A DNA stretch of 17,687 bases from a virus. Location of the stretch: the UHGV virus genome UHGV-0277874; one strand, written 5' to 3'. The notes beneath the pieces were generated by a model that was given only the letters and a program-made list of their open reading frames with translations, was not told the origin of the DNA and ran no database searches. Shown here piece by piece: positions 1 to 17,687 of this stretch. The position numbers were made by a program, and so were the translations under genes. The first letter of the stretch is position 1; the number at the start of each line of letters is the position of its first letter.

Positions 1-588
1 CTCACCGTCGCCGCAGTAAATGGCGGCATGATTCGGCACCGATGAACCAAAACAGCACAGCAGCACATCGCCCGGCTGCGCCGCTGACAACGGCACCTGA
101 TACAGCCCTGTGGCCTCCAGATTATCCAGATAGAGATTCTGGCCGTTACACCACCAGTCATCCTCACGATGAAAGTCCGGCATCTCAATCCCCGCCAGAT
201 GATAAGCATCCCGGAACAGCGTGTAACAGTCCGTCACCCCGTGCTCAAAGCGCCGCCCGGTAAGATGCGGCACACAGCGGAATTTATGAATCTCACCCCG
301 GCAGACCAGCCACCAAGGCAAATCGCTCTGCACCTGCAGCCGCCTGTCAGCCTCACTCAGCCAGGGCAGACCACCGGGGTGGCTGTGGACCAGCGCCACA
401 ATCTCACCCTGCATCTCTGCCCGCAGCCAGTCCTCCGGCGACATCCGGAAATACGCCTCCGGCTCACCGGAGATATTCACGCAGGGAAAATATCTTTCCC
501 CTTCCGGCGTTCTCACCACGAAGCCGCACGACTCCGCTGGCGCACATCGCCGGGCGTGCGCCAGAATCGCTGATTCTGTCTGTGTCAT
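1..588 (-). CDS. K: Tail assembly protein K (lambda gpK-like, JAMM/MPN plus NlpC/P60); 3' end runs off the window start
   Basis: Minus-strand ATG at 588-586, a few nt after the L stop. Translation begins MTQTESAILAHARRCAPAESCGFVVRTPEGERYFPCVNISGEPEAYFRMSPEDWLRAEMQGEIVALVHSHPGGLPW (HSHP metal-binding motif) and reaches LCCFGSSVPNHAAIYCGDGE at position 1 with no stop seen. Matches lambda K as recalled, and L-K order is as in lambda. Not in the ORF track because it has no stop inside the window. Confidence 0.85.
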   Translation of the reverse strand, partial: MTQTESAILAHARRCAPAESCGFVVRTPEGERYFPCVNISGEPEAYFRMSPEDWLRAEMQGEIVALVHSHPGGLPWLSEADRRLQVQSDLPWWLVCRGEIHKFRCVPHLTGRRFEHGVTDCYTLFRDAYHLAGIEMPDFHREDDWWCNGQNLYLDNLEATGLYQVPLSAAQPGDVLLCCFGSSVPNHAAIYCGDGE

Positions 589-592
589 GGGA

Positions 593-1291
593 TTACTGCG
601 AAAGTTTGTTAATGGAAAGGAAGCCGCCAAAGTTGCCGACGTTATTGCGAAACTTACAGCCGCTCAGGCATTTGCTGCATTTATCCTTCGTGATATCGGA
701 CGTCGGCTGGTCATATTCATCCGCGACAGCCGGACCATGATAACCGCACTCATCACCGCGATAGGTCCAGGTGCAGGTGTTGGCCAGCATGATGCGCCCC
801 GGAAAAACAGCACCATCCGTTTCCGTCGGTGTGGAGAGCACAAAGGAGGCACTGACCGCACTCAGTTCGCTGCACTGCTCGATGCGCCAGAGGCTGATCA
901 CCTCCTGCTCCGGATCGGCGTCGCTGTTTCCGTTGACGAAGTTCACCGCATCCAGAAAACGGGCGTAAACCTTACGCCTGACCACCGTTCCGCCGACCAG
1001 ACTCTGCAGGTCTTCCGCCATCCCGGTGACCATGCCGTGCAGGTTAGAGACCGTCAGTGTCGGACGGGCAGCACTGCCCTTACCGTTCAGTTCAAATCCC
1101 GTCCCCTGAATGGGGTATGCCTGATACTGCCGCCCCTGCCAGGTGACCGGCTCACCTTTTTCGTTCTGCTCATTACAGAAAAAATAACGTTCACCACCGA
1201 CCTCTGTCAGATCGATTTCCCAGAGCACCACCAGGGCTGACTGAGTAAGGCGTGTCGTCTCATGATGTGTTTCCTGTGGAATATCCTGCAT
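593..1291 (-). CDS. L: Minor tail protein L (lambda gpL-like)
   Basis: 232-aa ORF; MQDIPQETHHETTRLTQSALVVLWEIDLTEVGGERYFFCNEQNEKGEPVTWQGRQYQAYPIQGTGFELNGKG... and C-terminus ...KDKCSKCLSGCKFRNNVGNFGGFLSINKLSQ are near-identical to lambda gpL as recalled; same length; sits between M and K. Confidence 0.95.
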   Translation of the reverse strand: MQDIPQETHHETTRLTQSALVVLWEIDLTEVGGERYFFCNEQNEKGEPVTWQGRQYQAYPIQGTGFELNGKGSAARPTLTVSNLHGMVTGMAEDLQSLVGGTVVRRKVYARFLDAVNFVNGNSDADPEQEVISLWRIEQCSELSAVSASFVLSTPTETDGAVFPGRIMLANTCTWTYRGDECGYHGPAVADEYDQPTSDITKDKCSKCLSGCKFRNNVGNFGGFLSINKLSQ

Positions 1292-1300
1292 CAGGGCCTC

Positions 1301-1630
1301 CTATGCCACGACCTGTTCAAAATCTGCCGTTATGGTTACCCACAGCGCCCCCACGCTTGCCGACCATTTACGACAAACCACCCTGATCGGCCTCCAGTCA
1401 TAAGGTGGCGTCCACTGAAATGCGCGGACGCCACCGTGCCGTTCCAGAAAGGCTTTTAAAGATGGGTGTTCACATTTACGAACACGTATCGTCACGCTGT
1501 AAGTCGACAACTGGTTATTCAGTCCCGCCGCACGACGCTGTTCATAACCATCGCCCAGCTTCACTGTCACCACTTTCGGCTCTGATACCACATTCATATC
1601 CGGGCGCACTTTCCAGTGAAACGTCTCCAT
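1301..1630 (-). CDS. M: Minor tail protein M (lambda gpM-like)
   Basis: 109-aa ORF METFHWKVRPDMNVVSEPKVVTVKLGDGYEQRRAAGLNNQLSTYSVT...WTPPYDWRPIRVVCRKWSASVGALWVTITADFEQVVA, same length and pattern as lambda gpM. Its ATG shares one base with the H stop (TGATG). Confidence 0.95.
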   Translation of the reverse strand: METFHWKVRPDMNVVSEPKVVTVKLGDGYEQRRAAGLNNQLSTYSVTIRVRKCEHPSLKAFLERHGGVRAFQWTPPYDWRPIRVVCRKWSASVGALWVTITADFEQVVA

Positions 1631-4600
1631 TACCGATATGCTCCACTAAACCGACCACCATCACGGGCCTGCTGTTGCATAAAGTCCGCTGCCGCTTTTT
1701 TCCCAAGGTCATAAACCACCTTCAGGGCAGCCGGACCTATCTGCCCGTTCGTGCCATCGTTATTGATCTCGATGTTGTACTGCGGGGCAAACATCGCCAT
1801 ACCTGAACCACCAATATCCGCCACAACCCCCAGCTTACCGTCAGCACCACGACGCAGTGGCAGAATGGCTTCAGGTCCAGCTTCCCCCATCACACCCGCG
1901 CCTTTTGCAAAAGCAAAAAACGTCGGACGGTTAACCACCGTGCCACTGTAGCGACTCAAATCAGCCGACTGATAAACACCGCCATCAGCATTAGCTACAA
2001 AATCAAAAGGCAGCGCGGAAGCAATGCCTTTTACCGCTTTCATTAAAGCTATCTGAGCCATGATTCTGGACATATCTGACAGCACAGAAGAGGTGAAGGA
2101 TTTGAAATTGAGTTTGCCTGTAGTACAGAATGTCGCCAGCCAGTCACTCATGCTACTGAACGCAGACGTGAACAACTGTTCCACTGTCCCGGCTGTGTTA
2201 TCCGCATTCTCAGTGACATTCTGGAGTGCACGCAGGACTCCGTTTTTCCAGTCCCCCTGAGCAATTTCAAGCTGTTGCCAGTAACGGCGATTCTCATTCA
2301 GTTGTCGGTTCAGGCTCTCCGTCAGCGCCTGCTCGGCCTTTCTGTAGTCATCCGTGTTATATGTCCCTTTCTGCTCACTATCCCGCCTCAACTGCTCCAG
2401 CTGTTGCTGGTATTTCTGGCGAAGACTCAGTTGTACCTGATATCGCTGCCGCTGCTGATCACCCATACCCACCGTGGCGATATCCAGGTCATGTTGCTGA
2501 CGCTGAGCACGCTCTTCTTCAGCCAGTTGACTGGTCAGCTGAATTGTTTTTTTCTTCAGCTCGTTGAGTGCCGTCTGTTTCTGAAGCTCCTGCTGTTTTA
2601 CATCCAGCAGCGTCAGTGCCTGAATCAGTTCATCTTTACGGGCCAGCACACTCTTTTCATCTGCCGTCAGTTTTTTCCCGTCCAGGTCGCTGATGCGCTG
2701 CTGCAGAGCCAGAAGCTGTTTATGCGCTTCTGTCATCTTTTCAGTGGCAATGCCTGCTGACTGTCTTGCAGCAGCAATCTGCCCTTCCACCTGTGCCTGT
2801 TGCTGACTGTACTGCAGCAATAACCGGGTGGCCTCATCATTACGGGTTTCGCGTGTTTTTTTCTTACCGGATGCCAGGGCTTTCTCGTAACGTTCATTTT
2901 CACGTTGTATCGCCGCATCCCTGACAGCCTGGTCGGCGTACTGCATGGCATTAATACGCGCAATTTCACGCTGATGTCGTGCTGCTTCCGTTTCATTCAT
3001 CCGGTTCAGTGCAGCATTTTCAGCATTACGTCGTTTCTGTTGCTCCTGATAATTCCGCTCTGCCTGCTCTTTTGCATCCTGCAAATCCTTCTGGCGTTTT
3101 TTCTCCTGAAGATCGTTCAGACGCTGCTGATCGTATTCAACCTGAGAAGATGATGCCGTCCAGGGGAGTCTTTTCGCCCGCGACACTTTCTCCTGTAAAG
3201 CGGCAATCTGTTCATCCAGCGAGTCTTCACGACCAATATTCATGGCCGCATCCCAGAAACGACTCCACAAATCAGACAGATACTTCAGCGTACTGCCAAG
3301 CGCATTGAGGTTATTATCAATATCCGCAGTACGCCGACCGGTTTCCTCTGCCAGTGCAGACATGGCTATCCGTGCAGCATCACTGGACCGTCCCTGATCC
3401 CCAAGGACACGTATCTGCTCAAGCTGAGTGGCAGTAAGAAAATGCAGCTCATTGTCCAGAGCCTTCGCGGCATTTACAGGATCATCCTTCAGCCGCTTAA
3501 ACTGATTTATGGTATCGCTGACCGACTGGCCAACCGATCGCTCCATCTGTGCGGCAGCTCTCGCCACCATACCGATATCGTTTCCACGAAATGCACCACT
3601 CCCCACCACCTGAGCCAGCGCACCGGCTGCAGCATGTTGCGTGATACCATTCCCGGAAATAGCACGACTAAGCGTCCACAGCTGCCCGGCAGTGACTCCG
3701 GCATAATGCCCCGTCAGCGACAACTGGCGGTTAAATTCTTCCCCCTCCTTCTGACCGTCATACCAGGCTTTACCCAGACCATAGACGGCCGCGGCAATAC
3801 CGCCAATAACCCCACCTGGCATCATGCCTTTCGGTGACATCAGTGTGTCTATCCATCCGGCACGGTTAGCCAGCGTTATCCCGGATCCCCTCAGCGCACC
3901 TAAATTGCCGCGAGCCAGTTCACCTATCAGAACGCCTATCTCCTGGCGGGCCGCTGCACTTTTCAGACCCAGCGAATGCGTGGCTTTTCCTGCCTGCTCC
4001 ATTTTGCGGATATACACTTCTGCAGCACTGCTTACCCCCAGCTGGGCAGCCTTAGCACGAAGCAACTCAGAAGAAGAAAGATTCTGGCGGGTTGCCTGCT
4101 CTTTAAGCTGACGGATAAACGCCACTTTCTGTCGGGTAGCCTCTTCCTCAGCCTGTGTAAGAACACGGGTTTTCGCCGTAACCTCAGAAATCAGCGCCAG
4201 ATAATCCTGCTGACCAATCCCGCCACTGTTTCTGGCCTGTCGGATCTGCTGCTGAATACGCTGTAATTCCTGCAGACCCGCACTGGCCTGTTTCACACTG
4301 TCAATCTGACGATAAAACGCAGCAGCCGCTTTATCCTGAGCCTCCGCCAGAGCCATGGCCTGCGCCTGTTCCTCGCGCATTTTCTGGCTCAGCGCCTCCA
4401 TGCGCTGGCGGGTTTTCTCCACCTCGCGGGCCATGCGTTCATGAGCCTGTGCGTTCTTCTCCACCGTCTGCGCATGGACGGATGCGGCTGTTGCAGCCGA
4501 AGACGCCGCCTGCGTTGTCTGCCGGGCGGCCTGAGTCTGACGCTCCATAAAACGCTGCATACGGGCAGAAGACCGTTCTGCATCGCTGGCTGCACCATTC

Positions 4601-4686
4601 AGAAGGTTTTTGATACGGGGGATTTCATTTTTAAACTCTGCCGCATCAATCCCCAAATCAATGACCAGGTTGGCTATCTGGTCCAT
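1630..4686 (-). CDS. H: Tail tape measure protein (lambda gpH-like), about 1018 aa from the ATG start
   Basis: Track ORF 1630..4716 starts at a TTG. The in-frame ATG at 4686 is preceded by GGAGG (8-nt spacer) and gives MDQIANLVIDLGIDAAEFKNE..., aligning with the lambda H N-terminus MAEPVGDLVVDLSLDAARF. C-terminus ...NNDGTNGQIGPAALKVVYDLGKKAAADFMQQQARDGGRFSGAYR matches the lambda H C-terminus. Long Q/A/E/R-rich coiled-coil interior; located between G-T and M. Confidence 0.9.
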   Translation of the reverse strand: MDQIANLVIDLGIDAAEFKNEIPRIKNLLNGAASDAERSSARMQRFMERQTQAARQTTQAASSAATAASVHAQTVEKNAQAHERMAREVEKTRQRMEALSQKMREEQAQAMALAEAQDKAAAAFYRQIDSVKQASAGLQELQRIQQQIRQARNSGGIGQQDYLALISEVTAKTRVLTQAEEEATRQKVAFIRQLKEQATRQNLSSSELLRAKAAQLGVSSAAEVYIRKMEQAGKATHSLGLKSAAARQEIGVLIGELARGNLGALRGSGITLANRAGWIDTLMSPKGMMPGGVIGGIAAAVYGLGKAWYDGQKEGEEFNRQLSLTGHYAGVTAGQLWTLSRAISGNGITQHAAAGALAQVVGSGAFRGNDIGMVARAAAQMERSVGQSVSDTINQFKRLKDDPVNAAKALDNELHFLTATQLEQIRVLGDQGRSSDAARIAMSALAEETGRRTADIDNNLNALGSTLKYLSDLWSRFWDAAMNIGREDSLDEQIAALQEKVSRAKRLPWTASSSQVEYDQQRLNDLQEKKRQKDLQDAKEQAERNYQEQQKRRNAENAALNRMNETEAARHQREIARINAMQYADQAVRDAAIQRENERYEKALASGKKKTRETRNDEATRLLLQYSQQQAQVEGQIAAARQSAGIATEKMTEAHKQLLALQQRISDLDGKKLTADEKSVLARKDELIQALTLLDVKQQELQKQTALNELKKKTIQLTSQLAEEERAQRQQHDLDIATVGMGDQQRQRYQVQLSLRQKYQQQLEQLRRDSEQKGTYNTDDYRKAEQALTESLNRQLNENRRYWQQLEIAQGDWKNGVLRALQNVTENADNTAGTVEQLFTSAFSSMSDWLATFCTTGKLNFKSFTSSVLSDMSRIMAQIALMKAVKGIASALPFDFVANADGGVYQSADLSRYSGTVVNRPTFFAFAKGAGVMGEAGPEAILPLRRGADGKLGVVADIGGSGMAMFAPQYNIEINNDGTNGQIGPAALKVVYDLGKKAAADFMQQQARDGGRFSGAYR

Positions 4687-5008
4687 AACGCACACCTCCG
4701 GAAATACCTTCCCCAAGATGCATCAGTTCTTCGTCCGTTCGCTCCGGTATCCCGTTCTCTTCCGGTAAAAGGCTGAAATCAGCCACCGCAGCATCACTGC
4801 TGCCGGACACCATTCTCACGATCAATGCCTTCAGCGAGGCAAACTGCGCATCCATCCACACATCACTGAAGCTCTGCATCCGGAAATAATCGCCCCACTC
4901 ACCAAGCTCAGTGGCCGACATTTCCGACAGCATCCGCCGCCAGTCTGCCCGCCGGAACTCCCGGGCAAGCCGCATGACAAACTGCATTTCCCGCGTCAGG
5001 ACTTTTCC
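4658..5008 (-). CDS. T: T segment of tail assembly chaperone G-T, reached only by a -1 ribosomal frameshift from G (not independently initiated)
   Basis: ORF 4658..4987 (…LAREFRRADWRRMLSEMSATELGEWGDYFRMQ…) resembles lambda gpT. It lies in the -1 frame relative to G, and that frame is open from 5020 through the G stop. Candidate slip site GGAAAAG at 5008-5002 (minus strand), one codon before the G stop. Confidence 0.7.
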   Translation of the reverse strand, partial: GKVLTREMQFVMRLAREFRRADWRRMLSEMSATELGEWGDYFRMQSFSDVWMDAQFASLKALIVRMVSGSSDAAVADFSLLPEENGIPERTDEELMHLGEGISGGVRYGPDSQPGH

Positions 5009-5382
5009 GGCGTCAGCGCCTCATGCTCATCATCCCCGGCATTATCAATGGCCCCCATACCGCTCAGCGACAGAACCATCTCCGCCCCCGCACCCAGGGC
5101 ATCATACGACCATGTTGTAATAACGGATGCGCAAAGCGTCTCTACATCCTTAGACTGATCCGCATTCCACAGTGAGCGGGAAACCAGCCAGGCATTGATA
5201 TCCATCCCCATCCGCAGAAAAGCAATCTGTCGTTCAGCCTCCGGCAGTTCTCCCTCACCGGCATCAAACTTTGCCGTTCGCTGCTGAACAAACGCCAGAT
5301 ATTCAATTCTCTGCAGCCCGGACAGCTCACTGAGCACCACGGACTGTTTTTCATAATTAAACGTGCCCTGTTTCAGAAACAT
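4996..5382 (-). CDS. G: Tail assembly chaperone G (lambda gpG-like)
   Basis: Track ORF 4996..5424. Internal start MFLKQGTFNYEKQSVVLSELSGLQRIEYLA aligns with lambda G MFLK...TLSELSALQRIEHLA; GGAG lies 6 nt upstream of this ATG (the ATG at 5385 is an alternative). Position between V and H, with the T frame overlapping its 3' end. Confidence 0.8.
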   Translation of the reverse strand: MFLKQGTFNYEKQSVVLSELSGLQRIEYLAFVQQRTAKFDAGEGELPEAERQIAFLRMGMDINAWLVSRSLWNADQSKDVETLCASVITTWSYDALGAGAEMVLSLSGMGAIDNAGDDEHEALTPEKS

Positions 5383-5442
5383 CATGTTCTCCACCTGCAA
5401 AAAAGCCCCGGATAACCGGGGCAAATGATGAGTATCGTCCTG

Positions 5443-6186
5443 TTAACCTGCGGCGCTGACAGTCACCGCAGCCACAGCCACAAAATTCCCGTCAGCGGTC
5501 ATGCCCACAATGCTGACACTGCCCTGCTTCACGCCTTTCACCGTGGCTACAAGCCCGTTCAGGGTCACCGTGGCAGTCTGTGGATCTGACGAATGCACAC
5601 TGATCGCTTTGTCACTGGCTCCGTCAGGTTTTACTGTAAAGGTCAGCGTGGTGGTTGCTCCCACTTTTACACTGGCAGATGCCGGTGCCACCGTCAGCCC
5701 GGTAACGCTCACTGTTTCAGTGCCTTCCTCTGCCAGATACGGACGCCCCACACCGCTGATTTTCACAGTGCGGGTCATCACGTCTTTTGAGGCAATGGTT
5801 TTACCCAGTGAACTCAGCCAGCCACGGAAAACATCAACAGTACCGTTGGGATATTTGATACGAAACGCGCAGACTTCACCGGAGTCGAACAACTGAACCA
5901 GTTTTTTCTGCCCGCTGTCACCCGGACGCCAGGCCAGCGTCGCCGAAGTATCACCGACTGATTTCTGCCCCTGGGTTGTCGTTTTCCAGTCTGCATCTTC
6001 ATCATCGAGATAAGTGTCATCTTCTGCATCAGCGGTCATTTCGCCAGGTTGCAGATCCTTCACCATCGCAAGACGCAGCCAGTCAGTGTCCGACAAAGGA
6101 TTCGCAAACGCATCGCCGTTGCCGGTATACATCCAGAACGTCGTCCCCGCACCTTTCGTCTTTGCCAGTGGATTTGGTGTGGTCAT
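5443..6186 (-). CDS. V: Major tail tube protein V (lambda gpV-like) with C-terminal Ig-like (Big_2) domain
   Basis: Start at ATG 6186 preceded by AAGGAGGTGGTA. MTTPNPLAKTKGAGTTFWMYTGNGDAFANPLSDTDWLRLAMVKDLQPGEMTA...YLDDEDADW...FRIKYPNGTVDVFRGW... closely matches lambda gpV. C-terminal segment ...VTGLTVAPASASVKVGATTTLTFTVKPDGASDK... is Ig-like as in lambda V. 247 aa versus 246 in lambda. Confidence 0.9.
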   Translation of the reverse strand: MTTPNPLAKTKGAGTTFWMYTGNGDAFANPLSDTDWLRLAMVKDLQPGEMTADAEDDTYLDDEDADWKTTTQGQKSVGDTSATLAWRPGDSGQKKLVQLFDSGEVCAFRIKYPNGTVDVFRGWLSSLGKTIASKDVMTRTVKISGVGRPYLAEEGTETVSVTGLTVAPASASVKVGATTTLTFTVKPDGASDKAISVHSSDPQTATVTLNGLVATVKGVKQGSVSIVGMTADGNFVAVAAVTVSAAG

Positions 6187-6196
6187 TACCACCTCC

Positions 6197-6598
6197 TTAA
6201 TTCGTGTACGTGATCTGGTACGTGATTTCCGCCATCGCCCAGGTGGCCATCTCATTATCACGTTGATAGTTAAAACCGAGTGGGATCAGGGTGTCGATGA
6301 GTCCGGAAAGTGCCGGTATATCATTCAGGGCAGGAAAAATGGTGCTCTCCATCCACATATCCAGCTCTGAATCCGGTGCCTGTGCCCGGATGAAGACGGC
6401 AATATGCAGAACAGCCTGCCAGTCATCTTCATCCGTCATTTTTCCGGTGTACTGAGCATCACTCAGCCACACCGCCACGGCGGGCAGTTCCTGCGCATCA
6501 ATAAATGCCGGAAGCCCGTCAAAAAACGTGGCGCTGTCTCCACACTGTTCCCGAAGGCGTGCCAGTACGACCTGGCGGATTTGTGTATGTCGGTTCAT
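6197..6598 (-). CDS. U: Tail terminator protein U (lambda gpU-like)
   Basis: From internal ATG (residue 5 of track ORF 6197..6610): MNRHTQIRQVVLARLREQCGDSATFFDGLPAFIDAQELPAVAVWLSDAQYTGKMTDEDDWQAVLHIAVFI...ITYQITYTN aligns with lambda gpU (MKHTELRAAVLDALEKHDTGATFFDGRPAVFDEADFPAVAVYLTGAEYTGE...). ATGA overlap with the Z-frame stop, as in lambda Z/U. Confidence 0.9.
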   Translation of the reverse strand: MNRHTQIRQVVLARLREQCGDSATFFDGLPAFIDAQELPAVAVWLSDAQYTGKMTDEDDWQAVLHIAVFIRAQAPDSELDMWMESTIFPALNDIPALSGLIDTLIPLGFNYQRDNEMATWAMAEITYQITYTN

Positions 6599-6738
6599 CG
6601 GGTCAGCCATAATCTCAGTTGTTGTTTCAGTGCATACCCCAGCTGTTTCGGCATTTCCGCAGCAATGATGCGGTCGCGGGCATCTTCAAATGCCTGTGTC
6701 AGCGGTCCGGACAGCGGGATTTTCACTACCGACGGGCT
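6595..6738 (-). pseudogene. Z: 3'-terminal remnant of a tail completion gene Z homologue (about 45 codons, no start, 5' part missing)
   Basis: Minus-strand frame translates ...SVVKIPLSGPLTQAFEDARDRIIAAEMPKQLGYALKQQLRLWLTR*, matching the lambda gpZ C-terminus (...VVKIPMAVPLTTAFKQNIERIRRERLPKELGYALQHQLRMVIKR). That frame is closed by an in-frame TAA at 6741-6739, and the upstream DNA is the capsid-fusion ORF in another frame. Confidence 0.7.
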
Positions 6739-8297
6739 TTATCCAGCGATGCCACGTCCATTGCAGCGCTCTCCAGTACGTTTGCATGTTTCGCTTTATC
6801 GAACAGACTTACATTATCTGTGGAGATTTTCGGGTTAGACGTCAGAATGGCATAAACCAGATCGGCAATAGTGGATTTCGCCGCACGGCCCAGTTTCATC
6901 GGGACATCGGTCAGCATATTCAGATCATCATTGATAATGGCCTGACGGGTGATACTGAACAGCTCGCCATAGGTCGCCAGTGCAATAGTGGCCTGTTTAT
7001 CTCCGGTGGTGACGTATTTATATTCCGCCCCTTCACGCACCTGACGCAGAGCACTGAAGCCCCCCATACCCACACGATGGGCAATTTTAAAATCAGACAA
7101 CTGACCTTTCCGCGTCCACTGTTCATAGGTTTCAGGGGCATCTTCCCAGCCCTGCAGAATGGCTTTGTTTGCAACATCCAGCAGAATATTACCGAAGTCA
7201 GACGTACTGTGTGTGAACGCCGCACCGACCATCTGCATCGGGTTATAACTGGAAACCCCAATACCCCGTTCAGTCAGTGACATACGGGCATATTCACGCA
7301 GGGTCATCCCGTTGTAGACATTATCACGTTCGGTTTTTTCAAATCCGGCACGCGCCATCAGCGCCTGGCGGATCCCGTCCCCCACAAAATTACCGTTACC
7401 GGCATAAATATGAGCCGGGGTATTTTTATTGGATGGCGTGGACTCGCGCCCCATCTCGTTCAACAGCTTTTCGCGGGCCTGCTCCAGCGAACATTCAGGA
7501 TCGGCAAGACACTGAGCCTGCAGCGTCTGATAACGCCCGCCAAACATGGCAAACAGATCATTAATACCGTTTACACGCGCTTTTTGCTCTGCCAGTACCT
7601 GCGCACGGATACTGTTTTCATCCACCACGGGTGCTGCTGCCTGCACTGGCGTCCGGGAGGCTGCAGGTTCATCATCCTGTACGCGTGGAGCACTGTTGCG
7701 TGGCGGAGTAATCATGTTTCGAATGGATTCCGGCATCTTTTTAAATTCCTCTGTACGTTTTGACTGAATACATGCCATTGCCTTAACGGCTGGCGTCACC
7801 TGATCAGCAAATCCATGTGCCAGACATTCGGCACCGGACATCCAGGTCTCATCCGCCAGCATGGCAGCAATTTCATCGGTGGTTTTCCCGGTTTTCTGTG
7901 CATAAGCGGGTAACAGAACCGCCTCAACCTTATCGAGCAGGTCGGCATAGGTGCGCATGTCCTCCGCATCACCGCCCGTAAAGCCAAATGGTTTATGAAT
8001 CATCATGAAGGTGTTTTCCGGCATAATGACCGGGTTTCCCACCATCGCAATGACCGACGCCATTGACGCCGCCACACCGTCGACATAAACGGTAATGGAT
8101 GCACCATGTGTTTTCAGCGCATTAAAAATGGCGATGCCTTCAAAGACATCGCCACCCGGTGAATTGATATGGAGATTAATGTGGGTGATATCGCCCAGTG
8201 CATTCAGATCACTGATAAACTGCTTCGCTGTAACACCCCAGAAACCAATCTCGTCATAAATATAAATATCCGCGTCACTCTGGTGACCAGCCTGCAT
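6726..8297 (-). CDS. ClpP-family prohead protease fused to scaffold-like and major-capsid-like sequence (Gifsy-2-type multi-part head gene); probably 3'-truncated
   Basis: Track ORF 6726..8558 begins at a TTG inside the portal gene. The first ATG after the portal stop (8297) gives MQAGHQSDADIYIYDEIGFWGVTAKQFISDL...INSPGGDVFEGIAIFNALK...MASVIAMVG..., a ClpP/S14-like protease domain. This is followed by a helical linker and a segment (…TYGELFSITRQAIINDDLNMLTDVPMKLGRAAKSTIADL…) that I judge to be HK97-fold capsid-like. The ORF stops (TAG 6728-6726) exactly at the junction with the Z remnant. Confidence 0.65.
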   Translation of the reverse strand: MQAGHQSDADIYIYDEIGFWGVTAKQFISDLNALGDITHINLHINSPGGDVFEGIAIFNALKTHGASITVYVDGVAASMASVIAMVGNPVIMPENTFMMIHKPFGFTGGDAEDMRTYADLLDKVEAVLLPAYAQKTGKTTDEIAAMLADETWMSGAECLAHGFADQVTPAVKAMACIQSKRTEEFKKMPESIRNMITPPRNSAPRVQDDEPAASRTPVQAAAPVVDENSIRAQVLAEQKARVNGINDLFAMFGGRYQTLQAQCLADPECSLEQAREKLLNEMGRESTPSNKNTPAHIYAGNGNFVGDGIRQALMARAGFEKTERDNVYNGMTLREYARMSLTERGIGVSSYNPMQMVGAAFTHSTSDFGNILLDVANKAILQGWEDAPETYEQWTRKGQLSDFKIAHRVGMGGFSALRQVREGAEYKYVTTGDKQATIALATYGELFSITRQAIINDDLNMLTDVPMKLGRAAKSTIADLVYAILTSNPKISTDNVSLFDKAKHANVLESAAMDVASLDKARR

Positions 8298-8310
8298 CCT
8301 GAACCAGGAA

Positions 8311-9819
8311 TTATTCTTCGGACTGGTCGTCGGTGTGCTGCGGCTCCTGTCGTTTCGTTGCGGCACTGCTGCCTCCTTTATCACTGGCCGGATCGGTATC
8401 AAATACCAGATCCAGCTTGCGGTTTTCATCAATTTCGGCCTTGCGCCGACGTTTGACATCATCCGGATTACGACCACCAGCACGTACCCAGTCTGATTCT
8501 GTCGCCGCTCCACCACGAATCTGGATTTTCCAGGCCTCAGCCTCCTTAACAGGGTCAATCCACGGCATCACTGGTCCGGAATACACCGCGGTATACAGTG
8601 AAGAACGGTCAAGATCACGGGGTAGCCTGATAACACCGGATGCCACAGCCTGTTTCAGCCAGGCACGATACATCGGGCGGGTGACGGCACCAATAAACCA
8701 GTCCTGCAGGATCAGGTAGCCATCAGTAGACTCAACCAGTTCCTGACGCTGGGCGCTGTAAGTGCCGTTATAGTTGCGTGCCGTACTGGAAAAACTCAGA
8801 CGACTGCCCGCCGCCACGGCACGCAACTGACCATTACGAAAAGTTTCAAGGTTAGGATTGGGACGATCCGACTTCACCATTCCGATTTCTTCGCCGGGTT
8901 TCAGATCGTCGTAAATAATGCCTGGCTGAATGGTAAGCTCGCGTTCCTTATCCTTGCTGCCATTACCATCCGGTTCATAGCTCTGCCCGTCGCCTTTCCG
9001 GATGTACATCCCCAGAGCAGCGGCGATCCTTGCTGCAGTCAGCTCAGAATCTTCATACTCTTTCAGGGCACTGAGGCGGATCAGCACACCGGACAACAAA
9101 GACGTCCCGCGCATCTGGTGCAGACGGCGAACAAATTTAAGATGCAGCATTCGCTCTGCATCCACTTCTTTGGTTTCCATCTGCCGTCCGGATACAGGAC
9201 GACTTTTATACACCAGATATTTTTCGGGACGCCCCCAGTCATCAACAAACACGCCCTGATTCAGCCTGTTGCTCTCATCACTGGTCATGGGAATAAAGTC
9301 TGGCTCGAGCGCCTCCAGCCAGAAATGAACACCGGCAGAAGGCGTCAGGCTGTTTATGCGCCCGGAAACCATCTGGGCAAACACCTCACCATCGCGCAGC
9401 CAGGTACGCAGCATCAGACGTTCCAGCATCGGACGGGTAAACTGCCCGGTGACTTCCGGGCTGACAGACCATTCACTCCATCGGGTGCGTATCTCCGCTG
9501 CCAGATCACGGGCAATGGCCCCATTGCGTAATACCGGATGTGGCTCGACAATAATCCCGTTTTTCCCCACCACCCGTTCTTCCAGCTTGTCAAATACACC
9601 AATAACCAGATCGTGGTTGTTATCAAGGTAACGGGCCTGCTCACGTAACGACACGGCCCCGTACTGGCTTAACTGGTCGGCAGTTCGGTTTTCCCGCCGG
9701 GCTTTGTGTGTCCGCGTCGTTTTTACGGCCTCATAAGCCTGGATCACCGCACGGGAACGCAGCCTTGCCGCTTTCCATCCTGGTGAAAAAACGCCAATCA
9801 CATCATCAAGAATTGCCAT
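8311..9819 (-). CDS. Portal protein
   Basis: Track ORF 8311..9891 starts at a GTG. The in-frame ATG at 9819 (MAILDDVIGVFSPGWKAARLRSRAVIQAYEAVK...) overlaps the gpW stop as TGATG. About 502 aa; sits between gpW and the prohead protease as in lambda (W-B-C); acidic C-terminus ...QHTDDQSEE. Confidence 0.8.
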   Translation of the reverse strand: MAILDDVIGVFSPGWKAARLRSRAVIQAYEAVKTTRTHKARRENRTADQLSQYGAVSLREQARYLDNNHDLVIGVFDKLEERVVGKNGIIVEPHPVLRNGAIARDLAAEIRTRWSEWSVSPEVTGQFTRPMLERLMLRTWLRDGEVFAQMVSGRINSLTPSAGVHFWLEALEPDFIPMTSDESNRLNQGVFVDDWGRPEKYLVYKSRPVSGRQMETKEVDAERMLHLKFVRRLHQMRGTSLLSGVLIRLSALKEYEDSELTAARIAAALGMYIRKGDGQSYEPDGNGSKDKERELTIQPGIIYDDLKPGEEIGMVKSDRPNPNLETFRNGQLRAVAAGSRLSFSSTARNYNGTYSAQRQELVESTDGYLILQDWFIGAVTRPMYRAWLKQAVASGVIRLPRDLDRSSLYTAVYSGPVMPWIDPVKEAEAWKIQIRGGAATESDWVRAGGRNPDDVKRRRKAEIDENRKLDLVFDTDPASDKGGSSAATKRQEPQHTDDQSEE

Positions 9820-10037
9820 CAGAACCTCGCCAGCCGGTACCCGGGATGCCCCCGTCGTCGTGTAATCAGAGCCGCAAGGCGGCGCTCCCACTCCTGCCGT
9901 CCCTGCCGGATCTCAGATAAGTTTTCCATGGTCATCTGCTGACCATTAAAGGTGACGGATTTTCCGTCCAGCACCGCCATTTCAGCTTCCGTATAACGCT
10001 GAATCATGGCTTCGATATCATTCTGGTTCATAACCAT
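9819..10037 (-). CDS. W: Head-tail joining / DNA stabilisation protein (lambda gpW-like)
   Basis: About 70 aa; C-terminal ...RRLAALITRRRGHPGYRLARF resembles lambda gpW ...QTGMTQRRRGPAGFYV. Lies between terminase large subunit and portal, exactly as W in lambda. Start is ATG 10037 or ATG 10031 (the latter overlaps the terminase stop as ATGA). Confidence 0.7.
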   Translation of the reverse strand: MVMNQNDIEAMIQRYTEAEMAVLDGKSVTFNGQQMTMENLSEIRQGRQEWERRLAALITRRRGHPGYRLARF

Positions 10038-12127
10038 CCTCCGGAAGTCAGCCAGGGGTTAACATCGTCAGTTACTGTTTTCTTCCGTTTTTGTTTTTTA
10101 ACAGGCGTGGATACCGGTTCCGGTGAGGGTGACGGTTCGGTACTGTCCGGGACACACTCCAGCCAGGTTTCCCGGCTCGCCCATTCCGGTGCATCCGGCC
10201 AGCGGATCTTTTCGTATCCATGCAGAATGACCAGAGCCTCGGCATACACCATCAGGTCAAAGGCTTCGTTGGCACCGCGACCCGGCTTACTCCATTTCCC
10301 GTCACTGCTCCGCTCTTCATACGTCAGTTCGTCGTAAAACCAGCTCCCCAGCCAGTCAGGGAAATGCACATAGCCGGGACCTGGCGAGTCACGCCATAAC
10401 GCGTTATTCACCCGGTCTTTCAGTGCATCCGTCTGAAGAAGCCAGAGCGGCACATCACCTGCGGCCTGCGCCCGTCGGCCCGTTCGTCCGGTGTTATCAG
10501 GGAATGTACGGGTGATCAGTTTTGCGCGCCGGATGCTGTCGCCCTTAAACAGGTAAATACGTTTACCAAGGCCATCACGACGGCAACGACGCCAGAATTT
10601 ATAGGCATTATCAGTGACCCCGTCTTCACCGCCGGAGTCCACCGCCATTGCCATCAGTCGCATTTGTTGAGAAGGATCGGAGGCCAGCGGCCAGCTTTTA
10701 TGAAAAACATCCGTCAGCAGGACATCCCAGTCTTCCGGATAGCTGGCCGGATCAATTCGCTGGCTCTCCCCGTCGCAGTCACTGCGCAATGACTGCATGA
10801 TATTGTAACGATCAATAATCCAGCGTTCGCCACGACTGCCATAGCCCGTTACCTGAACCACAAAACGGCGATGACGTCCCGCCTGCACATCCACTGTCGC
10901 CACAAGGAAATTAACGCCATCCGGCACACTGCGGGAAGGAACTGGCTCTGCCCGCTGCTCAAGCAGTTCACTTTTTCGTTGCTCCATGCTGGCACGAGGA
11001 AGATAAGGCAATCCCCAGTCGGTGTTGATAACCGCCCTGAGTGTTTCTTCGCTTCCTGTCGCTTCATACTCCTGTTCTGCAGTCAGTAATTTGTAAACCA
11101 GTTGCGCCCAGGTCTGATACGCAGCAGCTGGCCCTTCCATCCAGAAACTGGCGATACGGGAGCGGCGCGGTTCACCGGAAACGTTGCCGTTACGATCAAT
11201 GACCTGACCTTCACGCAACCAGACTCCTGCACTATTGAGCTCACGCTTTTTCTCCGCAGTGATAATGCCGCTGCAGTGCGGGCAAAGTAGATACGCCGCC
11301 TCACTGGCTTTAAAGGGATCCGGTTCATTACGGTAGCCGGTCATGGCATCCATAGCTGGCTGAAAATATTCACCGCAGTGCGGACATGGCCAGTACCAGC
11401 GGCGGCGGTCACCACGATTGTAAAGGGAAAGAATACCAGTCGTCGGTGGCGCTTCATGAGGCGACTTACGTCGCCATTTGCTATCGCAGATGTCACGTCC
11501 CGGCGAGCTCTCCACCAGAGTCATCCCGGCGGACATAAATGTGGTGGTACGTTTTGAGGCCAGGGAGAAACCATCACCCTCGCTGTCGATATTCTCCGGA
11601 AAACGGTCGTAATCGGTTAAGGCGACAAACCGGTAATCCGACGACGACATAATGTTGACCGAGGGCCAACCAATTTTAAGGAACGAGCCATCCCTGAACG
11701 TCTTATAATGGACATTATTGTCGTTACGACGTGGACTCATTCTTTTCTTTACCGCAGCACTGCTTCTGAACGTTCTGTCGAGGCGCTTTTTAGAATGCTC
11801 GCGGGCCTTATCTTCGGTCATCTGCACAACGAGCATGTCCGAAGGATCGCAAACGATGGTATAGACAATCCATCCATCGATCAGACCAATGGTCTTCCCT
11901 GTTCGCGCAGGACCAACAAAAATCACCGCATCGTATTCACGCGATGCCAGGCAGTTCATGGGCTCAATGATGTAGGGTGTCAGTTCAGGATCCCATGGCA
12001 CCGAGTTACCAGCCCCCTTGGGAACACGCATGAATTTTTTAACAGCCTCCGAAATCGGCATGCGACGTGGTGGGGAAAATCCTGCCGATATGTCCCTTCC
12101 CAAATTTCGGGCTGATGAAAAACCCAT
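10028..12127 (-). CDS. Terminase large subunit (GpA-type ATPase/nuclease)
   Basis: 699-aa ORF with ATG 12127 preceded by AGGAGG. Walker A-like motif VGPARTGKT near the N-terminus; size and position immediately downstream of the small subunit; diverged from lambda gpA in sequence. Confidence 0.9.
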   Translation of the reverse strand: MGFSSARNLGRDISAGFSPPRRMPISEAVKKFMRVPKGAGNSVPWDPELTPYIIEPMNCLASREYDAVIFVGPARTGKTIGLIDGWIVYTIVCDPSDMLVVQMTEDKAREHSKKRLDRTFRSSAAVKKRMSPRRNDNNVHYKTFRDGSFLKIGWPSVNIMSSSDYRFVALTDYDRFPENIDSEGDGFSLASKRTTTFMSAGMTLVESSPGRDICDSKWRRKSPHEAPPTTGILSLYNRGDRRRWYWPCPHCGEYFQPAMDAMTGYRNEPDPFKASEAAYLLCPHCSGIITAEKKRELNSAGVWLREGQVIDRNGNVSGEPRRSRIASFWMEGPAAAYQTWAQLVYKLLTAEQEYEATGSEETLRAVINTDWGLPYLPRASMEQRKSELLEQRAEPVPSRSVPDGVNFLVATVDVQAGRHRRFVVQVTGYGSRGERWIIDRYNIMQSLRSDCDGESQRIDPASYPEDWDVLLTDVFHKSWPLASDPSQQMRLMAMAVDSGGEDGVTDNAYKFWRRCRRDGLGKRIYLFKGDSIRRAKLITRTFPDNTGRTGRRAQAAGDVPLWLLQTDALKDRVNNALWRDSPGPGYVHFPDWLGSWFYDELTYEERSSDGKWSKPGRGANEAFDLMVYAEALVILHGYEKIRWPDAPEWASRETWLECVPDSTEPSPSPEPVSTPVKKQKRKKTVTDDVNPWLTSGGWL

Positions 12128-12135
12128 TATTCCTC

Positions 12136-12663
12136 CTAGAGACTCTCTCCTTCCTCATCAGGAATTAATTCAGCAGCACAAGCCTCGTAGGATTTTTCCT
12201 GAAGAGTGTATCGCAGGTCATCAATGGCCTGTTGTACAACGCCGACGGCCTGAGGAGTCAGGGCGCAATCGCGTTCAAGAACATCCGGAATTGTCTCCAG
12301 AACCTGGACGACAGCCTTTCTCATGGACGAATAGACGATGACTACTTCATCAACTGGGATGAGTTTTCGCTGCTCCTTTTCCAGCTTGATCCTTTCATTT
12401 TCAGACTGGTACCAGTCCTTTCTCTCTTTCGGCTCCATACGGGATGGATCATGAACAGAGTCTGCTGCCTCATGCTTCACACTAAACAGGGCGGGCCCGA
12501 CATGCTGCAGGGCGTAAACGGGGTTCCCCCTGACAGTCGCAGCCACAGGAGTGTTGGCCGCGAGGAGCCGTTTTTTTACTGTGTCCCGGTGAAGCCCAAA
12601 GGCCTCGGCGATTTTAAAAACACTCCAGTAATAAGCATCACCGATCCCGCTCACATTTGACAT
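12136..12663 (-). CDS. Terminase small subunit (Nu1-like, N-terminal winged HTH)
   Basis: Track ORF 12136..12675. The ATG at 12663 has GGAG 6 nt upstream. MSNVSGIGDAYYWSVFKIAEAFGLHRDTVKKRLLAANTPVAATVRGNPVYAL (HTH) followed by ...ERKDWYQSENERIKLEKEQRKL, comparable to lambda Nu1 ...IKWYAERDAEIENEKLRREVEEL. Lies immediately upstream of the large subunit, about 185 bp from the candidate cosN. Confidence 0.85.
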   Translation of the reverse strand: MSNVSGIGDAYYWSVFKIAEAFGLHRDTVKKRLLAANTPVAATVRGNPVYALQHVGPALFSVKHEAADSVHDPSRMEPKERKDWYQSENERIKLEKEQRKLIPVDEVVIVYSSMRKAVVQVLETIPDVLERDCALTPQAVGVVQQAIDDLRYTLQEKSYEACAAELIPDEEGESL

Positions 12664-12835
12664 AAGCAACTCCATCTGGCAGGTGAAAATCAGGTTTATT
12701 TATATATTTCAATTAATTGCAAACTGGTCTAATGACAGGAAGAAAAAAATATTGTACAGGTAAAAAGAGAAATAACTTTTAATTATCAATAAATTACCAA
12801 ACATGCTGCCGCCGCCATGGAAATGCAAAAACTAG

Positions 12836-12870
12836 CCTTTTTCCGCGACGCTCCCGCCCCGTGGCAGGGG
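12836..12870 (-). other. Candidate cohesive-end site (cosN-like)
   Basis: Minus-strand sequence ...GCCACG GGGCGGGAGCGT CGCGG AAAAAGG... resembles lambda cosN GTTACG GGGCGGCGACCT CGCGGG TTTTCGC (ACGGGGCGG and CGCGG identical), about 185 bp upstream of the terminase small subunit start, the same spacing as lambda cosN to Nu1. Putative 12-nt cohesive end GGGCGGGAGCGT = plus 12848-12859. It is a GC-rich island in an AT-rich intergenic region. Confidence 0.4.
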
Positions 12871-12888
12871 CCCCCACCGGGAGGACCC

Positions 12889-12912
12889 GACAGCCTGACA
12901 GCCTGACAGCCG
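12889..12912. repeat. Three tandem 8-bp direct repeats GACAGCCT / GACAGCCT / GACAGCCG next to the cosN-like sequence
   Basis: Read directly: ...cccGACAGCCTGACAGCCTGACAGCCGtgac...; function unknown. Confidence 0.6.
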
Positions 12913-13047
12913 TGACGAGCATCTGATACAGCGCTTTACATAATGGCATAGGAATAATTCAGAAGGACATCACAGCATGCCCACACAAATTAGTGTGAGT
13001 GTCCTGTTTCTTCCTACGCACAGGACTGACGAGCATGAGGGGAAAAT

Positions 13048-13215
13048 ATGCGAACCATAAATGCCTCATCTTCAGCAATGCAGCCGGCATCCGAACAGGA
13101 CGATATTGTAAATTCACCTAATTACGAGGACATTGCAGTAGTTGAATTGCAGCTCTGTATTAGCCTGACAGTGACAGAATGCGATATTGACTCTGTCACA
13201 GGTGAAATAGTTTGA
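13048..13215 (+). CDS. Hypothetical small protein (55 aa), speculative
   Basis: ATG at 13048 preceded by GAGGGG (6-7 nt spacer); translation MRTINASSSAMQPASEQDDIVNSPNYEDIAVVELQLCISLTVTECDIDSVTGEIV. Below the track size cut-off; no homology recognised. Confidence 0.3.
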   Translation: MRTINASSSAMQPASEQDDIVNSPNYEDIAVVELQLCISLTVTECDIDSVTGEIV

Positions 13216-13235
13216 ATGATTAGCAGTTATGGTGC

Positions 13236-13442
13236 TCAGTCAACCACCAGGGAATAATCCTTCGAATTCTTATCGTGCTTCACCAACGCTGCCTCAATTG
13301 CCCTGAATGCTTCCAGAGACACCTGATGTTCTATACATGCAATTACAACATCCGGGTAACTCATAGAAATGGTGCTATTAAGCATATTTTTTACACGAAT
13401 CAGATCCAACGAGAGTTCATCAGCAGATTGTTCTTTATTCAT
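13236..13442 (-). CDS. Hypothetical small protein (68 aa), moron-region gene of unknown function
   Basis: [71 protein letters not shown] with ATG start at 13442; AT-rich codon usage like neighbouring cargo genes; divergent from ydfO-like gene. No confident family assignment. Confidence 0.55.
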
Positions 13443-13742
13443 TTTGTCGCTCCATGCGTTTGCTCGTCATCTAGCGGTTAAAATATTACTTCAAATCTTA
13501 CTGCATAAAAGAGGAAAAGTATGAAAGTTTGAGTACATCGACCTTACATACATCTGTCGGTTGCATATCCCTCCTGGATGCCAGCAAGGCTCAATTTTGT
13601 TACGCAATCAACACTATTCATTAAAAACAGGCTTAATATTTGACATAAATCATCAACAAAACACAAAGAGGTCAGACCAGATTGAAACAATAAACACGAT
13701 AATGCAAACTACGCGCCATCGTATCACATGGAAGGTTTACCA

Positions 13743-14174
13743 ATGGCTCAGGCTGCCATTTTTAAAGAAATATTCGATCAAGTACGTAAAGATTTAAACT
13801 GTGAATTATTTTATTCTGAGCTAAAACGTCACAATATCTCACTTTATATTTACTATTTAGCCACAGATAATATTCACATTGTGTTAGAAAACGACAACAT
13901 AGTGTTAGTAAAAGGACTCAAAAAGGTTGTAAATGTTAAATTCTCCAGAAACAAACATCTTATAGAGACCTCCTATAATAAGTTGAAATCAAAAGAAATC
14001 ACATTTCAACAATACAGGGAAAATCTTGCTAAAGCAGGAGTTTTCCGATGGGTTACAAATATCCAGGAACACCAAAGATATTACTATGCCTTTGATAACT
14101 CATTACTATTTACTGAAAGCATCCAGAAAATTACTGAAAGCATCCAGAAAACTACACAGATCTTACCACGCTAA
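13743..14174 (+). CDS. ydfO: YdfO/YbcV-family protein (DUF-type, prophage cargo gene)
   Basis: Track ORF 13728..14174. The ATG at 13743 has GGAAGG about 10 nt upstream. [52 protein letters not shown]...[37 protein letters not shown]... matches my recollection of K-12 Qin YdfO; gene order ydfO-gnsB-cspI as in Qin. Confidence 0.8.
14110..14151 (+). repeat. Perfect 21-bp tandem duplication (ttactgaaagcatccagaaaa x2) inside the 3' end of the ydfO-like gene
   Basis: Read directly; in frame, giving [14 protein letters not shown] in the protein. Confidence 0.9.
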
Positions 14175-14277
14175 ACCATAACGTCCGGCTTCTCTCACTC
14201 CTGAGCCGGACTGCATTGGTTTAATAAAAACCATCAACAATTGTGATTTAGATATTCGGAACCATTCAAATATAACA

Positions 14278-14299
14278 AAACCCCGTAAAAACGAGGTTT
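14278..14299. terminator. Candidate bidirectional rho-independent terminator between convergent ydfO-like and gnsB-like genes
   Basis: Inverted repeat aaaccccg-taaaaa-cgaggttt (8-bp stem with one G-U pair on the minus-strand RNA, 6-nt loop) followed by a U-rich tract on the minus strand; 27 nt downstream of the gnsB-like stop. Confidence 0.4.
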
Positions 14300-14325
14300 A
14301 TGGATAAATTTTATTATTGAATACA

Positions 14326-14499
14326 TCAGATTAAATTAATCTTGACATCATAGCTTTCAAGACCCGTCATTTTTTCCCGTGCGGTAAACTGAATACTGGT
14401 AACTTCTTTCCCGGTCTTTTTCTTAAGTTCAATAATTTTTTTTGTTATATATTCAGAAATATCTGCTTCTGCTTTTGTTTTTAAGTCTTCAATATTCAT
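14326..14499 (-). CDS. gnsB: GnsA/GnsB-family small protein (57 aa)
   Basis: Not in the track (under 60 aa). ATG at 14499 with GAGGA upstream; translation MNIEDLKTKAEADISEYITKKIIELKKKTGKEVTSIQFTAREKMTGLESYDVKINLI, with the conserved FTAREKMTGLESYDVKI block of the Gns family as recalled; TGA stop at 14328-14326. Confidence 0.9.
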   Translation of the reverse strand: MNIEDLKTKAEADISEYITKKIIELKKKTGKEVTSIQFTAREKMTGLESYDVKINLI

Positions 14500-14670
14500 C
14501 ATTTCCTCTTTTAGTCTGTTATGACTTTCCAGTTACACAGTAAGTCGATTATATGGTGCAAACGTGTAAAAGATAAGATGAAACATCGCAATAATCAACA
14601 TACGATAGTCTAAATTTTACACAAACAGACAAAGAGAATTTTCCTGAATTATCAATGCAATAGCATCAAA

Positions 14671-14901
14671 TCAACTCAAGAGCCTTATTGCTGCTTCCAG
14701 AATTTCTTCTGAAGTAACATGTCGATCCGCGGCTACATAAATGACTTTATGATCTCCGGTCAGAGATGGAAACCCTGCGGCCATTACAGTAAGGTGTGTT
14801 TTTTCGCCATTTGGATATTCACGCATGATGGTGTTAACTCCAGTCATCGCTGGCACTACCACTGCTGGTTCAGAGTTAAAAAAAACTATGATTTTTTTCA
14901 T
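14671..14901 (-). CDS. Hypothetical protein (about 76 aa from the MKK start; 90 aa if from ATG 14943)
   Basis: ORF ...MKKIIVFFNSEPAVVVPAMTGVNTIMREYPNGEKTHLTVMAAGFPSLTGDHKVIYVAADRHVTSEEILEAAIRLLS; globular-looking composition unlike the overlapping plus-strand ORF 14719..14985 (W/H/C-rich, judged spurious). Between gnsB-like and cspI-like genes; no family recognised. Confidence 0.5.
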   Translation of the reverse strand: MKKIIVFFNSEPAVVVPAMTGVNTIMREYPNGEKTHLTVMAAGFPSLTGDHKVIYVAADRHVTSEEILEAAIRLLS

Positions 14902-14945
14902 GATGTTACCGTAGTATGTGAGTATCCATCGAATAGACACCAAGC

Positions 14946-14982
14946 AAAAAAGCTCCCGAAGGAGCCTTCATTTTCACTTTTT
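14946..14982. terminator. Possible weak bidirectional terminator hairpin
   Basis: caaaaaa-GCTCC-cgaa-GGAGC-cttcattttcactttttt: 5-bp GC stem with tetraloop, flanked by an A-tract upstream and T-tract downstream; about 200 nt downstream of the cspI-like stop on the minus strand. Confidence 0.3.
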
Positions 14983-15172
14983 TAAATCCAACGACAGACG
15001 GCTGGCATTTAAGTATTGTGAAATATTATCAAATGTAATCATCATTGATTTACAAAAGATACATTTTGCCCCGAAAGGATTCATGTCAGAAACATCAAAA
15101 GATGATGTTCTATACTGGGAACCATGACAACACGGGCATCTAAAGTGAATATGGTTTGTAATATTGTCTACC

Positions 15173-15385
15173 TCAAAGCGCCACTACATGAACAGCGGCA
15201 GGACCTTTAGGTCCGTTCTCAATACCAAATTCAACTTCCTGATTCTCAGTTAATGTTTTGAAATCGTTGCTCTGAATTGCTGAGAAATGGACAAACACAT
15301 CTTTGCTGCCATCTTTCGGCGTGATGAAACCAAAACCTTTTTCAGGGTTAAACCATTTCACTAAACCAGTCATTTTGTTAGACAT
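15173..15385 (-). CDS. cspI: Cold-shock protein, CspA family (CspI-like)
   Basis: 70-aa [73 protein letters not shown] with RNP1-like KGFGFI and RNP2-like VFVHF motifs; matches my recollection of the Qin prophage CspI. About 360 bp of AT-rich upstream sequence is consistent with the long 5' leader typical of csp genes. Confidence 0.95.
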
Positions 15386-15746
15386 AATTATTACCTTTTG
15401 AAGAAATTAGCCCTTGGGCAGAATGGTCCGAAAAAAATATCAGAGAGAAAAACCAACAAGGAAATCTCAAGAGGTACAAATAATAAAATTATAACAATGA
15501 CTGCTTCAGATAAATTTGTAACAAACCAGAACACCATTAACGCATGATTAACCACCCATAGCAAGGATTACTTTTGTAAAGAAAAACACAGCAATGAAAG
15601 AATAGCTTTATTTATTAATAAAACGTGTCATTCTGATTAAGACCTTTTATCTTACCCTTAAGATTTCAGGAATTTTGGCTCATGGAAGAGTCCTTTTTAT
15701 TCAAATTTTACATTCCGCGATGTAAATGTTCCGATTTAATATTACC

Positions 15747-16770
<1,024 letters not shown>

Positions 16771-16774
<4 letters not shown>

Positions 16775-17082
16775 AGATATTTATGATGAGGACGCTCGTG
16801 CTTATTGGCAGGATTTTCAATCTTAAAGGAGTACTGATGCTGCAGATAAGACTCAACTTTTTCTGACAATTTTTCTGCTACTTCCAGGAAGACTTGCCGG
16901 ACGCTCCTTCTGGCTGCTGCCTCATAAAACTCCAGCGCAGCTCCTTCAACACGGTCCATGGCGACATCCAGGTCAAAAATTTCACCGTCAAAGCGTTCTT
17001 TGTCCTGTAAGGCTACAGTTACCGCAACTTTATTCTCAAAATTACGGACTCCTTTCACAACCAGTTCATAGTCTTGAGTCAT
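16771..17082 (-). CDS. ydfR: YdfR-like small protein of unknown function, located inside the lysis cassette
   Basis: 103-aa ORF MTQDYELVVKGVRNFENKVAVTVALQDKERFDGEIFDLDVAMDRVEGAALEFYEAAARRSVRQVFLEVAEK...; AGGAG upstream of the ATG; stop overlaps the endolysin ATG (ATGA). Position between holin and endolysin matches K-12 Qin essQ-ydfR-rrrQ as recalled. Confidence 0.7.
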
Positions 17083-17086
17083 TGGA

Positions 17087-17302
17087 TTACTCTCCTCTCG
17101 CAGCCTTACGCCTGTCTTCTTTAATCTTGAAATAAAGATTTGTCAGATACGTCAGCAGGCCAAAAACCAGGCTACCCAGCACACCGATTGCAGCCCACTG
17201 TGACGGAGTTACTTTATCGAGTAACTGCAATGCCCAGAAACCAGCATTACCAGCCGATGTGCCATAGGCGATACCTGTTGTTAACTTATCCATTGATTTC
17301 AT
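17087..17302 (-). CDS. S: Class II holin / pinholin (phage 21 S21-like) with dual-start motif
   Basis: 71-aa [74 protein letters not shown], near-identical in pattern to S21 ([23 protein letters not shown]...[13 protein letters not shown]...[20 protein letters not shown]). Two transmembrane segments. Met1-Lys-Ser-Met4 gives the antiholin (71 aa) / holin (68 aa) dual start. Confidence 0.9.
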
Positions 17303-17489
17303 ATCCTCACCCCGATGTACACAGATGGTGCAATATGTTTGAAAAGATCGGAGTCTATGGGTTAGTTTTTATAGCAAACGTTGTTCTCAACGGCGCTAAA
17401 AAACAGACACATTAAAAATGTGGGTAATTATTTTAAAAGAAAATCATATATTAAATAATAATACGAGATATGTTTTCATATTTAGTGTA

Positions 17490-17511
17490 CTGTATACGGC
17501 CATTTATACAG
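17490..17511. promoter_or_regulatory. Inverted repeat (candidate operator) just upstream of the plus-strand gene starting at 17521
   Basis: ctgtata-cggccatt-tatacag: perfect 7-bp arms with 8-bp spacer, ending 9 nt before the ATG and overlapping the likely promoter/RBS region (AGGA 8 nt upstream of the ATG). Confidence 0.3.
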
Positions 17512-17520
17512 GAAAAGCCT

Positions 17521-17687
17521 ATGTCAGAACGTAAAGACTCAAAATCACGCCGTAATTATCTCGTTAAATGTTCCTGCCCAAACTGCACCCAAGAGTCAGA
17601 ACACAGTTTTTCAAGAGTACAAAAAGGTGCCCTTTTGATCTGCCCTCATTGCAACAAAGTATTCCAGACAAATCTTAAAGCTGTAGC
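17521..17687 (+). CDS. Hypothetical small zinc-ribbon-like protein (two CxxC pairs), 5' part only; continues beyond the window
   Basis: ATG 17521 with AGGA upstream; MSERKDSKSRRNYLVKCSCPNCTQESEHSFSRVQKGALLICPHCNKVFQTNLKAV... with CPNC...CPHC spacing typical of a zinc ribbon; divergent from the lysis cassette. No stop inside the window. Confidence 0.5.
   Translation, partial: MSERKDSKSRRNYLVKCSCPNCTQESEHSFSRVQKGALLICPHCNKVFQTNLKAV

What the first reader, a model, noticed from the sequence alone, without database searches (positions are those of the whole stretch)
4985..5023. G-T programmed -1 frameshift with a non-canonical slip site GGAAAAG
The T ORF lies in the -1 frame relative to G, and the -1 frame is open only from 5020 onward, so the shift must occur in the last five G codons. 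The only plausible slippery sequence there is G GAA AAG (minus 5008-5002), one codon before the G stop, rather than lambda's G GGA AAG. It would need P-site tRNA-Glu to re-pair with GGA, so frameshift efficiency (and the G:GT ratio that governs tail assembly) may differ from lambda.
Basis: partly seen in the sequence, partly recalled or inferred. Interest (0 to 1): 0.5.

Follow-up and report, generated by a model that had tools for sequence, protein, structure and literature searches.

The report
Lambda-type G–T tail-chaperone frameshift site
This is the usual programmed -1 frameshift that joins the two tail-assembly chaperone genes (G and T) of a lambda-like E. coli phage, and its "odd" slip sequence GGAAAAG turns out to be the commonest one in this gene family, so it is real but ordinary.

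Summary
On the minus strand, gene G (5385..4996, Pfam Phage_TAC_2) ends ...CCG GAA AAG TCC TGA. The T reading frame (Pfam Phage_tail_T) is the -1 frame and is open only after a TGA at 5023-5021. The only shift-prone sequence in the overlap is G_GAA_AAG (5008..5002).

The window is a mEp460/cdtI-type lambdoid phage or prophage. This G-T module occurs in 1,847 of 5,426 complete E. coli genomes. In this clade T is always annotated as a separate gene.

The heptamer sits at the position homologous to lambda's G_GGA_AAG. Among 74 non-identical G-T junctions from phages and about 70 bacterial species:
- 57 carry GGAAAAG, including N15, phi80, HK225 and Fels-1.
- 6 carry lambda's GGGAAAG.
- A_AAR is invariant.
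- Heptamer base 1 is G in 69 of 74, although it is a third codon position behind eight different amino acids.

The N15 GenBank record already labels GGAAAAG as the -1 slippery sequence. I found no conserved downstream RNA structure.

Most likely tRNA-Lys slips from AAG to AAA while tRNA-Glu re-pairs with GGA through a middle G·U pair, giving a 242-aa G-T fusion. The efficiency has not been measured. In vitro this heptamer is poorly slippery.

Verdict: a new member of a known kind, of low interest.

The parts
4996..5385 (-). Gene G (tail assembly chaperone), 129 aa from ATG 5385. RefSeq uses the second ATG at 5382. The stop is TGA 4998-4996.
   Evidence: Translation. Pfam PF06894 Phage_TAC_2, E=1.8e-39. 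Annotated as gpG in RefSeq genomes.
5002..5008 (-). Slip site G_GAA_AAG. The P-site codon is GAA (Glu) and the A-site codon is AAG (Lys). After the -1 shift the codons are GGA and AAA.
   Evidence: Read directly. Homologous to lambda G_GGA_AAG. Present in 57 of 74 unique junctions. Conservation peak. Identical heptamer annotated as the slippery sequence in N15.
5021..5023 (-). TGA in the -1 (T) frame. It marks the 5' limit of where the shift can occur.
   Evidence: the translation starts with '*'.
4658..5002 (-). -1-frame part of the predicted G-T fusion (VLTREMQ...PGH, 114 aa plus stop). The fusion would be 242 aa.
   Evidence: Pfam PF06223 Phage_tail_T, E=5.1e-15. Aligned with T of lambda, N15-type and Stx phages.
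4985..4987 (-). Internal ATG used as the T start in database annotation. It lies 8 nt after the G stop and has only a weak, mis-spaced SD-like GGGA.
   Evidence: Annotations. Anti-SD duplex -4.3 kcal/mol with zero spacer, against -13.4 for V, -10.8 for H and -10.2 for L. The ATG is not conserved in Fels-1, Citrobacter or most relatives.
5019..5022 (-). SD-like GAGG 10 nt upstream of the heptamer, a possible upstream stimulator. This is inferred only.
   Evidence: The same spacing occurs 19 times among the 74 junctions, and 27 of 74 have an SD-like 4-mer 6-14 nt upstream. It is absent from the N15, phi80 and lambda types, so it is not a family-wide feature.
5405..5422 (-). Terminator-like GC hairpin plus T-run between V and G.
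   Evidence: Annotated as a terminator in the mEp460, Ayreon and N15 records.
5443..6186 (-). Gene V (tail tube protein with a C-terminal Ig-like domain), upstream neighbour.
   Evidence: Pfam PF16461 1.2e-66 and Big_2 2.6e-12.
1630..4686 (-). Gene H (tape measure protein), downstream neighbour. Its start overlaps the end of T.
   Evidence: Pfam TMP_2 5.9e-49 and Tape_meas_lam_C 2.5e-23. Annotation.

Best explanation
A small fraction of ribosomes translating G slip back one base at G_GAA_AAG (5008..5002). They then continue in the T frame and produce a 242-aa G-T fusion (...ALTPEK|VLTREMQ...) alongside abundant G.

By analogy with lambda, the G part binds the tape measure protein and the T part recruits the tail tube protein.

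The driving event is the single E. coli tRNA-Lys (anticodon mnm5s2UUU) moving from AAG to the better-matched AAA. The P-site tRNA-Glu (anticodon mnm5s2UUC) can re-pair with GGA through G-C, a middle-position G·U wobble and A-U. The site therefore behaves as a near-cognate heptamer rather than a bare A_AAG tetramer.

What is shown and what is inferred:
- Shown: gene identities, frame geometry, homology of the site and its conservation.
- Inferred: that the shift occurs, the tandem-slip detail and the efficiency.
For: - G and T are gpG and gpT homologues lying between V and H.
- The overlap contains a single shift-prone motif.
- In 74 non-identical junctions A_AAR is invariant. The P-site codon is GAA in 60, GGA in 7, GUA in 3, GCA in 2 and AAA in 2.
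- Heptamer base 1 is G in 69 of 74. It is the third base of ten different codons encoding eight amino acids. The baseline for G at third positions upstream is 27%. This argues for nucleotide-level selection for P-site re-pairing.
- GGAAAAG is spread over the whole T-protein tree. GGGAAAG and AAAAAAG are confined to the lambda/Stx clade, apart from one Edwardsiella prophage.
- No start codon lies in the T frame upstream of the site in any relative, and the first Met is at variable positions.
- T-frame residues K1, E6 and F9, which straddle ATG 4987 (K1 and E6 lie upstream of it), are invariant across the family.
- The N15 record annotates GGAAAAG as the 'slippery sequence for -1 translational frameshift'.
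- A_AAG is the most shift-prone tetramer in E. coli (PMC4066793).
- Re-pairing of tRNA-Glu to GGA by G·U has been noted for actinophage chaperone sites (PMC10885494).
Against: - No protein data exist for this phage or any GGAAAAG-type relative that I could find.
- In a reconstituted E. coli system AUG GAA AAG gave mainly 0-frame product at all EF-G concentrations. The authors called it unfavourable for slippage (PMC6924986).
- A_AAG alone is about 0.15% without a stimulator.
- I found no conserved stimulator. Downstream folding z-scores are -0.77 and -0.22. RNAalifold on 23 diverse junctions gives about 0 kcal/mol. There is no Rfam hit.
- In this clade an ATG lies 8 nt after the G stop, so some free T could arise by reinitiation.
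- This particular copy carries a 1.5-kb head/neck deletion, so it may no longer be under selection.
Confidence: 0.82

Rival explanations
1. The shift happens at this site, but by single-tRNA slippage on the A_AAG tetramer only. Either tRNA-Lys slips in the A site without P-site re-pairing, or it slips in the P site while the next codon waits. The flanking G GA would be irrelevant. The protein product is identical.
For: - A_AAR is the only strictly invariant part.
- P-site codons GUA, GCA and A_GAA occur in relatives where -1 re-pairing is poor.
- In 13 of 74 junctions a stop codon directly follows AAG or AAA. This fits P-site slippage at a slow A site.
- Tetramer and hexamer sites such as IS1222 G_CGA_AAG are known (PMC5009743).
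Against: - Heptamer bases 1 and 2 are G in 93% and 97% of junctions despite varied amino acids. A pure tetramer would not need this.
- Tetramers need a strong stimulator in E. coli, and none is conserved here.
Confidence: 0.25
2. There is no frameshift. T is made as a free 109-aa protein from ATG 4987, by termination-reinitiation after the G stop 8 nt upstream. This is how the databases annotate it.
For: - All records of this clade and RefSeq annotate T from this ATG.
- The short distance from the G stop would allow translational coupling.
- Other genes in the operon, such as U, also lack a good SD.
Against: - The ATG is not conserved: it is Leu in Fels-1 and Citrobacter, and the first Met is at +10, +16 or +24 elsewhere.
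- The SD-like GGGA abuts the ATG, at -4.3 kcal/mol.
- Of the four differences between this window and Fels-1 in the six T-frame codons from the junction codon GTC through ATG 4987, two (ACG to ACC and GAA to GAG) are synonymous in the T frame.
- K1 and E6 upstream of the ATG are family-invariant.
- From my own knowledge of Levin 1993 and Xu 2013/2014: in lambda, T exists only as G-T and the G moiety is needed to dock on the tape measure protein.
Confidence: 0.07
3. The fusion arises by transcriptional slippage of RNA polymerase on the A run, not by ribosomal slippage.
For: The site contains a homopolymeric A4 run.
Against: - From established knowledge: productive transcriptional slippage needs runs of about 7 or more A/T.
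- The run is exactly 4 A's in 64 of 74 relatives. The conserved feature is frame-locked A_AAG plus G G, which is what a ribosomal mechanism predicts.
Confidence: 0.02

Closest known systems
Bacteriophage lambda G / G-T programmed -1 frameshift at G_GGA_AAG (Levin, Hendrix & Casjens 1993; Xu, Hendrix & Duda 2004, 2013, 2014; summarised in PMC5009743)
   Same: The proteins are homologous (35% identity over the fusion). The gene order V-G-T-H is the same, T is in the same -1 frame, and the slip site is at the aligned position with the same A-site codon AAG. Neither this window nor its GGAAAAG-type relatives show a conserved RNA structure downstream.
   Different: The P-site codon is GAA (Glu) instead of GGA (Gly). 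The -1 re-pairing therefore has a G·U at the middle position instead of at the wobble position. Only one codon follows the site before the G stop, against five in lambda. The efficiency is unmeasured.
Phage N15 genes 14/15, with GGAAAAG annotated as 'slippery sequence for -1 translational frameshift' in NC_001901
   Same: The heptamer is identical and at the homologous place in a homologous G-T pair. The same site is present in phi80, HK225, mEp213 and Fels-1.
   Different: It belongs to a different T clade (about 43% identity). N15 has GCG before the site and five codons after it. In the window's own clade the shift is not annotated in any record I saw.
A_AAG tetranucleotide / NNA_AAG hexanucleotide -1 sites (IS1222 G_CGA_AAG, B. 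subtilis cdd A_CGA_AAG; Licznar 2003, Sharma 2014)
   Same: The slip depends on E. coli's single tRNA-Lys moving from AAG to AAA, and the P-site codon is not of the XXY type.
   Different: Those sites depend on strong pseudoknot or SD stimulators. Here none is conserved, and bases 1-2 of the heptamer are conserved as if the P-site tRNA does re-pair.
Actinobacteriophage tail-chaperone sites G_GGG_GAA ('fivetwo') and the 'twofour' XXYYYY class catalogued by PRFect (PMC10885494)
   Same: These are also tail-chaperone frameshifts, and tRNA-Glu re-pairs from GAA to GGA through a G·U pair. GGAAAA fits the two-plus-four pattern.
   Different: There tRNA-Glu is the second (3') tRNA of the pair. The proteins and hosts are unrelated, and the motifs were inferred from annotation, not tested.
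E. coli dnaX A_AAA_AAG with an SD-like element 10 nt upstream
   Same: The A-site codon AAG is the same. In this window a GAGG lies exactly 10 nt upstream.
   Different: dnaX also needs a strong downstream hairpin and reaches 50-80%. The GAGG here is short and absent from many relatives.

Membership tests
Lambda-type tail assembly chaperone G/G-T frameshift module (Xu, Hendrix & Duda 2004) | Two overlapping ORFs lie between the major tail (tube) gene and the tape measure gene. | tested here: met
   The order is V 5443..6186, G 4996..5385, T frame 4658..5020, H 1630..4686, all on the minus strand.
Lambda-type tail assembly chaperone G/G-T frameshift module (Xu, Hendrix & Duda 2004) | Sequence homology to gpG and gpT. 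| tested here: met
   PF06894 at 1.8e-39 and PF06223 at 5.1e-15. tblastn matches lambda G-T at 8e-28.
Lambda-type tail assembly chaperone G/G-T frameshift module (Xu, Hendrix & Duda 2004) | The downstream ORF is in the -1 frame and lacks a conserved start or RBS of its own. | tested here: met
   The -1 frame is shown. No start codon lies upstream of the site in 74 of 74 junctions, and the first Met is variable. The SD at ATG 4987 is weak and mis-spaced. An ATG does exist in this clade, so independent initiation is not excluded.
Lambda-type tail assembly chaperone G/G-T frameshift module (Xu, Hendrix & Duda 2004) | A conserved slippery sequence lies in the overlap. | tested here: met
   G_GAA_AAG is at the position of lambda's G_GGA_AAG, and there is a conservation peak over the heptamer.
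Lambda-type tail assembly chaperone G/G-T frameshift module (Xu, Hendrix & Duda 2004) | A fusion protein is made at a low, fixed ratio to G and is required for tail assembly. | not testable with these tools
   This needs a western blot or mass spectrometry, plus genetics in mEp460 or Tritos.
Canonical X_XXY_YYZ tandem-slippage heptamer | The first three bases are identical (XXX), so that the P-site tRNA keeps its two non-wobble pairs in the -1 frame. | tested here: not met
   Bases 1-3 are GGA. The -1 P-site codon GGA pairs with the tRNA-Glu anticodon only if a middle-position G·U is allowed (inference from the known anticodon).
Canonical X_XXY_YYZ tandem-slippage heptamer | YYY_Z allows cognate A-site re-pairing (A_AAG in bacteria). 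| tested here: met
   Bases 4-7 are AAAG and invariant in the family. A_AAG is the top-ranked motif in E. coli.
Z_ZZN tetramer -1 sites needing a strong stimulator | A downstream pseudoknot or hairpin, or an upstream SD, is present at functional spacing. | tested here: inconclusive
   There is no significant or conserved downstream structure. GAGG lies 10 nt upstream in this clade and in some others (27 of 74 junctions) but not family-wide.

The most novel reading that the evidence does not exclude
G_GAA_AAG, not lambda's textbook G_GGA_AAG, is the ancestral and predominant shift site of lambda-type G-T modules. It would deliver a physiologically adequate G:G-T ratio in vivo through a middle-position G·U P-site re-pairing, or through an unrecognised stimulator such as the GAGG 10 nt upstream or the nascent peptide. 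This would hold even though the heptamer is rated 'unfavourable' in vitro.

The family then offers a natural series of P-site variants (GGA, GAA, GUA, GCA, AAA, and A_GAA) for working out P-site re-pairing rules.
Probability: 0.35. Interest if true: 0.4.

Novelty: new member of a known kind. Interest (0 to 1): 0.22.

Why it matters
There are three practical points.

- Annotation gap. This G-T module is in about a third of complete E. coli genomes (1,847 of 5,426) and in many phages. Every record I inspected for this clade annotates T as a stand-alone gene, so the real product (a 242-aa fusion) is missing from protein databases.
- Search rules. Frameshift finders that look only for X_XXY_YYZ will miss most lambda-type chaperone sites (57 of 74 here).
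- In vitro versus nature. The contrast between wide natural use of G_GAA_AAG and its poor slipperiness in a purified system is a small, testable question. It bears on how much P-site pairing, and how much frameshifting, tail assembly really needs.

None of this changes the known biology of tail assembly chaperones.

Tried and rejected
- Downstream stimulatory RNA structure. Single-sequence folds of 62 and 102 nt after the site are no better than shuffles (z -0.22 and -0.77). RNAalifold on 23 diverse GGAAAAG junctions gives 0 to -1.5 kcal/mol, no better than phase-preserving column shuffles. I rejected it as a conserved feature.
- Known RNA families. Rfam gave only chance-level hits (E of 0.46 or worse).
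- Upstream SD-like stimulator. GAGG lies at a 10-nt spacing in this clade and recurs elsewhere. It is absent from the N15, phi80 and lambda types, and it is confounded by a conserved Glu codon and by shared ancestry. I kept it only as a possibility.
- Other shift sites in the overlap. None of GCG CTG ACG CCG or TCC TGA offers -1 re-pairing.
- Finding distant relatives with a single-protein scan of viral contigs. It returned only 100%-identical copies. The alignment-based viral scan did the same. The one-genome-per-species scan gave the diversity I needed.
- Literature. I found no open-access paper discussing GGAAAAG as a phage tail slip site. Licznar 2003 (PMC212731) is not held. Xu 2004 and Ravin 2000 are not in the library, so what they say about N15 is known to me only through the GenBank feature.
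- phi80 and HK97 records. phi80 has GGAAAAG but no slippage annotation. My HK97 coordinates missed the G-T region, and I did not pursue it.

Full report
**What is at the coordinates.** All genes of interest are on the minus strand.
- Gene G runs from ATG 5385 to TGA 4998-4996 (129 aa). It ends ...GAG GCG CTG ACG CCG GAA AAG TCC TGA.
- The frame whose codons start one base 5' of the G codons (the -1 frame) has a TGA at 5023-5021. It is then open for 120 codons to the stop at 4660-4658.
- G is a lambda gpG homologue (Pfam PF06894, E=1.8e-39). The -1 frame encodes a gpT domain (PF06223, E=5.1e-15).
- Upstream lies the tail tube gene V (PF16461 plus Big_2). A terminator-like hairpin at 5422..5405 follows it. 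Downstream lie the tape measure gene H, then M and L.
- The heptamer G GAA AAG occupies 5008..5002, and one codon (TCC) separates it from the G stop.

The only slip is that seven, not five, G sense codons follow the -1-frame stop.

**Where the window comes from.**
- The G-T region is 100% identical to phages mEp460_4F5 and PhiR47_1, and 98-99.9% identical to Tritos, HannyBb, cdtI, mEp460 and Ayreon.
- The same module is present in 1,847 of 5,426 complete E. coli genomes, including Sakai prophage Sp3.
- In every record of this clade that I opened, T is annotated as a separate gene. It starts at ATG 4987 or, in Ayreon, at a later ATG. None annotates ribosomal slippage.

**Comparison with relatives.** I took the G-T junctions of 14 phage records and 79 loci from a one-genome-per-species scan. 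I then aligned them by the T frame.

| Phage or group | Sequence at the position of lambda's G GGA AAG |
|---|---|
| Stx2a phages | GCG GGA AAG |
| Stx1 / Stx2d phages | TCA AAA AAG |
| This window, mEp460, Ayreon, Fels-1 | CCG GAA AAG |
| N15-like, HK225, mEp213, Eeyore, Kp4865-4 | GCG GAA AAG |

phi80 also has GCG GAA AAG.

Counts over 74 non-identical junction sequences:

| Heptamer | Junctions | Where the rarer forms occur |
|---|---|---|
| GGAAAAG | 57 | |
| GGGAAAG | 6 | |
| AGAAAAG | 3 | Morganella |
| GGTAAAG | 3 | Pantoea |
| GGCAAAA | 2 | Kluyvera, Ewingella |
| AAAAAAG | 2 | |
| GGGAAAA | 1 | Providencia |

On a T-protein tree GGAAAAG is found in all major branches. The canonical forms are nested in the lambda/Stx clade, plus one Edwardsiella prophage. 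So the 'non-canonical' heptamer is the family norm, and lambda is the exception.

**Evidence that the heptamer is under selection as nucleotides**.
- Per-column identity is 100% for bases 4-6 (AAA), 97% for base 2, 96% for base 7, 93% for base 1 and 84% for base 3.
- The 30 columns upstream, in the G tail, are mostly below 0.8 bits.
- Base 1 is the third position of the preceding G codon. That codon is GCG, CCG, CTG, AAG, TTG, ACG, ATG, GTG, GCA or TCA, which covers eight amino acids.
- Even so, 69 of 74 junctions end that codon in G, against 27% G at third positions in the 19 codons upstream.
- In the two A_AAA_AAG cases base 1 is A.
- Base 1 is not translated in the T frame if the shift is at this site. 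Protein coding in either frame therefore does not explain its conservation, but re-pairing of the P-site tRNA does.
- All 160 near-identical IMG/VR copies have GGAAAAG, although nearby bases vary.

**Evidence that T depends on the shift.**
- In none of the 74 junctions is there an ATG, GTG or TTG in the T frame between its upstream stop and the slip site.
- The first Met of the T frame lies 6, 10, 16 or 24 residues after the junction Lys, depending on the clade.
- T-frame residues K1, E6 and F9 are invariant across the family. K1 and E6 lie upstream of this window's ATG 4987.
- In the six T-frame codons from the junction codon GTC through ATG 4987, this window and Fels-1 differ at four places. 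Two of them, ACG/ACC and GAA/GAG, are synonymous in the T frame.
- The ATG at 4987 has only GGGA abutting it. Its anti-SD duplex is -4.3 kcal/mol with zero spacer, against -13.4 for V, -10.8 for H and -10.2 for L.
- That ATG lies 8 nt after the G stop. Some reinitiation in this clade therefore cannot be excluded.

**Mechanism.** From established knowledge, E. coli and its relatives have a single tRNA-Lys (anticodon mnm5s2UUU) that pairs better with AAA than with AAG. This makes A_AAG the most shift-prone bacterial A-site motif (PMC4066793; PMC5009743). tRNA-Glu has the anticodon mnm5s2UUC. On the -1 codon GGA it can form G-C, G·U and A-U.

That is the same number of Watson-Crick and wobble pairs as tRNA-Gly on GGG in lambda, but the wobble sits in the middle position. 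This pairing argument is my inference. The same G·U logic is mentioned for actinophage chaperone sites in PMC10885494.

Conservation of bases 1-2 favours tandem slippage. The GUA, GCA and A_GAA variants, and the 13 junctions where a stop codon directly follows the Lys codon, show that the A_AAR slip is the essential part. P-site pairing can evidently be relaxed.

**Stimulators and efficiency.**
- I found no downstream structure. Fold z-scores are -0.22 and -0.77. There is no consensus structure in 23 diverse junctions. There is no Rfam family.
- A GAGG lies 10 nt upstream, the dnaX spacing, in this clade. SD-like 4-mers peak at that spacing in the family: 19 occurrences against about 2 per position elsewhere. 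Only 27 of 74 junctions have one, and the signal is confounded by a conserved Glu codon and by shared ancestry.
- The efficiency is unknown.
- In a purified E. coli system G GAA AAG gave mainly 0-frame product where G GGA AAG shifted readily (PMC6924986).
- A_AAG without a stimulator is about 0.15% in vivo.

**Is it known?** The N15 GenBank record carries a misc_feature 'slippery sequence for -1 translational frameshift' at 10027-10033. I read that sequence as GGAAAAG. The kind of site and this exact heptamer are therefore already on record for a homologous gene pair. PRFect's 'twofour' motif class also covers the pattern. I found no open-access paper that discusses GGAAAAG in tail chaperones. 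I also found no experimental test of it. For the mEp460/cdtI clade the shift is simply unannotated.

**Verdict.** The finding is real and correctly interpreted. It is a new, unannotated member of a well-known system and uses the family's commonest slip site. Interest is low.

**Side observation.** This copy lacks 1,536 bp present in Tritos and all other relatives. The deletion runs from the middle of the protease-capsid fusion gene to near the end of the Z-like neck gene, with the junction at 6731|6730. The junction is not seen in any complete E. coli genome. The element in the window is therefore probably defective.

Noticed in passing
window 6730|6731 (minus-strand gene order); ORF 6726..8558: The window has a clean 1,536-bp (512 x 3) deletion relative to phage Tritos, with 100% and 99.9% identity on the two flanks. 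It removes the C-terminal ~131 codons of the ClpP-protease/major-capsid fusion gene, a hypothetical gene, the head completion gene and most of the Z-like neck gene. The junction is absent from all 5,426 complete E. coli genomes and from all phage records. This copy is probably a defective prophage or an assembly/construct artefact.
   Followed up: partly
window 5405..5422 (-) plus the T-run to about 5397: A strong terminator-like hairpin (7 GC pairs plus TTTTTT) lies between V and G. It is annotated as a terminator in the mEp460, Ayreon and N15 records. It may lower transcription of G-T-H relative to V.
   Followed up: no
window 5019..5022 (-): An SD-like GAGG lies exactly 10 nt upstream of the slip site, which is the dnaX spacing. 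The same spacing recurs in several unrelated clades. Pantoea junctions (L147, L149, L166) combine the weakest P-site codon (G_GTA_AAG) with the strongest SD-like run (GGGGAGGA, 9-11 nt upstream).
   Followed up: partly
L109-L111 (Morganella), L114-L121, L128, L167 (Proteus/Providencia), L105, L107, L148: In Morganellaceae-type prophages, and in the Kluyvera (L105) and Ewingella (L107) loci, the G stop codon directly follows the slip codon (GAA AAG TAA/TAG, GCA AAA TAG, GGA AAA TAG). This looks like a 'shifty stop' arrangement. Morganella also has A instead of G at heptamer base 1.
   Followed up: no
L152-L164, L172, L173, L175, L176: Identical lambda G-T sequence turns up on short, roughly 1x-coverage contigs in assemblies of unrelated organisms (Neobacillus, Oceanobacillus, Kitasatospora, Pseudomonas, Shewanella, Leeuwenhoekiella, Enterococcus, Pseudoxanthomonas and others). 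This is almost certainly lambda control-DNA contamination of those assemblies.
   Followed up: no
window 4658..4987 and homologous CDS in public records: The annotated start of T is inconsistent between records: ATG 4987 in mEp460, Tritos and RefSeq, a later ATG in Ayreon, and truncated starts in Eeyore, mEp213 and phi80. No inspected record of this clade, nor phi80, annotates the slippage. This affects about a third of complete E. coli genomes.
   Followed up: partly
window 4999..5001 and homologues: The base after the heptamer is always a pyrimidine (T 55%, C 45%). The next codon is most often CCC or TCC. This could reflect the Val/Ala requirement in the T frame or a 3'-context effect on slippage.
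   Followed up: no

What the first reader, a model, noticed from the sequence alone, without database searches (positions are those of the whole stretch)
6595..6760. Apparent deletion junction: truncated capsid-fusion gene abuts a 3' remnant of Z
The ClpP-scaffold-capsid ORF terminates (TAG 6728-6726) exactly where homology to the lambda gpZ C-terminus begins in a different frame; the Z frame is closed by a stop at 6741-6739, leaving only about 45 Z codons and no start. Between a major capsid gene and U one expects the capsid 3' end, head completion/connector genes (FI/FII-like) and a full Z of about 190 aa. Their absence implies a deletion of roughly 2-3 kb that would leave the prophage unable to build heads or join tails, while the tail and lysis genes still look intact.
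Basis: partly seen in the sequence, partly recalled or inferred. Interest (0 to 1): 0.6.

Follow-up and report, generated by a model that had tools for sequence, protein, structure and literature searches.

The report
Head-gene deletion in Qin-type prophage
A lambda-like prophage of E. coli has lost exactly 1,536 bases, from the middle of its capsid gene to near the end of tail gene Z, which should stop it making its own virions; this is ordinary prophage decay, inherited by one bacterial lineage.

Summary
Read on the minus strand, the ClpP-protease/scaffold/capsid fusion ORF stops at TAG 6728-6726. The last 44 codons of a lambda-Z-type gene follow in another frame. That frame is closed upstream by TAA 6741-6739.

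Compared with the plaque-forming phage Tritos and a near-identical E. coli prophage, the window lacks exactly 1,536 bp. The junction lies between bases 6731 and 6730 and shows no microhomology.

What is lost:
- the last 130 capsid codons; the capsid profile is covered only at positions 7-140 of 262
- a head decoration ("cement") gene
- an FII/Gifsy-2-type head-tail joining gene
- the first 152 of 196 Z codons

The other 23 genes of the window are full length. The deletion is not an assembly artefact. The exact truncated 546-aa product occurs on 40 public contigs, and all seven carrier loci I fetched hold the identical junction. No phage record and none of 5,426 complete E. coli genomes has the junction, while 1,807 of those genomes keep the missing segment.

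This is a lineage-specific inactivating deletion in a Qin-site, mEp460/cdtI/Tritos-type prophage. Interest is low.

The parts
6726..8366 (-). Truncated ClpP-like prohead protease / scaffold / major capsid fusion gene. It is 546 codons from the GTG start used in RefSeq annotation of relatives; alternative ATG starts lie at 8462 and 8297. It ends 5 nt past the junction at TAG 6728-6726.
   Evidence: Pfam finds CLP_protease complete but Phage_capsid_4 only at positions 7-140 of 262, against 7-261 in Tritos. Intact relatives are 675 aa. The exact 546-aa product is on 40 public contigs.
6730..6731 (-). Deletion junction. 1,536 bp are missing relative to Tritos (L001 3371-4906) and Es_ST80. The join is blunt, with 0 nt of microhomology.
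   Evidence: The identical junction is present in L006 and L009-L014.
6595..6729 (-). 3' remnant of the lambda-Z-type tail completion / Ne1 gene: codons 153-196 of 196 plus the stop. An in-frame GTG at 6726-6724 gives a 43-codon ORF. The frame is closed upstream by TAA 6741-6739.
   Evidence: tblastn shows 100% identity to Z residues 153-196. Pfam Minor_tail_Z 149-190 of 190, E=1.8e-10. Frame read.
6197..6598 (-). Intact U-type tail terminator gene immediately downstream. Its ATG overlaps the Z stop (ATGA).
   Evidence: 100% identity over 133 of 133 aa to the Es_ST80 protein. Sequence read.
8314..9819 (-). Intact portal gene immediately upstream. Its 3' end overlaps the annotated start of the fusion gene.
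   Evidence: 99.8% identity over 502 of 502 aa.

Best explanation
The window is the late (lysis, packaging, head, tail) region of a lambdoid prophage of the mEp460 / cdtI / Tritos type. In a close relative (Es_ST80) this prophage sits at the Qin site, between rspB and pinQ/ydfK. One illegitimate-recombination event removed 1,536 bp. It joined codon 578 of the 707-codon Tritos capsid-fusion gene (numbered from the Tritos-annotated start) to the third base of codon 152 of Z, with no shared bases at the join.

The result is a product that keeps the protease, the scaffold and only the N-terminal half of the HK97-type capsid domain. There is no decoration protein, no FII-like head-tail joining protein, and only a 44-codon Z stump. 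The deletion was then inherited by a bacterial lineage, and carriers differ only in distal recombination patches.

Shown: the deletion, its exact limits, its direction (loss here, not gain elsewhere), its presence in many independent data sets, and the intactness of the neighbouring genes.

Inferred: on induction the prophage can still lyse the cell and express terminase, portal and most tail proteins. It cannot assemble capsids. At best it makes Z-less tails, so it cannot produce infectious particles unaided.

The molecular route is also inferred. It was a homology-independent break-and-join or topoisomerase-type event, not replication slippage between repeats.
For: Limits and size of the deletion:
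- Window 5400-8600 matches Tritos with a single mismatch on both sides of a 1,536-bp gap. Es_ST80 shows the same breakpoints.

Direction of the change:
- Both flanking genes are truncated versions of complete Pfam domains: capsid 7-140 of 262, Z 149-190 of 190.
- The missing segment encodes Phage_cement_2, Gifsy-2/Phage_attach and Minor_tail_Z proteins.
- The missing segment is present over at least 80% of its length in 1,807 of 5,426 complete E. coli genomes.
- Tritos, which has the intact arrangement, is a plaque-forming siphovirus seen by electron microscopy (PMC9928086).

The deletion is real and inherited:
- The exact 546-aa product is on 40 contigs, the longest 5.1 Mb, from NCBI, ENA and Logan.
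- Seven fetched loci carry the identical junction.
- One of them differs from the window only in homopolymer lengths, which suggests a different sequencing chemistry.
- Differences among carriers are clustered far from the junction.

Single lesion:
- All 23 other genes are full length and 93-100% identical to Es_ST80.

Precedent:
- UMNF18 carries an independent deletion in the same interval.
- Other Qin-site prophages show every stage of decay.
Against: No experiment shows loss of virion production. Co-resident lambdoid prophages with the same head module could supply the missing proteins, or repair the gene by recombination, as described for E. coli O157 Sakai (PMC2669165). I could not examine the early region of the carriers (integrase, repressor, replication) or their chromosomal background. 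The blunt junction is unusual for E. coli illegitimate recombination, which is described as relying on microhomologies of about 9 bp (PMC11372144). The mechanism of the break and join therefore stays open.
Confidence: 0.93

Rival explanations
1. The junction is an assembly or sequencing artefact, a misjoin between two prophage copies, and the real DNA is intact.
For: E. coli genomes often hold several copies of this module: a median of 2 and up to 12 places per genome match the arms. That invites misassembly. None of 5,426 complete genomes shows the junction.
Against: The exact truncated protein is on 40 contigs from NCBI isolates, ENA metagenome assemblies and Logan assemblies of separate runs. 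All seven fetched loci have the same junction. One carries homopolymer-length errors typical of a different sequencing chemistry. There is no repeat at the breakpoints that could cause a misjoin.
Confidence: 0.02
2. The prophage is defective alone but still mobile. Co-resident lambdoid prophages with the same Gifsy-2-type head module supply capsid, decoration, FII-like and Z proteins in trans, or restore the genes by homologous recombination.
For: Terminase, portal, protease and all other tail and lysis genes are intact. About one third of complete E. coli genomes hold near-identical copies of the missing segment, up to 6 places per genome. Carriers show recombination patches from other lambdoid prophages. 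Such rescue is documented in O157 Sakai (PMC2669165).
Against: I have no information on other prophages in the carrier genomes. The carriers are almost identical to each other around the junction. That fits vertical inheritance in one clone better than spread as particles.
Confidence: 0.2
3. The remodelled locus is kept for a function. Either it is a tail-only bacteriocin (F-type tailocin-like) released by the intact lysis cassette, or the truncated protease-scaffold-half-capsid protein poisons capsid assembly of related superinfecting phages.
For: Tail and lysis genes are intact while head formation is knocked out. The allele persists in many samples.
Against: Terminase, portal and protease genes are still intact and undecayed, which suggests the deletion is recent rather than part of a streamlined tailocin. 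The deletion also destroys Z, a tail gene. Near-zero divergence among carriers gives no signal of selection. The allele is rare compared with the intact form: 40 contigs against hundreds.
Confidence: 0.04
4. The compact form is ancestral and the relatives gained 1.5 kb by insertion.
For: None beyond the bare length difference.
Against: Both genes flanking the junction are partial copies of complete protein domains. The extra segment completes both of them and adds two standard head/neck genes in the usual order.
Confidence: 0.01

Closest known systems
Escherichia phage Tritos (prophage 3 of E. coli LF82, OV696610) and its relatives cdtI, mEp460, Ayreon, phi458 and PhiR40_1
   Same: Tritos is 98.9% identical to window 1-12859, and differs by a single mismatch from window 5400-8600 outside the gap. 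The gene order is the same: terminase small and large subunits, adaptor, portal, ClpP-scaffold-capsid fusion, then Z, U, V, G, T, H, M, L, K.
   Different: These functional phages have the full 675/707-aa fusion gene, the decoration gene, the FII-like gene and a 196-aa Z. The window lacks 1,536 bp of this. The lysis/moron side of the window (12.9-17.7 kb) is mosaic relative to Tritos.
Qin-site prophage of E. coli Es_ST80_L1_NDM_10_2017 (NZ_CP031215, 956-1003 kb)
   Same: It is 99.4% identical over the whole window and shows the same breakpoints when aligned. It carries the Qin-type genes essD, rrrQ, rzpQ, cspI, ynfN, gnsB, dicB, hokD and pinQ.
   Different: It keeps the 1,536 bp. It has other lesions outside the window: a frameshifted integrase and a frameshifted cro.
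Cryptic prophage Qin of E. coli K-12 and similar reduced forms
   Same: Loci with the same flanking chromosomal and lysis/moron genes. Decay is by deletion of morphogenetic genes (loci L017, L021, L023). That these loci resemble the K-12 form is my own recognition of the gene names.
   Different: The reduced forms have lost nearly all head and tail genes. The window has lost only 1.5 kb.
Degraded prophage of E. coli UMNF18 (NZ_AGTD01000001, about 3.246 Mb)
   Same: Here too a capsid-gene remnant directly abuts a 3' remnant of Z, and the decoration and FII-like genes are lost.
   Different: It is an independent event with other breakpoints. It runs from just after the natural capsid stop to about Z codon 62, roughly 0.87 kb. 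That prophage has many further truncations.

Membership tests
Defective (deletion-bearing) lambdoid prophage of the mEp460/cdtI/Tritos type | Collinear, high-identity match to functional phages of the type on both sides of the lesion | tested here: met
   Tritos differs by a single mismatch from window 5400-8600 outside the gap. Sixteen phage records cover the region.
Defective (deletion-bearing) lambdoid prophage of the mEp460/cdtI/Tritos type | Essential morphogenetic genes truncated or absent relative to functional members | tested here: met
   Capsid domain 7-140 of 262, Z 149-190 of 190, decoration and FII-like genes absent.
Defective (deletion-bearing) lambdoid prophage of the mEp460/cdtI/Tritos type | Failure to produce infectious particles | not testable with these tools
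   Needs induction, plaque assay and electron microscopy.
Complete HK97-fold major capsid protein (Pfam Phage_capsid_4) | Full-length coverage of the capsid profile | tested here: not met
   Positions 7-140 of 262 in the window, 7-261 in Tritos.
Lambda gpZ family (Pfam Minor_tail_Z, PHROG 27 tail completion / Ne1) | Full-length protein of about 190 aa | tested here: not met
   Only profile positions 149-190 remain, as 44 codons.
F-type (lambda-tail-derived) tailocin locus | Tail and lysis genes present; head and packaging genes absent (as I recall the definition) | tested here: not met
   Terminase small and large subunits, adaptor, portal and protease are intact and full length, and the tail gene Z is destroyed.
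Microhomology-dependent illegitimate recombination (lambda Spi- type, about 9-bp microhomology; PMC11372144) | Shared bases at the two breakpoints | tested here: not met
   There are 0 nt of overlap. No shared word of 6 nt or more lies within 40 nt of either breakpoint.

The most novel reading that the evidence does not exclude
The deletion allele is kept because it is useful. The retained protease-scaffold-half-capsid protein could act as a dominant-negative poison of capsid assembly for incoming phages with the same head module, a prophage-encoded exclusion function. Alternatively, the locus could release tail-only killing particles through its intact lysis cassette.
Probability: 0.03. Interest if true: 0.5.

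Novelty: already known. Interest (0 to 1): 0.12.

Why it matters
It matters mainly for annotation. This prophage should be scored as defective, with the capsid fusion and Z as pseudogenes, even though tools that count intact phage genes would probably call it complete. The exact junction (GCTGGATAAAGCCCGTC|GGTAGTGAAAATCCCGC) is a clean clonal marker for the carrier lineage. It also gives a dated-looking early snapshot of prophage decay at the Qin site: one lesion, everything else still intact. Nothing here challenges current understanding.

Tried and rejected
- I searched for the 34-nt junction in the species-representative genomes, IMG/VR viral contigs and JGI metagenome contigs. All three gave 0 hits.
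- A 400-nt query spanning the junction found no contiguous match in 5,426 complete E. coli genomes.
- Exact-protein look-ups from three ATG starts (8297, 8462, 8459) found nothing. The GTG start at 8366 did.
- The 43-aa Z-remnant ORF is in public collections as "VmtZ". Three of the four contigs simply end inside an intact Z, so they say nothing about the deletion. Only L006 was informative.
- I looked up the Rz protein hoping to walk into the early region of carrier strains. It returned only non-carriers, because Rz is too common.
- A literature search for the carriers' accession numbers found nothing.
- A sequence search of the Protein Data Bank with the intact fusion listed only ClpP chains among the 60 of 107 hits shown, and no capsid.
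- No promoter-like site lies around the junction. The one terminator-like site is on the wrong strand.
- Rejected ideas: assembly artefact, insertion in the relatives, an in-frame fusion (1,536 is a multiple of 3 but the two genes are in different frames), and a repeat-mediated or IS-mediated deletion (no repeat and no IS at the junction).

Full report
**What is in the sequence.** All genes of the window run on the minus strand. Read that way, a 610-codon ORF (8558-6726) ends ...LDKARR* at TAG 6728-6726. In another frame, codons from 6729 to 6598 encode VVKIPLSGPLTQAFEDARDRIIAAEMPKQLGYALKQQLRLWLTR*. That frame is closed upstream by TAA 6741-6739. One detail differs: the Z frame does contain an in-frame GTG at 6726-6724, sharing its G with the capsid TAG, so a 43-codon ORF exists.

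**Comparison with relatives.** Window 5400-8600 hits 16 phage records over its full length. Each hit comes in two pieces that span about 4.72-4.74 kb of the record against 3.2 kb of query. The best is phage Tritos, which differs by a single mismatch. Base-by-base extension places the left arm at window 8600-6731 and the right arm at 6730-5400. The arms abut without overlap, and Tritos carries 1,536 bp between them, at L001 3371-4906. The closest chromosomal relative is the prophage of E. coli Es_ST80, 99.4% identical over all 17,687 bases. It gives the same two breakpoints, the same 1,536 bp and the same flanking bases.

The breakpoints share no bases. No word of 6 nt or more is common to the 40 nt on either side of them. 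The length is a multiple of three, but the capsid and Z frames differ, so the capsid frame stops after one new codon.

**What was lost.** In Tritos the interval holds four things:
- the last 130 codons of the 707-codon capsid fusion gene
- a 122-aa gene
- a 91-aa gene
- the first 152 codons (151 complete, the 152nd partly) of the 196-codon Z/Ne1 gene

Pfam and PHROGs name the 122-aa protein Phage_cement_2 / head decoration. They name the 91-aa protein Gifsy-2 family, with a weak Phage_attach (lambda FII) match. The 196-aa protein is Minor_tail_Z / tail completion-Ne1.

The truncated fusion keeps a complete CLP_protease domain, but its capsid domain covers only profile positions 7-140 of 262. 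The intact protein covers 7-261. The Z remnant covers positions 149-190 of 190. Two partial domains flank the junction and the missing segment completes both. This fixes the direction of the change as a deletion here, not an insertion elsewhere.

**Is it real?** The junction is absent from all phage records and from 5,426 complete E. coli genomes. It is also absent from species-representative genomes, IMG/VR and JGI metagenome contigs. Taken alone, that could suggest an artefact.

The exact 546-aa truncated product, read from the GTG at 8366 that RefSeq uses in relatives, says otherwise. It is on record on 40 contigs, the longest 5.1 Mb, from NCBI, ENA and Logan. Six fetched carriers (L009-L014) are 99.6-100% identical to the window and hold the identical junction, as does a 1.5-kb Logan contig, L006. 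L006 differs from the window only by four homopolymer-length differences, which points to another sequencing chemistry.

Differences among carriers are confined to patches in K, in the tape-measure gene and upstream of the holin gene. Apart from two isolated differences in one carrier (L012, at 5316 and 5548), there are none within several kb of the junction. So the deletion happened once and was inherited. Distal parts were later exchanged with other lambdoid prophages.

**State of the rest.** I compared the window with the 26 complete genes annotated in Es_ST80. Twenty-three are full length at 93-100% protein identity, and one more is the truncated capsid fusion. These include the holin, lysozyme, Rz, both terminase subunits, adaptor, portal, U, V, G, T, H, M and L. 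The decoration and FII-like genes give no hit, and Z matches only residues 153-196. K is open to the window's edge and is intact in carrier L009. The missing segment is present over at least 80% of its length in 1,807 of 5,426 complete genomes. The intact arrangement is therefore the rule.

**Context.** In Es_ST80 the prophage lies between rspB and pinQ/ydfK. It carries dicB, hokD, essD, rrrQ, rzpQ, cspI, ynfN and gnsB, which mark it as the Qin site. Other prophages sharing the same Rz protein range from complete to forms that retain almost no structural genes. UMNF18 carries an independent deletion of about 0.87 kb inside the same interval, again leaving a capsid remnant next to a Z remnant. 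Tritos, with the intact arrangement, forms plaques and is a siphovirus with a 57-nm head and a 163-nm tail (PMC9928086).

**Mechanism and consequences (inferred).** Late genes of lambdoid phages are read as one long transcript (textbook knowledge). The deletion removes no promoter-like or terminator-like site that I could detect, so the downstream tail genes should still be expressed.

Half an HK97-type capsid domain cannot form shells. With no FII-like joining protein and no Z, heads and infectious tails are both excluded. My recollection of the lambda literature is that Z-minus tails look normal but give non-infectious particles. The element should therefore still kill and lyse its host on induction while releasing no virions of its own.

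Rescue by co-resident prophages is conceivable, either through supplied proteins or through recombination, as shown for defective prophages of O157 Sakai (PMC2669165). I could not test this.

The blunt join does not fit the microhomology-dependent illegitimate recombination usually seen in E. coli (PMC11372144). A homology-independent break-and-ligate or topoisomerase-type event is my best guess and remains unproven.

**Verdict.** This is routine prophage decay, specific to one lineage. It is useful for annotation and as a clonal marker, but it is not surprising.

Noticed in passing
L008 3200-3860 (E. coli UMNF18, NZ_AGTD01000001 about 3,246,3xx-3,247,4xx): An independent deletion of about 0.87 kb lies in the same capsid-to-Z interval. 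The natural capsid stop abuts a 134-codon Z remnant, in a prophage with many other truncations.
   Followed up: partly
window 6724-6728: The deletion created a stop-start overlap, TAGTG: the capsid TAG and an in-frame GTG of the Z remnant. Public gene callers annotate the same 43-aa ORF as 'VmtZ' where contigs end inside Z. Whether the stump is translated is unknown.
   Followed up: partly
window 13236-15385: A moron cluster typical of the Qin prophage sits between the small-terminase gene and the lysis genes: cspI, ynfQ, ynfR, ynfN, gnsB and an opposite-strand DUF1398 gene. In LF82 the CspI and YnfN genes of Tritos are reported as highly expressed in the lysogen.
   Followed up: no
window 13728-14174 (+): The DUF1398 gene is 93% identical to the Es_ST80 copy and differs from it by a 7-residue insertion (143 against 136 aa).
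   Followed up: no
window 4-582, 2560-4402 and 17252-17536: Carriers of the deletion differ from the window only in three dense SNP patches: K, the tape-measure gene, and upstream of the holin gene. These look like recombination with other lambdoid prophages.
   Followed up: partly
L009 50-508 and L011 51-509 (about 170 nt beyond window base 17687): An IS200/IS605-type Y1 transposase gene lies just beyond the window's right end in two carriers. Es_ST80 instead has cspB about 0.4 kb beyond ynfU.
   Followed up: no
window 8297-8558: The start of the capsid fusion gene is annotated at three different places in relatives, equivalent to window 8462, 8366 and 8297. The two upstream starts overlap the 3' end of the portal gene.
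   Followed up: no
window 4985-5010 (-): The G gene ends ...CCGGAAAAGTCCTGA, with the T frame open across it. Lambda's GGGAAAG slippery heptamer is not there, so a G-T frameshift would need a different slip site.
   Followed up: no
L012 near its end (window 1286): One Logan carrier contig has a 13-nt insertion (GGATATTCCACAG) at codon 2 of L, 22 nt from the contig end. It is probably an assembly-end artefact.
   Followed up: no

What the first reader, a model, noticed from the sequence alone, without database searches (positions are those of the whole stretch)
12676..12870. Candidate cos region with a variant cosN and cosB-like elements upstream of the terminase small subunit
A GC-rich island (minus strand GCCACG-GGGCGGGAGCGT-CGCGG) resembles lambda cosN but differs at 4-5 positions of the 12-nt cohesive end, and sits at the lambda-like distance (about 185 bp) from the Nu1-like start. 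The intervening AT-rich DNA carries three same-orientation copies of CAGG(T/A)(G/A)AAAA (12679-12690, 12735-12746, 12756-12767) and an IHF-consensus-like TATCAATAAATTA (12784-12796), reminiscent of lambda cosB R sites plus I1. A terminase of non-lambda type recognising a lambda-like but altered cosN would define a distinct packaging specificity.
Basis: partly seen in the sequence, partly recalled or inferred. Interest (0 to 1): 0.55.

Follow-up and report, generated by a model that had tools for sequence, protein, structure and literature searches.

The report
Lambda-like cos site of Tritos-type prophage
This is the DNA-packaging (cos) site of a well-known type of E. coli lambdoid prophage; two deposited phage genomes begin exactly at the predicted cut, so the finding is correct but ordinary.

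Summary
On the minus strand the window carries cosQ (GGGTCCT, 12888..12882), then cosN with the 12-nt cohesive end GGGCGGGAGCGT (12859..12848), then an AT-rich cosB running to the small-terminase start.

The GenBank/ENA records of phage cdtI and of the plaque-forming phage Tritos are 98.8-98.9% identical to the window. Both begin at exactly 12859 and end at ...CTGCCACG.

The cohesive end differs from lambda's at bp 7, 8, 9 and 11. All four lie in the right half, which the Feiss laboratory has shown to vary naturally and not to set specificity. It differs from Gifsy-1's end by 1 nt.

The large terminase is a lambda gpA-family enzyme. The small terminase is DUF1441, not Nu1 by sequence, but its predicted N-terminus is the same winged-HTH fold class.

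The same cos layout recurs upstream of DUF1441 terS genes in about 30 bacterial lineages. Cyanophage Cr-LKS3, in the same family, has experimentally determined ends.

The perfect IHF consensus is conserved at cos bp 62-64 in 10 lineages.

Any distinct packaging specificity should lie in cosB and TerS, not in cosN.

Verdict: already known kind, low interest.

The parts
12882..12888 (-). cosQ-like heptamer GGGTCCT (packaging-termination element in lambda), 22 nt upstream of the top-strand nick
   Evidence: It is the only GGGTCCT in the window. Lambda has the same heptamer 23 nt before its nick. It is conserved as (G/A)GGT(C/A)CTCC in relatives and invariant in 63 E. coli variants. Its function is inferred from lambda.
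12846..12861 (-). cosN: CG|GGGCGGGAGCGT|CG, the nicking site of the large terminase. The predicted nicks fall between 12860/12859 on the minus strand and between 12848/12847 on the plus strand.
   Evidence: The pattern is unique in the window. The CG dinucleotides flanking both nicks are conserved as in lambda. 8 of 16 bp are twofold symmetric, against 10 of 16 in lambda.
12848..12859 (-). Predicted 12-nt 5' cohesive end, GGGCGGGAGCGT
   Evidence: Phage Tritos OV696610.1 (linear record) and phage cdtI AB285204.1 start with exactly these 12 nt and end with ...CTGCCACG. The end differs from lambda's at bp 7, 8, 9 and 11, and from Gifsy-1's GGGCGGCAGCGT at bp 7 only.
12816..12847 (-). Conserved cosN-proximal block CGCGGAAAAAGGCTAGTTTTTGCATTTCCATG (cos bp 13-44). 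It is shared even with phages that carry a different TerS clade.
   Evidence: It contains many invariant columns in the cross-genus alignment. It is recognisable from E. coli to Halomonas, Marinobacter and cyanophage Cr-LKS3. Its role (TerL contacts, bending or spacing) is inferred, not tested.
12797..12815 (-). Candidate R3-equivalent box GCGGCGGCAGCATGTTTGG (cos bp 45-63). It belongs to the family-wide 'CAnCAnCA' box, seen as TGTCAGCAGCAGGTG in other genera.
   Evidence: It is conserved in position in nearly all DUF1441-terS loci. It occupies the interval of lambda R3 (bp 50-65) and N15 R3 (bp 48-60) (PMC9026076). TerS binding here is inferred.
12784..12796 (+). IHF consensus TATCAATAAATTA (cos bp 64-76), the I1-equivalent
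   Evidence: It is a perfect WATCAANNNNTTR and the only one in the window; P = 0.024 in cosB shuffles. A consensus site sits at cos bp 62-64 in the same orientation in 10 lineages, including Proteus, Providencia, Xenorhabdus, Scandinavium and mEp460.
12753..12766 (-). Most E. coli relatives have TTTTCACCTGTACA.
   Evidence: It aligns with (C/G)AGGTGACA of other genera. There it forms a 12-22-nt inverted repeat with element B. The window carries a minor allele, T, at 12762.
12720..12739 (-). Element B, CCTGTCATTAGACCAGTTTG.
   Evidence: It is conserved as CTGTCAT(C/T)(T/A)GACCAG in Yersinia, Rahnella and Scandinavium, and as TGTCACCTCAAT in Proteus and Providencia.
12676..12697 (-).
   Evidence: TTTCACCTG(A/C)CAG is the best-conserved cosB element across genera. 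Its position relative to terS resembles that of lambda R1. Its GGCAG/GTCAG core changes together with the R3-equivalent box between the two TerS recognition-helix variants.
12136..12663 (-). terS, small terminase of the DUF1441 family (175 aa from the probable true start at 12663; the ORF listing starts it at 12675)
   Evidence: Matches PF07278 at 1.7e-44 and PHROG 141 'terminase small subunit' at 7.9e-65. Homologs start MSN..., and a GGAG Shine-Dalgarno sequence lies at 12670-12673. The model has pLDDT 84 with an N-terminal winged HTH.
10028..12127 (-). terL, large terminase of the lambda gpA family (ATPase plus endonuclease)
   Evidence: Matches PF05876 at 6e-81 and PF20454 at 2e-86. It is 24% identical to lambda gpA, E = 9e-23.

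Best explanation
The region is the cohesive-end (cos) site of a lambdoid prophage of the cdtI/Tritos type, read on the minus strand.

Proposed mechanism:
- Initiation: dimers of the DUF1441 small terminase bind cosB through an N-terminal winged HTH. The most likely sites are the bp 45-63 box and the CCTG-containing elements A, B and C.
- Bending: IHF bends the DNA at the consensus site at bp 64-76.
- Cutting: this complex positions the gpA-type large terminase on cosN. TerL nicks the two strands 12 bp apart, between the conserved CG dinucleotides, giving a 5' overhang GGGCGGGAGCGT.
- Direction: packaging proceeds toward terS and the head and tail genes.
- Termination: packaging ends at the next cos, which needs cosN plus the upstream cosQ heptamer.

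What is shown and what is inferred:
- Shown here: the sequence elements, their conservation, the protein families, and the coincidence with deposited genome ends.
- Inferred from lambda biology: the nicking chemistry, the role of IHF, the role of cosQ, and which cosB elements bind TerS.
For: 1. Phage Tritos (linear record; virions seen and a plaque-former, PMC9928086) and phage cdtI start exactly at window 12859 and end at ...CCACG. The whole-window alignment stops at 12859.

2. cosQ, the CG-flanked 12-nt frame and CGCGG all match lambda. My frame reproduces two published facts: 10 of 16 symmetric bp in lambda, and Gifsy-1 differing from lambda at bp 8, 9 and 11.

3. TerL is gpA family. TerS is DUF1441 / PHROG 141 terminase small subunit, with a winged-HTH N-terminus.

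4. The same cos layout sits upstream of DUF1441 terS genes in about 30 lineages.
- Phage LLS is annotated with a 5' cohesive site GGGCGGCGCGCT in the same frame.
- The Hafnia phage yong2 record starts immediately after the 12 nt.

5. The IHF consensus is unique in the window and conserved at the same position in 10 lineages.

6. The region from cosQ to terS is more than 90% conserved in 63 distinct E. coli prophage versions, while the DNA left of cosQ is mosaic.
Against: No virion-end data exist for this exact sequence in what I could read. Asakura 2007 (cdtI) is not held, and the Tritos paper does not say how the record start was chosen. Both depositors may therefore have placed the start by analogy with lambda.

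The LLS ends are also inferred rather than measured.

In the window itself the R-like repeats are weak. The repeat finder reports no direct-repeat family, although it recovers R3, R2 and R1 in lambda.

The spacing between the conserved frames varies in some relatives: 9 nt in Cr-LKS3, 11 in VT1-Sakai and 14 in Gifsy-2. Overhang length is therefore not fixed across the family.

The fold matches for the TerS N-terminus have weak E-values (0.15-1), although probabilities are high.
Confidence: 0.9

Rival explanations
1. It is a cos site, but the cut positions or overhang length differ from the lambda-style 12-nt prediction (for example 9-14 nt, or nicks shifted by a base or two).
For: Related DUF1441-TerS phages have other spacings between the conserved CCACG and CGCGG frames. 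Cr-LKS3 has a measured 9-nt overhang. VT1-Sakai shows 11 nt and Gifsy-2 14 nt. The mEp460_4F5 record starts 5 nt upstream, at CCACG.
Against: In the window the frame is exactly CG + 12 + CG, as in lambda, Gifsy-1 and LLS. Two independent records start at the predicted base.
Confidence: 0.06
2. The AT-rich 165 bp is mainly an expression or regulatory leader for terS (ribosome-binding site, possible promoter or UP-like DNA). On this reading the CCTG repeats and the IHF match are not terminase-recognition elements, and cosB would be limited to the first 50 bp or so after cosN, as in N15.
For: Element C lies directly against the Shine-Dalgarno sequence, and in other genera the last copy overlaps it (GAGGTGTCAATG). 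The window's own repeats are too weak for the repeat finder. Marine relatives have short cosB regions with no IHF consensus. N15 works with a single R3 (PMC4669245).
Against: No sigma-70-like promoter or terminator is found at 12676-12870. The IHF consensus is positionally conserved in 10 lineages while the flanks diverge. Elements A and B form 12-22-nt perfect inverted repeats in Proteus and Providencia. The GGCAG/GTCAG core changes in step in two separate elements between the two TerS recognition-helix variants.
Confidence: 0.15
3. It is a relic cos in a defective prophage: the sequence is cos-like but is no longer used for packaging in this host.
For: Only 17.7 kb of the prophage is visible. 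The window carries minor alleles at 12762 and 12740, inside elements A and B.
Against: terS and terL are intact ORFs. The cos region differs from that of the plaque-forming phage Tritos by one base in 200. A relic would in any case still be a cos site in kind.
Confidence: 0.08
4. Headful (pac) packaging, with the cos resemblance being coincidental.
For: None found.
Against: TerL has the gpA ATPase and nuclease domains. TerL sequence type correlates with the kind of DNA ends made during packaging, and lambda's TerL group makes 5' cohesive ends (Casjens work as cited in PMC12315714). The cosQ-cosN-CGCGG frame is conserved in about 30 lineages. Cr-LKS3 in the same family has determined cohesive ends.
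Confidence: 0.01

Closest known systems
Phage cdtI (AB285204 / NC_009514) and phage Tritos (OV696610, E. coli LF82 prophage 3)
   Same: They are 98.8-98.9% identical to window 1-12859. TerS is 100% identical. Their cos regions are 97.5% and 99.5% identical to the window's. Both records begin at GGGCGGGAGCGT, which is window 12859.
   Different: One to a few point differences in cosB, for example C instead of T at 12762. The DNA left of cosQ is unrelated in cdtI. I could not confirm that their ends were measured.
Bacteriophage lambda cos (cosQ-cosN-cosB with R3, I1, R2, R1)
   Same: - The cosQ heptamer is identical.
- The CG-flanked 12-nt stagger is the same, and the left half GGGCGG is identical.
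- CGCGG follows the nick in both.
- An IHF site lies after the R3 position.
- terS starts about 190 bp from the nick.
- TerL is gpA family in both.
   Different: - The cohesive end differs at bp 7, 8, 9 and 11.
- No CGTTTCC-type R sequences are present.
- TerS is DUF1441, with no significant sequence similarity to Nu1 (E = 4.6).
- TerL is only 24% identical.
- cosQ lies 22 rather than 23 nt from the nick.
Salmonella phage Gifsy-1 cos
   Same: Its cohesive end GGGCGGCAGCGT is 11 of 12 identical to the window's, with the same cosQ and CG flanks. It is cited by Feiss as a lambda-like cohesive end.
   Different: Gifsy-1 has a Nu1/phage-21-type TerS and a lambda/21-type head module. Its cosB is lambda-like rather than the DUF1441 type.
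cos of DUF1441-TerS lambdoid phages LLS and mEp213 (also mEp460, PhiR40_1, VT1-Sakai) and cyanophage Cr-LKS3
   Same: Same TerS superfamily (37-42% identity) and the same cosQ-CCACG|N12|CGCGGRAAACGGCTAGTTTT-CAnCAnCA layout. The LLS cohesive end is annotated or inferred in this frame. The Cr-LKS3 ends were determined experimentally. PhiR40_1 has the identical 12-nt end.
   Different: - They carry a different TerS clade, with recognition helix HRQTV against HRDTV here.
- Their cosB repeat is different: ATGTCGAA/TTCGACAT inverted repeats.
- Their right-half cohesive-end sequences differ.
- Cr-LKS3 has a 9-nt overhang.

Membership tests
[quoted passage not shown] | A 12-bp staggered cosN with identity to lambda, especially in the left half | tested here: met
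   GGGCGGGAGCGT against GGGCGGCGACCT is 8 of 12 identical, with bp 1-6 identical. All differences fall in the naturally variable bp 7-12.
Lambda-like cos site | Conserved 5'-CG-3' dinucleotides flanking both nick positions | tested here: met
   The sequence is CG|GGGCGGGAGCGT|CG at 12861..12846. The same flanks occur in lambda, Gifsy-1, LLS and most relatives.
Lambda-like cos site | cosQ heptamer GGGTCCT about 20 bp upstream of cosN | tested here: met
   It lies at 12888..12882, is unique in the window, and is 22 nt from the nick against 23 in lambda.
Lambda-like cos site | Physical 5'-protruding single-stranded ends on virion DNA | not testable with these tools
   The evidence is indirect. 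The Tritos and cdtI records start at the predicted base. Family member Cr-LKS3 has measured ends.
Lambda-like cos site | cosB with an IHF site (I1) between the R3 position and the distal R sites | tested here: met
   A perfect IHF consensus lies at cos bp 64-76. It is conserved at bp 62-64 in 10 lineages. Binding was not tested.
Lambda-like cos site | Repeated TerS-binding R sequences in cosB (three 16-bp repeats in lambda) | tested here: inconclusive
   The repeat finder finds no repeat family in the window but recovers lambda's R sites. There are short CCTG-core elements with a strand bias of P = 1.5e-4. Relatives have clear 12-22-nt inverted repeats at the aligned positions.
Lambda terminase (gpA large subunit) | GpA ATPase domain plus GpA endonuclease domain | tested here: met
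   PF05876 scores 272 bits and PF20454 scores 290 bits, both far above their cut-offs. BLASTP to lambda gpA gives E = 9e-23.
Lambda Nu1-type small terminase | Sequence membership in the Nu1 family | tested here: not met
   The only Pfam hit is DUF1441, PF07278. BLASTP to Nu1 gives E = 4.6. The protein therefore works like Nu1 but is not a sequence-family member.
Lambda Nu1-type small terminase | N-terminal MerR-like winged helix-turn-helix DNA-binding domain followed by helical oligomerisation and TerL-binding regions | tested here: met
Headful (pac) packaging system | A pac-type TerL and no conserved staggered-nick site | tested here: not met
   TerL is gpA type, and a conserved cosN frame is present.

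The most novel reading that the evidence does not exclude
The DUF1441 small terminases define a packaging-specificity group that has not been characterised experimentally in anything I could find. It would be distinct from the lambda, 21 and N15 specificities. Its cosB grammar appears to be conserved from E. coli to marine gammaproteobacteria and a cyanophage:
- a CGCGGRAAACGGCTAGTTTT block;
- a CAnCAnCA box at the R3 position;
- a fixed IHF site at bp 62-64 in enteric lineages;
- CACCTG/TGTCA-type elements that change together with the recognition helix.

The window's HRDTV-helix subtype would be one specificity within that group.
Probability: 0.55. Interest if true: 0.3.

Novelty: already known. 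Interest (0 to 1): 0.15.

Why it matters
Little is at stake. The analysis confirms where this common E. coli prophage type cuts its DNA, which is useful for orienting and annotating prophages and for interpreting transduction or Chi-orientation analyses.

It also shows that a sequence-only reader can place a cos site to the base.

The modest open point is that cosB recognition by DUF1441-type small terminases has not been dissected in anything I could find. These terminases are very widespread: part or all of this 601-bp cos/terS stretch matches in 2127 of 5426 complete E. coli genomes, and 651 genomes carry at least 80% of it. The family includes Stx- and Cdt-converting phages. The conserved elements mapped here give concrete targets for that work.

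Tried and rejected
- Literature search for the cohesive-end string and its complement. It returned only unrelated eukaryotic and G-quadruplex papers.
- Attempts to read Asakura 2007 (cdtI) and Vahanian 2017 (cosN natural history). Neither is held, so I could not check whether this exact cosN was listed or whether the cdtI ends were measured.
- The Tritos paper. It gives no cos or termini analysis for Tritos.
- The repeat finder on the window's cos. No direct-repeat family was found, so I relied on cross-genus alignment instead.
- Sequence search of TerS against the PDB, both as a single sequence and as a profile. Nothing significant was found.
- The idea that Gifsy-1 shares the DUF1441 TerS. 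Rejected: Gifsy-1 has a Nu1/21-type TerS, and it is Gifsy-2 that has the DUF1441 type.
- A promoter or terminator reading of the AT-rich region. No sites were found in 12676-12870.
- An Rfam scan of 12400-15900. Nothing was found in the cos region.
- PhiR40_1 as a clean terS-only swap. Rejected: the 5' part of its terL is also diverged, at about 74%.

Full report
**Context**

The window is part of a lambdoid prophage with its late genes on the minus strand. In order these are lysis genes (17302..15747), a moron region, the region in question, terS (12663..12136), terL (12127..10028), a W-like gene, a lambda-family portal, a ClpP-protease/capsid fusion, and tail genes.

Window 1-12859 is 98.9% identical to phage Tritos and 98.8% identical to phage cdtI. 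Tritos is prophage 3 of E. coli LF82. It makes virions and was isolated once as a plaque-former (PMC9928086).

**Observation**

Read on the minus strand, the sequence is:

...GGGTCCTcccggtgggggcccctgccaCG|GGGCGGGAGCGT|CGcggaaaaaggctagtttttgcatttccatggcggcggcagcatgtttggTAATTTATTGATAatt...

This runs on to terS.

- The cosN pattern is unique in the window, against 0.09 expected.
- The IHF consensus is perfect and also unique in the window.
- GGGTCCT is unique in the window.
- The 12-nt end differs from lambda's at bp 7, 8, 9 and 11.
The middle one has a mismatch.
- CAGG is strongly strand-biased in cosB, at 4 against 0, P = 1.5e-4.
- cosB is 31.5% G+C, against 50% for the window and 77% for the cosQ-cosN island.

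**The decisive evidence**

Megablast against phage records shows that Tritos (OV696610.1, linear) and cdtI (AB285204.1) align to the window starting at their own base 1. That base is window 12859, the first G of GGGCGGGAGCGT. Their last bases are ...CTGCCACG, the sequence just before it.

The predicted left end therefore matches the deposited genome ends to the base. I could not establish whether those ends were measured or set by analogy with lambda. The Tritos paper gives no termini analysis and the cdtI paper is not held.

**Comparison with lambda and the published natural history of cosN**

Lambda reads ...GGGTCCTttccggtgatccgacaggttaCG|GGGCGGCGACCT|CGcgggttttcgc.... Shared features are:

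- the cosQ heptamer, 22 against 23 nt from the nick;
- the CG dinucleotides flanking both nicks;
- the left half GGGCGG;
- CGCGG after the nick;
- the distance to terS, with the start codon at bp 197 (or 185 for the upstream ATG) against 191 in lambda.

Feiss et al. 2015 (PMC4669245) state several relevant points.

- Differences at bp 7-12 are common among lambda-like phages: N15 at 9 and 12, Gifsy-1 at 8, 9 and 11.
- cosQ and the CG flanks are conserved.
- Lambda TerL is insensitive to right-half changes.
- Lambda and N15 terminases show no cosN specificity.
- Packaging specificity resides in TerS and cosB.

As a control on my frame, I read Gifsy-1's cos directly. It is GGGCGGCAGCGT, which differs from lambda at exactly 8, 9 and 11 and from the window at bp 7 only. 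My symmetry count also reproduces the published 10 of 16 for lambda. The window has 8 of 16.

Gifsy-1 has a genuine Nu1/21-type TerS. This cohesive-end variant is therefore not tied to the terminase type. A dedicated survey of cosN variation exists (Vahanian et al. 2017, Virology 509:140, cited), but I could not read it.

**The terminase**

TerL carries both gpA domains and aligns with lambda gpA along its length at 24% identity, E = 9e-23. It is a lambda-type enzyme.

TerS is DUF1441 (PF07278) and PHROG 141 'terminase small subunit'. It has no significant sequence similarity to Nu1.

An AlphaFold model built from 34 homologs has pLDDT 84. It shows an N-terminal helix-turn-helix with a beta-hairpin wing at residues 7-60, followed by long helices.

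- Foldseek matches this domain to RacA, BldC, TnrA/GlnR, MerR-family regulators, excisionases and 7lwr_A, an entry on viral DNA-packaging motor assembly. Probabilities are 0.85-0.99 but E-values are weak.

From my own knowledge, this is the fold class reported for the gpNu1 DNA-binding domain. TerS therefore works like Nu1 but is not a sequence-family member.

**Relatives**

The TerS protein was used to fetch 38 loci from different species and 80 IMG/VR contigs.

Nearly all of the diverse loci show the same layout:

1. a cosQ-like element (GGGTCCTCC, AGGTACTCC or GGGGACCCT);
2. about 22 nt;
3. CCACG | about 12 variable nt | CGCGG(A/G)AAACGGCTAGTTTT;
4. ATTTYCATG;
5. a 'CAnCAnCA' box at bp 45-60.

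The lineages include Scandinavium, Yersinia, Providencia, Proteus, Rahnella, Xenorhabdus, Rouxiella, Pasteurella, Halomonas, Marinobacter and others. The 12-nt sequence itself varies widely, and the window's version is one of many.

Three members anchor the frame.

- Cyanophage Cr-LKS3 (38% identical TerS) has experimentally determined 5' cohesive ends, GGGCTCGCG, followed by CGCGGAAGTCGGCAGTTTTT (PMC9303873).
- Phage LLS is annotated with a 5' cohesive site GGGCGGCGCGCT. Its authors inferred this with input from Feiss, and it is the same as the putative mEp213 cos.
- The Hafnia phage yong2 record starts right after the 12 nt.

Within E. coli, 63 distinct versions of the region are more than 90% conserved from cosQ to terS but mosaic to the left of cosQ.

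**cosB**

The IHF consensus (YAANNNNTTGATW on the gene strand) recurs at cos bp 62-64, in the same orientation, in 10 lineages whose flanking sequences differ. This supports a functional I1-equivalent.

The box at bp 45-63 occupies the interval of lambda R3 (bp 50-65) and N15 R3 (bp 48-60) (PMC9026076).

- Element A, at 12753-12766.
- Element B, at 12720-12739.
- Element C, at 12676-12689. This is the best-conserved one, TTTCACCTG(A/C)CAG.

In Proteus, Providencia and Xenorhabdus, A and B form perfect 12-22-nt inverted repeats (ATTGAGGTGACA / TGTCACCTCAAT), and a third copy precedes the start codon. In the window the copies are degenerate, and the repeat finder reports none although it recovers lambda's R3, R2 and R1.

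There is suggestive co-variation.

- Lineages with recognition helix NRGTV have GTCAG in both the bp 45-60 box and element C.
- The HRDTV lineages (window, Scandinavium) have GGCAG in both.
- A second TerS clade (HRQTV; mEp460, LLS, PhiR40_1, Gifsy-2) uses ATGTCGAA/TTCGACAT repeats instead.

These are few independent events, so this is a lead and not proof.

PhiR40_1 shares cosQ, the identical cosN and the first 35 bp or so with the window. It then diverges through cosB, terS and the 5' part of terL. This is consistent with cosB, terS and the 5' end of terL moving as one specificity module, separate from cosN.

**Rivals**

- A promoter or leader reading of the AT-rich DNA finds no support from consensus scans, but it cannot be fully excluded for the elements next to the ribosome-binding site.
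- An overhang of another length is possible in principle, because relatives vary at 9, 11 and 14 nt. The window, however, has the exact CG + 12 + CG frame.
- Headful packaging is contradicted by the gpA-type TerL and by the conserved nick frame.

**Verdict**

The inference that the altered cosN and a 'non-lambda' terminase define a new specificity is not supported as stated. Any distinct specificity would lie in the DUF1441 TerS and its cosB.

The site belongs to a known class. It is identical to the start of two deposited phage genomes, and its kind of variation is already described. Interest is low. The only modest novelty is the conserved cosB grammar of DUF1441-type terminases, for which I found no experimental study.

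Noticed in passing
window 12889-12916: An 8-bp tandem repeat, GACAGCCT x3.4 (AGGCTGTC on the gene strand), lies immediately to the left of cosQ. This is the least conserved stretch among 63 E. coli variants, apparently through copy-number differences. It marks the mosaic boundary at the right genome end.
   Followed up: partly
window 12661-12675: The terS start is probably the second ATG (12663), not the first (12675). Homologs begin MSN..., GGAG lies 6 nt upstream at 12670-12673, and the Tritos annotation uses it while the cdtI annotation uses the first.
   Followed up: yes
window 15146-15530 (-): A full-length cspA thermoregulator RNA (RF01766, 114 bits, E = 1e-29) lies upstream of a cspI-like cold-shock moron. 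It sits in the stretch between the lysis genes and cos, which carries the csp, ynfN, gnsB, ybcV and ybcW morons.
   Followed up: no
L009 (PhiR40_1) 1500-3000 against window 12900-11358: PhiR40_1 and relatives share cosQ, the identical 12-nt cohesive end and about 35 bp after the nick with the window. They then switch to a different cosB, a 42%-identical TerS and a terL 5' region that is about 74% identical. The rest of the structural genes are about 95% identical. This looks like a natural swap of the cosB-terS-5'terL module.
   Followed up: partly
L130 (Gifsy-2), L011 (VT1-Sakai), L133 (Cr-LKS3): The number of bases between the conserved ...ACG and CGCGG frames is not always 12. It is 14 in Gifsy-2, 11 in VT1-Sakai and 9 in Cr-LKS3, where it was measured. 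Overhang length may therefore vary within DUF1441-TerS phages.
   Followed up: no
L012 (JAGZPX010000007.1): A contig binned as a Veillonella parvula MAG carries a terS 99% identical to this E. coli-type gene, with the same cosQ and cosN at the same positions. This is very likely a mis-binned E. coli prophage contig.
   Followed up: no
window 12797-12815 and 12676-12689; L013, L016-L024: There is a concerted difference between TerS recognition-helix variants. GTCAG (NRGTV helix) against GGCAG (HRDTV helix) appears in both the bp 45-63 box and element C. This may be protein-DNA co-variation, but it rests on very few independent events.
   Followed up: partly
window 12740 and 12762: The window carries minority alleles, T at both positions where about 90% of relatives have C. 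Both lie inside or next to elements A and B. The majority form of A, TTTTCACCTG, is identical to the core of element C.
   Followed up: no

What the first reader, a model, noticed from the sequence alone, without database searches (positions are those of the whole stretch)
12676..15746. AT-rich cargo (moron) island between the lysis cassette and cos
About 3 kb of markedly AT-rich DNA interrupts the GC-richer late operon. It carries stress-associated cargo (CspA-family cold-shock gene, GnsB-like, YdfO-like) in both orientations with their own terminator-like hairpins, plus at least three ORFs I cannot assign (13048-13215, 13236-13442, 14671-14901). This is the position where lambdoid phages accumulate host-fitness genes, and the unknown ORFs are the most likely place in this window for an uncharacterised function. 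I see no signature of a known defence system here, so this is a pointer rather than a claim.
Basis: partly seen in the sequence, partly recalled or inferred. Interest (0 to 1): 0.5.

Follow-up and report, generated by a model that had tools for sequence, protein, structure and literature searches.

The report
Prophage cold-shock gene cassette beside cos
The AT-rich stretch is the already known cold-shock gene cluster of Qin-type lambdoid prophages of E. coli (cspI, ymcF/ynfQ, ynfR, ynfN, gnsB) plus the ybcV/ybcW pair that phage lambda also carries. It is ordinary, although YnfN and YbcW still have no known function.

Summary
Window 12676-15746 has 37% G+C against 54% to its left. It lies between the Rz spanin gene and the terminase genes of a lambdoid prophage whose late operon runs on the minus strand.

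It is not new. The island is 99.8% identical to many E. coli chromosomes, 98.9% to phage Tritos, and 96.7% (13665-16800) to the K-12 Qin region ydfO-gnsB-ynfN-ynfR-ynfQ-cspI-rzpQ.

The three "unassigned" ORFs resolve as follows:
- **14671-14901** is YnfN.
- **13236-13442** is YbcW, the lambda p79 homologue.
- **13048-13215** is probably not a gene.

cosN lies at 12848-12859, so the last 184 bp of the given interval are beyond cos.

My best reading is a cold-inducible accessory cassette expressed from the prophage. It comprises an RNA chaperone (CspI), a zinc-ribbon small protein (YmcF), YnfN, and a membrane-lipid modulator (GnsB).

Modest new points:
- Full-length YnfN is 76 aa, is under purifying selection, has no detectable fold relatives, and is linked to csp/ymcF across Enterobacterales.
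- It usually sits behind an internal terminator.
- K-12 ynfN is a frameshifted remnant.

No defence signature was found.

The parts
12848..12859 (-). cosN cohesive-end 12-mer (GGGCGGGAGCGT on the minus strand). The phage genome's left end starts at 12859 and runs down towards terS; its right end stops at 12860.
   Evidence: The linear ends of phage Tritos and of phage cdtI both fall at 12859|12860. The 12-mer resembles the lambda cohesive end GGGCGGCGACCT (recalled from memory).
12889..12916 (.). 8-bp direct repeat GACAGCCT x3.4, about 30 bp from cosN on the right-end side. Role unknown; possibly a packaging signal.
   Evidence: Tandem Repeats Finder.
13048..13215 (+). 55-codon ORF (phrog_4035 only). 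Probably non-coding DNA that is conserved with lambda from 13090 onward.
   Evidence: Not called by PGAP. No Pfam or NCBIfam match. Variant sites by codon position are 7/13/7, with 6 synonymous and 21 non-synonymous. Lambda-type copies lack the first 14 codons, carry two indels and have an in-frame stop.
13236..13442 (-). ybcW homologue (lambda p79 family), 68 aa. It is the last gene of the late-operon strand before cos.
   Evidence: Annotated YbcW in phage Tritos. phrog_657, 5e-47. 91% identical to the lambda copy, with real divergent homologues at 54% and 39%. AF2 gives a helical model with pLDDT 74, and there is no Foldseek PDB match. dN/dS against lambda is 0.61 from only 10 differences, which is inconclusive.
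13728..14174 (+). ybcV/ydfO homologue (DUF1398), antisense to the late operon. PGAP starts it at 13743. It carries a 21-bp tandem duplication at 14110-14155.
   Evidence: PF07166, 2.6e-43. PDB 2HH8 'ydfO', 1.2e-66. PGAP annotation. Tandem repeat.
14183..14211 (+). Stable hairpin after ybcV, terminator-like but with a weak U tail.
   Evidence: RNA fold of 14170-14235: -21.9 kcal/mol, z = -5.8.
14268..14299 (-). Intrinsic terminator T2 after gnsB (AAACCUCGUUUUUACGGGGUUU followed by a U-rich tail).
14326..14502 (-). gnsB (GnsA/GnsB family). PGAP starts it at 14499.
   Evidence: PF08178, 5.4e-35. PDB 4XO2 GnsA, 2.9e-20. PGAP annotation. dN/dS 0.06.
14671..14901 (-). ynfN, full-length 76-aa form.
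14906..14971 (-). ynfR, a 21-aa small ORF whose first codons form the 5' arm of terminator T1.
   Evidence: PGAP annotation. The translation is identical to the K-12 YnfR peptide (PMC6001520). Not conserved outside Escherichia.
14946..14968 (-). Intrinsic terminator T1 (AAGGCUCC-UUCG-GGAGCUUU plus a U run). It starts 6 nt after the ymcF stop codon and lies 45 nt upstream of the ynfN ATG.
   Evidence: Fold of -14.9 kcal/mol, z = -2.5. A terminator is found at the equivalent place in 18 of 24 ynfN loci, with different hairpin sequences.
14974..15162 (-). ymcF/ynfQ, a 62-aa CxxC...CxxC small protein with an ATT start codon.
   Evidence: PF23641 YmcF-like, 6.9e-32. PGAP annotation. Translation. 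dN/dS 0.12.
15173..15385 (-). cspI, a CspA-family cold-shock protein.
   Evidence: PF00313, 1.6e-31. NCBIfam CspG/CspA models. PGAP 'cspI'. dN/dS 0.04.
15146..15530 (-). cspA-type thermoregulator RNA: a 145-nt 5' leader (15386-15530) plus the coding region.
   Evidence: Rfam RF01766, 114.2 bits (gathering score 78), E = 1e-29. The same model hits the homologous loci L090, L093 and L098.
15536..15564 (-). Putative cspI promoter: -35 TTGCTA (15564-15559), 17-nt spacer, TGc-GTTAAT extended -10 (15544-15536). An AT-rich upstream tract follows.
   Evidence: Read from the sequence. The predicted start, about 15530, coincides with position 1 of the Rfam model. The resemblance to the cspA promoter is from memory. 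The consensus scan did not pick it up.

Best explanation
The island is the right-arm accessory region of a Qin-type lambdoid prophage. It has two parts.

**(1) A cold-shock cassette: cspI-ymcF(ynfQ)-[T1/ynfR]-ynfN-gnsB-[T2].**
- It has its own cspA-like promoter and a 145-nt cspA-type thermosensing leader. It can therefore be expressed from the repressed prophage when the temperature drops.
- CspI acts as an RNA chaperone. GnsB shifts membrane lipids towards unsaturated fatty acids.
- YmcF (a zinc-ribbon-like small protein) and YnfN (76 aa, beta-rich) are co-regulated partners whose biochemistry is unknown.
- ynfN and gnsB lie behind an internal intrinsic terminator that begins 6 nt after the ymcF stop codon. 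I infer that they are made by read-through. Read-through would be favoured in the cold by a ribosome sitting on the ymcF stop or ynfR start, by the known antiterminator activity of Csp proteins, or by both.

**(2) The divergent ybcV (DUF1398) / ybcW pair next to cos,** which lambda itself carries. Function unknown.

All genes except ybcV point the same way as the late operon. They are therefore also transcribed by Q-modified polymerase on its way across cos to the terminase genes.

**Shown here:** gene identities, the RNA element, the terminators, synteny and purifying selection.
**From the literature on K-12 orthologues:** cold induction and the lipid effect.
**Inferred:** read-through gating and a benefit to the lysogen.
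For: **Identity**
- The island is 99.8% identical to annotated E. coli chromosomes carrying cspI, ymcF, ynfR, ynfN, gnsB and DUF1398.
- It is 96.7% identical to K-12 Qin over 13665-16800.

**Families and RNA element**
- CSD, YmcF-like, GnsAB and DUF1398 all match in Pfam.
- The cspA thermoregulator scores 114 bits.

**Gene packing**
- cspI to ymcF is 10 nt, ymcF to ynfR 2 nt, and ynfR to ynfN 4 nt.

**Terminators**
- T1 and T2 are present.

**The cassette is a conserved unit**
- csp-ymcF-ynfN-gns recurs at about 76% YnfN identity in prophages with different terminases, and in at least 8 Citrobacter species.
- csp-ymcF-ynfN also occurs in non-prophage chromosomal loci of Kosakonia, Phytobacter and Klebsiella.
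- The thermoregulator RNA is present in L090, L093 and L098.

**Purifying selection at pS of about 0.62**
- cspI 0.04, ymcF 0.12, ynfN 0.10, gnsB 0.06.

**Terminator upstream of ynfN**
- One lies 40-86 nt upstream of the ynfN ATG in 18 of 24 loci, with at least 6 unrelated hairpin sequences.

**Literature**
- YnfR-SPA rises strongly after cold shock (PMC6001520).
- cspI, ynfQ and ynfN are co-induced 6.5-, 5.9- and 5.8-fold, with parallel SspA dependence of 38-, 42- and 51-fold (PMC11228462).
- gnsA/gnsB overexpression raises unsaturated fatty acids and rescues growth at low temperature (bioRxiv 10.1101/2024.03.27.586906; PMC10607373).

**Variability of the site**
- Lambda-type relatives carry bor in place of the cassette.
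Against: - No expression data exist for this prophage. Cold induction is borrowed from K-12 orthologues.
- The cspI promoter was read by eye and was not reported by the consensus scan.
- Read-through of T1 is inferred. A terminator in front of a gene is also what two separate transcription units would look like, and 6 of 24 ynfN loci show no such terminator.
- gnsB has a 168-nt upstream spacer with a perfect TATAAT, so it may have its own promoter.
- Benefits of gnsB are known only from overexpression.
- K-12 tolerates a frameshifted ynfN, so YnfN is dispensable at least in the laboratory.
- Nothing tested here says what YnfN, YmcF, YbcV or YbcW do biochemically.
Confidence: 0.7

Rival explanations
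1. The cassette serves the phage rather than the host. It lies inside the late operon and is co-oriented with it, so its proteins are made late in lytic growth. They would help infection at low temperature, through Csp RNA-chaperone and antitermination activity on the roughly 25-kb late transcript and through membrane remodelling before lysis. YbcW, the last gene before cos, would act in packaging.
For: All genes except ybcV are co-oriented with Rz and terS. Q-antiterminated transcription must cross this region to reach the terminase genes (established lambda biology). A YbcW-like gene occupies the same 'last gene before terS' position in a PICI-like element, between gpD-like and Nu1-like genes, and in lambda itself.
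Against: The cassette has its own cold-shock leader and terminators. The same csp-ymcF-ynfN unit sits in non-phage chromosomal loci of Klebsiella, Raoultella and Shimwellia. Lambda lacks the cassette and carries bor at this position instead. YbcW is 91% identical between phages that use unrelated small terminases, DUF1441 here and Nu1 in lambda, so it is not a TerS-specific partner.
Confidence: 0.15
2. GnsB is a toxin and the upstream small protein YnfN is its antitoxin, mirroring the proposed GnsA-YmcE pair. The island would then carry an addiction or abortive-infection module.
For: Pfam and PGAP label the family 'GnsA/GnsB toxin of toxin-antitoxin system'. ynfN sits where ymcE sits in the chromosomal cspG-ymcF-ymcE-gnsA locus. 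ynfN and gnsB co-occur in E. coli and Citrobacter.
Against: ynfN and gnsB are separated by 168 nt rather than overlapping. The DNA comparison found no similarity between the ynfR/ynfN segment and the ymcE segment of the cspG locus. YnfN occurs without any gns gene in 9 of the 24 loci examined, for example L098, L101, L104 and L125. K-12 keeps gnsB with a frameshifted ynfN, which an antitoxin could not tolerate. There are no PADLOC hits. gnsA/gnsB plasmids rescue growth rather than kill.
Confidence: 0.05
3. The island is selectively neutral mosaic baggage. It would be AT-rich, H-NS-silenced DNA that persists because it lies between two essential modules, with no current function for most of its ORFs.
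For: ORF 13048-13215 shows neutral-looking substitution. ybcW has dN/dS 0.61 against lambda. K-12 ynfN is frameshifted. Related phages do without the cassette or without ybcV (HannyBb).
Against: dN/dS is 0.04-0.12 for cspI, ymcF, ynfN and gnsB at near-saturated synonymous divergence. Synteny is kept across genera. The regulatory RNA is intact. Proteins are detected and induced in K-12.
Confidence: 0.1

Closest known systems
Qin cryptic prophage of E. coli K-12, segment ydfO-gnsB-ynfN-ynfR-ynfQ-cspI-rzpQ (b1549-b1553)
   Same: Same genes in the same order and orientation, 96.7% nucleotide identity over window 13665-16800. Same cold-shock leader.
   Different: Here the prophage is intact around it: DUF1441 TerS, TerL and cos, with ybcW instead of K-12's ynfO/nohA. 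ynfN is the full 76-aa form, whereas K-12 has a T8-to-T7 frameshift and a 51-aa annotation. The DUF1398 gene carries a 21-bp duplication.
Chromosomal cspG-ymcF-ymcE-gnsA locus of E. coli K-12
   Same: Same design: cold-shock csp gene, then ymcF-type small protein, then a middle gene, then a gns gene. About 74% DNA identity for the csp+ymcF and gns parts.
   Different: The middle gene is ymcE there and ynfR/ynfN here, with no detectable similarity. Genes overlap there. Here a terminator and a 168-nt spacer separate them.
Right end of phage lambda (bor, lambdap78 = ybcV-like, lambdap79 = ybcW-like, cos)
   Same: 89% DNA identity over window 13090-14134. The same divergent ybcV/ybcW pair sits next to cos. 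The cohesive end is similar. It is the classical site for lysogen-expressed accessory genes.
   Different: Lambda has bor where this phage has the cold-shock cassette. Lambda uses the Nu1 small terminase, whereas this phage uses DUF1441.
cspA mRNA thermosensor (Rfam RF01766)
   Same: The full-length model matches above the gathering score. The leader length of about 145 nt agrees with the reported cspI leader (recalled from memory).
   Different: The 3' terminator part of the model is not matched, because ymcF is inserted between the csp gene and the terminator (alignment).

Membership tests
Lambdoid accessory ('moron') region between lysis genes and cos | Located between Rz/Rz1 and cos, outside the essential modules | tested here: met
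   The Rz stop is at 15747 and cosN at 12848-12859.
Lambdoid accessory ('moron') region between lysis genes and cos | Base composition distinct from neighbouring phage genes | tested here: met
   G+C 0.37 against 0.54.
Lambdoid accessory ('moron') region between lysis genes and cos | Present in some relatives and absent or replaced in others | tested here: met
   48 loci carry the csp cassette and 30 carry bor at the same site. HannyBb lacks ybcV.
Lambdoid accessory ('moron') region between lysis genes and cos | Own promoter and terminator allowing expression from the repressed prophage | tested here: inconclusive
   Terminators T1 and T2 were found. The promoter was read by eye at 15536-15564 and missed by the consensus scan. 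Expression was not measured.
CspA-family cold-shock gene with cspA-type thermoregulator | Cold-shock domain protein of about 70 aa | tested here: met
   PF00313, 1.6e-31; NCBIfam CspG model, 1e-40.
CspA-family cold-shock gene with cspA-type thermoregulator | Long structured 5' leader matching RF01766 above the gathering score | tested here: met
   114.2 bits against 78.
CspA-family cold-shock gene with cspA-type thermoregulator | Induction on temperature downshift | not testable with these tools
   Only literature on K-12 orthologues is available.
GnsA/GnsB family | Match to PF08178 and to the GnsA crystal-structure sequence | tested here: met
   5.4e-35; 4XO2, 2.9e-20.
GnsA/GnsB family | Raises unsaturated fatty acid content when overexpressed | not testable with these tools
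   Reported for K-12 gnsA and gnsB.
YnfN family (no Pfam model) | Full-length alignment to proteins annotated YnfN, with conserved FFN...P-G...SLTGDH...R...EEI core | tested here: met
   PGAP names the identical protein YnfN.
YbcW / lambda p79 family (phrog_657) | Full-length similarity to lambda p79 and DLP12 YbcW, adjacent to DUF1398 and cos | tested here: met
   91% identical to the lambda copy. phrog_657, 5e-47. Synteny.
Type II toxin-antitoxin pair (GnsB toxin + upstream antitoxin) | Tightly coupled two-gene operon whose partner always co-occurs with the toxin | tested here: not met
   There is a 168-nt gap. YnfN occurs without gns in several genera. K-12 has gnsB with a frameshifted ynfN.
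Known anti-phage defence systems | Match to a PADLOC model of a defence protein | tested here: not met
   Only the generic CSD_V model hit CspI, plus two weak hits (E 4e-4 and 7e-3) for DUF1398.

The most novel reading that the evidence does not exclude
YnfN is the founding member of an uncharacterised, Enterobacterales-restricted family of cold-shock effectors with a fold unlike any solved structure. Its synthesis would be gated by a conserved operon-internal terminator placed directly after ymcF. Read-through would be set by the ribosome on the ymcF stop or ynfR start, by Csp antitermination, or by both. That would make a feed-forward switch giving a delayed second wave (YnfN, GnsB) of the cold-shock response.
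Probability: 0.3. Interest if true: 0.45.

Novelty: already known. Interest (0 to 1): 0.22.

Why it matters
As a locus it adds little. It is the intact-phage version of a region long annotated in E. coli K-12 and present at least in part in 3361 of 5426 complete E. coli genomes.

Its value is as a clean reference copy.
- It shows that the ancestral YnfN is 76 aa, and that the K-12 gene used in y-ome and expression studies is truncated.
- It shows that csp-ymcF-(terminator)-ynfN-gns is a mobile unit, under purifying selection, shared by prophages and chromosomes across Enterobacterales.

This gives a concrete and cheap experiment on two y-ome proteins, YnfN and YmcF, and on how temperate phages carry cold-adaptation genes.

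Tried and rejected
- **Defence system.** The PADLOC scan of all island proteins found nothing specific.
- **Structural clues for YbcW.** A moderate model (pLDDT 74, helical) gave only two Foldseek hits, at E = 7.
- **Deep homologues of YbcW.** The exhaustive HMMER search of 1.8 billion representatives returned 165 hits. Nearly all are frameshifted fragments of lambda DNA from roughly 3.5-kb contigs. Only two are real divergent relatives.
- **ORF 13048-13215 as a gene.** Rejected on substitution pattern, indels and an in-frame stop in lambda-type copies, and absence from PGAP. Its PHROG match only shows that phage annotators have called it before.
- **Other RNA families.** None was found in 12400-16300 at E <= 1 besides cspA.
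- **Literature on ynfN, ybcW and DUF1398.** There are no functional studies in the held library.
- **TA-pair reading of YnfN/GnsB.** Rejected; see the rival explanations.


Full report
**What the window is.**
The ORF map and family scans show a lambdoid prophage whose late operon runs on the minus strand:
- endolysin at 16241-16774
- Rz (DUF2514, with an embedded Rz1-type ORF) at 15747-16244
- the flagged island
- a DUF1441 small terminase at 12136-12675
- a GpA-type large terminase at 10028-12127

**Checking the observation.**
- G+C is 0.371 in 12676-15746, against 0.540 to the left and 0.449 to the right. The 500-bp profile reaches 0.32-0.34.
CspI matches PF00313. GnsB matches PF08178 and the GnsA structure 4XO2. 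The YdfO-like gene matches PF07166, and its sequence matches PDB 2HH8 'ydfO' at 1e-66.
- Genes lie on both strands.
- Hairpin terminators are present after gnsB (14299-14268, minus strand) and after ymcF (14968-14946, minus strand). A stable hairpin follows ybcV (14183-14211, plus strand; z = -5.8).

**Where cos is.**
Two independent phage records have their physical ends at window 12859|12860. Phage Tritos ends there, and both Tritos and phage cdtI begin there. The left end reads GGGCGGGAGCGT. This is close to the lambda cohesive end as I recall it (GGGCGGCGACCT). So cosN is at 12848-12859.

**The island is already known.**
- It is 99.8% identical over its whole length to several E. coli chromosomes.
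- 3361 of 5426 complete E. coli genomes have some match, and 440 have at least 80% of it.
- It is 98.9% identical to phage Tritos.
- NCBI's PGAP annotation of an identical copy lists a hypothetical protein (= YbcW in Tritos), DUF1398, gnsB, ynfN, ynfR, ymcF and cspI.
- Window 13665-16800 is 96.7% identical to the K-12 Qin cryptic prophage segment ydfO-gnsB-ynfN-ynfR-ynfQ-cspI-rzpQ-rrrQ.
- Window 13090-14134 is 89% identical to the right end of phage lambda itself, the ybcV-like and ybcW-like ORFs p78 and p79.

**The three 'unassigned' ORFs.**

(a) *14671-14901(-) is ynfN.*
- The 76-aa form is the conserved one. There are 283 homologue clusters, all in Enterobacterales and nearly all of 75-76 aa.
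- dN/dS is 0.10 against a 76%-identical copy at pS 0.63.
- In K-12 a T8 run is T7, so the ATG is out of frame and the annotation starts at Met26. The K-12 protein lacks the first two and a half of the five predicted strands.
- The AlphaFold model is confident (pLDDT 88; strands 2-7, 14-18, 24-28, 34-44 and 52-58; helix 64-75).

(b) *13236-13442(-) is ybcW, the lambda p79 family.*
- It is 91% identical to the lambda protein.
- Only two real divergent relatives exist, at 54% and 39%. Most database 'homologues' are error-ridden lambda DNA in roughly 3.5-kb contigs.
- The model is helical (pLDDT 74) and has no PDB match.
- dN/dS against lambda is 0.61 on ten differences, so constraint is unproven.
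- The 39% relative lies between gpD-like and Nu1-like genes of a PICI-like element, again as the last gene before the small terminase gene.

(c) *13048-13215(+) is probably not a gene.*
- PGAP does not call it.
- Variant sites fall 7/13/7 on codon positions, with 6 synonymous and 21 non-synonymous.
- Lambda-type copies share the DNA only from 13090, so they lose 14 codons. They carry two indels and an in-frame stop.
- Its PHROG match only records earlier automatic calls.

- ymcF/ynfQ at 14974-15162(-), ATT start, PF23641, a CxxC...CxxC protein.
- ynfR at 14906-14971(-), 21 aa.
- A full-length match to the cspA thermoregulator RNA at 15146-15530(-), 114 bits against a gathering score of 78.
- Upstream of model position 1, I read a cspA-like promoter: TTGCTA, 17 nt, then TGcGTTAAT (15564-15536). 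An AT-rich tract lies behind it. The consensus scanner did not report it.

**The anatomy suggests an operon with an internal gate.**
- cspI, ymcF, ynfR and ynfN are separated by 10, 2 and 4 nt. gnsB follows after 168 nt, and then comes terminator T2.
- Terminator T1 (AAGGCUCC-UUCG-GGAGCUUU plus a U run) begins 6 nt after the ymcF stop codon.
- The ynfR ATG and its first codons form the 5' arm of T1. The ynfN ATG is only 45 nt beyond the U run.

**Comparative evidence.**
- At about 76% YnfN identity, the order csp-ymcF-ynfN-gns recurs downstream of the lysis genes in prophages with quite different packaging modules: HNH with Terminase_4/TerL, or GpA. It also recurs in at least eight Citrobacter species.
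- At 46-63% identity, YnfN sits next to csp, ymcF or both in ordinary chromosomal neighbourhoods of Klebsiella, Raoultella, Shimwellia, Kosakonia and Phytobacter. YnfU- or YnaE-type small genes are sometimes adjacent.
- One locus has a second YnfN paralogue at 35% identity on the other side of the csp gene.
- The cspA-type RNA is found in three of these loci.
- A terminator lies 40-86 nt upstream of the ynfN start in 18 of 24 loci, with at least six unrelated hairpin sequences. The feature, not the sequence, is conserved.
- ynfR as an ORF is not conserved outside Escherichia.

**Literature on the K-12 orthologues.**
- YnfR-SPA is barely detectable normally and strongly induced by cold shock (PMC6001520).
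- cspI, ynfQ and ynfN move together: 6.5-, 5.9- and 5.8-fold after AZT, with 38-, 42- and 51-fold SspA dependence (PMC11228462). This fits co-transcription through T1.
- Overexpressed gnsA or gnsB raises unsaturated fatty acids, suppresses fabA6 and secG-null, and rescues low-temperature growth of relA fadR mutants (PMC10607373).
- I found no functional work on ynfN, ybcW or DUF1398.

**Best explanation (confidence 0.7).**
The island is a cold-shock accessory cassette plus the lambda-type ybcV/ybcW pair.
- In the lysogen, the cspA-like promoter and the thermosensing leader give cold-induced CspI and YmcF.
- Transcription that passes T1 adds YnfN and GnsB. Read-through is my inference. It would be favoured by a ribosome occupying the ymcF stop or ynfR start, a few nucleotides from the hairpin. 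It could also be favoured by Csp proteins, which are reported antiterminators (from memory: Bae et al. 2000).
- In lytic growth, Q-modified polymerase reads through everything to reach the terminase genes, so the co-oriented genes are also late genes.

**Rivals.**
A phage-benefit role (0.15), neutral baggage (0.10) and a GnsB/YnfN toxin-antitoxin pair (0.05) are weighed in the rival explanations. The TA reading fails on gene spacing, on co-occurrence and on the K-12 frameshift.

**Verdict.**
Two of the three 'unknown' ORFs are named families of unknown function, and the third is likely spurious.

The modest new points are:
- the full-length YnfN
- its lack of fold relatives
- its conserved linkage to csp/ymcF behind an internal terminator
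- the K-12 frameshift

Noticed in passing
window 14881-14888 (A8 on the plus strand = T8 in ynfN); L084 4105-4185: The K-12 MG1655 ynfN (b1551, annotated 51 aa) is a frameshifted remnant. K-12 has T7 where this window and most relatives have T8, so the conserved 76-aa ORF loses its start (upstream frame reads HEKNHSFFNSEP...). Studies of K-12 'YnfN' look at a protein lacking about half its predicted beta-sheet.
   Followed up: partly
window 14946-14971: The small protein gene ynfR is built from the terminator hairpin after ymcF: its ATG and first codons are the 5' stem. The ORF is not conserved outside Escherichia, although the terminator is. It may be an incidentally translated or regulatory ORF rather than a protein with its own function.
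   Followed up: partly
L110 3001-3207 (Logan SRR12826347) and L111: A 39%-identical YbcW-like gene lies between major-capsid/gpD-like genes and a Nu1-type small terminase gene, in an element that also carries DUF927 and PerC genes (PICI-like). YbcW-type genes may characteristically be the last gene before cos/terS.
   Followed up: no
window 12889-12916: An 8-bp direct repeat GACAGCCT x3.4 lies within a G+C-rich patch about 30 bp from cosN on the right-end side. It is a possible packaging-termination or terminase-binding signal.
   Followed up: no
window 14110-14155: A 21-bp perfect-frame tandem duplication adds seven residues ([14 protein letters not shown]) to the C-terminus of the DUF1398 protein relative to K-12 YdfO.
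   Followed up: no
protein hits P0088-P0180; L112; P0385; P0092: Database contamination. Thousands of 'YbcW homologues' come from roughly 3.5-kb ENA contigs of error-ridden lambda DNA. I suspect a sequencing-control amplicon, but did not check this. This E. coli prophage region also appears in a 'Veillonella parvula' MAG, a 'Leptospira interrogans' partial record and a plant (Dovyalis caffra) assembly.
   Followed up: no
window 13728-14174: The functional labels attached to DUF1398 in public sets, PHROG 413 'head protein' and GenBank 'putative envelope protein', have no support from position, orientation (antisense to the late operon) or any search done here.
   Followed up: no
L090 3037-3279: A distant YnfN paralogue (35% identity, 80 aa) lacks the S-x-T-G-D-H loop. 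It lies upstream of the csp gene in a locus next to icd, so some genomes carry two YnfN-type genes flanking one csp gene.
   Followed up: no
L093 3885-3961: The ymcF 3' end plus terminator in the Citrobacter-type cassette gives a sub-threshold match to the Salmonella sRNA candidate STnc220 (43 bits against a gathering score of 60). That sRNA may be the 3' end of a csp-ymcF transcript.
   Followed up: no
L001 7096-8720 vs window 16771-17082: In strain F8704-2 the DUF1327 (ydfR-like) gene between holin and endolysin is split by an IS3 element. In the window the same gene is intact.
   Followed up: no

What the first reader, a model, noticed from the sequence alone, without database searches (positions are those of the whole stretch)
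16771..17082. Extra gene (YdfR-like) inserted between holin and endolysin and translationally coupled to the endolysin
In lambda and phage 21 the holin is directly followed by the endolysin. Here a 103-aa acidic protein of unknown function sits between them, and its stop overlaps the endolysin ATG (ATGA), so endolysin translation may depend on it. Its role in lysis, if any, is undescribed as far as I know.
Basis: partly seen in the sequence, partly recalled or inferred. Interest (0 to 1): 0.45.

Follow-up and report, generated by a model that had tools for sequence, protein, structure and literature searches.

The report
ydfR gene inside prophage lysis cassette
The extra gene between holin and endolysin is real, but it is ydfR, a long-annotated E. 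coli prophage gene of still unknown function; it is the normal middle gene of this very common type of lysis cassette, and its overlap with the endolysin start is peculiar to this variant.

Summary
A 103-aa acidic ORF (17082..16771, minus strand) lies 4 nt after an S21-type holin. Its TGA overlaps the ATG of a SAR-type lysozyme (ATGA, 16771-16774).

It is not new. The protein is 102/103 identical to E. coli K-12 YdfR (b1555, Qin prophage; Pfam DUF1327), and the cassette matches essQ-ydfR-rrrQ-rzpQ at 1552/1556 nt. ydfR-like DNA occurs in 3647 of 5426 complete E. coli genomes. All 7 loci sampled for this check, and every other Escherichia locus with this lysozyme that I examined, had a DUF1327 gene between holin and lysozyme.

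Across variants the constant feature is the holin-to-ydfR junction (3-4 nt, Shine-Dalgarno (SD) site inside the holin). The ydfR-to-endolysin distance runs from -4 to +452 nt across a hypervariable island. The endolysin has no SD site in any variant, so reinitiation is plausible here but not generally required.

Only a 72-76-aa core is conserved. Distant stand-alone homologues sit in tail-gene slots, often with a convergent small gene.

No fold, defence-family or solved-structure match was found. The only biochemical lead is a 2026 report that YdfR residues 1-72 bind the catalytic half of RNase E.

Best reading: a cytoplasmic accessory late protein, not part of the lysis machinery. Interest is low to moderate.

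The parts
17087..17302 (-). Class II (phage 21 S-type) holin, 71 aa, with the dual-start motif M1-K-S-M4.
   Evidence: ORF. PF04971 E=5e-34 and PHROG 'holin'. The 5' end reads ATGAAATCAATG.
17090..17099 (-). Shine-Dalgarno (SD) site for ydfR (GAGAGGAGAG), inside the last codons of the holin. It is followed by TAA, a 4-nt spacer and the ydfR ATG.
   Evidence: Sequence. Anti-SD duplex -9.5 kcal/mol, the strongest in the cassette. The 3-4 nt spacing and the GGAG are conserved in all Escherichia loci with ydfR directly after the holin.
16855..17082 (-). ydfR codons 1-76: the conserved DUF1327 core. Predicted as three beta-strands (residues 5-14, 18-27, 34-43) followed by a long helix (50-85).
   Evidence: Pfam. 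Alignments. AlphaFold2 model with mean pLDDT 75.6. dN/dS 0.17-0.37. Stand-alone 72-76-aa homologues exist.
16771..16854 (-). ydfR codons 77-103 plus the stop: a non-conserved tail, disordered from residue 87. The last ~4 codons are read from the endolysin leader.
   Evidence: pLDDT below 50 for residues 87-103. C-termini differ among variants. Alignment with the 174- and 243-aa forms breaks at codon ~99 and resumes ~10 nt before the endolysin ATG.
16771..16774 (-). ATGA overlap of the ydfR stop (TGA) and the endolysin start (ATG).
   Evidence: Present in 77 near-identical Qin-type loci and absent from the other forms.
16241..16774 (-). rrrQ-type lysozyme, 177 aa. It has an N-terminal hydrophobic SAR-like segment, an E-x8-D-x5-T motif, and no SD site.
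   Evidence: PF00959 and PHROG 'endolysin'. Sequence. Anti-SD duplex +1.2 kcal/mol. The SAR and catalytic-motif readings are from the sequence and general knowledge of R21-type enzymes.
15747..16244 (-). Rz-type i-spanin (DUF2514). GTG start overlapping the endolysin stop.
15797..16051 (-). Embedded Rz1-type o-spanin lipoprotein (rzoQ equivalent).
   Evidence: ORF. Coordinates transferred from the K-12 rzoQ annotation; the cassette is 1552/1556 nt identical.

Best explanation
The ORF is ydfR, the middle gene of the holin / YdfR / 177-aa SAR-lysozyme class of lambdoid lysis cassettes in Escherichia.

**Shown here.**
- It encodes a small, soluble, acidic protein. Only the first 72-76 residues (a beta-meander plus a long helix) are conserved and under purifying selection.
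- It starts 4 nt after the holin stop and uses the strongest SD site of the cassette, which lies inside the holin.
- In this Qin-type form the tail abuts the endolysin leader. Relative to longer forms, about 580-765 nt are missing. This creates the ATGA overlap.

**Inferred.**
- Ribosomes that terminate on ydfR probably reinitiate on the SD-less endolysin start and raise its translation in this variant.
- The protein itself is most likely not a part of the lysis machinery. It looks like an accessory protein of the late operon that acts in the cytoplasm on a host factor.
- The only reported partner is the catalytic N-terminal half of RNase E, together with co-purifying RNA. On that basis the protein would modulate RNA decay late in infection.
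For: **Identity.**
- Pfam DUF1327, 177 bits.
- 102/103 aa identical to K-12 YdfR, and the cassette is 1552/1556 nt identical.

**Ubiquity.**
- ydfR-like DNA occurs in 3647 of 5426 complete E. coli genomes.
- All 7 sampled rrrQ-type loci, and every phage locus examined that has that lysozyme, carry holin then YdfR.

**Junctions.**
- Holin to ydfR is 3-4 nt wherever ydfR directly follows the holin. ydfR to endolysin ranges from -4 to +452 nt.
- SD energies: ydfR -9.5, endolysin +1.2 kcal/mol.
- No promoter or terminator is predicted inside the cassette.
- The deletion breakpoints are seen.

**Not a core lysis part.**
- DLP12 essD-rrrD lacks it.
- There is no hydrophobic segment (GRAVY -0.59) and the predicted fold is a soluble alpha/beta one.
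- Distant 72-76-aa homologues sit between tail genes M and L, or after I, not near holins.
- One phage joins holin plus DUF1327 to an unrelated M15-peptidase cassette.
- The core evolves 3-4 times faster than the holin or endolysin by dN/dS.

**RNase E lead (PMC13232886).**
- YdfR residues 1-72 were recovered three times in a two-hybrid screen.
- Full-length YdfR gave a signal with Rne 1-597.
- Rne 1-598 co-eluted with Strep-YdfR.
- DNase-resistant nucleic acid co-purified.
Against: - The RNase E link rests on one study that used overproduction. YdfR overexpression changed few transcripts. Nothing shows an effect during phage growth.
- In Escherichia the gene is always inside the holin-endolysin interval. 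That also fits a lysis-related role.
- No fold, family or defence match supports any activity.
- Reinitiation on the endolysin is untested. The same SD-less leader works without overlap in relatives. The junction RNA has no significant structure that would enforce coupling (z = -0.96).
Confidence: 0.45

Rival explanations
1. YdfR is a cytoplasmic regulator of lysis timing for pinholin/SAR-endolysin cassettes. For example, the acidic core might bind the basic cytoplasmic C-terminal tail of the S21-type holin (a soluble antiholin, as T4 RIII is for holin T), or might act on the endolysin before its export.
For: - In Escherichia every DUF1327 gene examined lies between an S21-type holin and the next lysis gene. 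All but the L105-L107 form start 3-4 nt after the holin, across holin identities of 75-100% and core identities of 45-100%.
- The core is acidic (charge -5.5), while the holin ends in the basic tail [13 protein letters not shown].
- A soluble cytoplasmic antiholin has a precedent: T4 RIII is mentioned in the abstract of PMC8385771.
Against: - S21-type holins work with a directly following endolysin in DLP12/phage 21-type cassettes (phage 21 function is from general knowledge).
- The holin already carries its own dual-start antiholin motif.
- Distant homologues sit in tail modules with no holin nearby.
- In L105-L107 a 213-aa gene separates the holin from the DUF1327 gene.
- All PHROG families hit are 'unknown function', none 'lysis'.
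- Close linkage can be explained by common descent of one recombination block.
Confidence: 0.2
2. The DUF1327 core is one half of a mobile two-gene accessory module, paired with a convergent antisense gene of 79-105 aa. Such a module could be involved in phage-host or phage-phage conflict (defence, counter-defence or toxin-antitoxin-like). The Qin-type ydfR would be an orphan that lost its partner in the deletion.
For: - A convergent small ORF follows the DUF1327 gene in tail-slot loci L094-L097 and L100, and in many holin-endolysin islands.
- The 95-aa antisense protein of E. coli locus L105 is homologous to those next to DUF1327 in tail slots L096 and L097 (phmmer 1e-14 to 1e-18). So the pair has moved as a unit.
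- The holin-endolysin island is hypervariable, 311-1316 nt.
- The core is either fused to a 147-aa domain or encoded next to it, in the opposite order.
- One tail-slot island also carries HicB-like and ORF6N genes.
Against: - The antisense ORFs fall into at least six families with no detectable mutual similarity. Their expression is unknown.
- PADLOC gave no significant hit for the core or the partners.
- The very common Qin, mEp460 and H-19B forms have no partner, yet keep the core under purifying selection.
Confidence: 0.2
3. The protein has no function of its own in this prophage. The reading frame is kept only as a translated leader that delivers ribosomes from the strong holin-embedded SD site to the SD-less endolysin start.
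For: - The endolysin lacks an SD site and its start overlaps the ydfR stop.
- The tail is not conserved and is disordered.
- Frameshifted and truncated ydfR variants are common in databases.
Against: - The core is under purifying selection (dN/dS 0.17-0.37).
- It is conserved down to about 30% identity in stand-alone homologues.
- In most variants the ORF ends 50-452 nt before the endolysin, so it cannot serve as a coupling leader there.
Confidence: 0.1

Closest known systems
E. coli K-12 YdfR (b1555, P76160), Qin prophage essQ-ydfR-rrrQ-rzpQ
   Same: 102/103 aa identical. The 4-nt holin spacer, the ATGA overlap with rrrQ and the downstream rzpQ/rzoQ/cspI are all the same, and the cassette is 1552/1556 nt identical.
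   Different: One substitution (T20A). The window's prophage keeps terminase, portal, head and tail genes that K-12 Qin has lost.
Phage 21 / DLP12 pinholin-SAR endolysin cassette (essD-rrrD-rzpD)
   Same: Same holin family, and the same SD site embedded in the holin 3' end that serves the next gene. The order holin, endolysin, spanins is the same.
   Different: There is no middle gene: rrrD starts at the holin stop (TAATG). The endolysin is the 165-aa type and has an SD site (-7.1 kcal/mol). The 177-aa type here has none.
Longer YdfR-family proteins of Stx and other lambdoid phages (e.g. Stx2 phage 86 gp05, 268 aa; H-19B; mEp460 gp55; 2H10 gp52)
   Same: Same DUF1327 core, starting 3-4 nt after an S21-type holin and upstream of the same lysozyme type.
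   Different: The core is only 45-86% identical. C-terminal extensions or extra domains are present. There is a 50-452-nt gap, often with an antisense gene, before the endolysin, and no ATGA overlap.
Proteins that bind the catalytic half of RNase E (RapZ, per PMC13232886; T4 Srd, from my own knowledge)
   Same: YdfR residues 1-72 are reported to bind the N-terminal half of RNase E and to co-purify with RNA. T4 Srd would be a precedent for a small phage protein acting on that domain.
   Different: No sequence or fold similarity was found to any characterised protein. No effect on RNase E activity has been shown, and overexpression changed few transcripts.
Lambda-type morons (bor, lom) and T4 RIII cytoplasmic antiholin
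   Same: Like morons, it is present or absent among related phages and sits in accessory slots of late operons. Like RIII, it is a small soluble phage protein.
   Different: It has no promoter or terminator of its own, unlike classical morons. Holin binding is unknown and no homology to RIII was tested.

Membership tests
DUF1327 / YdfR family (Pfam PF07041) | Score above the Pfam gathering threshold, over the full profile. | tested here: met
   177.2 bits against a cut-off of 25. Residues 1-93 match profile positions 1-93 of 93.
DUF1327 / YdfR family (Pfam PF07041) | Orthology to K-12 YdfR, with the same gene neighbours. | tested here: met
   102/103 aa identical, with the same essQ/rrrQ/rzpQ/cspI order.
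Holin or membrane antiholin | At least one transmembrane or SAR segment. | tested here: not met
   GRAVY -0.59 and no hydrophobic stretch. The model is a soluble beta-meander plus helix. No holin Pfam or PHROG hit.
Soluble cytoplasmic antiholin (T4 RIII type) | Binds the cytoplasmic domain of its holin and delays triggering. | not testable with these tools
   Only circumstantial evidence: adjacency to the holin and opposite charge.
Translationally coupled gene pair (ydfR to endolysin) | Stop and start overlap, and a downstream gene with no SD site of its own. | tested here: met
   ATGA overlap. Anti-SD duplex +1.2 kcal/mol, against a window background median of -2.9.
Translationally coupled gene pair (ydfR to endolysin) | The arrangement is conserved among diverged relatives. 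| tested here: not met
   The overlap is found only in the near-identical Qin-type loci. Other forms have gaps of 50-452 nt.
Translationally coupled gene pair (ydfR to endolysin) | Downstream expression falls when upstream translation is stopped. | not testable with these tools
   This needs a nonsense mutant and a measurement of the endolysin.
Classical moron | Own promoter and terminator flanking the gene. | tested here: not met
   There is a 4-nt gap to the holin and an overlap with the endolysin. No promoter-like or terminator-like site lies inside the cassette.
Classical moron | Present or absent between otherwise related phages, with a deviating base composition. | tested here: inconclusive
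   It is absent from the DLP12 type. GC is 0.439, against 0.458 for the holin, 0.506 for the endolysin and 0.500 for the window. That is only a small difference.
Known anti-phage defence proteins (PADLOC) | Match to a defence-system model. | tested here: not met
   No hit for YdfR, the long variants or a distant homologue. One marginal hit (E=8e-4) was seen for one antisense partner.
RNase E N-terminal-domain binding proteins | Direct binding to Rne 1-598 and an effect on its activity. | not tested
   Binding of K-12 YdfR is reported in PMC13232886 by two-hybrid assay and co-purification. No activity effect was shown, and nothing was tested here.

The most novel reading that the evidence does not exclude
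The DUF1327 core, together with a convergent small antisense gene, is a mobile two-gene accessory module of lambdoid late operons. It is found in the holin-endolysin island in Escherichia and in tail-gene slots elsewhere. It would take part in an undescribed phage-host conflict, with the core targeting the catalytic half of RNase E. The Qin-type ydfR in this window would be an orphan core that a deletion has also made the translational feeder of the endolysin.
Probability: 0.15. Interest if true: 0.65.

Novelty: already known. Interest (0 to 1): 0.3.

Why it matters
ydfR sits inside what appears to be the most common lambdoid lysis cassette of E. coli. The rrrQ-type lysozyme occurs at 10,883 places in 4373 of 5426 complete genomes, including Stx prophages. 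Yet ydfR has no assigned function.

If YdfR modulates RNase E or lysis timing, it would affect phage and Shiga-toxin release. It would also add a host-takeover function to the well-studied lambda late operon.

In practice, the overlap with a SAR endolysin means that ydfR knock-outs can be polar. An example is the Keio mutant that scored as envelope-defective. Such phenotypes should be read with care.

As a sequence finding, however, it is an already annotated gene in its usual place.

Tried and rejected
**Fold and family searches that gave nothing.**
- Foldseek against PDB: E >= 0.08.
- Foldseek against BFVD: E >= 0.005 with low TM-scores.
- The AlphaFold database library was not available.
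- NCBIfam, PADLOC, a PDB profile search and Pfam on the long variants and antisense partners found nothing beyond DUF1327.

**Ideas tested and dropped.**
- A hairpin at the ydfR/endolysin junction that would enforce coupling: the fold is not significant (z = -0.96).
- A promoter inside the holin, or a terminator after ydfR: none predicted.
- The 80-aa ORF between the tape-measure gene and gpM in L094 as a second DUF1327 copy: hhalign probability 5%.
- Programmed +1 frameshifting from holin into ydfR. ydfR is in the +1 frame, an SD-like GGAG precedes the holin stop, and database entries carry both PF04971 and PF07041. I rejected this by inspection: GAG-TAA is not a slippery site, so the fused entries are more simply indel variants or sequencing errors.

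**Searches that failed.**
- Two single-protein scans of viral contigs found nothing.

**Other checks.**
- The Paradis-Bleau 2014 main text does not mention ydfR. It appears only in the supplementary hit lists.

Full report
**1. The observation**

On the minus strand the window carries a compact lysis cassette:
- a 71-aa holin at 17302..17087 (PF04971 'phage P21 holin S', E=5e-34), with the dual-start motif MKSM;
- a 103-aa ORF at 17082..16771;
- a 177-aa lysozyme at 16774..16241 (PF00959);
- an Rz-type spanin at 16244..15747 with an embedded Rz1;
- a cspI-like cold-shock gene.

The holin TAA is followed by 4 nt and then the ATG of the 103-aa ORF. The TGA of that ORF overlaps the lysozyme ATG as ATGA (window 16771-16774).

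The protein is acidic. Its pI is 5.56 with net charge -4. Residues 1-76 have pI 4.67.

**2. Identity**

The ORF matches Pfam DUF1327 over the whole model, at 177 bits against a cut-off of 25. It is 102/103 identical to E. coli K-12 YdfR (b1555). The 1556-nt stretch from holin to Rz differs from the Qin prophage essQ-ydfR-rrrQ-rzpQ at only 4 positions.

The rest of the window encodes terminase, a lambda-family portal, a ClpP-capsid fusion, a tail tube, a tail chaperone and a tape measure. So it is a Qin-like lambdoid prophage that is more complete than the K-12 remnant.

RefSeq annotates the gene as 'YdfR family protein' in thousands of genomes.
- The whole cassette is covered at 80% or more in 2089 of 5426 complete E. 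coli genomes.
- ydfR-like DNA is present in 3647 genomes.

The gene and its position are therefore already known. Its function is not: it was still listed as uncharacterised in 2024 (PMC11551758).

**3. What is conserved and what is not**

Homologues are few and taxonomically narrow.
- A search of 5.8 billion clustered proteins returned 250 hits, and every source name listed was from Escherichia or Shigella.
- An exhaustive profile search of 1.84 billion representative proteins returned 112.
- A one-genome-per-species scan found it only in E. coli, E. ruysiae, E. albertii and Shigella. It also appeared in two metagenome bins labelled Veillonella and Bacillota; the Veillonella copy is 98% identical to the E. 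coli protein and the Bacillota copy 85%.

Alignments show that only residues 1 to about 76 are conserved. After that the C-termini differ in sequence and length, from 103 to 333 aa.

The AlphaFold2 model (mean pLDDT 75.6) has three beta-strands (5-14, 18-27, 34-43) and one long helix (50-85). The tail from residue 87 is disordered.

The core is under purifying selection but evolves faster than its neighbours:
- YdfR core: dN/dS 0.17-0.37;
- holin: 0.06-0.14, apart from 0.31 in one almost identical pair;
- lysozyme: 0.03-0.13.

One closely related pair gave a dN/dS of 1.1 for the core, based on few changes.

**4. Junctions across about 100 loci**

In every Escherichia locus with ydfR directly after the holin, the ydfR ATG lies 4 nt after the holin stop (3 nt in one locus). 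A GGAG sits in the last holin codons. This holds across holin identities of 75-100% and core identities of 45-100%.

The distance from the ydfR stop to the lysozyme ATG varies:
- -4 nt only in the 103-aa Qin-type form (77 near-identical loci);
- +50 to +452 nt in the 104-, 114-, 169-, 174-, 183-, 206-, 243- and 268-aa forms.

The second group includes the isolated phages mEp460, Perceval and 2H10, and Stx phages such as H-19B and Stx2 phage 86.

The window aligns colinearly with the 174- and 243-aa forms at 89-90% identity, from the holin up to ydfR codon ~99. There is then a single gap of about 580 or 765 nt, and the alignment resumes about 10 nt before the lysozyme ATG. The simplest reading is a deletion that fused the ydfR tail to the lysozyme leader and so created the ATGA overlap. 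An insertion in the longer forms cannot be formally excluded.

**5. Translation signals**

Pairing with the 16S rRNA 3' end gives these energies:

| Start site | Anti-SD duplex (kcal/mol) |
|---|---|
| ydfR | -9.5 |
| Rz | -8.4 |
| holin (two starts) | -6.3 / -7.5 |
| lysozyme (this window) | +1.2 |
| lysozyme leader in non-overlapping variants | +0.6, +1.6 |
| DLP12 rrrD (directly after the holin) | -7.1 |

The last ~12 nt of the lysozyme leader are conserved in the non-overlapping variants.

The 177-aa lysozyme therefore never has an SD site. In the Qin-type form, ribosomes leaving the well-translated ydfR stop on its ATG, so reinitiation is a reasonable inference. The same leader must nevertheless support initiation without overlap in related, viable phages.

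The junction RNA has no significant structure (z = -0.96). No promoter-like or terminator-like site lies inside the cassette.

**6. Architecture class**

All 7 rrrQ-type lysozyme loci sampled across 78-100% holin identity or 83-92% lysozyme identity had holin, then 4 nt, then a YdfR-family gene, then the lysozyme. These include O157:H7 prophages.

Holins followed directly by an endolysin have the 165-aa rrrD type.

For scale, the rrrQ-type lysozyme occurs at 10,883 places in 4373 genomes. S21-type holins occur at 15,326 places.

ydfR is thus the regular middle gene of one of two common cassette classes, not an oddity of this window. One phage (phiSTEC1575-Stx2k) joins holin plus DUF1327 to an unrelated cassette of two holins and an M15 peptidase.

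**7. The holin-endolysin interval is a hypervariable island**

Distinct islands measure 311 to 1316 nt. Longer ones carry C-terminal extensions of YdfR. They also usually carry a convergent antisense ORF of 79-105 aa, and these fall into at least six families that show no mutual sequence similarity.

In loci L105-L107 the order is: holin, a 213-aa protein, a stand-alone 75-aa DUF1327 with its own SD site, an antisense 95-aa ORF, then the lysozyme. The C-terminal 147 residues of the 213-aa protein are 83% identical to the C-terminal half of Stx2 phage 86 gp05. In gp05 that domain is fused behind the DUF1327 core.

**8. Distant homologues are not in lysis cassettes**

Stand-alone 72-76-aa members are 25-40% identical to YdfR. 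The relationship is supported in the reverse direction by tblastn.

These members lie in lambda-like tail modules. Some sit between the gpM and gpL homologues and others after gpI. In one case they share an inserted island with HicB-like and ORF6N genes.

Most are again followed by a convergent small ORF. The antisense proteins of tail-slot loci L096 and L097 are homologous to the one in the E. coli island of L105 (phmmer 1e-14 to 1e-18). So the pair of DUF1327 core and antisense gene has moved as a unit between a tail slot and the holin-endolysin island.

**9. Function: what the evidence allows**

No similarity to any characterised fold or family was found.

The literature offers the following.
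- **RNase E binding (PMC13232886).**
  - YdfR residues 1-72 were recovered three times in a bacterial two-hybrid screen.
  - Full-length YdfR interacted with Rne 1-597.
  - FLAG-tagged Rne 1-598 co-eluted with Strep-YdfR.
  - DNase-resistant nucleic acid co-purified.
  - Overexpression changed few transcripts.
- **Envelope screen (supplement of PMC3879167).** The Keio ydfR mutant is in the hit lists of a CPRG envelope-integrity screen.
- **Antibiotic screen (PMC12924614).** ydfR is listed as a candidate survival gene with a 3-fold higher streptomycin MIC.

The CPRG hit may be a polar effect, with the kan promoter driving the overlapping SAR endolysin. This is my inference and is untested.

I weigh the evidence as follows.
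- The protein is soluble and cytoplasmic.
- It is dispensable in the sister cassette class.
- It evolves faster than its neighbours.
- Its core occurs in non-lysis slots.

The best reading is therefore an accessory late-operon protein that acts on a host cytoplasmic factor, with RNase E and RNA as the only experimentally supported candidates (confidence 0.45 for the whole statement). In this variant ydfR translation probably also feeds ribosomes to the endolysin.

The rivals are:
- a cytoplasmic lysis-timing regulator (0.2);
- an orphan half of a two-gene conflict module (0.2);
- a functionless translated leader (0.1).

**10. Verdict**

The gene is the already known and widely annotated ydfR, in its usual place. 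The 'coupling to the endolysin' is a variant-specific consequence of a deletion, not a design feature of the family.

The following were not mentioned in the papers I searched or read (the library held only one paper mentioning DUF1327, and it has no subscription-journal coverage), so I cannot claim they are new:
- the constant holin-to-ydfR junction;
- the SD-less endolysin;
- the hypervariable island;
- the mobile pair of DUF1327 core and antisense gene.

These are modest leads rather than a new kind of system.

Noticed in passing
L094 3001-3486; L095 446-992; L096 1636-2160; L097 93-616; L100 449-1001; L105 3670-4189: Stand-alone 72-76-aa DUF1327 genes are repeatedly followed by a convergent antisense ORF of 79-105 aa. 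This is seen both in tail-gene slots and in the holin-endolysin island of E. coli prophages. The antisense proteins of L096, L097 and L105 are homologous (phmmer 1e-14 to 1e-18), so the pair moves as a unit. At least six unrelated partner families exist.
   Followed up: partly
L105-L107 3001-3897 versus L002 3001-3807: A 147-aa domain of unknown function is fused behind the DUF1327 core in Stx2 phage 86 gp05. In other E. coli prophages it is encoded as the C-terminal part of a separate 213-aa protein placed in front of a stand-alone DUF1327 gene. The domain order is swapped at 83% identity, which hints at a functional link.
   Followed up: partly
window 16775-16795 (endolysin leader); the same region in L001-L104: The 177-aa rrrQ-type lysozyme has no Shine-Dalgarno site in any variant (anti-SD duplex +0.6 to +1.6 kcal/mol). 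It has a conserved A/U-rich leader ending ATAAATATCY. The 165-aa rrrD type uses a normal SD site inside the holin.
   Followed up: partly
L103 (phiSTEC1575-Stx2k) 2281-4299: An S21-type holin plus DUF1327 gene is followed by antisense ORFs and then by a second, unrelated lysis cassette (two holin-family genes and an M15 metallopeptidase). This phage therefore carries holin genes of two kinds.
   Followed up: no
L085 (contig labelled as a Veillonella parvula MAG) and L087 (contig labelled as a Bacillota MAG): These contigs, assigned to Firmicutes metagenome bins, carry YdfR-family genes; the L085 protein is 98% and the L087 protein 85% identical to the window's YdfR. This is almost certainly mis-binned Escherichia prophage DNA.
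   Followed up: no
window 16771-17082; Keio ydfR mutant (supplement of PMC3879167): The ydfR deletion mutant appears in the hit lists of a CPRG envelope-integrity screen. ydfR overlaps the start of a SAR endolysin, so read-through from the kan cassette into rrrQ could explain this without any YdfR function. This is my inference.
   Followed up: no
database proteins P0033, P0057, P0084, P0092, P0103, P0108, P0236: These predicted proteins carry both the holin domain (PF04971) and DUF1327. ydfR is in the +1 frame, 4 nt after the holin stop. They are probably single-base indels or sequencing errors rather than programmed frameshifting.
   Followed up: partly
window 17521-17685 (+), 15173-15385 (-), 13728-14174 (+): A ynfU-like zinc-ribbon gene (PF23499) diverges from the holin. 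A cspI-like cold-shock gene follows Rz, and a ydfO-like DUF1398 gene follows that, as in K-12 Qin. Unlike K-12, the prophage continues into terminase, portal, head and tail genes (window 1-12675).
   Followed up: partly
E. coli genome hits H1, H11-H15; L004: Several genomes have IS elements (IS1, IS3, IS4-like) inserted in the endolysin or Rz of this cassette. Locus L004 has a 1625-nt holin-endolysin interval. These are signs of prophage decay at this locus.
   Followed up: no
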